Shown: positions 1 to 37,760, numbered from the stretch's first letter. The stretch: DNA of 37,760 bases from Jimgerdemannia flammicorona (GCA_003990765.1 RBNJ01000181.1:1-37760), one strand, 5' to 3'. Notes: a model not told the origin generated them from the sequence alone. Translations and numbers: made by a program.

Positions 1-37
1 CCTCCCCCCCTCCCCAAAAAAAATAAAAATAAAACAG

Positions 38-3000
38 ATGGTAACAACAGACACCCAACAACAACCACCCCTACCCGCCGACCTCTACCACTACCTCTCA
101 ATAGCCCCCTCCTACTTCGCCTACGACCTCACCGACTCCGCCAAGAAGGACATCCTTCGCAATTGCTACAATGCATTCTGGCGCAACGATCAGCAAGTCT
201 TCCGTTTCCTCTTCCCGGATGGATTCGACGAGGCACTGCTCAGCATCGATGCCACAGAGGCGTCCGCGGATGCTGAACTGGTAGACGCGCTCTCTGGGTC
301 GTCCGCTGTGCAGAATGCTGTGTTGGATAATGACGAGAACCTGCCCGAATATTCCGAGACGCATAGAGGGAAGCCGTGTGGACACGTGCTGAGGAAGGGT
401 GAAGGAGTTTATCGGTGCAGGTATTTATTGACGCCGTTATTTGTAGAATAGGTTTGCTTATCGTTAGTGTTGCGGGATATCATTTATCGAGAACTTGGCA
501 AGGCTTCTCCAGGATTGCGTGGAAATTGTTACCATAGTTAACCAAACGTATCTTTTCTGACGCCTTTTTCTTACCCAAACCCAGAAACTGCGGCTTAGAC
601 GACACTTGTGTTTTTTGTGCGCGCTGCTTCCGCGCGACCAACCATGAAGGCCACGACGTCTCCTTCACGATCAGCATCGGCGCGGGCTGCTGCGACTGCG
701 GGGACTCAGAAGCATGGCGGGTCCCGGTCCACTGCAAGTACCACACCGCGGATGCGCACTCAAGCCCGGGGCAATCCCCCGGGCTTCCCAACCTACCCAC
801 AGAGCTGCACTCGTCAATCCGGTCGACGATCGCGACCGTGCTCGACTTCGTCCTCGAAACCTTCGCCGCATCTCCGTCGACCATCGCACCGCCTGCGAGC
901 CGCCTGGCCGTCGAGCTCGAGGCAAGGCAGACCGCACTGATGACTGACCGGGGGCCGATGTTGGAGGAAGGAAGAGAGAAGTATGCATGCGTGTTGTGGA
1001 ATGATGAGAACCATTCATTCGTGCAGGTCATTGAGGTCGTGACAGAGGGGTCGGGGTGTACAGAAAGTGAGGCCGAGCTGATCGCGAAACAGGTCGATAC
1101 GCATGTAGGTGATGCGGTATGGGTTGGGGTCGTGCGAGTGGAGAGAGGGAGGTTGGGAGGGGAGGTTGGGAGGGAAGGAATGAGGGGAACATGATAGTCT
1201 CGGTTGGGTGTTATGATAGAGATGTTTAACACTACCGAACGATCTGCATATAAACTACCCCCCGCGTAACCCAGGGCCGCGAAATTATCGAGATGTCCGA
1301 CGACATCGACCGACTCTTGAACATCGCCCGCGTGGTCTCGCGTGTAGGTCTAGCCGTGACGGTGCGTTCCGCGCGAGACACCTTCCGCGAGCACGTGAGC
1401 GGGATGCTCCTCCTATGGCTCAAGGAACTGACCTGTGGAAAACTCCGGCTCTTCCCTCACTTTGGCGACGGCGTGACCGTCCTGCGCGACATTTTATGCG
1501 CCGAACTCTGCTCCGAATGGCGGCGCGGCGTCTCGAGCGCCGCCGCGAACCGGGGCCCCCGACATGACGACCCCGAGGACGAGGAGATGGCATACACGGA
1601 CGAGGAGACGGCGGGCGACGATGTCGTCATGGAAGAGCGGAGGGAGGAAGAAGAGGCCGCGAGCGAGGGTATCGTAGAGTTAGATCCCGATGTCGATATT
1701 ACTGAGGCCGAGTGGGATGTCGTTAGGGGCGCGGAGGAGGACGACAGGGAGACCTGGCCTGGGGTTTGGGAGGAGCGACAGCGGACTTCTGCGTTACAAT
1801 ATGAAGATTTTAGAAAGAAGTTGAGGCTTGATTGGTTGATGCTGGTGGATAGGAGGTTATGGAAGGAGGTTAGGATTTGTATGCGAGATATGTTCATCGG
1901 AGCGCTGATTATTAAGCAGGAATACAAGAAAATTTTCGGTAGGTCGGGGTCTGTGGTATATGGTGGTGATGATGGTGATTTTAATCGCAAGCAAGGCGTT
2001 GTAGTCACAATGTATGTGATAATTTTAGCCTTACAGCTGACGTGCATTTATCCCAAATCTTTATTAGCCATCCGCTTCGCCCGCAACTACCTCAAGCTTG
2101 CTGACTCCTTTCTCTTTAAAGATCGCGAGCCCGAGCATACGGTCTTCCTCCTTTCCGTTCAAGTCTTCACGGTCCCGAGACTAGCCGCTCTGCTTGTGAA
2201 CCACTACAACTTTTTCGGCACGCTCTGCTCGAGCCTGCGAAACCTCTTCACTTACGACACCGTCATCCCGTCCACCCCACGCTCGCACCTGCGTCGCCCG
2301 ATCAATGTGGAGGTCGGCGCCGGCTTCAAGAACCGCCGATACTTCCAGCTTTTTCACGACCTCCGCTTTGTCCTCAGCTCAGAGTCCGTCAAGCAGAGCA
2401 TCTCACGCCACCCGCGATACCTCGCACAGTATCTCGACTTCGTTGCAGCCTTTCAGGGCATGGACGTCCAGGTCCGCCAGACGGACCAGCACGTTGAGTA
2501 CGAGTCGGAGACTTGGGCCAATGCATTCAACGCCACTGTGCAGCTTGTCAAGTCATGCCGCCAGTTTGCCGAGTGTTTCGGCGATAATCCCGCCGTCCTC
2601 GGATTTGTCATACGAAGGCTCATGAAGAAGCTGAACGACTGGGCAACGCGCAGGCCCGAGGAGGCCGATGCTCGGGGTACCGATGCTGAAGGCGGAAGCG
2701 AGCATGAGTTCCAATTGGTCGAGACGCCGCATGCCGGGGCGCATCGTATCATCAAGTTCGAGGTTTCGGCACAGCCCGTGTCATTCCATCATCCTTTGCA
2801 TTGGCTACTGGCCGAGTTGTTGGAGCATATTGAAGGGTTAGAGGATCAGGTATTGAGGGAGGCGGGATTGGGTAGTTTTAAGCATATGGCCATGGGGTTC
2901 GATGTTACAATCGAGGATATCGATGCGTTGGTGACGAATAATAGGGAGAAGGTGTTGGCCATCCTGGATTACCCGTTGAGAGGTAGGTTTGGAGGGGAGG

Positions 3001-6000
3001 GGAGGGGAGGGAGGGAAGGGCGCTGATTTTGTGTTGAAGGGAAAACGGTGATGTGTGGGTAATTGCATGAATCTTAACTTTTTTATTTTTTATAGCGGTC
3101 GTTCTTTTAGCCCAGATGCGAGCAGGTGTGTGGGTTAGGAATGGTTATAGCGCTCGGAGCCAGGTAAGCTTCGTACAAACGACATTTATATTTTGTGAAT
3201 CGGAATACATCTACTATATCAGTGACTCTAATCGATAAATTATAATCCCGACACCATTTCCAGGCGCATCACTACCGCGAAGTTTCTGTTCGCGAATACA
3301 CTTATGATGCAGATCTCCTCATCCTGCAAACGGGCTTGGTCCTCTTGGACATGGACCTATTCCTACTTACTATCCTGGACCGGTTCCAGCTGCTGGGATG
3401 GTTCAGCGGCAAGACCCACAAGGTATACGACACGGCGCAGACCGTCTACATGATTGAGGAATTGCTGGACGTCCTGATCGTGTGTGCAAACGAGCGCGCA
3501 ATCCTCACCGGCGTGACCCTCGAGGACCGCATCAGGCGGGAGATCATCCATGGACTCTGCCTCTCCCCCCTTGCCTACTCCGAGCTTGCAAAGCGCATCC
3601 CAGAACGTCTTTGCGAGAACCCAAAGTACGATCAGCTGCTGTCAGAGCTTGCGAATTTCAGGGCCCCTGAGGGGTTGCATGACCATGGCGTGTATGAGTT
3701 GAAAGAGCAGTACTACGATGACGTCGATCCGTACTTCTTCCATTACACGCGGAATAATCGTGCCGAGGCTGAACAGGTGCTCAAGAGTCGGTGGAAGAAG
3801 CACGGAGACTCGAGGACGTTTCTGGTACCGAGGCCGTTGCCGATCACGAAGGGCCCGTTCGTGAAGCTGGGTAACGTGCTGCACGCCAGGGTGATGATAC
3901 AGGTAATCACACACGCGCTGTGGAACGTGAAGGGCGACCGCAAGATGAACAACGACCTGATCATCGACGAAGCCCTCTACCTAATTATGCTCGCCCTAGT
4001 CGACGAGAACAACGACTACACCCCTAAGGCTAGCAAAGGCAAGGGCAAGCAGAAGGAAACCTCCGCGTCTCCCGCCATGCTCGACCTCGCTGAGCAAGCC
4101 GACGGCACCCCCGGTTTCGTCCACCACGCCACGTTCGACGACTACGCTGTGGCGGGCGAGCTGGAGCGTGAGCACGTCACATTGCTCAAAGTACTGCTGC
4201 GCTACCTGGATGACGAGCACTGGAAAGAGATCCACGACAAGCTTGAATGGATTGTCGGCAGAATCTACGAGCTCGGATCGACTGTCGCTAAGGTCGCTGT
4301 GGACGAGTTCCGATGGCGCAAGGCCAACCCTTCGCTCGTGGTCAACCCCGCCGAGCCGGCGGCGGATTCGTCCGGAATGACGGAAACCGAGCGGAAGAAA
4401 CAGCTGGCGAAGGAAAGCAAGGAGAAGATGTTGGCGATGTTTGCGCAGGCGAGGGAGAAGTTCGAGGAGAATAATGGCGATCTTGAGGATACGGACGACG
4501 ACGACGAGGAGGAGTTGTTGATGGAGCGGGAAACAGAGGCAGAGGGTCGCGCCGACGACGGGGTCATGGAGCAACTGCTGAAGGAGACTAGGAATATATG
4601 GCGATTCCCAACGGGTACATGCATCGTATGCCAGGAAGAGACTGACCAGCGGGAGTTGTACGGCATGCTATGCCTCGTCCAGCCATCTAGCATGCTCAGG
4701 CTGACCCCGCTCAAGGATGGCGGCGTGGAATTTTTGAAGGAGGTCTTGGGGACGCCGGAGACTTTGGATGTCACCGTCCCGCTCGCGCATATAACCAAGG
4801 GATTCCAGCCTAATTCACATGTGCGCGGGCCGTATATCTCGACGTGTGGACATTTGATGCACGCGCATTGCTTTGATACGTATGCCAAGTCATTGGAGGC
4901 AAGGCAGCAGGCGTATCCGAGTCGAAATCATCCAGAGAATCTCGAGCAGAGGGAGTTCTTGTGCCCGCTGTGCAAGTCGCTAGGGAACATCATGCTGCCG
5001 ATCCAGTGGAAAACAAAGATGGAGACCTTCCCGGGAGTGCTGGTCGAATCCGGTGTCGACGACTTCCAAAGGTGGTTAGAGAGCGGAGTCGATGCGGCGG
5101 CTGCGAGGTTGCAGATGGACGCGGGCGCGAGGTCCGATCCTGGCATGCCGGAAAGGAGGAGCAACAGCATACTCGCCAATGCCGCGGGTGCCTTTTCCCA
5201 GTTTGTGCGGAGGCCGTTCGGGTCGGGATCGACGGACCGCCGCGATACCATGCCGGGGAGCCTGGCGAATGCGGAACCCGAGTACGTCAGGTTCGAGCTG
5301 ACCAGGCCCGAGGGTTCAGCGGACGAGCAGGATGACACCGCCATCGTGCCGCTCGTGGGTGGGGAGCCGCTGGTGATCTCGCTGGACGCTCCGAGGACGA
5401 TGGAAATCTATGACCGGATCACGGAAGTGCTGCGGATGGTGTGCGACCAACTCTGGACGCAGGAGGATCGGACCCTGCGTGAGACGTCCGCCATCAAGCA
5501 CGTCGATTTGCTTTGGGAGGCGTTCGGGTACACCATTTCATGCGTCGAGATCGCGCACCGTGGGATGGGGGGTACGGGCGAGTTTGGTGAGATTGCCGGC
5601 CGCGGGACGTTGGTGGACACGATCCCCGAGGCTACGTTGACGCTCCTCCGCATGCTCTCGGAGACCACCATGACGTACTACAGCATCGTGGCCATGGGCA
5701 CGGGCATGGAGTGGGCGCGCAAGTTACGCCAGTTGACGGTGGAGCGGTTGCGGCAGCTGTTTTACGACAACATGGCGATGCGGCAGCTGGACATCGGGCC
5801 GCAGAACCTGTTTTTTGCTGCTATCCGTAACAGGAAACTCAAACCGTTGCTCAAGGATGATCCGTTCCACGTCCTTGTCGAATGCTCAATGTACATGGCC
5901 CCAACCCTCGGCTTCAAGACTCACCACCTTATGAGGCTCATGTACTTGGCCGAGGTCGTTAAAACCACAATCGCCCTCGTCCAGGCCCTGGGCAGCGACA

Positions 6001-7202
6001 TCGACCAAGCAGATCGCAACGTCCTGCAGACAGCGCGTGCCAGCCTATTGCAACAGCAGTACCCGATGGACATGGAGTCCGTCGAGGCCCTTCACGAGTT
6101 TATCGAGTCCGTAGTGCTTGGCCTTAACCTCCCGGTCCATATCGTTGCGCGCTTCCTCGACGTCTCAGGCGACCAGCTCTTCGCCCGCCTCCTGCGTGCT
6201 TACCTCCTCCCCTTCCTACGCAAGTGCACTATCTTCCTCCATGCCAGGTTTGGCGTCACCCCCCAGCCCGGCGCAGAGGGAGGCATCTCACGCGACGGGA
6301 ACGAGTTCGACCGTCTCCGCGAGTTTCTGCGCCTGCCTAGCTTCGACGAACTGTTCATCTCATCTTCACATCGGACCCCGAACGCCTTCGGCCCCGTTAT
6401 CGCTGGTTGGTTGCACCACTTGCGTGACCATGCCGCATCCTTAACCGAGGACATCGCCGAACTAGAGTCGGAGTCTGCGCTATCCACATCCGTCTCACTA
6501 GGCCCCGTCAGGATTCCCCTCAATCACCCGGCCATTTTTAGCCTCATCGAGCTCCCACAGCGGCTCGAAACACTGTTCGAGGAGAGCCTGAGACGCCTAT
6601 GCCGGAAGTGCGGGCAGGTACCCCATGAACCTGCCATGTGTTTGATGTGCGGGACATTTGTGTGCTACCAGAGTTTCTGCTGTACCGAGAATGATATGGG
6701 CGAGTGTAATCAACATAGAGTCCGGTATGTGTCGCGTTTGTGTCTATGGGCGATAAGGGAATGGAAATAAGTTTTGAGAGTTTTTGGATTCGACATTGCA
6801 ATTGACCTATCTTTGTGTGACTCGACCATCCAGCTGTGGCGGCGAAGTCGGCATCTACTTTGTGGTCAAGAAATGCATCATTCTGTTGCTTTACAAGGAT
6901 AGGGGCAGTTTCGTGAACCCACCCTATCTCGATGCCCACGGCGAAGTCGATATCCATTTCAAGTGAGTGATACTTTCCCATTTTTTGACTTATGCATCCA
7001 ATCCATATGGCCTCTTTCGCTGACCGTTTTGTCTCGTTTCATTACCATGCTTCACCTTCATTCCAGACGCGGTCGGCCGCAATTCCTATACGTCCGGCGT
7101 TATCACGAGCTCCGCCGGCTCTGGCTGTCGCAGGGAATCCCCGTGTACGTGATGCGGAAGCTAGAGCAGACGTTCGACACGGGCGGATGGGACACCATGT
7201 GA
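38..7202 (+). CDS. UBR1: UBR1/UBR2-family N-end rule E3 ubiquitin ligase (N-recognin); join(38..420,585..1104,1275..1938,2068..2982,3096..3163,3264..6724,6834..6962,7067..7202), 6276 nt, ~2091 aa
   Basis: All 7 introns are GT..AG and the exons join in frame. Domains in the expected order: UBR box ([45 protein letters not shown]..HCKYH), ClpS-like domain (VLWNDENHSF..AKQVDTHGR), SFHHPLHW, AGVWVRNG, REIIHGLC winged helix, RING (CIVCQE..TCGHLMHAHCF..EFLCPLCK), C-terminal Cys-rich domain (CRKC..CLMCG..CC..CNQH..CGGEVGI..PYLDAHGE). The ATG at 38 follows 'aaacag', a possible splice acceptor, so an upstream exon outside the window cannot be excluded. Confidence 0.96.
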
Positions 7203-8028
7203 TGGTTTGCAGTGCTTGGATTGACGTTTGGCGGTTGCACGTACGGTCTTGTTTTTCTTGGTTTCCCTATGATCTTACCGATCGCTCTTACCGGTGTGAA
7301 GCGTTGTCTTGGAAATCTCGATTGCATTTATTTCTCCACGTTCTTGTCGATGCCTACAATTTTGTTTTTTTCATCATATATTTCATTATTTGTTAATTAC
7401 TTGTTGGCATGATCCCAAAATTAAATCACTTAATAAAGTTCCTGTATTTCTTGATGAACAGAAAGCGATATGATTTCATGCCTCCCAACGAATGCAGTAT
7501 TACAACAGCAATCGCGAATGGTCTTCCCCAAGCGCACATCAACGACGGCACTCTAAAAAAAATACTGTCCATTCACCTTTCTGTCGTAATTAAATGAGTC
7601 TTGGGCACGAAAATAACGTCATACAGTCAGTCACCTTCGAAGCGCACATCCCCATTGCTCTCTGCGAAACTCGAACTTGTCTTGCCACTGGACGTTTCAA
7701 CAAACGTTCAAGGAAGTTTGGCATCACTGGTGTCAGGCGCCTGCCTCAACGTGCGATGCCTTTCTGTCATGGCTGTTCGTACCCTTTGTGAGAAGAACGC
7801 GGTCAGATCCGTTAGCTCCGCCTTAACGTGTGCATGGTAAATCCAATGGGTTTACTTGGACAGTCAGATCACGTTCAACATTGGTTGAGAGTTGAACCCA
7901 ATCCACATGATTTCCCCTTTTCCCATTCCATTGATATGTTATTCGGTTTCTGTTAACGATATGTCTCTGCCCAACCGTTGATATTGTTTACTCGCCCTTT
8001 TAATATTTGCGAAGATGTGGTACCAGTT

Positions 8029-8333
8029 TTCAATTCGGCGGCGCGGTATCCTTCACTGACGGCTGGATTGTATGGTTTCCTTCCTCGTCTTCACTGACGG
8101 TTTCAATTCGGCGGCGCGATTCCCTTCGACGGCTGGCGTGCGGTTTCCTTCATCTTCGCTAACAGCTTCAATTCAGCGGTGCATGCAATTTCTTTCTTCA
8201 TTTTTCACTGACGGTGCGGGCGTACCTTCGGTTCGTGCATGTTGTTTCTTTCAATTCGGCGGCGCATGCGGTTTCTTTCCTCATCTTCACTGACGGTGGC
8301 GCGAGCGTATATACCTTCGGTTCGTGTGTGCGG
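8029..8333. repeat. Imperfect tandem repeat built from TTCAATTCGGCGGCGC and TCTTCACTGACGG modules (~4 units)
   Basis: ttcaattc(g/a)gcgg recurs near 8029, 8102, 8167 and 8240; ttcactgacgg recurs near 8052, 8090, 8204 and 8286. Confidence 0.75.
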
Positions 8334-9357
8334 TTGATATGTAATTTATTAGAATTAGGTTTCTTGTTAATATGTGAATATCCGTAGAATATCCACTCAA
8401 TATTGGTGAGATTTGAACATGTCTAGCATATTTATATATGAGTGAATTTTGTGTGAATATCCGTAAAATGCCCACTTATGAAAAATATCCAAAGGCTTGT
8501 GCACAAATTACAGCCTTCAATAGTAATGGCATCGTCTTGTTCTTATCTCGATAGCATGCATTAGCGTCTTAGGCGGGTGCTTTGGATTAAGAATAGCCGA
8601 ATATTCGACTTGACACCTCAACTACCCAAAAGTCCTCGTCCTACTGCTTGACATCATTTCCTGGGCATTTGTTTGTCTCTCAGCCATGTTTGTACGGACG
8701 GCTGAAGGTATACGTTTCAATATACACATAGGATAGCTGTTTTTCTCGGCCATCATCATATATTCGATAAACTTATCCTCACTTTCTCATTTGAAAATAG
8801 GAAATGCGATGGCGTGTGAACTTATAGCTATTTTATGCGACTTGCTCTGTTCAATGAGCAAGACGGTCATGTTTCTATGGTTTCCGCGGCTTTTTCCGGC
8901 CTCTGTGAGTACACAGTATATATATATCTAATATATGAATCGCGAATTTCCAGGTTGATTGAGCAAGACTAATCGCATGAAGAATGCCCTATACATCATC
9001 CATATTTGTTTATTGATCCCGCACATTACTGCGGTCGCAATAGCCGTGAGTAGGAACCCTTCTCCCTCTACCTGAATGCAGATTAATCGTTATTCAAGTT
9101 CTCTAGATTGTTAACCGGATCAGCTATATCGATTCGGATGGACATTGCAGGATCGGATCACCACAATCCACTGTATTCGTTCCCCTTATGATGAGAAAAT
9201 GCGATCCATGGAGTTGCAAAGAATATAAATCCGTATTATATACGCTGAAGTTAACAGATAAATTCCTTACAATTCATCACAGATATATGACAGTAGGTAT
9301 CGACATATGAACACCTCGCAATTCAACGTCAACTCTGGAATATATCATAATGCTCAT

Positions 9358-9360
<3 letters not shown>

Positions 9361-9399
<39 letters not shown>
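9361..9399. repeat. Poly-T tract (39 nt)
   Basis: Read directly from the sequence. Confidence 0.95.
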
Positions 9400-9400
<1 letters not shown>

Positions 9401-9760
9401 TCAAAGTTGTTCGGCAGTTACATCACCTTCTTATTCGTTCGGCGGCTAATATTCAATTCTGACCTGTACCGTGTTGTCAAACGAACCCTTGACGCCACCT
9501 TCATCTGCATTGACGTCTCTGGGGTCAATCTTTTTGTCATGGATTTGGTGGGCCACGACCTAGAGTAGGGCATGGTTTGCCTCACAGTCTGCTCGGCCGA
9601 CCTTTCGGTGAACGTGGTTTCGGTCCATTGGGTATATTTGAAATCTCTATTTCTGTCGTTCGTCTGAAGTCGGAACGATGTTCATTGCTGTACTGATCAC
9701 TATCTCAATAGGGAAAGCGAGTCTCCATCGCTACCAACATCGCTACCATAAAGGGGGATA

Positions 9761-10287
9761 CCTTATAGCACCACTCTTTTTTTCCCCTCAACCCGATTTT
9801 TTCCACCACTGGATTTTTTCAGAGGATGCACCAATTGCATCCTTTCCTCACCTCTGGACCCCTTCCTCTCCCCCAAACGGCCATGTGCCATCCCATCCAT
9901 ATTGACAATGACAGTAACGATGACAATGGTGACAACAGCAACGATGTTTATCCATACATAATCGTTTATTTATCCATTGTGAAATCCAGATCGGATATTG
10001 TGAGCGAAAAGATGTGTTATTTAAACTTCCAAGGACTGATATTGGGGTCAGAAGTTTGCTCCATTGTGTTGAAGTTCAAATAAGTATGTATATATGAAAA
10101 AGAAAAAAAGACGCGCGAACGCGTCCATGCATTATATCAACAAAGATAGAGATGATCCCAGAGGTGCAGAGGTGGGCGATCCACAAAGACAAAGGACATG
10201 ATTGGTGTGGTAAAAACTCGTCTTCTGCAAAAATCCAGTGGCGGAAAAAAATCGGGTTGAGGGAAAAAAAACGGTGGTGCTATAAGG
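9761..10287. mobile_element. MITE-like non-autonomous element (~527 bp) with ~66-bp terminal inverted repeats
   Basis: 9761-9826 (CCTTATAGCACCACTCTTTTTTTCCCCTCAACCCGATTTTTTCCACCACTGGATTTTTTCAGAGGA) is the near-perfect reverse complement of 10221-10287 (TCTTCTGCAAAAATCCAGTGGCGGAAAAAAATCGGGTTGAGGGAAAAAAAACGGTGGTGCTATAAGG). No convincing internal ORF and no clear TSD. Confidence 0.75.
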
Positions 10288-11352
10288 AATCGAATCTACA
10301 AGGAAACGGAATTGAGTGTCGCGAGTAGATGCGCGTTGTCGGCCCTTCCACTCCTGTGAGATTAATTGCAACATAATTAACATAATTCAATTTTGTTGCC
10401 AAACATAAAACACACGGAACCCCCCCCCCCACGGAAAAAGTTCTATACACCCCAGCACTGGCCGGTGTTGTGTGCCCAGTATCTCGACAATTGGTGGCCA
10501 ACGTCTTTATGACCGATACCTCGACACTGGTGATTAGTAGCAGACGCCAACTTATCTATAGCTACTTGGCCATCTTGCTAATAGCGATGAAAGTGGTCAA
10601 TTGATTTCGCTGTTTTACGGCATGTGATCGCTTCTACGATAGCAAACAATGTATGCGCGAAGCCTTCGTTCGGCTTCCTCTCCGTTTTTCTTTATCGGTT
10701 GATTTTAGGTATTCGGCACAAACACCCTAGTTAAATGAGAGAATAATAACAATTCAGTTCGGTATGCTGGAATATCACAATGCCTTGACAACCCGAAAGC
10801 TTTCAATGTGTCCAGCATAACCTTCCGTCACAAAATGCACAGATTTGATAACCCCGACATCTTTTAGTGTATATTGAGGATTTCATAGTTACAGAGACAG
10901 GCATACTGAGAGAATGAATGTAACGGCCGATGAGCCCTTGAAGACAGAGGAGGATGGTCTGAACGGCTAATGCTCTCAAACCTGCTATAATTTATCCGTT
11001 ACGGAGAGTTATAAAGCCAAACAGAAAGAGAGAGACGGTCAGAACTGCCGCTGCGCCCAATAAGGAGCGGTCGTTGCTTATTGCCCGTATTTGAATTATC
11101 TGGTTGTGCCGAATTTTGCTAATTAATACTATAAATTCACATAAGGGCACAACATGATCACAATGAGAGGCCTTGAGAGAATAAAGCCGTATAGCTTTAT
11201 AGTGTTTTGTGCGCCTTTCTATGATCGTGCTGTTTTTTATTTATCTCACCAGAGTTCCACAAGTGTAACTGGAAAAGGACTAAGGGCGAAATTGTCAAAC
11301 ACAAGCACGAATATTTGACTTGCTACACACCAACACATCCACCCTCACAAAC

Positions 11353-13710
11353 ATGCAAATATCCTTGATAAAGGATACCAACACTGACTACTCCAAAGAG
11401 ATCAGGGTCTTGGTCCACGTTTCCGCCGTCGACGATGAGCAGGCGGATCTCATTTATAGCCATTCCTTCGACCTTCGACGTCTCGAAGCTGGTCGACACA
11501 TCGCTGTAGAAGTCTTCGACAAGGAACCCAAGTCAACGGAACTCAGAAAATACGGCAAAAAGTTATTCTACGCACTATTTTCGGAAAATACATCCAGTAA
11601 CGCATCGAGTTTACTACAGGATATATTGCAGCCTCACTCAAAGGGTCGGATCCTCCTTGAGCTCAACGGCGATCCTGATCTTGACTTCATCCCCTGGGAG
11701 TACGCATGGGGCAACCACTCTTTTCTAGTCCACCAATGCGCATTTTCTCGCATGTACAATACGATTCCTAACCGCTCGAATCGAGATCGAAGTCAGAAAT
11801 TTGTGAGTTTTTTTTTTGATTTCCCTATCGAACTCAACCGCACCAGACCACTTTGGACAATCAGAAGGAGCTTCAGCAGGGAAAGCTTCCTCTTCGCATT
11901 GTCGTAATTATACCAGACCCCGTTATCTCACCCGATCGTCCTGACGCCAACCTTCCGGATTTGCACTTAAACGATCAATACCAGAACTTCATCAACGGAT
12001 ACTACGCCGACAACAAAAAGGTAATTTTGGAGCATGTGTCCCCACCTACTGTCAATCGAATGGACGCGTTGCTCATGAACATGCCCGAGACCGCTACCGC
12101 GCTTCATTTCATGGGACACTGCGTGGAGAGCAATGGCAATACAAGGACTCTCGTTTTCGAACATAACGAGACTGGCGAACCCGAATACGTCGATACCTCA
12201 CGTCTCGTAAGTGTGACGAAGAATATAAGGCTCGCATTTTTGTCTGCCTGCAATACTCGTGACGTTGCCCGCCTCCTGTTGGAACACGGCGTTCCATATT
12301 CCATTGGTTCGTACTGCTCCTTGCCAGACGATCTCGCTCGCAAATTCGAATCAAAGTTTTACCAGCTCCTTGCCGACGGTTTCACGGTCGAGATGGCAAT
12401 GTGGAGAGCGCGGGTATTCCTCCAGGATCGTGGCGACTCCCGGCTGCGCGACTATCTTCCTGGTGCCATGGTGCTCTACTCTTCCGCGTTTCAAGATGAC
12501 GGAGCATTCAAGTGCGAGGAGGGCGTGCCCACAGTCATACATCACTTGCCCCCCAACAACCTCGAGGTAATCCCCACCACGTCGAGTTTTCGCGGGCGCA
12601 AGAAGGAGCTACTCGAATTGGACGCCGTTTTGCGGCGAATGGCAAATCGCAGGACGCAGTCGTCACTCGTGTGCACCATTGAAGGCATCAGGGGCCAGGG
12701 TAAGACGGCATTTGCCATGGAGGCAATGAGACGGATGGCGCATCTTTTCCCCGGTGGGATCTTCGTATGGCAGTTCGGTCACATGGTGATATCATTCATT
12801 GAATATCTTTGGCGTCTTGCCGAGGTCATATTCACTGATGAAGTTCAGTCGCGATTGAAGATCCGGAGTAGCAGCGATGTTGACATTCAGCGTTTGGGAT
12901 CAGCCATCATTAAAGAGTTTATGCATCATCCGGCGTGTTTGCTGCTCCTTGATCACATTGATACCTTGAAGCTGGTGACCAGGAAGCTGTGAAGTTGGCA
13001 GCATGGCTTCGGGAAATTTTATCGACATCAAATATCGCAGTCAGAATTCTTGCAACGTCAAGTGAGCCTCTGGGATGGACGGGTGAGATGAGGTTGCGTC
13101 TCGATGGTTTGGACATTGACAGTGGCGTCGAGTTGTTCATTCGAAATCTCGACGTTGAAGTGAGACAGAGGATGAAAGAGGATGAAAATTCCGCGCAATT
13201 GATGCCTGACCTCGTCAGGCTCGTAGACGGGCATCCGTTGTGCCTAATATCCCTTTCCCAAACGGTCTCACTACCACAATATTCCGATACGTCGCTTGAG
13301 AAACTCGTACAAGATCACTGCTGTACATTACTAGCGAAGGGTTCCAGTAATACAAACCTCGGCACTCTTTTCCAATCAACGATCGACACGCTCCCACTGC
13401 TGGAGTGCCAATTTCTGTATATGTGTTCTCTCTTTACCGGACCGATTACAGAAAGAGTGCTCGACTTCGTCCATTATTTCGTCGAGTGCGTCGACACATC
13501 CGAAAGAGGGTTCGATTCAAGTGAAAAAATTGCGGCAAACCTACAATAATATACCATCGGGGATTGTTGTCTAAACATGACAAAGAATACAGGATGCAGT
13601 TCGCTCTTAGGGAAGGCGCGAGACTTTGTAATTCTATGTTGAAATTCCGCCTGCGTTTGCCGATCCCTGGCTTGCTTAATGACACATTTGTAATTGGGAT
13701 GGTCCACATG
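11353..13710 (+). pseudogene. CHAT (caspase-HetF) protease fused to an NB-ARC-type STAND NTPase (NLR-like), frameshifted
   Basis: ATG 11353; a 44-nt GT..AG intron at 11803-11846 joins the first two ORFs in frame. CHAT motifs: LDFIPWEY, ALHFMGHC (catalytic His region), LAFLSACNT (catalytic Cys). NTPase motifs: FRGRKKEL, Walker A EGIRGQGKT, Walker B LLLLDHID, ILATSSEPL, DGHPLCL, and winged-helix RGLL..YRMQFALRE. Frameshifts at ~12965 and ~13548. Confidence 0.85.
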
Positions 13711-14420
13711 GTAAGTAATATTCTGATACAGGATGATATTGTTGTCCCCTATGCACTTGTTCTAAATCTACCTGTCGTTCACAGTGAAATCCATTGCGTT
13801 GGAATGGCAACTCCGCAGAATTCAAGCCAACGCCAATAGGAAGCTGAAGACTCCGTGTTTTGGAATACACTACTACTCCATCGGAAATGAAGGTCTTCAA
13901 GTCTCGCTGATATCGCGCCACAGCAGGATGCATCATACCGTCGGTTAGCGGTGTTCATATACAACATGTCTGAAAGCAATCATGACAACCTCCCTCAGTT
14001 TTGCAAAGATCAAATTATACCATTTGTACAAGAAAAACAAATGACTTTTATTCTTTGCTTGAACCACTCCGACGATAAGGTTGTGGAGCAATCAAGAACT
14101 GCTTTAGTTCTGACGAACAAAGCGGCGGAAATCCTTCGAACTAGTCTGGAGAAGATGTACTGGATAATCAGAACAGAGGCTCCACATGGTAGGTTTAAAA
14201 TTTCATACCACTATCATTGCATACACCAAATAATTTATATTGTTGTTTTACTAATCCCAACATATATCCTGATAGGGATTGTGCAACCAAATGTGAACTC
14301 AGGTGAGGGAAAATTTCTGTATTAAATAGTGAATGGATGCAATTGATAAGACCTCCTGACTGACCTAGCTGCTTTCAATCCACCTCAGCGTCGAATGAAA
14401 ATATAAACCTTAACAAAACC

Positions 14421-15514
14421 GTGAAGAGGGCTTACCGTCAACGTAACGACAACGTCCGCATGGAAGGATCTTTCATTGGGCGCACAAAGGATCTCGAAAA
14501 TTTGATGAAACTTCTCGAAGGTCCTGAACGTTATATCACCATCAAAGGATTCGGCGGGTTGGGCAAAACGTCGTTAGCACTTCAGGCTTTCAAACACTAC
14601 AACTCCAGCAGTGCCCTTGCGCTATCTCTCGCTGGAGTACCAAGATCAAGCCAAGTGATCCGGAAGATTGCATAGTTTTTCGCTATAGACACTAAAGATC
14701 TAAACGATCAGGACCAGCAATCTCAAGTTCAACAAAATTTGTATGGCGAGGAAAAAAATTTGCTCTATCTCGACAACATTGAAGAGTCAAACTAGGGATG
14801 GAAAGTAGAGAATCTGGGACGAAAGTAGAAGCAAGGACATTGTTAAATTTTTTTCACAGGATTACCAGACAACGTCAAAATTCTCGCAACCTCAAGAATC
14901 GCGTTGGGTTGGCCAAAAGAACATGTGTTCGATCTGGCTAGCTTGGAGCCACATGAAGGCATGCTGGTTTTTCAGCAATGGACCCCTCTGCGCTCGGAAG
15001 CGGGGGGATACAGATGACCACAGCCGAATGGAACTTAGCCGCGTTACCGATGGCCACCCATTGTCGCTTCGGCTTCTTGGCGGTATGGTATGTTCAACAA
15101 CAACGGGGAACCCATCCAAAAATTTGTCGACAAGGTCCGTGAACGGCTTAATGCTGCGGTGAATGAGCAATTCCTTTATGAGCGGCACGAAACGATAAGC
15201 GCTTGTATCAAGTACAGCTTTGATTATTTGGACGATACACTTCAGAAGTTCCTGGGTCAGTTGAGGGAATGGAATGTTCCATTTACATCAACCCTCATCA
15301 TCGGTGCGGCACGACCCTGCTACATCGCCTGTCGCAACCAATTTGCACAAACTTTGGCAAAGAAGCTGGCTAAACCGACGAAAATACGAGGTGGACCCAA
15401 TGCTCGGTGACTGGCGCCCCTACATTATCTCGAATGAAACTGAGTTTTATAGCCTGCATCCACGCCTACACGACTTCCTCAACGACCGGTTTGATAATGT
15501 TGAGGCTACTCTAC
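14421..15514 (+). pseudogene. Second NB-ARC/STAND NTPase module (same gene or an adjacent paralog), disabled and cut at 15515
   Basis: SFIGRTKDL, Walker A KGFGGLGKT, Walker B LLYLDNIEE, KILATSRIALGW, DGHPLSLRLLG, ISACIKYSFDYL, YSLHPRLHDF. In-frame TAG at 14673 and several frameshifts, one caused by a 5-bp GGTAT tandem duplication at 15082-15091. Confidence 0.8.
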
Positions 15515-15730
15515 TGTAACGAAATTACATTCTAACGTCACAAAGGATGACATCATCAAGCTGACATTATTGGATTCATGTCACCAGTAAGGTTACATGC
15601 TAGAAAAATCAAAAATATTAGTGAGATCATAATGATTTTGTACTAATTTCAGTCAATGACATTATAGTAGTCACATTAGTCTCTGCATTAGTTTAGTATA
15701 TATTTACACTAATATTATTATGAATATCAT
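15515..15730 (+). mobile_element. Probable LTR start (TGTAAC...) that truncates the NLR-like gene and is itself interrupted by a LINE
   Basis: Coding-like sequence switches abruptly to AT-rich, CpG-poor DNA at a TGTAAC start. TGAC/GTCA motifs resemble the starts of the other LTRs here. The other end was not found in the window. Confidence 0.45.
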
Positions 15731-18107
15731 TCTTTTCTCTGGTACAATTTAGTTATATAAACTTCTAACAATATTCTCAATATTATTTTTAGAGAAAAGA
15801 TAATAATAACATGGTAACTGATGAGTGATTTGAGGAGTATATAGGGTAGAATGGTTTTAGTATATTTAACTAGTAATATATGAGGAGAAGTCATAGCTTG
15901 GAGAGGAGTCTATTGGGTACTCTCTCTAGTAGATAAGGAGGTGAAAGAGGTGGGTCTAGCAGACAGAGATCTGGGAGAATGAGTTTTGCTGACAAGGTTA
16001 AGATAGAGCATTTAGTAACTGAATTGGAGAGTTGGCTGCAGAAAGATAAGAAGAAGAAGGAGGTTGTAGGATCTGGTAGAGAAATCTATAGTAGTAGTTG
16101 GAAAAAAAAAATACAAATGTAATAGCTAATAGTGAGGCTAGATAGAGGGGAAGAGGGGGGGCATGGTCTAGAGACCTAGCTAATAGTATAATGGACCTAG
16201 TAGTAATACTATTATTCAAGAAATTAGTATTCAAATTTACTATTATATTATACTTCTGGGGCTTAGTAATTATAGTTAAAATAGTTCTAAGACTTCTGGC
16301 TCAGAAGGTAAAAGGAGCAGTATCAGTAAAGTTCTTGAAGGGTCTAAAAAAAGTAGAGGTAAGCTTTGAGAAGAAGGAGTTGATATTGAGAGTATTGGAG
16401 AAGAGAGTGGTGATATATAAGAGAGGTGGTGATATTTATGGCTCAGTGCTTATACTGAGACTTCTAGATGATACAGCTAATAGTGGTGAACATACTTATA
16501 GTGAAAAAGAAGGAGATCAGAGGACTGATTATTGATATTATCAAAGAGTATAGAGATGTAGTAGATATTAGATTCCAGGTCTGAGAAGATACAGAATTCA
16601 GGACTAGAGATATAGATATTAGGATAAAGCTGGTAGGCAAGGAGAATACTGAGAAAGAAAGAATTGATCAGTAGTACTTAAGTGAGTACTAGTAGAGTAT
16701 AAGGTCTTGAGAGTGAAGAGAATACTAAAGGAGGAGGAGGACTTACTGGAGATATTAAAAGACTTGGCTGAAGTAGTAAAGAAGAGATAGCTATCCTAGA
16801 AGAAGTTCAAAGCTAAGATAGTGATAGAGATTGTGAATGGCAAGAGAGTACAACTAGATCAGGTAGCCTGGGAGAGAGTATAAGAGATACAGTATCAGAA
16901 AGATTTATTAATAAATCTGAGCAAGAGGGCAGTAGGAGAGAATACTACTAAAGAGTTAGATTGAGAGCTAGTGCTTGAGCAGAGGAGAAGAAAGTGGCTC
17001 TTACAGTAGTTCTGAGAGAGAATAGAGGCTCTAGGCAGAGTATAGTAGCTAGTACTTTTAAATAAATCAAATCAATTTAAATTGACACAAATTAGAGTTA
17101 ATTTGAATCAAATTGAATTAGGGATTTTTGTATTCAAATTGAATTTAAATCAAATTGAGGTCTAATTTGAATCAATTCAAATCAAATTGAGGGTCTAATT
17201 TAAATTAGTCAAATCAAATTAAATGTCAATTTGAGATTCTTGGTAACTTACTAATTACATTAGTTCTTTATTTGAAAGGTATATCATATATAAACATATA
17301 ATCAAAATTTACATATAACTGAAATTCACATCTAACTGAAATTCACACATAACTGATATATATTTTCAAAATTCTCACTCCTAGTCCTGGTCTCAGCCAT
17401 ATCTGGCCATAGTAGCAGCTATCCAGCAAGTATTATTATATGACCTCTTTCTCAGTAGAAGATCAGAGATCAATAGATTGAGTTATTGACAGATTTTGAC
17501 AAGAGTATGATATGGTTTTCCATATCTTCTACAATTATTGCAGCTTGTACAAGATTAATCTTTAGTTTTTAAAGGTGTAGCAGTAGTGGCTTGGGTGGTG
17601 GTGATAGTAGCTTGGGCTTGAGTGACAGCTTAGACAATAGCTTGGATAGCAGTTTAGACAGTAGCAGCAGCTTGAGCTTGTGCAGCAACAGCTTGGGCTA
17701 GGGTAGTGGCTTGGGCTTAGGTGATAGCTTAGACTTGGGTGGTAGCTTGGGTGATAGTGATAGTAGCTTCAGAGGTCTTAGGAGTAGAGGCTTTAGGGGT
17801 CTCAGGAGTGGAGACTTCAGGGGTAGCCTGAGAGGTGGCTTCAGGAGCTATTCTTGAGATGAATTGCTTGATTGCTTTTTCAATCTTCTTCTTCTTCTTC
17901 TTATATTCATCATCAGTCTTAGATTTATCATCATCCAACCAGATTATAATCTTGTTGATAGCATAGTTTATGTTCTCAAAGGCTCCAGAAAGATGATCAA
18001 TATAGAATTGAAGTTTTTATAAGATGAGGTATTTTTTGTTTTTTGTTTTTTGTTTTATTTTTTATTATTAAAGCCAGCTTATTTATATATATATTTTACC
18101 TATATAA

Positions 18108-18352
18108 TATTCAAAGCTCTCAGCTTATGCTTATTGCTCACAAGATTGCAGACTTATACTTATTGCAATATTCAAAGCTCTTGGCTTACACTTGTTATAA
18201 TATTCAAAGCTCTTGGCTTATACTTATTGCTTGTGAGATTGTAGCATATATTTGCTATAATATTTGAAGCTCTCAGCTTATACTTATTGCTCATGAGATT
18301 GCAGACTTATGGGCTGCAATATTCAAAGCTCTTAGCTTATACTTATTGCTTG
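18108..18352. repeat. Tandem repeat (5 units, ~40-60 bp) inside the hAT element
   Basis: ATT(C/T)(A/G)AAGCTCT..GCTTA recurs at ~18110, 18170, 18202, 18262 and 18321. Confidence 0.85.
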
Positions 18353-19592
18353 TAGGCTTATGGATTAGCAAGCTTATAAGTATAAGTATTTCAGATATAG
18401 TAACTAAGTAGATATAATATATATCCTTAAGCTTTAAATATATTCAAAATTTTATATATTATACTATTTATACTACTTATTATCTATCTCTAGTACTCCT
18501 GGGTAGATATAATGATATCTTACTCATCTCATTGAGACTGGAAATAATAGAAATCATATTCAAATATAACAATCAGATATGTATTCAGAAATTATATTTA
18601 GATATAGTATATCTATAAGTTCTGAGTCATACTTGTATAATATAATATCTAAGTATTATATTTATTTAGTATTTTGAAATTTAACTATATTTCAAGATTT
18701 GAGATTGGCTATTATTATTGGAATACTAGACTGATTGCTATGCCTTTAAACACATATATTCATGAATTGTTTCAGAGTCTAAAGTACCTCTTTTGGGCAT
18801 TACAAGATCTGTACTACTTGAAAAAATCCACTCAATTGGAGAACTTATTGCTGGGATAGCTAAATAGTCATATGCTATTTTTATTAGATTTTGGAAATCT
18901 CTACTATAGCTCTAATGTTTCTAATAAATTAATCAATTAGAAAAACTCAGTGTTTCAAAATAGACCTAATTTGAAAATGAAAATCTAACTTACTTATTAC
19001 TAAAATAATATATCAACTCCTTATTGAAATTTAATAATTTTACTTTTTAAATATACATCTACTTCCTACTCAGAATTTGTTGTCAGTTTTTGTCTTTTGT
19101 TGAAGAATATATATTGATTTAATTTAGCATTGATGTCATCTACTTCAATTGTAGTATCAGCATCATCTACTTCAAAATTTGTATAATAAACTGATCTAGA
19201 TAGAGGGATATAGTTTTTGTTATAGATTATACAAAGTGTGTTTTCAGCCTTTTCAATTCAAATGTCTTCCCAATTATAAGATGAATAATATTCTAGTTTA
19301 ATCCTGGGATCAAGAACTGGTTTTATTCTAAAAAAAAAAAAAAAAATTTGAAATAGATTTATAGTGACCAACTGATCAAGCAAATTTCGAATTTTGAAAT
19401 AGATATATACTGTCTTTAGCACTAAACAAATTTTGAATTACTTACTAGTACCAATATAATAAAGACTATCTGTTATTAAATAGTATATCTTCAACTTATC
19501 AATAGCTACTGTTATTGCCTAGTGAATAGTATCTAGCTCTTCTGTCTTTGCTATATATATTTAAATATCTTTGTCATAATTCTCCAATATAT

Positions 19593-21120
19593 TGTAATAG
19601 TGACCCCAGAATGATGATATCAGCACAGGAGACAGCCTTTCCTTGCAAGCCACCAGATCAGAGCACAAGAAGATCATATGGCATATAAAATGAGTAATGA
19701 TGACCAACTGTGAGTCATTGTGACTACAGTACAAGCATCCTGAAGAATATAAAAGAAGGATCAAGGAACTGCAGTAGCAGTAATCAACAAGACCCACCAA
19801 TCCCAAAATAGCTCAAAGACTTACCACAAACAAAATGTCTGCTGCCTGCCAAACCTCAAGGTCAAGGAACTATCAAGGTATCTCAGTTGAAGAAAGGATG
19901 TTCCAAGACATCAGAAGAGCCATGAGAACCTGCTCAAGAAGGACTCCTAGTGTTAACCTGGGTATTGTAGATCTCTATCACTTTATCCTCTACTGCTGTA
20001 AAATGGAAACAAGGATCACCATTGCTACTGAATACCTCCAAATGTGGCAGGAGTATAAAATAGAAAACCTCTTCTGCCGAGAGTTCCCACAGGCCAGTAC
20101 TCAAGAGCTACAAGATGCCACTCCCATAGATATACGCGAAACAAGGACAACTAAGAATATCTATCAGATCTTCAGATATGCACCATGGTTGATCCCCAAC
20201 TTGGAGTATGTTAGAGTCTCAGATTTCAGAGATCTGTCATCCTGCCACATTAATGCACTAGAAGCCAGAGTGGCTACAGAAGCCCAGTCCACTATCACCC
20301 TCAATAGTGATGAAGTAGAAGACTTCTGGTACCCCATCCTCCAAGACAACCCAGACCAATTCCTGCAAGGATTGATCTCAGTATTCCAAGGCCCAAGCAT
20401 CTAGGTTAGATCTCTCCAAGACCCCACATTTGTCTCCTATTTTGTGAAAGAGAATCTCATAGACTGGAGAGCTCCAGATCTTGTTCCCAATTTCCCCGCC
20501 ACCAAACATGATAATGTCATCAGTAATGATATCATCCTGTATAACATTGAAGCATACAAAAATAATGAATTTGCGGATCTCATCTCCTTTAGTAATGATG
20601 ATGATGATGATGAAGCCCCCATGATCCTGAACTTTCTGTTTTAAGTTCTTTATTACACCAAATAATATCAGCACTGGTATTTTGATGTAATACTAGATAA
20701 TACCAGCACTGGCATTCTGGGTGATGCAAAATTGTTCCAGCACCAGTATTCTGATGTGATACTGAATTATACCAGCATCCTGAACCTGTACAACCATCAG
20801 TGCCAACTCTGGAACTTAGTAGTTTTAGTTATTAAAATTTATATTTAGCTTTATATCTTAGCAACCATTGAATTATATTTTGTATAAATACCCCTCTTAT
20901 TTCCTCTGAAATAAAGTCAGTTCTGGTTTCACTTACATATACTTCCTTGCAAGCAATCTAAGAGATAACAAGACAGTTAAAGATAAGAAGTTTGAGGACT
21001 ATAAGACCTTGGGAAGGCACTCTAATAAGAACTTACTTATAACAAACTTGAGTTAGTCTAAGAGATATACCTTGAAGAAAATCTGGTGTATTTGAAGGAC
21101 TCAGTGACCACTATGTGACA
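19593..21120 (+). mobile_element. Solo-LTR-like element A (1528 bp) nested in the hAT transposase
   Basis: Ends TGTAAT...GTGACA; 4-bp TSD ATAT (19589-19592 / 21121-21124); GTATAAATACCC at ~20882 followed by AATAAA at 20910; second copy of the family starts at 33156. Confidence 0.85.
19835..20644 (+). pseudogene. LTR-internal ORF A (269 codons with one in-frame TAG at 20402; the first 189 aa are uninterrupted), function unknown
   Basis: ORFs 19835..20404 and 20444..20644 are in the same frame. A-rich leader cacaaacaaaATG, TATAAAAG at ~19748, acidic tail DDDDDE. Homologous to the ORFs in the other three LTRs. Confidence 0.75.
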
Positions 21121-21794
21121 ATATTCAGTAAAAAGTTATAAATCAGAATAGCTATATAAATTATTGTATATTTATACTAAGTTGTAAGATCTATTGCTTT
21201 TTGAAAGCTCTTTAAAACAGAAATGATATCTTTTAGTATATGCTAAGTATATTCATCTTCAATGATATATTTTTACAAATCTTTATCAGCTATAACTATT
21301 GAGGTTAAGGGCTATTAATAAAAATCAATTTATTAATAAATATAACATAATATGTATAATAATATAATATAATATAATATAATAATATAAAGCTTATCTC
21401 TGATAATTTCAAGACCCATTTAATTATAAAATATATTGAGTTTCACTGAGTCTTAACATCCAAAATAAGTTTTTTTAGATTGCTGATTCCAAAAGCTTTA
21501 CATTATGCTTTAAATTGCTCAAGATACTGTAGTGATAACTAGATCTTAATAATACTTATCTGGAGCCTTGAAGTTATTTCTCTATCATCATCAGCCTTCA
21601 TATAGACTAAAAAGGCCTGAGTGGCCAGATTAATGATATAAGTCAGATAGTAAACATATTGTATTAGCTGATAGTTGAGGTCAGTATAAAACTCCATTCC
21701 AATTGCTTAAAAAAATGTATTGTTGTTAGATGTATTATCTATTGTTATAGCTAATATCTAGAGTGAAAAATCAATAATTCAAAATATAAGATAA

Positions 21795-21955
21795 ACCTTT
21801 TTCAAAAATCCCAACTTTTTTAAAAATTCTAACCTTTTTTGAAAATCTCAATCTTTTTTGAAAATCCTGACCTTTTTTAAAAATCTTAGTTCTGACAATT
21901 TTTAAAAATCTTAACCTTTTTTTAAAAATCCTGACCTTTTTTAAAAATCTGACCT
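21795..21955. repeat. Tandem repeat of ~20-bp CCTTTTTT(A/G)AAAATC units (~7-8 copies) within the hAT transposase region, possibly intronic
   Basis: Read directly from the sequence. Confidence 0.8.
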
Positions 21956-23357
21956 AAAGACTTACTCTCTATATATCTTTGTCTATATACCAAAATCTTG
22001 AACATATCTTCCAAAGATATCAGCAAGATTTTCACCTGAATGAGATCCTGATAGCTTGATAAAATCAATCAACATGCAGTTGAGTTGCTAATTCTGATAG
22101 ATCCAATGTGCATTAATTCTAAAAAATATATATATATTTGGTGATATCTATATATCAATAGTGAAAGATATTTGATTTGGTATATTTTATTTTCAAATAA
22201 ATTAAATTGAAATAAGATTAATTCAAATAGACATTCAATGTGAAAATATTCAATATTAAAATATTAGATCTTACCTATAGCATAATTTTGATAGTATTAT
22301 AGTTTTGTTTAAAGATCAGTTTAATTTCATTTCATATAGTTCTAGCAGAAGGAATTATAATGTCTGATTTCAGAAGGCAAAAGAGATCTTTTAGCTCCAA
22401 ATTCTCAATAACTATAAAAGGCTAGCTATTACAGATTATCTAGTGAATAAGCTTTTCTTGAAATAATAGTATGGAGAATTTTGGCTATTTTGAATAATAT
22501 AAAGTAGTAATAAATTAATAAAAAAAAACCCAAAAAAAAAAAAGCAGACAAGTTATATAAAAACATACTTATAAAAAAAATAACTCTATTTCTCCTCTTC
22601 CTTGATGACTCTTATGATATTTGTTGAAATATACCCACAAATTCATTATTGAAGCACTAATAGTCTTATATAATACTTTACACTAGTTATATTTGATTCA
22701 GACATCTCTATTTTCTTTATAAACTCCTTCTAAATACCAGAGTATTCTTGTGCTTTTTATTTTTCTTTCTCAGACTGTGATGAGACTGCACTTATAACTA
22801 TACTTGTTGAAGCTATATCTAATATTGAGACTGTTATCATAGTATTCTCTATAGATAGTGGTGTAAAAAGTATATTGAACATACTTGATTACTTTGAGAG
22901 AGTATGTATTGTTGTAAGTTAAACTGCATATGTGAATTACTATATTTAGATTTAAATCAAATTGATTCAATTCAATTTGATTTAAATTGTGACTTAATTC
23001 AAATTGTGACTTGATTTAATTTAAATTGAATCAAATTGATACTTAATTTGAATTGAATTGAATTAAATTAATACTCAATTTGATTTGATTTATTGAGAGC
23101 ACTAGTAGTAGCTGAGGATATAGTGATGGTAGAGGAGGCTTATGTGTAGTACATATAATATACAAAAGAGAAGAGATCTGATGAGTTGCAGGATGTGCTG
23201 AAGGAGAACTAAGATGAACTTAAATTCTAAACCTCTTACTTAGGAAGATAGAATTAGAGTAACTGAATAAGATACTACAGGAGACTAATTAAAATATCTA
23301 CATATCTCTGAAGTAAGAGAACTTATATATCTTCTAAAAGATATTTCCTAAGCCCTT

Positions 23358-26300
23358 CACTAAAAAAAATTTATTGGTTCAGTTTTGGAATAAAATTATT
23401 TATAAATATTCTTTATTTAATAGATAGACAATAAATTGAGATATATATTTAAAACTTATTATAGTTATTCTTTTAACATTTCTCTATAATCTCATATAAT
23501 TTATTTTTTAAAATCTTATTTATTTTATCTTTTAAAAAAATAATAAAAAAACATTTTTTAAATATATAAATATATATAATATATTATTAATATACTGAAT
23601 TCAAATATTAAAGTAATAATATTTTATCCAAAGAAGGCTATTTAAGTATACTTTTAACTCATAATAAATTATAATTTATTTATTAAATAGATTATTGAAG
23701 ATATCTTTCTCTGGTATAATTCAGATTATACAAACTTTTAACAATACTTTTGATATCATTTTTGAAGAAAAGGTGATAATAATATGATAACTAATAAGTG
23801 TTCTGAGGAGCATATGGGGCAGAGCAGCTCCAGTGCATTTGACTGGCAGTATGTGGAGAGGAGTTATGGATTGGGGGGGAGTCTGTTAAATACTCTTGCT
23901 AGTAAATAAGAAGGTAAACAAGGGGGGACCAGCAGGCAGAGATCTAGGAGAATGAGCTTTGCTAACAAGGTCAGAATAAGGAGAAGGAGTAGGCTATAGA
24001 GCCTAATATGGAAGCCCATAGTGACAGTAGTGGTAGGACTGGGGGAGTAGAGGCTAGGGAGAGTGGAACTGCTGATAGAGGGGAGACTGCTAATCTGGAA
24101 AAAAATCTAGATATAATGGCTGATGGTGAGACTAGACTAGAGAGAAACACAAGGCCTGGAGACCTGGCTAATAGTATAATGGGTTTAGTAATAATATTAT
24201 TACTCAAGAAGTTAATATCTGAATTCACTATTGCATTGTACTTCTAAGACTTAGTAGTTATAATAAAAATGGTTCTAGGTCTTCTGGCTCAAGAGGTGAA
24301 AGGAGTAGCTTTGGTGAAGTTTTTAAAGGGACTAGAAAGAGTAGAGGTGGGCTTTGAGGAGGAGGAGTTGATATTGGAAGTATTGAAGAAAGGAGTAGTA
24401 GTAGGAGAGGTAGTAATTTCTATAGCTCAGTATCTATACTAGGACCCCAGAGTGATACAACTGGTGGTGGTAAATATATCTACAGTGAAGAAGGAAGTGG
24501 CCAGAGAGCTGATTATGGATATTATTAAGAAGTATAGTAATGTGGTAGATGTTGGTTTCTGAGTCTGAGAAGAGACAGAATTTCAGACTAGTAATATAAA
24601 TATTCAGATTAGATTAGTAGACAAAGAGAATAATGAGAAAGAACAGGATTAACTGGTAATACTGAAGTGAGAATCAGTGGAGTATAAGGTCTTGAGGGTG
24701 AAGGGGACACCAGAAGAGAAAAAAGACTTACTAGAGATATTGAAGGATCTGGCTAGAGCTATAGAGAAGAAGAGGCTAGCCTAGAGAGAGTTTAAGGCTA
24801 GGATGGTAGTTGAAATAGTGAATAGCAGAAGAGTGCAACTAGATAAGACTGCATGGGAGAGGGCATAAGGGAGATAATATCAGAAGGACCTGTTGGTAAA
24901 TCTGGGAGAGAGAGTAGAGGACAATGTTACTATAGTTAGTAATAGATCAAGAACTAGTGTTTAGATAGAAGAAAAGAGGAGAACTCCCACAGAGGCCCTG
25001 GAGGAGGGAGAAAGCTCTAAGCAGAGTACAGTAGCTGAAGATATAATAATAATAGAGGAGGTCCAAGTACAATATGGGGTGCTCATAGGAGAAGAGGGGA
25101 CTGATGAGCTATAGGATATACTGAAGGAAGACTGGGATGAGTCAGTGAGGATGAATGCAGAAAGGGGTCTGAGGGCAGGGGGGCAGGAGGTGGCCCTAAG
25201 TATCAATAAGGCTATAGGAGAGGAGAAGTGACTATAGAAGACATTAATGAATATTGTAACAGATAAGTTGAGTAAGATGGATTTTAGAGTGATTAGTGAG
25301 CAATACTGGGGTGAAATCCTGCAAAGAGAGGAGATAGTACAGAAGTTTATAATGAACTATTAGTAGGTCTGTTGGAGGTAGAGAAATATAAGATAGATGA
25401 CACCAGAAAGATAGTACTTCTAACCATTGTAAATGAGTGGGTAGCATATCTATAGAGACCTAGGAAGGGGTTGAAGAAGTGGCAAGTGGTATATAAGGAC
25501 TACTGATCTGATATGGAGGCAGTAGATAATACAGACTGTTGGGAGATCTTAGAAGTACTGGATACTCAGCAGGGAGAGGCAGATGAGCTTAAGGCTAAGT
25601 GAATGTTGTTGGCAATATAGTAAGTATAGAATTGTAGAATAGGTACATACTCTCTAAACATTATTCAATATAAATAGTATAACTAGAATCTTTTTTTTAA
25701 ATATCAATAGTTTGAGAGATATGATGAGGTATCAGAATATCTTCAGCTAGTTGAAGGCTTTGGATGTAGATCTGTTCTTATTGTAGGATATAGGCTATAA
25801 TACTAGCTTAGATATGTAGGATTGGATGAGAGAATGGAGAGGTGTGGTAGTATGGTAGAATTGGGTGGACATTCTGGTTAGGAAGAGTAAGAGGGATATT
25901 GTAGACATTGGACATTAGGGGAACAGAGTGGTATAGAGGAGACTGGGCTGGAACTTCTTGACTATTGGGTCATATTATTGTCTAGTAGAAAGGGAGAAGT
26001 ATATAGAGTAGATAAGGGGACTAAAAGATGCAGAGATTATAGTAGCTGAGAGAATTGACTATTTGGGGGCAACTTTAACATAATATGTGATAGACTACTG
26101 GACAGGACAGATAGAGGGAGGGAGATGATAGGTAAGAGTGGAGAGATAGAAGACTGGAAGAAGATTGAGAGATTGAGCTAACTAGTAGATACAGGGCAAC
26201 TTGGATAAGGAGATTATTGTATCTATACTCACTAGATAGTAGGGCTGGGATTGAGAATTGACTAGATATTAACTACTGAGTATTGGGAAGCAGATATCTG

Positions 26301-29300
26301 GAGTACAATTGAGACAGTCTAGTGCTCTTGGTCTGATCACTGGGGTTTGCTGGACTGTGGGAGGTTTGGGAGAAGTAGAGAGGGGTCTGGATATTAGTAC
26401 CTAAATACTTTATTGCAGAGAGATCACACTTTATGGAATAAATGGGTAGTGGATATTGGTGCTAGAAATATTGGCTGGAGGGTATAGGGGTTGGAGATTG
26501 GAGATTATTAGTAGTATTTAAAATCTGATACATAGTAGTACTGAGGCAAGACTGAGAGGAGAAGAGGGGCCCAGAGGAAGAGTTATATAAGATGGGCCTC
26601 ACAGAGGTTGGAAAGGTTACTGGAGAGATGGACTGGATCTTTGGATAGTAGCAAGGAAGGGAATTAGAGTACTCAATAGATCTGGCAGGAGGTGGAAGAA
26701 TTGAAGGAACTACTTAGATAGGAGGAGAAATTGCAAATGAAGGAAATGGTAGTATAGTTATAATAACAGAGCTTAGAGGAGGAGAAGTGACCTACAAAGT
26801 TTCTGTCAAGGCTGCTTCAGGCAAAGAGGATGAGACAGCATAGGAAGGAGTATTGGATGAGGTAGATAATATGGTGATCAGAATACCAGGAATCTTGGGC
26901 CTACTGCAGTCTCACTAGGGGTAGTTATGGAGTGAGAAGAAGGGTAGTAAAGATTCACTTGACATTGAATAGCAGCTGGAGGATTGGCACTCAGACTCAG
27001 TAGTGGGCCTAGGTGAACTTGGAGTCCCAGTATAGAGAGAAGAGGTCTGTCAGGTTTTGGCAATGATAAGTCTGGAGATAGCCCCAGGAGAAGATAAATT
27101 GTCTTGAGATTTTTGGAAGCAGATGACCAGTATAGAGGTTGTACTAGAGGAGATAATGTGGATGTATGATGAAGTTATTAGCTTGGGGACCTAGATTGGG
27201 AAGCAATACTTGGGGCTTATAACTCTATTATATAAGAATAAGAAGAGGAGGAAGGATTGAAAGAACTGGAGGTCAATCATGCTTTTAGATATAAATCACA
27301 AGTTGGTGATGAAGATTTTGATAGCCAGGTTGTAAGGGGTGGTTCAGTAGATATTAGGAGCAGAGCAGTAAGACTTTGTCAGAGGTTATTTAATATGAGA
27401 TGAGATAGCTTAGATCTATAGTATTATTAAAGGAGCTTATGCTACTGAGGTTGATGGTTGACTAGTCTTTCTAGACCAAGAGAAGACTTATAATAGAGTC
27501 AGGCATATATAGCTAGAGAGAGTACTGAAGTGAATGAGAGTCTCTCTAGAGTTTTAGAGATTATTTATTAGTTTATTTAGAGGGAAGTCAGATGGTCATT
27601 ATAGTGAATAGATATAGGAGTGAGTCATTTCTCTTAGGCAGAGGAGTACTACAGAGAGATCTACTGTTGCTGATCCTTTATACTCTCTCACTAGAGCCAT
27701 TGTTAGACAGAATAGAGTATAGGGTGAGAGAGTTGAATATTCTAAGAGTGAACTAGAAGGTGGGGGCCTTTGTTGATAATATGGTAATTGAGCTAAGCTC
27801 TATAAGAAAGAGATATGATTGAGACAGTTGTCCCAGCAGGAGAAGCAGTCTATTATCTGGAGATTTATTTTTCAGTATATAGTTCCCAACTGCTTCAGAA
27901 TTGGTGAGAATAGTAGCTGTTTGAGTGGGGGGATGCTCTCTTGAGGTAGGGTAGCTGATATATCTCTCTGGTAGAAAGAGTGATAGTGTTGAATATATAT
28001 TGGTACCTAAGCTATGATATTTGGAATATTACTTGGACTTTCCAGTATAGGTAGTCAAGAGACTGCTGAAGATGACCAGATCATAGATATAGATAGAGTA
28101 GTGAAGTCAGATTAGTTAGAAGGTATTGACATTACTAGTAGATAGAGGAGGGCTGGGCCTAGTGGACTTTATTAAGTACCTATACTGCTTGAGAGTATAG
28201 TGGCTGAAGCAAACAAGTGAATTGAGGGGTCAAGAGTGGGTACCCCTTATGTAAAGGATGTGGGAGATTTGTTTCTCTCTCTAAGGCATAACTGGTGACC
28301 TACTTTCTCTAGTAGTACTGGAGGGGAGCAGGAAGATATACTATAGAGAATTCTGATGAAGAGTAGTTGATGATACTTATTGAATAGAACTCAGATAGTA
28401 GAGTGATGAAGAAGAGGAAGAATGGCCCAGATGTAAAGATAAGACTATCTACTATTAGGAAGTATACTAGTAGATGAGTTTTATTTAGAGAATAGTATAG
28501 AATATCTATAGGAGCATGGGAGAGATTTATGGCCTAAGACCTGACAAGAGATGGGAATTAGCAAAGAGTGGAATTGAAACAGCATTTAGTCTTAGAGCAA
28601 TCAGATAGCAAAGTAGCTTCTCTTTAAGTTCTAGATAGTATGGTAGAGACTCTTGTAGTACAATGTGTTGCTGAATTACTAGTCAGAATATTTGGTAGAA
28701 AGGAGTATCTTAGAGTGTGAGAAGTGTTTTAATATTAGACAAGAGGGTGAAGTAGTACAGACCTCTGAGTATTGACTGGGGGAATACAAGGTTTTGGAAG
28801 ACTTTTGGAGGGCAATCAAGGATTGGCTAGAATTGTAATCTTTTGGAGAAATAGAGGGTGAGAGATGGGATGATCTCTGATAGAGGCTTATAGAAGAGAT
28901 TGGAGATAAGTAATTAACTTTTAGATGGGCTCTGGCCATTTAGATTGGGCTTGCTGAATATTGGCTTTATATATTTAAAGATGTTCAGTATTTGATGCTT
29001 AAGATATAAGTTATAAGATGGGAGTAATTATTGCAATAGTTGATAGTGGAGATAGAGATCTGAAGGGAGAATCTATAGGAGACTTGTGGAATATATTTAT
29101 GGGAAGAGTAGGGAGGGTTGAAGTTATTGAGGGGTTAGTGACTCTCTGAAAAGGTGGAGAGGGAGAGAGAGAGAAGATTCTATATAGAATTGAGTGAAGG
29201 GAATATTCATATCTTTGTATTAATATAACATAGATTGAATAATAATAAAGTAAGAGTCTAAGTGACTATAAAAAAAAAAAAAATTAAATAAATTAGTTAT

Positions 29301-30193
29301 AGTTTGAGATTATATATAAATTATTATAGTATTAAATATATATATAAGAATAACAGGAGAATAAATAGATACTGTATAGAATAGACTAATATTAGATGAC
29401 TGGAAGTATATAATATCTACTAATAAATAAAAATCAATTATTTTGAATTCTATATATGATATATATCTTTTCCTATTATCTTTAAATTTTAGTTAACTAA
29501 TGTTATATAACTTATATTAAGTATATTTTATATCTTTGATTCAATTTTATAGTATCTTAGATATTTGAGATAATAATAATATACTGTTTAAGTATTTGTA
29601 GTTAGTTTAAAGTAGTTTTGCAGCATTTTTAATATAGAAAAAGTCATATAATATCAATTGACTATAAAATTCAAAGATGATAGAAAAAGATATATATTAT
29701 ATATAGAATCCAAAATAATTAATTTTTGTTTTATTAGAAGATACTATATACTTCCAGTTACCTAATATCAGTCTATTTTATATAGTATCTATTTATTCTC
29801 CTATTATTCTAGTATATATTTAATAATATAATAATTTATATAATCTTAAACTATAACTAATCTATTTAATAAATAAATTATAATTTATTATAAGTAGAAA
29901 GTATACTTAAATAGCCTTCTTTAGACAAAATATCATTACTTTAATATTTTAATTCAGTATATTAATAATATATTATATATATTTATATATATTTAAAAAA
30001 AGGGTTTTTATTATTTTTTTAAAAGATAAAATAAATAAGATTTTAAAAAATAAATTCTATGAGATTATAGAGAAATGTTAAAAGAATAACTATAATAAGT
30101 TTTAAATATATATCTCAATTTATTGTCTATTTATTAAATAAAGAATATGTATAAATAATTTTATTTCAAAACTGAACTAATAATTTTTTTTTT
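23358..30193. repeat. AT-rich foldback/palindromic element: left arm 23358-23694 plus 29283-29520 (split by LINE copy 2), right arm ~29640-30193
   Basis: 23371-23693 is the reverse complement of ~29860-30185, and 29293-29512 is the reverse complement of ~29645-29860. With the LINE removed the arms are ~560 bp and the spacer ~120 bp. Confidence 0.8.
23695..29282 (+). mobile_element. Full-length L1/Tx1-like non-LTR retrotransposon (LINE copy 2, ~5.6 kb), inactivated by many point mutations
   Basis: Poly-A at 29270-29283; 13-bp TSD ATTAAATAGATTA (23682-23694) / ATTAAATAAATTA (29283-29295). AP-endonuclease remnants GGNFN (~26064), RID.I (~26253), WSDH (~26330). RT remnants APGED (~27080), ITLLYK..KNWRSI.LL, VFLDQEKTYNRV (~27465), RGVLQRDLLLLILY..LEP and AFVDNM (~27767). 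Zinc-knuckle-like remnant near 25420-25460. Confidence 0.92.
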
Positions 30194-31397
30194 TAAGAAT
30201 TTTTTTTAAAGATAAAATAGAAATTTAAAAATAATAAATTTAATATTTTTAAATACCTCTTATATAAAACTATAATATATTATAACATAAAATATATTTA
30301 TATAAAGTATTTTTATTTAAATAATTAAAATATATAATTTAATAAAATATTAATTTAGTTTTAGAATATACTGTATAAGCTATTATATAATATTACTAAT
30401 GATCCTTCTTACTTTGAGACTATTTTTAGAGATATCTATATATAGTGTAGCATTGGGTTTGTATCTCTAGTTGCTTCTGGCACAGCTCAATGTGCCACTT
30501 GGTGAAGTGTACGATATATAACTGAATGCGTTGGTGACATTCGTGGGTCGATGGTCATGTGATTGGGTCATTCGAAATGTGCGATAATTGATAATAGCGG
30601 GAGATCGTTCGACGATGGTGGCTCAATTATTTAGTGGATAAGAGCAGCGGTTATGCTGGCTAAGTTTCCTGGTAGCGATTAACTTGGTGGCGAACTTGAA
30701 TTTATGTGGCGACGACAGGCTTGCTCTTTATGCAGTCAATTAAAGTGGTCCATAGCATAGTAGGTCAGGAAAATGGAGGTTGATGGCTCGCTCGTCCATC
30801 TTGACTTGTTAACTTGAAAGGTTCCTGGCGGTCATTTGGGCCTTTGGCAGCAGGTCGGTCTTTAGCGGTCTAGTATCCTTTGGCTGGGTATCCTTGGGTT
30901 TCTGGGTCTTGAATCTCGAATGGCAGTCAAATGGCAGCGGTCCGAATGGCGGTCTGAAATGCACGGTCCGAATGGTGGTCTGAATGCGCGGTGGTCGTAG
31001 TCTTGAATCCTTGGCTGGGTCTCGGGTCTCGAATGACAGTCAAATGGTGGCAGTCGGGTAACATTTTCTTTCCGTGGCAAGAGAAAATTCTTTAACTCAA
31101 ACTTCCAAGCGATCCATTGCTCTAGGTTGTTATCTTGTTCTCAGAATTTATCCGGTCTCTTGGAGGCAGTGGTTTCTTTGTAATTCTTTTTACTTTTAAA
31201 CACAAGCTGACTGAGGCTTTATTCACTCTAAGAATATGGGTTATTTATACAAGTTTTGCTAGCTATGGGGGGGGGGGGTGTGACTAAGGCTAAGATATAC
31301 TATGTTGTGGTGAACTTATGCTATTGGCTTGCATGATGCAAGGTGCAGGCTATTGTTTACTATGGATTGGGTTGTAGGGGATAGCAACACTAGATTC

Positions 31398-31640
31398 GGA
31401 TGAGTAGATAGGAATGCTGATTGTTGCCAGAAATGGTTGTGGAGGGTGGCAACACTGAATTCGAACCTGCTGACAAAATGCTGAAAATGGTGGTACTGGG
31501 TAGCAACACTGGAAATGGATGAGCTGACATGATACGATGATTGTTGCCGGAAACAGTTGTGAAGGGTGGTAATGCTGAATTCAGACCTACTGACAAAAGT
31601 GCTGAAAATAGTGGTACTGGGTAGCAATGCTGGAAATGGA
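31398..31640. repeat. Two direct copies of a ~120-bp unit in LTR C, between its ORF and the TATA box
   Basis: GGATGAG...TGATTGTTGCC.GAAA..GTTGTG.AGGGTGG.AA..CTGAATTC...CTGACAAAA.TGCTGAAAAT.GTGGTACTGGGTAGCAA..CTGGAAATGG occurs twice. Confidence 0.85.
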
Positions 31641-31863
31641 CTTGCTGATGAAAGCTGGGTTCTCATGGCTGATGGGCAGTACTCTAGAGGGAATAGTACC
31701 CTTCGTCCGCGGTGGGCAAATCTTGCTGGGTTGTGATTTCTTCTTCATCATATCTCTCCTCAAAGGGGGGAAGTGCTGGCCAAGAGGTGAGGGGGTAGAA
31801 AAGTGGCCAGTCATCTTCAACAACATTTTCCAATCCCTGAACTGCTTGAATGCGGACAGAGGA

Positions 31864-32670
31864 CTAGTAGACTCTCTGTTGCTCCTCTTCTTCTTCTGAA
31901 GACTCGTCAGTTTCAGTGTTAGAGGGGGTTTCTTCAGGGGCAGGGTCTTGGAGTTCTTGGGCCTCCTCTTCAAAGACAGGAACTTCTTGGGCTTCTTCTT
32001 GATTCGGTTCCCAAATGATGAGGTGTGAATTGTGGCTGACAAGGTGGTGGGTGGTTGGGGTAGCTCCAATGGGTGCTTCTATGGTAATGGGCGGTCCTTC
32101 AAATATCTCCATAAGACTCATTAGGTGACCTTGATGGTTGTCTCGGAGTGGGGTGGTGTGGAAACCTGGCTGAGTAGGTTCAGTTTGTTGGCTTCCCATG
32201 GTGATGCAGTTGCTGCCAATAGCATTGACTACTTCAGATTCTATCCAGTCAGCATCTTTGGTTGAAAGGCAGGAGAGGCTGCCAGCTGTTACTCCTTGCA
32301 AGTGTGCTATAGTCCAGGGAATATGGCAGAAGATTTGGTGAACACGGAGGGCTCTCTTGATTAGCCAGCTGGTGGTTAACATTTCGGCAATGAGGTCTTC
32401 CCGGTTGTCTTCTTGAGTCTCATTGCAAAGGTGGTGTCCGATTTCATAGTCATGCCAGAGGGTCATTCATTCGGTAGTGTCTTTGAGCTATTGGGTCATT
32501 ATATACTAGTAGTTGATGAAGTGTCCAAGGTCCTCGGTATAGAAGTTCAAGTATTCGGAAGTATCTGGGCACCAGATGGCCTTCTTGATAGCTTCAAAGA
32601 TCAGGGTCTTTGGGCCAGGCAAAGGGGTAGAGTGGCGGGAGGTCTGGTTGGTTCGACAAATAGGAGGCAT
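31864..32670 (-). pseudogene. LTR-internal ORF C (268 codons, three in-frame stops at ~32508, ~32490 and ~32469)
   Basis: ORFs 32506..32745 and 31864..32466 share a frame. FINY*YIMTQ*LKDTTE*MTLWHDYEIG aligns without gaps to FILYCCKMETRITIATEYLQMWQEYKIE of ORF A. Acidic C-terminus DESSEEEEEQ. Confidence 0.75.
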
Positions 32671-33155
32671 TGTGTGGTGGGTACTTGGTTCTTTGGTGCT
32701 GATCCCTGAGGTGGAGTATGGTTCCTTAAATAATGTGGTCTTCATTTTGGCTCAGATCATCTTGTCTTCTTTTGGAATGATCACCTAATGGGTCAGGCTG
32801 TCTATTTGATTGTTATGCCATTATGTTGTCTGATATTAGCAGTCACTGGTACTCCATTATCAATTGTGTATGTCACAATAGTATAAATAACTTCTATAGA
32901 TTAGATTATATAAAGGCTAGTATTATAGTTATATAGTACTTGAGTTCTTTGAAGATATCTTTTTATACATAGTTTCTTTTATTTAAATAATACTTCTTTT
33001 TTAAGTAGAGTTTAAATTAGAGCAGAGGTTTTAATAACATTTTTAATAAATCTTCTCTAATAAGATACTAATATTAAAAATAATAGAACTTCTTTTGAAG
33101 CCTTGAGTATAGACCAGTTATTGATCTTTTCTATTTTTTTTTTAGATCTATATAT

Positions 33156-34560
33156 TGTAATAGTGACCTTAGAATAGTGATATCATTACAAGAAACAGTC
33201 TTTCCTTACAAGCCACCAGATCAGAGTATAAGAAGATTATATGGTATGACTCACCCAGACTATAAGATGAGTAATAATGACTAACTATAAGTTATCATAA
33301 CTATAAGATAGATATCTTAAGAAATATAAAAGAAGGACTAAGGAACTACAATAGCAGCAACTCAAACAAGACTTACAAAATCCAAAAATACCTCAAAGAC
33401 TCACTATAAATAAAATGCTTGCTGTCTGCCAAACCTCAAGGTCCAGAAACTACTAAGAATTCTCAGTCTAAGAAAGAATATTCCAAGATATCAGAAGAGC
33501 CATGAGGATCTGTATAAGAAGAACTCCTAGTCTCAATCTGGGTATAGATGACTCTTATCACTTTATCCTTAACTGTTGTGAAATAGAAATAAGGATCACT
33601 ATTACTACTAAATATCTCTGAATATAGCAGAAATATAAAATAGAAATCTCCTCTACTGAGAATTTTCTCAGACCAGTTCCTAAGAAATACAAGATACCAT
33701 CTCTATAGATATATGTAAATTAAGAGTAGTCAAAAAGATCCATCAGGTCTTTAGGTATATATCTTGGTCAATCTCTAACTTAGAATATACCAGAGTCTCA
33801 GACTTCAAGGAATTGTCAGCCTACTATATAGATACACTAGAGGCTATGGTGGCCACAGAAGTCCAATCTACTATCACTCTAAAAAGTGATGAAATAGGAG
33901 AGTTCTGAAATTCCATTCTTAAGGATAATCCTGATCAATTTCTACAAGAATTAATCTTGATTTTCTAAGGCTCTAGTATCTAGGTTAGACCCCCTCAAGA
34001 TTCCACCTTTGTCTTATACTTTGTGGAGAAGAACCTCATAGATTAGAGAGCCCCTGATCTCTTTGCTCTCTCTACTACTGCTGAATGTAATGATATTATT
34101 GACAATGACATCATCCCACTAATTGATAAGATGCATAAAGTATATAAAATATATAACATATATGAAATGAATGAAACATTCACCAATCTTATTTCCTTTA
34201 AAGATATCCTAATCTCTAGCAATAATAAAGATAAAGTCTTCAGAGTTCTGAACATTTTGCTCTGAATTCTTTATATAACTGTTTATCTGAACATCTAAAT
34301 CTTCTGGCATTCTTTTCTTATACAACTGAAATCTACCAGTATCCTGAACTTATACAACCATTTGTACAGATACTTGAATTTGTACTTACAACTAAAGTTT
34401 TCTATATTTCAGTATCTTATTTATTTGGTTATTAGAATTTATATTTAGCTTTATATCTTAGCAACTATTGAATTATATTTTGTATAAATATCCCTTTCAT
34501 TTTTTTAAAAATAAAGTCAGTTCTCTCAGTTCACTTACACTCAATTCTACATAAGCAATC
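33156..34560 (+). mobile_element. LTR element B, second copy of family A, more mutated and interrupted at 34561 by a Gypsy-like element
   Basis: Same start TGTAATAGTGACC preceded by ATAT; colinear with 19593-20958 up to AAGCAATC. Confidence 0.88.
33415..34265 (+). pseudogene. LTR-internal ORF B, a degenerate copy of ORF A with many stops
   Basis: MLAVCQTSRSRNY*..IFQDIRRAMR..RRTPSLNLGIDDSYHFILNCC matches ORF A. The stops arise from CAA>TAA and TGG>TAG/TGA changes. Confidence 0.8.
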
Positions 34561-34849
34561 TGTAAGTGCACAACCTCCAAGCCACTGAAATTATACATCA
34601 CCCTCTGAACAAGCCACCGAAATCGCATGTGACCTCTGAACAAATCTGGAAATCACCTGCTTGATCACGAAGCTGAGTTAAACCAAAGTCACAGCATACA
34701 AAGCTGAGTCAATATGAAGTCACGGAATACAAGATTTATACAAATGGAATCTTACCAATCAGGACCAAATATATATATACCGAGCACCGAGACACGTCGA
34801 ATCAGAGAACCAAAACAAACAAATAACTACAACTTCCAAACACACAAAC

Positions 34850-35946
34850 ATGACCACTGAGATCTACAACTATATCTGCGCTGACATTTGGAATGCCATT
34901 GTCAACCGAGCCACACCCCCTCTGCCCCTCATGAATATCCATAGCCTGGCACCCCTCTACTTCGTGGAAGCCTGATGGAATGCTCTGAACATACTTAGCA
35001 AGATCCACTGAATTGGACAAATCTCAAGCTACTACCAGATTGGCTGCCTCCTGAAAGACATGGTCAAACACCACCATGATACAGACATTACCCAGATGTC
35101 TCAATACCAGAAGCTCATCGCCCGCAAACATCAAGAACTCTACTATGAGTACAGCACCATTATTCTCTGCCTCCGAGTTACTACCAGTGAAATGGTTGCT
35201 ACCCTGTCCTATGGCCAAATTGATGACATGATACAAGAACTCAACCAGAAGTACCTCGAGTATGTCGAAACTACAGACAGAACCTTCCCATACCCCAATG
35301 ATCATATCCTGCAAATGCCCCAAGTTGGATATGCCATAAAGGACATCTATGATATAATCCACTTTGATGAAGATGAAGCAGAAGACAATGATCCCTCTGA
35401 CGCCAACATGACCTCTAGCCAAGGATCTCTGCCAACCCTGATAACTCTGCCAACCTTACTGATGAACTTACAACAGTTCATAACTACATACAAGACTTAT
35501 TGGGACAATGACCACTAGTATGAATACCAACCTACATTCATCCCCGATTACTTCAACTACAATGAAGAGACCGGAGAACACAACCTATACCTCCAGACAA
35601 CCCTTGAGATTGAACCAACCACTCCACCACCTGAGTACGAGCGACATGAACCACAGCCACCAGCTTACTACAATCCTGCAACCCATAGTGCTGTAATCTA
35701 TAGAAGGTACGCAGACAGCGAATCCAATGAAAGCAAAGACAATATACCCATTCTTCATCCACCAACACCTTATCCAGCCTATGAGACAGACAATGCTATC
35801 CTGTGGAATGGAGATGAAGTCCCAATGTATTACTACCTCAGTGAATAAGGAGAGTATTCTGCGAACCACTCTTCCTAGATGACTACTTCATCAGAGATAA
35901 TGCAATCAATGGTGATGTCATCGAAGACTACCCAGACAGTATCTAA
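34850..35946 (+). pseudogene. LTR-internal ORF D (~330-365 codons; TGA at 34973 and 35009, TAG at 35516, TAA at ~35846; 3' end uncertain)
   Basis: ATG 34850 (cacacaaacATG) is in frame with ORF 35060..35518. ICADIWNAI, SYYQIGCLL and ARKHQELY..YSTIILCLRVTTSEMVATLS correspond to the conserved blocks of ORFs A and C. Confidence 0.7.
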
Positions 35947-36625
35947 ACCCATAAATAGCCTAGCAGTCATATTATAGTTAAATTAGCATTGTACAACATG
36001 ACTGTGAACTGACTCAGCAGTCAGACAATCTCTTGATATGTCAGATCACACTTGTACTACATAACTGCATTCCAACTCAGCAAGGCACTTAGTGCTACAT
36101 CCATATCTAGTATAGTCCAGATAGCCCCTCACTAGTATAAATACCCCCTCTCCCAGATCTCAGAATCTCAGACTCGAATACACAAGAACATTCCTGAATA
36201 CTTCCCCACAATACCCCTTCATACAAATACTCCTAGTATAGTAATATCATGAATAGCAAATAAACCTATTCCATAACCCACAAACCACTCTTAAGTAAAT
36301 CTGCTCCCTGTTAGATCCTACTCCTAACCCCATCACGAAATTTCCTAATTGGGTATTGTCTGCAGTGATATGCCAATTCAACTAAGCTGGTCTTAGTTTC
36401 TTGAACTTCCTGAAATATGGAAAATCCTGAACATCCAGAACTAGTCCAAAAAAGGACTTTGGTTGAGACGTCAACCCGATCTTGAAATCAATAAGTGTAG
36501 AGGACATATTCTATACGAAATTGATCTTGAGCATAAGAAAACGGTCTTCTAGAACATCTAGAATATCCAGAAAACCTTTCCAGAACTACATAACAGTTAC
36601 CCTAAAAAGTAACCCTCTTACAACT

Positions 36626-36637
36626 TGGTAGCAGTGG
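36626..36637 (+). promoter_or_regulatory. Primer-binding site, probably for initiator tRNA-Met
   Basis: TGGTAGCAG(TGG) just after the LTR end, complementary to the ...CUGCUACCA 3' end common in eukaryotic tRNAiMet. Confidence 0.7.
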
Positions 36638-36869
36638 TTTACAATCTAATTCCACTTCAAGATGCTTCCTCACTCCACTACAAACCCCTCTGAGAATTCC
36701 TACAAGTTGGTATAAAGCCCAACCTCTGAACTGGAATTGATCCTGAACCATCTGATAATCTGGAGAGAATTGAACCTGATGTACAAGGACAATTTGACCT
36801 CCACACCTACAATAAGTGGGATAAACTTCATTCAAAGAAAGAAGTACTCTGGTTAAACCAGCAAATAGA

Positions 36870-37760
36870 TGAAACTCTATTCACCGAACTTCTTGTACTA
36901 CACCCAGCAAGTCAAGATGAAGAAGGTCTTATTGAAGCCTTCTTTACTCTTCTCAATAAGAGTTTTGTCAGCTCCACAAATCTGAGTGACCTAGGACAAC
37001 CAGCAGCAGTCTTTCTAGCCTTAGTTCCTCATGAAGCCCAAGCCTCTGTAGCCAAGTGGCTCAACTCTACTGACTTTCACCACACCAGGACCAAGACTGC
37101 CTTATACTACCGATTCCAGAACAGCAAGGCCCACCATATCCTCAAAGAAGAAGCAAGAGAAACCCTTCACCAACTATCTGACCCCGAACCTGAAGTAGGC
37201 CCTACTATGGCCCTACCTGAATCTGAAACCAATACCAAACCTGAACTTGACTTTGAATTAAGTCCATCTGAAATCAGATATACAACTGATTCTGTCTACT
37301 TTGACGCCGAGCAAACCCAATTATATAGGGACCAAACTGAAGAAGAGGAGGAGTATCTCAGTGAATTCGATCCCAGACATACCACTGAAGGAGAAGTACC
37401 TCCATCAGGACAGAATACACCTATACACAACAAACAGTTATCTATCAAGCCCTTACTCCAGATCCACAACTACTACTCCAGCAACTTACACAGACCCAAA
37501 GAACCCCATCACACTCTGCACCAGTACCTCAAGTAGTATCAGTAATACTACTACCAGCAGTCCAACTGTCTCCAGTAAACAACATGGTGAACCAACAGAT
37601 TCTAGACCTCATAGCCCAAGTAGCTATAATGGCAGCAACCATTACTGCCTTAGCTGAACAGACCCAACCTACCAAAAATCTGAGCCTACCTACCTTCAAT
37701 GGTACTGCACAAGAAGTCCAAAGCTTCATTAGTATAGTTGACACCAACTTCGAAGCCAAT
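36870..37760 (+). pseudogene. gag: Degenerate gag region of element D (start approximate)
   Basis: Located downstream of the primer-binding site; C/A-rich coding-like sequence with stops; P-x-F-x-G...FI capsid-type motif at the window end. Confidence 0.55.

Follow-up and report, generated by a model that had tools for sequence, protein, structure and literature searches.

The superantigen gene sag of mouse mammary tumour virus (MMTV) is located in the U3 region of the viral long terminal repeat (LTR), nef of HIV and SIV overlaps U3, and the foamy-virus gene tas (bel1) uses an internal promoter. Tas, an activator that binds DNA and contains an acidic activation region, is expressed under a promoter distinct from the main one of the LTR, and its transcript and the genomic RNA have a common 3' end. 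Extra ORFs also occur in LTR retrotransposons. The excerpted description of the rice elements Retrosat2, RIRE3 and RIRE8 assigns ORF0 to the internal region, ahead of gag-pol (PMC3485330), and that of the Botrytis cinerea element BcGypsy1/Boty names an additional ORF, brtn (PMC8365987).

In the window, i.e. the whole 37.8-kb stretch of DNA analysed, four LTR-type units (A to D, Table 1) each carry one sense-strand ORF. We lean towards reading these units as LTRs of three diverged families that belong to one LTR-retrotransposon lineage, each with a protein gene inside. From this analysis, an accessory gene appears to be maintained within the repeats of these elements, much like in a few retroviruses. 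The gene has not been described before.

Like sag, the ORF is complete within a putative U3 of more than 1 kb that is followed by a very short R; an ORF placed in this way would be present in both LTRs and inherited via the 3' U3. Unlike sag, to which it is related neither in sequence nor by Pfam family, it belongs to an LTR retrotransposon of a probably fungal host, has its own TATA box in the LTR and is conserved across three families that are otherwise unrelated at the DNA level. With tas/bel1 and nef it shares the placement of an accessory gene toward the 3' end, reaching into U3, whereas here the entire gene and its presumed promoter are inside the LTR; homology to these genes was not found. 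Plant Ty3/gypsy ORF0, in the excerpts available (PMC3485330), is similar in being a lineage-specific ORF without assigned function, in elements with unusually long LTRs, that diverges faster than pol. In contrast to ORF0 of the Retrosat2/Ogre type, the ORF of D terminates before the LTR end and the primer-binding site (PBS). The likeness to brtn, compared by description only and from part of the source (PMC8365987), is that brtn, too, is an ORF in addition to gag and pol, in a Gypsy element of a fungus; that part of the source does not assign brtn to the LTR.

LTR-type units and their surroundings

A, C and D start with TGT and end with ACA, as is typical of integrase substrates, and B starts with TGT and is truncated at its 3' end. 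The 4-bp target-site duplications around A (ATAT) and C (ATAG), weak as evidence in AT-rich surrounding DNA, fit solo LTRs, which both units probably are; the window does not include the far ends of B and D. B parallels A as far as ...AAGCAATC, where the TGT of D begins; judged from this alignment, B is an LTR split by the insertion of D exactly at that TGT. D probably represents the 5' LTR of an element that continues past the window end. The DNA identity of A and B is 73%, and the repeats have decayed mostly by transitions, with loss of CpG, a pattern that looks RIP-like. An origin in early-diverging fungi found no support in the analyses. Neither A nor B adjoins a PBS or a polypurine tract (PPT), so they are not an LTR pair. 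Nowhere in the window, which ends before the 3' LTR of D, did two direct copies of a unit enclose PBS-gag-pol-PPT, and neither long terminal inverted repeats nor internal short LTRs were detected in the units.

Table 1. Positions of the LTR-type units, their ORFs and associated signals in the window.
Feature	Coordinates	Strand	Remarks
Unit A, solo-LTR-like, family A/B	19593..21120	+	1528 bp; TGT...ACA; ATAT on both flanks
Unit B, family A/B (second copy)	33156..34560	+	73% identity to A; 3' end removed by putative D insertion
Unit C, solo-LTR-like, second family	30446..32877	-	2432 bp; TGT...ACA; ATAG on both flanks
Unit D, probable 5' LTR, third family	34561..36622	+	2062 bp; TGT...ACA; 5' end from B-versus-A comparison
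LTR-protein ORF of A	19835..20644	+	~270 codons; premature stop 20402-20404; no frameshift
LTR-protein ORF of B	33415..34259	+	heavily decayed; ~9 stops, frameshift near 33642
LTR-protein ORF of C	31684..32670	-	4 in-frame stops, no frameshift; intact relative P0006 (325 aa)
LTR-protein ORF of D, distant member	34850..35946	+	4 stops, 1 frameshift; relatives P0011 (N-terminal) and P0010 (C-terminal)
Upstream TATA box of A, TATAAAAG	19748..19755	+	87 nt 5' of the ORF ATG
Second TATA box of A, TATAAATACCCC	20883..20894	+	proposed U3/R boundary; AATAAA 20910-20915, then TCAGTT and GT-rich run
Second TATA box of B, TATAAATATCCC	34483..34494	+	1 mismatch; AATAAA 34510-34515
Second TATA box of C, TATAAATAACCC	31238..31249	-	AATAAA 31218-31223, 26 nt downstream, then TCAGTC and GT-rich run
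Second TATA box of D, TATAAATACCCC	36136..36147	+	AATAAA only at 36259-36264, 123 nt on
PBS-like site, TGGTAGCAGTGG	36626..36637	+	3 nt past D; contains exact TGGTAGCAG
Internal region of element D	36730..37760	+	268-aa ORF, then second frame leaving the window; family not recognisable

The exact 9-mer TGGTAGCAG, which we take to be a match to the 3' end of initiator tRNA-Met, has its single occurrence in the window 3 nt beyond the ACA of D. A first-pass annotation of this DNA had D followed by a PBS and gag. The PBS part of this claim was supported; the gag part was not, as the ORF after D, in about 1.1 kb of internal region contained in the window, yielded no gag signature in Pfam, the PDB sequence search or the Atlas. 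Searches of the 150 stop-to-stop ORFs that begin at 15.3 kb or later and have 45 aa or more did not detect any domain of reverse transcriptase, integrase, protease or gag. The proposed LTR-like character of the units was borne out by the TGT...ACA ends, the 4-bp duplications of A and C, the PBS-like site of D and a TATA/AATAAA core in the 3' part, and it is likely that A to D are true LTRs.

A protein family shared by three unit families

Comparison of A/B, C and D with a word size of 7 resulted in no DNA similarity at E<=0.01, which agrees with the first-pass annotation; hence, what is conserved is the protein. A family HMM applied to the six-frame translated window recovered exactly four copies, one in each unit; every unit carries one ORF on its sense strand, and all four ORFs belong to the same protein family. 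The peptide blocks quoted earlier were all located in their respective units and frames. The HMM matches in A (19853-20638, i-E 3e-90) and C (31816-32670, minus strand, i-E 1.6e-91) were strong, that in B was divided between two frames (33442-33642 and 33642-34259), and that in D was weak (34847-35230, i-E 0.13). Stops or frameshifts, counted by reading the translations against intact homologues, interrupt the ORF in each of the four units. Intact relatives, sitting on short metagenome contigs, represent several subfamilies and include P0002 (271 aa), P0006 (325 aa), P0014 (342 aa) and P0018 (286 aa); L001 bears an intact family ORF of 291 aa. The contig of P0014 comprises 4.8 kb and that of P0025 19.4 kb.

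The A family was connected to C by BLASTP (E=1e-17, 28% identity over 140 aa). BLASTP of D against A and against C was not significant, and P0018 matched the N-terminal part of the D family, represented by P0011, with E=0.003. Against the first family profile D was marginal (hhalign, P=0.033). The profile-profile comparison of D with the A/C family, which had been set beforehand as a check, was significant with the profile enlarged by further subfamilies (hhalign, E=2.3e-5, 120 collinear columns, score 43.6). Column shuffling (n=200) gave a maximum score of 21.5 with a mean of 12.5 and a standard deviation of 2.5, the reversed alignment scored 13.1, and the unrelated window ORF P0012 attained E=0.6 against the family profile. 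The occurrence of one protein family in three DNA-unrelated unit families, based on BLASTP for A/C and hhalign for D, indicates constraint at the protein level, in line with the earlier proposal, and the LTR-embedded protein is almost certainly a real family under such constraint. Furthermore, position and orientation of the ORF relative to the LTR ends and to the second TATA box are the same in all three families, which, given that they share no other DNA, points to long retention inside the LTRs.

A profile search of 1.84 billion representatives resulted in 11 matches, and a functional name was attached to 0 of the 23 cluster members examined for 10 family proteins. Searching Pfam with 12 family members at E<=1 matched no family beyond four scattered single-member hits, and nothing below E 0.7 was obtained in the PDB sequence search. 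On the basis of these searches the LTR protein is classified as a narrow orphan family. A known gag, env or host gene family, which would have spoken against the earlier interpretation, was not matched by the LTR ORFs or their relatives in sequence and fold searches.

Besides a short basic N-terminus, the protein of about 270-360 aa has two conserved parts, a helical domain of about 135 aa and a central motif, and a tail that is acidic and disordered. The N-terminus is rich in arginine (MP..R..S.SR), the AlphaFold model of residues 1-165 is all-helical (mean pLDDT 85.2, pTM 0.76), and the C-terminal part is acidic and disordered. The best structural neighbours of residues 71-157, with the ParB/SopB/KorB/VirB helix-turn-helix (HTH) domains being most recurrent, were SopB (Z 4.4, rmsd 4.3, 77 aligned), VirB (Z 4.0), P1 ParB (Z 3.6), KorB (Z 3.2 and 3.0) and Spo0J (Z 3.1); all these Z values are below 5, a range in which, by the rating of the tool, helical models commonly score. 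The first model of the domain had similar neighbours, and no capsid and no viral fold were among them. None of these fold matches reaches significance, which leaves the HTH reading weak. The likeness to the ParB/SopB/KorB/VirB domains is one of fold only (Z <=4.4), without a Foldseek match of the domain model or a sequence match, and serves as a lead. The combination of helical domain and acidic tail suggests a DNA-binding regulator, a model-based assignment that we consider doubtful at this stage.

Promoter-like and polyadenylation signals

The motif of the upstream TATA box, TATAAAAG, recurs at the corresponding site of B (about 33325) and of L001 (position 296), and its distance to the ATG is 80-87 nt in A, B and L001. 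Around the ATG, A and L001 share a 29-nt stretch with 93% identity. A second TATA box, TATAAATA(C/A)CCC, is situated 3' of the ORF in 4 out of 4 units. In A, B and C it is followed after 26-27 nt by AATAAA, an initiator-like TCAGT(T/C) and a GT-rich run; a TATA/AATAAA/GT-rich layout is described for LTRs in the part of a survey used here (PMC3601003). With at most one mismatch, TATAAATAMCCC was found 4 times across the window, each unit having a single sense-strand copy downstream of its ORF. This compares with a chance expectation of 0.56, and at least 4 occurrences were reached in 0 of 100 shuffles, for a pattern defined after the units were seen. With a second TATA box and an initiator-like motif coming after it, the ORF appears to be part of U3. 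That it lies there and also has its own promoter is, judging from these motifs, an evenly balanced proposition.

Alternative interpretations and proposed mechanism

The ORF might instead be part of a very long R. ORF mRNA and genomic RNA alike would then start at the upstream TATA box, TATAAATA...AATAAA would be a two-part fungal poly(A) signal, and the ORF would be the first cistron before PBS and gag. 3'-end signals in yeast consist of an efficiency element plus a positioning element, and the 26-27 nt between second TATA box and AATAAA in A, B and C also fit such a pair. A perfect TATA box, TATAAAAG, is present 80-87 nt 5' of the ATG, and, in the section of the LTR survey considered, a TATA motif may double as poly(A) signal (PMC3601003). 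However, an upstream ORF of 270-360 codons would keep scanning ribosomes from gag, transcription would need to bypass the poly(A) site of the 5' LTR for a distance exceeding 1 kb, AATAAA is 123 nt off in D, and the exact 12-mer with the initiator-like TCAGT about 36 nt downstream resembles a core promoter, which makes a long R unlikely. The units could also be no LTRs at all, but self-standing small mobile units or non-autonomous retroelement derivatives with one gene, the PBS-like site being coincidental or belonging to a neighbour. The solitary position of A and C with duplications on either side, the lack of a unit pair around an internal region and of pol within the window, and the ORF after D without gag match in any search are compatible with this explanation. 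It is nonetheless improbable because of the TGT...ACA ends typical for integrase substrates, the location of the sole exact PBS-like 9-mer just past the ACA of D, and the TATA/AATAAA/GT-rich core close to the 3' end of each unit; in addition, no long inverted repeats at the termini and no short LTRs inside the units were found.

As regards the protein, a role in structure or replication, for instance as a divergent Gag-like protein or RNA chaperone, rather than in transcriptional regulation, would agree with the arginine-rich N-terminus, the weak HTH reading and the non-significant fold matches. Yet no capsid-like, zinc-knuckle or Retrotrans_gag match was found, the gene is located 5' of the PBS within the repeat and also in solo LTRs, and the acidic disordered tail is unlike nucleocapsid, so that this role is very unlikely. 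LTR elements are known to capture genes, and the protein has no retroelement signature, as would be the case for a captured host gene or gene fragment conserved because of the host gene and not for a role in the element. Both the small number of matches (11 among 1.84 billion representatives, with 0 of 23 cluster members functionally named) and the fixed position and orientation relative to LTR ends and second TATA box in three otherwise DNA-unrelated families render such an origin the most remote of these explanations.

Under our preferred reading of A to D as gene-bearing LTRs, the gene would be located in U3 with its own TATA box 60-90 nt 5' of the ATG and would stop upstream of the main core promoter of the element, formed by TATAAATA(C/A)CCC and the subsequent initiator-like TCAGT. 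It would use the AATAAA of the LTR itself. Each LTR, including solo LTRs, would thus represent a self-contained transcription unit, and mRNA from the 3' LTR would share its end site with the genomic RNA. Reverse transcription would copy the gene to both ends in every round. In the nucleus, the protein may act as a nucleic-acid-binding regulator of the LTR of its own family, either as a transactivator or as a counter-silencing factor.

In its complete form, a fungal LTR-retrotransposon lineage carrying in the U3 of every LTR a promoter-to-poly(A) gene for a new DNA-binding, activator-like protein, this model is tentative and on balance rather unlikely. If true, solo LTRs would be scattered expression units for a factor acting in trans on the whole family. 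It would also mean that a simple retrotransposon possesses a retrovirus-style accessory gene similar to sag or tas, which was kept while at least three families diverged.

Homology and decay of the LTR proteins

The LTR protein family encoded by the ORFs of the four long units A to D is real, constrained and new, and its genes lie within LTR-type units that belong to three diverged families. All units are present in the window together with the peptide blocks that the first-pass annotation had taken from them, and searching the six-frame translation with the family HMM resulted in exactly four copies and none besides (see table). A and B represent the same unit in diverged form, sharing 72.9% identity with 276 transitions versus 79 transversions. 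The A family matched C in BLASTP (E=1e-17, 140 residues), whereas D was undetectable by this method and only marginal against a first profile to which just A and C had contributed (P=0.033). When 1.84 billion representative proteins were searched with a profile, only 11 matches emerged, and with the new subfamilies added to the profile D aligned at E=2.3e-5 over 120 collinear columns. In a null test of this comparison the real score was 43.6, and 200 column shuffles reached a maximum of 21.5 (mean 12.5, sd 2.5); the reversed alignment scored 13.1, and an unrelated window ORF gave E=0.6 against the family profile. Since the real score lies far above the shuffles, the profile alignment with D is significant, the objection of a non-significant alignment fails and the homology stands. 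Furthermore, the intact relative P0018 matched P0011, a D-family N-terminal protein, in BLASTP (E=0.003). The DNA of A/B, C and D has nothing in common at E<=0.01, in agreement with the earlier claim.

All four window copies are dead when their frames are read against intact relatives. One stop was counted in A, four in C, four plus a frameshift in D, and about nine plus a frameshift in B. In C, the stops stand at R or Q codons of the intact relative P0006, which is consistent with C-to-T decay. The CpG observed/expected ratio is 0.00-0.08 in A, B and the neighboring LINE-like repeat and 1.07 in the genes, and the C/T differences between A and B fall mostly into CpA (71), followed by CpT (44) and CpC (39). 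Judged from base composition and substitutions, this transition-dominated decay with near-total loss of CpG in the repeats appears RIP-like; an early-diverging fungus is not indicated.

Intact relatives were found on short JGI/ENA contigs (271, 325, 342, and 286 aa), in addition to a 291-aa ORF on the locus L001. Among the cluster members of 10 family proteins, 9 out of 23 are named, always as "hypothetical protein". Scanning metagenome contigs identified one locus of 1535 bp, and scans of viral contigs and of genome contigs with A4 and P0006 detected no locus. A search of sequencing runs returned no RNA run and only shares of 0.13 or less, from soil-metagenome runs and two runs of one organism.

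Features of the window and their coordinates
Feature	Position	Strand	Remarks
UBR1-type N-recognin gene	1-7000		UBR box, ClpS, winged-helix and PRT6_C domains (Pfam); several exon-like ORF pieces
CHAT/AAA gene	11284-15400		CHAT-plus-AAA, NLR-like (Pfam)
LINE-like decayed element, second copy	15734-17050	+	first 1.3 kb of the element, 72% identity
Tandem repeat	18091-18362		five copies of a ~60-nt unit; AT-rich spacer upstream of hAT fragment
hAT transposase fragment	18741-18911	-	C-terminal dimerisation domain, Pfam E=7e-8
Unit A	19593-21120		second TATA box TATAAATACCCC
HMM match in A	19853-20638
Inverted repeat	23362-23694 / 29858-30192		335 bp, 94.6% identical; brackets the LINE-like element
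LINE-like decayed element	23706-29300	+	endonuclease then RT motifs, by-eye read-through translation
Imperfect palindrome	29283-29870		600 bp
Unit C	30446-32877	-	second TATA box TATAAATAACCC
Tandem repeat in C	31370-31648	-	2-3 copies of a ~120-nt repeat, between ORF end and second TATA box
HMM match in C	31816-32670	-
Unit B	33156-34560		second TATA box TATAAATATCCC
HMM match in B	33442-34259		two frames
Unit D	34561-36622		second TATA box TATAAATACCCC
HMM match in D	34847-35230		weak

The repeat island and the LTR character of the units

GC-rich genes occupy the start of the window, and from about 16 kb on they give way to decayed repeats that form an AT-rich island, which the UBR1-type and the CHAT-plus-AAA gene directly adjoin. 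The sense strand of the LINE-like element is extremely poor in C (C 10%, G 29%) and devoid of CpG, and Pfam at E<=10 confirmed no domain in this region (about 23.7-29.3 kb). The only RT-like remains of the island appear LINE-like and accompanied by an endonuclease, as read by eye from read-through translations. Pfam detected no gag, protease, RT, or integrase domain among the 150 ORFs (stop to stop, 45 aa or longer) that lie from 15.3 kb on. The dead hAT element may have been the insertion target of unit A.

Units A, C, and D start with TGT and end with ACA, and B starts with TGT. Both flanks of A read ATAT and both flanks of C read ATAG, as would fit solo LTRs with 4-bp duplications. B tracks A up to ...AAGCAATC, and the TGT of D starts directly there; thus, the 5'-end of D is fixed by the comparison of the paralogues. 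A primer-binding site and gag had been proposed to follow D. The former was recovered as a PBS-like TGGTAGCAGTGG located 3 bases past the final ACA, and the latter found no support in Pfam, PDB, or Atlas. This exact 9-mer, which we take to be the complement of the 3'-end of the initiator tRNA-Met, has its single occurrence in the window at this site. The 268-aa ORF after D showed no recognizable family in Pfam, PDB, and Atlas and is unrelated to the LTR protein in a profile comparison; the last 27 codons of the window may resemble the start of a Ty3/gypsy gag. The sequence TAGTAGCAG, which differs by one transition from the PBS-like TGGTAGCAG, was found twice (10535-10543 and 17410-17418). These copies could represent primer-binding sites of further dead elements, altered by mutation, or could have arisen by chance.

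Nowhere in the window do two units enclose an internal region. A and B were considered as the two LTRs of one element and rejected, because A is not followed by a primer-binding site, B is not preceded by a polypurine tract, and the interval between them contains other repeats and no pol. A TRIM-like internal structure was also dismissed: apart from one 33-nt match, neither the units nor L001 contain terminal direct repeats. As no full element is visible, the LTR status of the units is well supported but not closed.

Promoter-like anatomy and proposed placement of the gene

Every unit carries a second TATA box on the sense strand downstream of the ORF, following the pattern TATAAATA(C/A)CCC. 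This pattern, defined post hoc after the units had been seen, has four occurrences in the window with up to one mismatch, one in each unit, against a chance expectation of 0.56, and none of 100 shuffles reached four. In A, B, and C, AATAAA is located 26-27 nt past this box and is followed by TCAGT(T/C) and a GT-rich run; in D the distance to AATAAA is 123 nt. A core of TATA box, AATAAA, and GT-rich sequence corresponds to the general LTR layout in the available text of PMC3601003. From the core to the 3'-end of the unit there are 208 bp in A, about 770 bp in C, and about 460 bp in D. The ORF lies wholly upstream of the core (unit positions 243-1052 in A, 208-1194 in C, and 290-1386 in D). The ~120-nt tandem repeat of C, in the presumed U3, could be enhancer-like.

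An upstream TATA box, TATAAAAG, precedes the ATG by 80-87 nt in A, B, and L001. A and L001 share 93% identity over the 29 nt surrounding the ATG, and their proteins only about 45%. At the matching upstream place C and D possess only TATA-like AT runs. The main alternative to a gene inside U3 makes this upstream box the only start of transcription, so that the ORF would be part of a long R, and takes the second TATA box of every unit together with AATAAA as a two-part poly(A) signal. We infer a placement of the ORF in U3, and the anatomy is most economically read as a small gene with its own promoter inside a U3 of 1.3-1.65 kb. The gene would then be followed by the core promoter of the element, a short R, and U5. 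Its mRNA would use the poly(A) signal of the LTR, so that either LTR, or a solo LTR, could give rise to it, and reverse transcription would regenerate the gene at both ends of the element.

The protein, its possible function and meaning

The N-terminus of the LTR protein is short and basic. The further parts are a conserved domain of some 135 residues, a conserved central motif, which reads NPILQDNPDQFLQGL..F.GP.I in the A family, and an acidic, poorly conserved tail with hydrophobic/acidic motifs at its end. For residues 1-165 of the L001 protein, AlphaFold confidently predicted seven helices (mean pLDDT 85.2, pTM 0.76); the tail is predicted to be disordered. That no named domain is recognizable was borne out by Pfam, which found nothing relevant in the four ORFs and 12 family members; with the 150 island ORFs included, the hAT dimerisation fragment was the sole match. 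A PDB sequence profile search gave nothing below E 0.7, Foldseek at E<=0.001 found no match in PDB (two models) or BFVD, and Atlas contained no related cluster for the family protein P0002 or for P0012, a window ORF outside the family. Exhaustive structure alignment (VIA) reached best Z values of 3.9 and 4.4, which are not significant. The top neighbors were DNA-binding helix-turn-helix domains (SopB, Z 4.4; VirB, 4.0; P1 ParB, 3.6; KorB, 3.2 and 3.0; Spo0J, 3.1), all aligning to residues 71-157, and the first model behaved similarly. Since these values are below the level that the tool rates as meaningful, the apparent likeness of residues 71-157 to ParB-type helix-turn-helix domains is a lead rather than a result. 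A DNA-binding domain combined with an acidic tail is the layout of transcriptional activators. A regulator of this type is the function we prefer for the LTR protein, as a doubtful assignment.

Retrotransposon LTRs are viewed as control regions that encode no protein, and accessory genes overlapping an LTR count as a speciality of retroviruses. A whole ORF inside U3 is known from MMTV sag, and nef and the bel genes of foamy viruses reach into U3. In contrast to the window ORFs, which lie inside LTR-type units, the ORF0 of Retrosat2, RIRE3, and RIRE8 is located upstream of gag and outside the LTR in the available part of PMC3485330; the accessible text of PMC8365987 describes no LTR location for Botrytis brtn. 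A literature search for retrotransposon ORFs in, within, or encoded in an LTR found no paper, with subscription journals mostly outside its coverage and absence thus unproven. A broader search returned only ORFs outside LTRs and none with the present arrangement.

At the level of the fold, the family is a new orphan whose domain is predicted with confidence, and it is therefore directly testable. If the proposed arrangement is true, a real gene family is discarded by LTR annotation pipelines, and solo LTRs could stay genetically active after loss of the element. Regulatory genes could then evolve in simple retrotransposons as they do in complex retroviruses, and the LTR protein would provide a concrete candidate for self-promoted expression under strong repeat-directed mutation and silencing.
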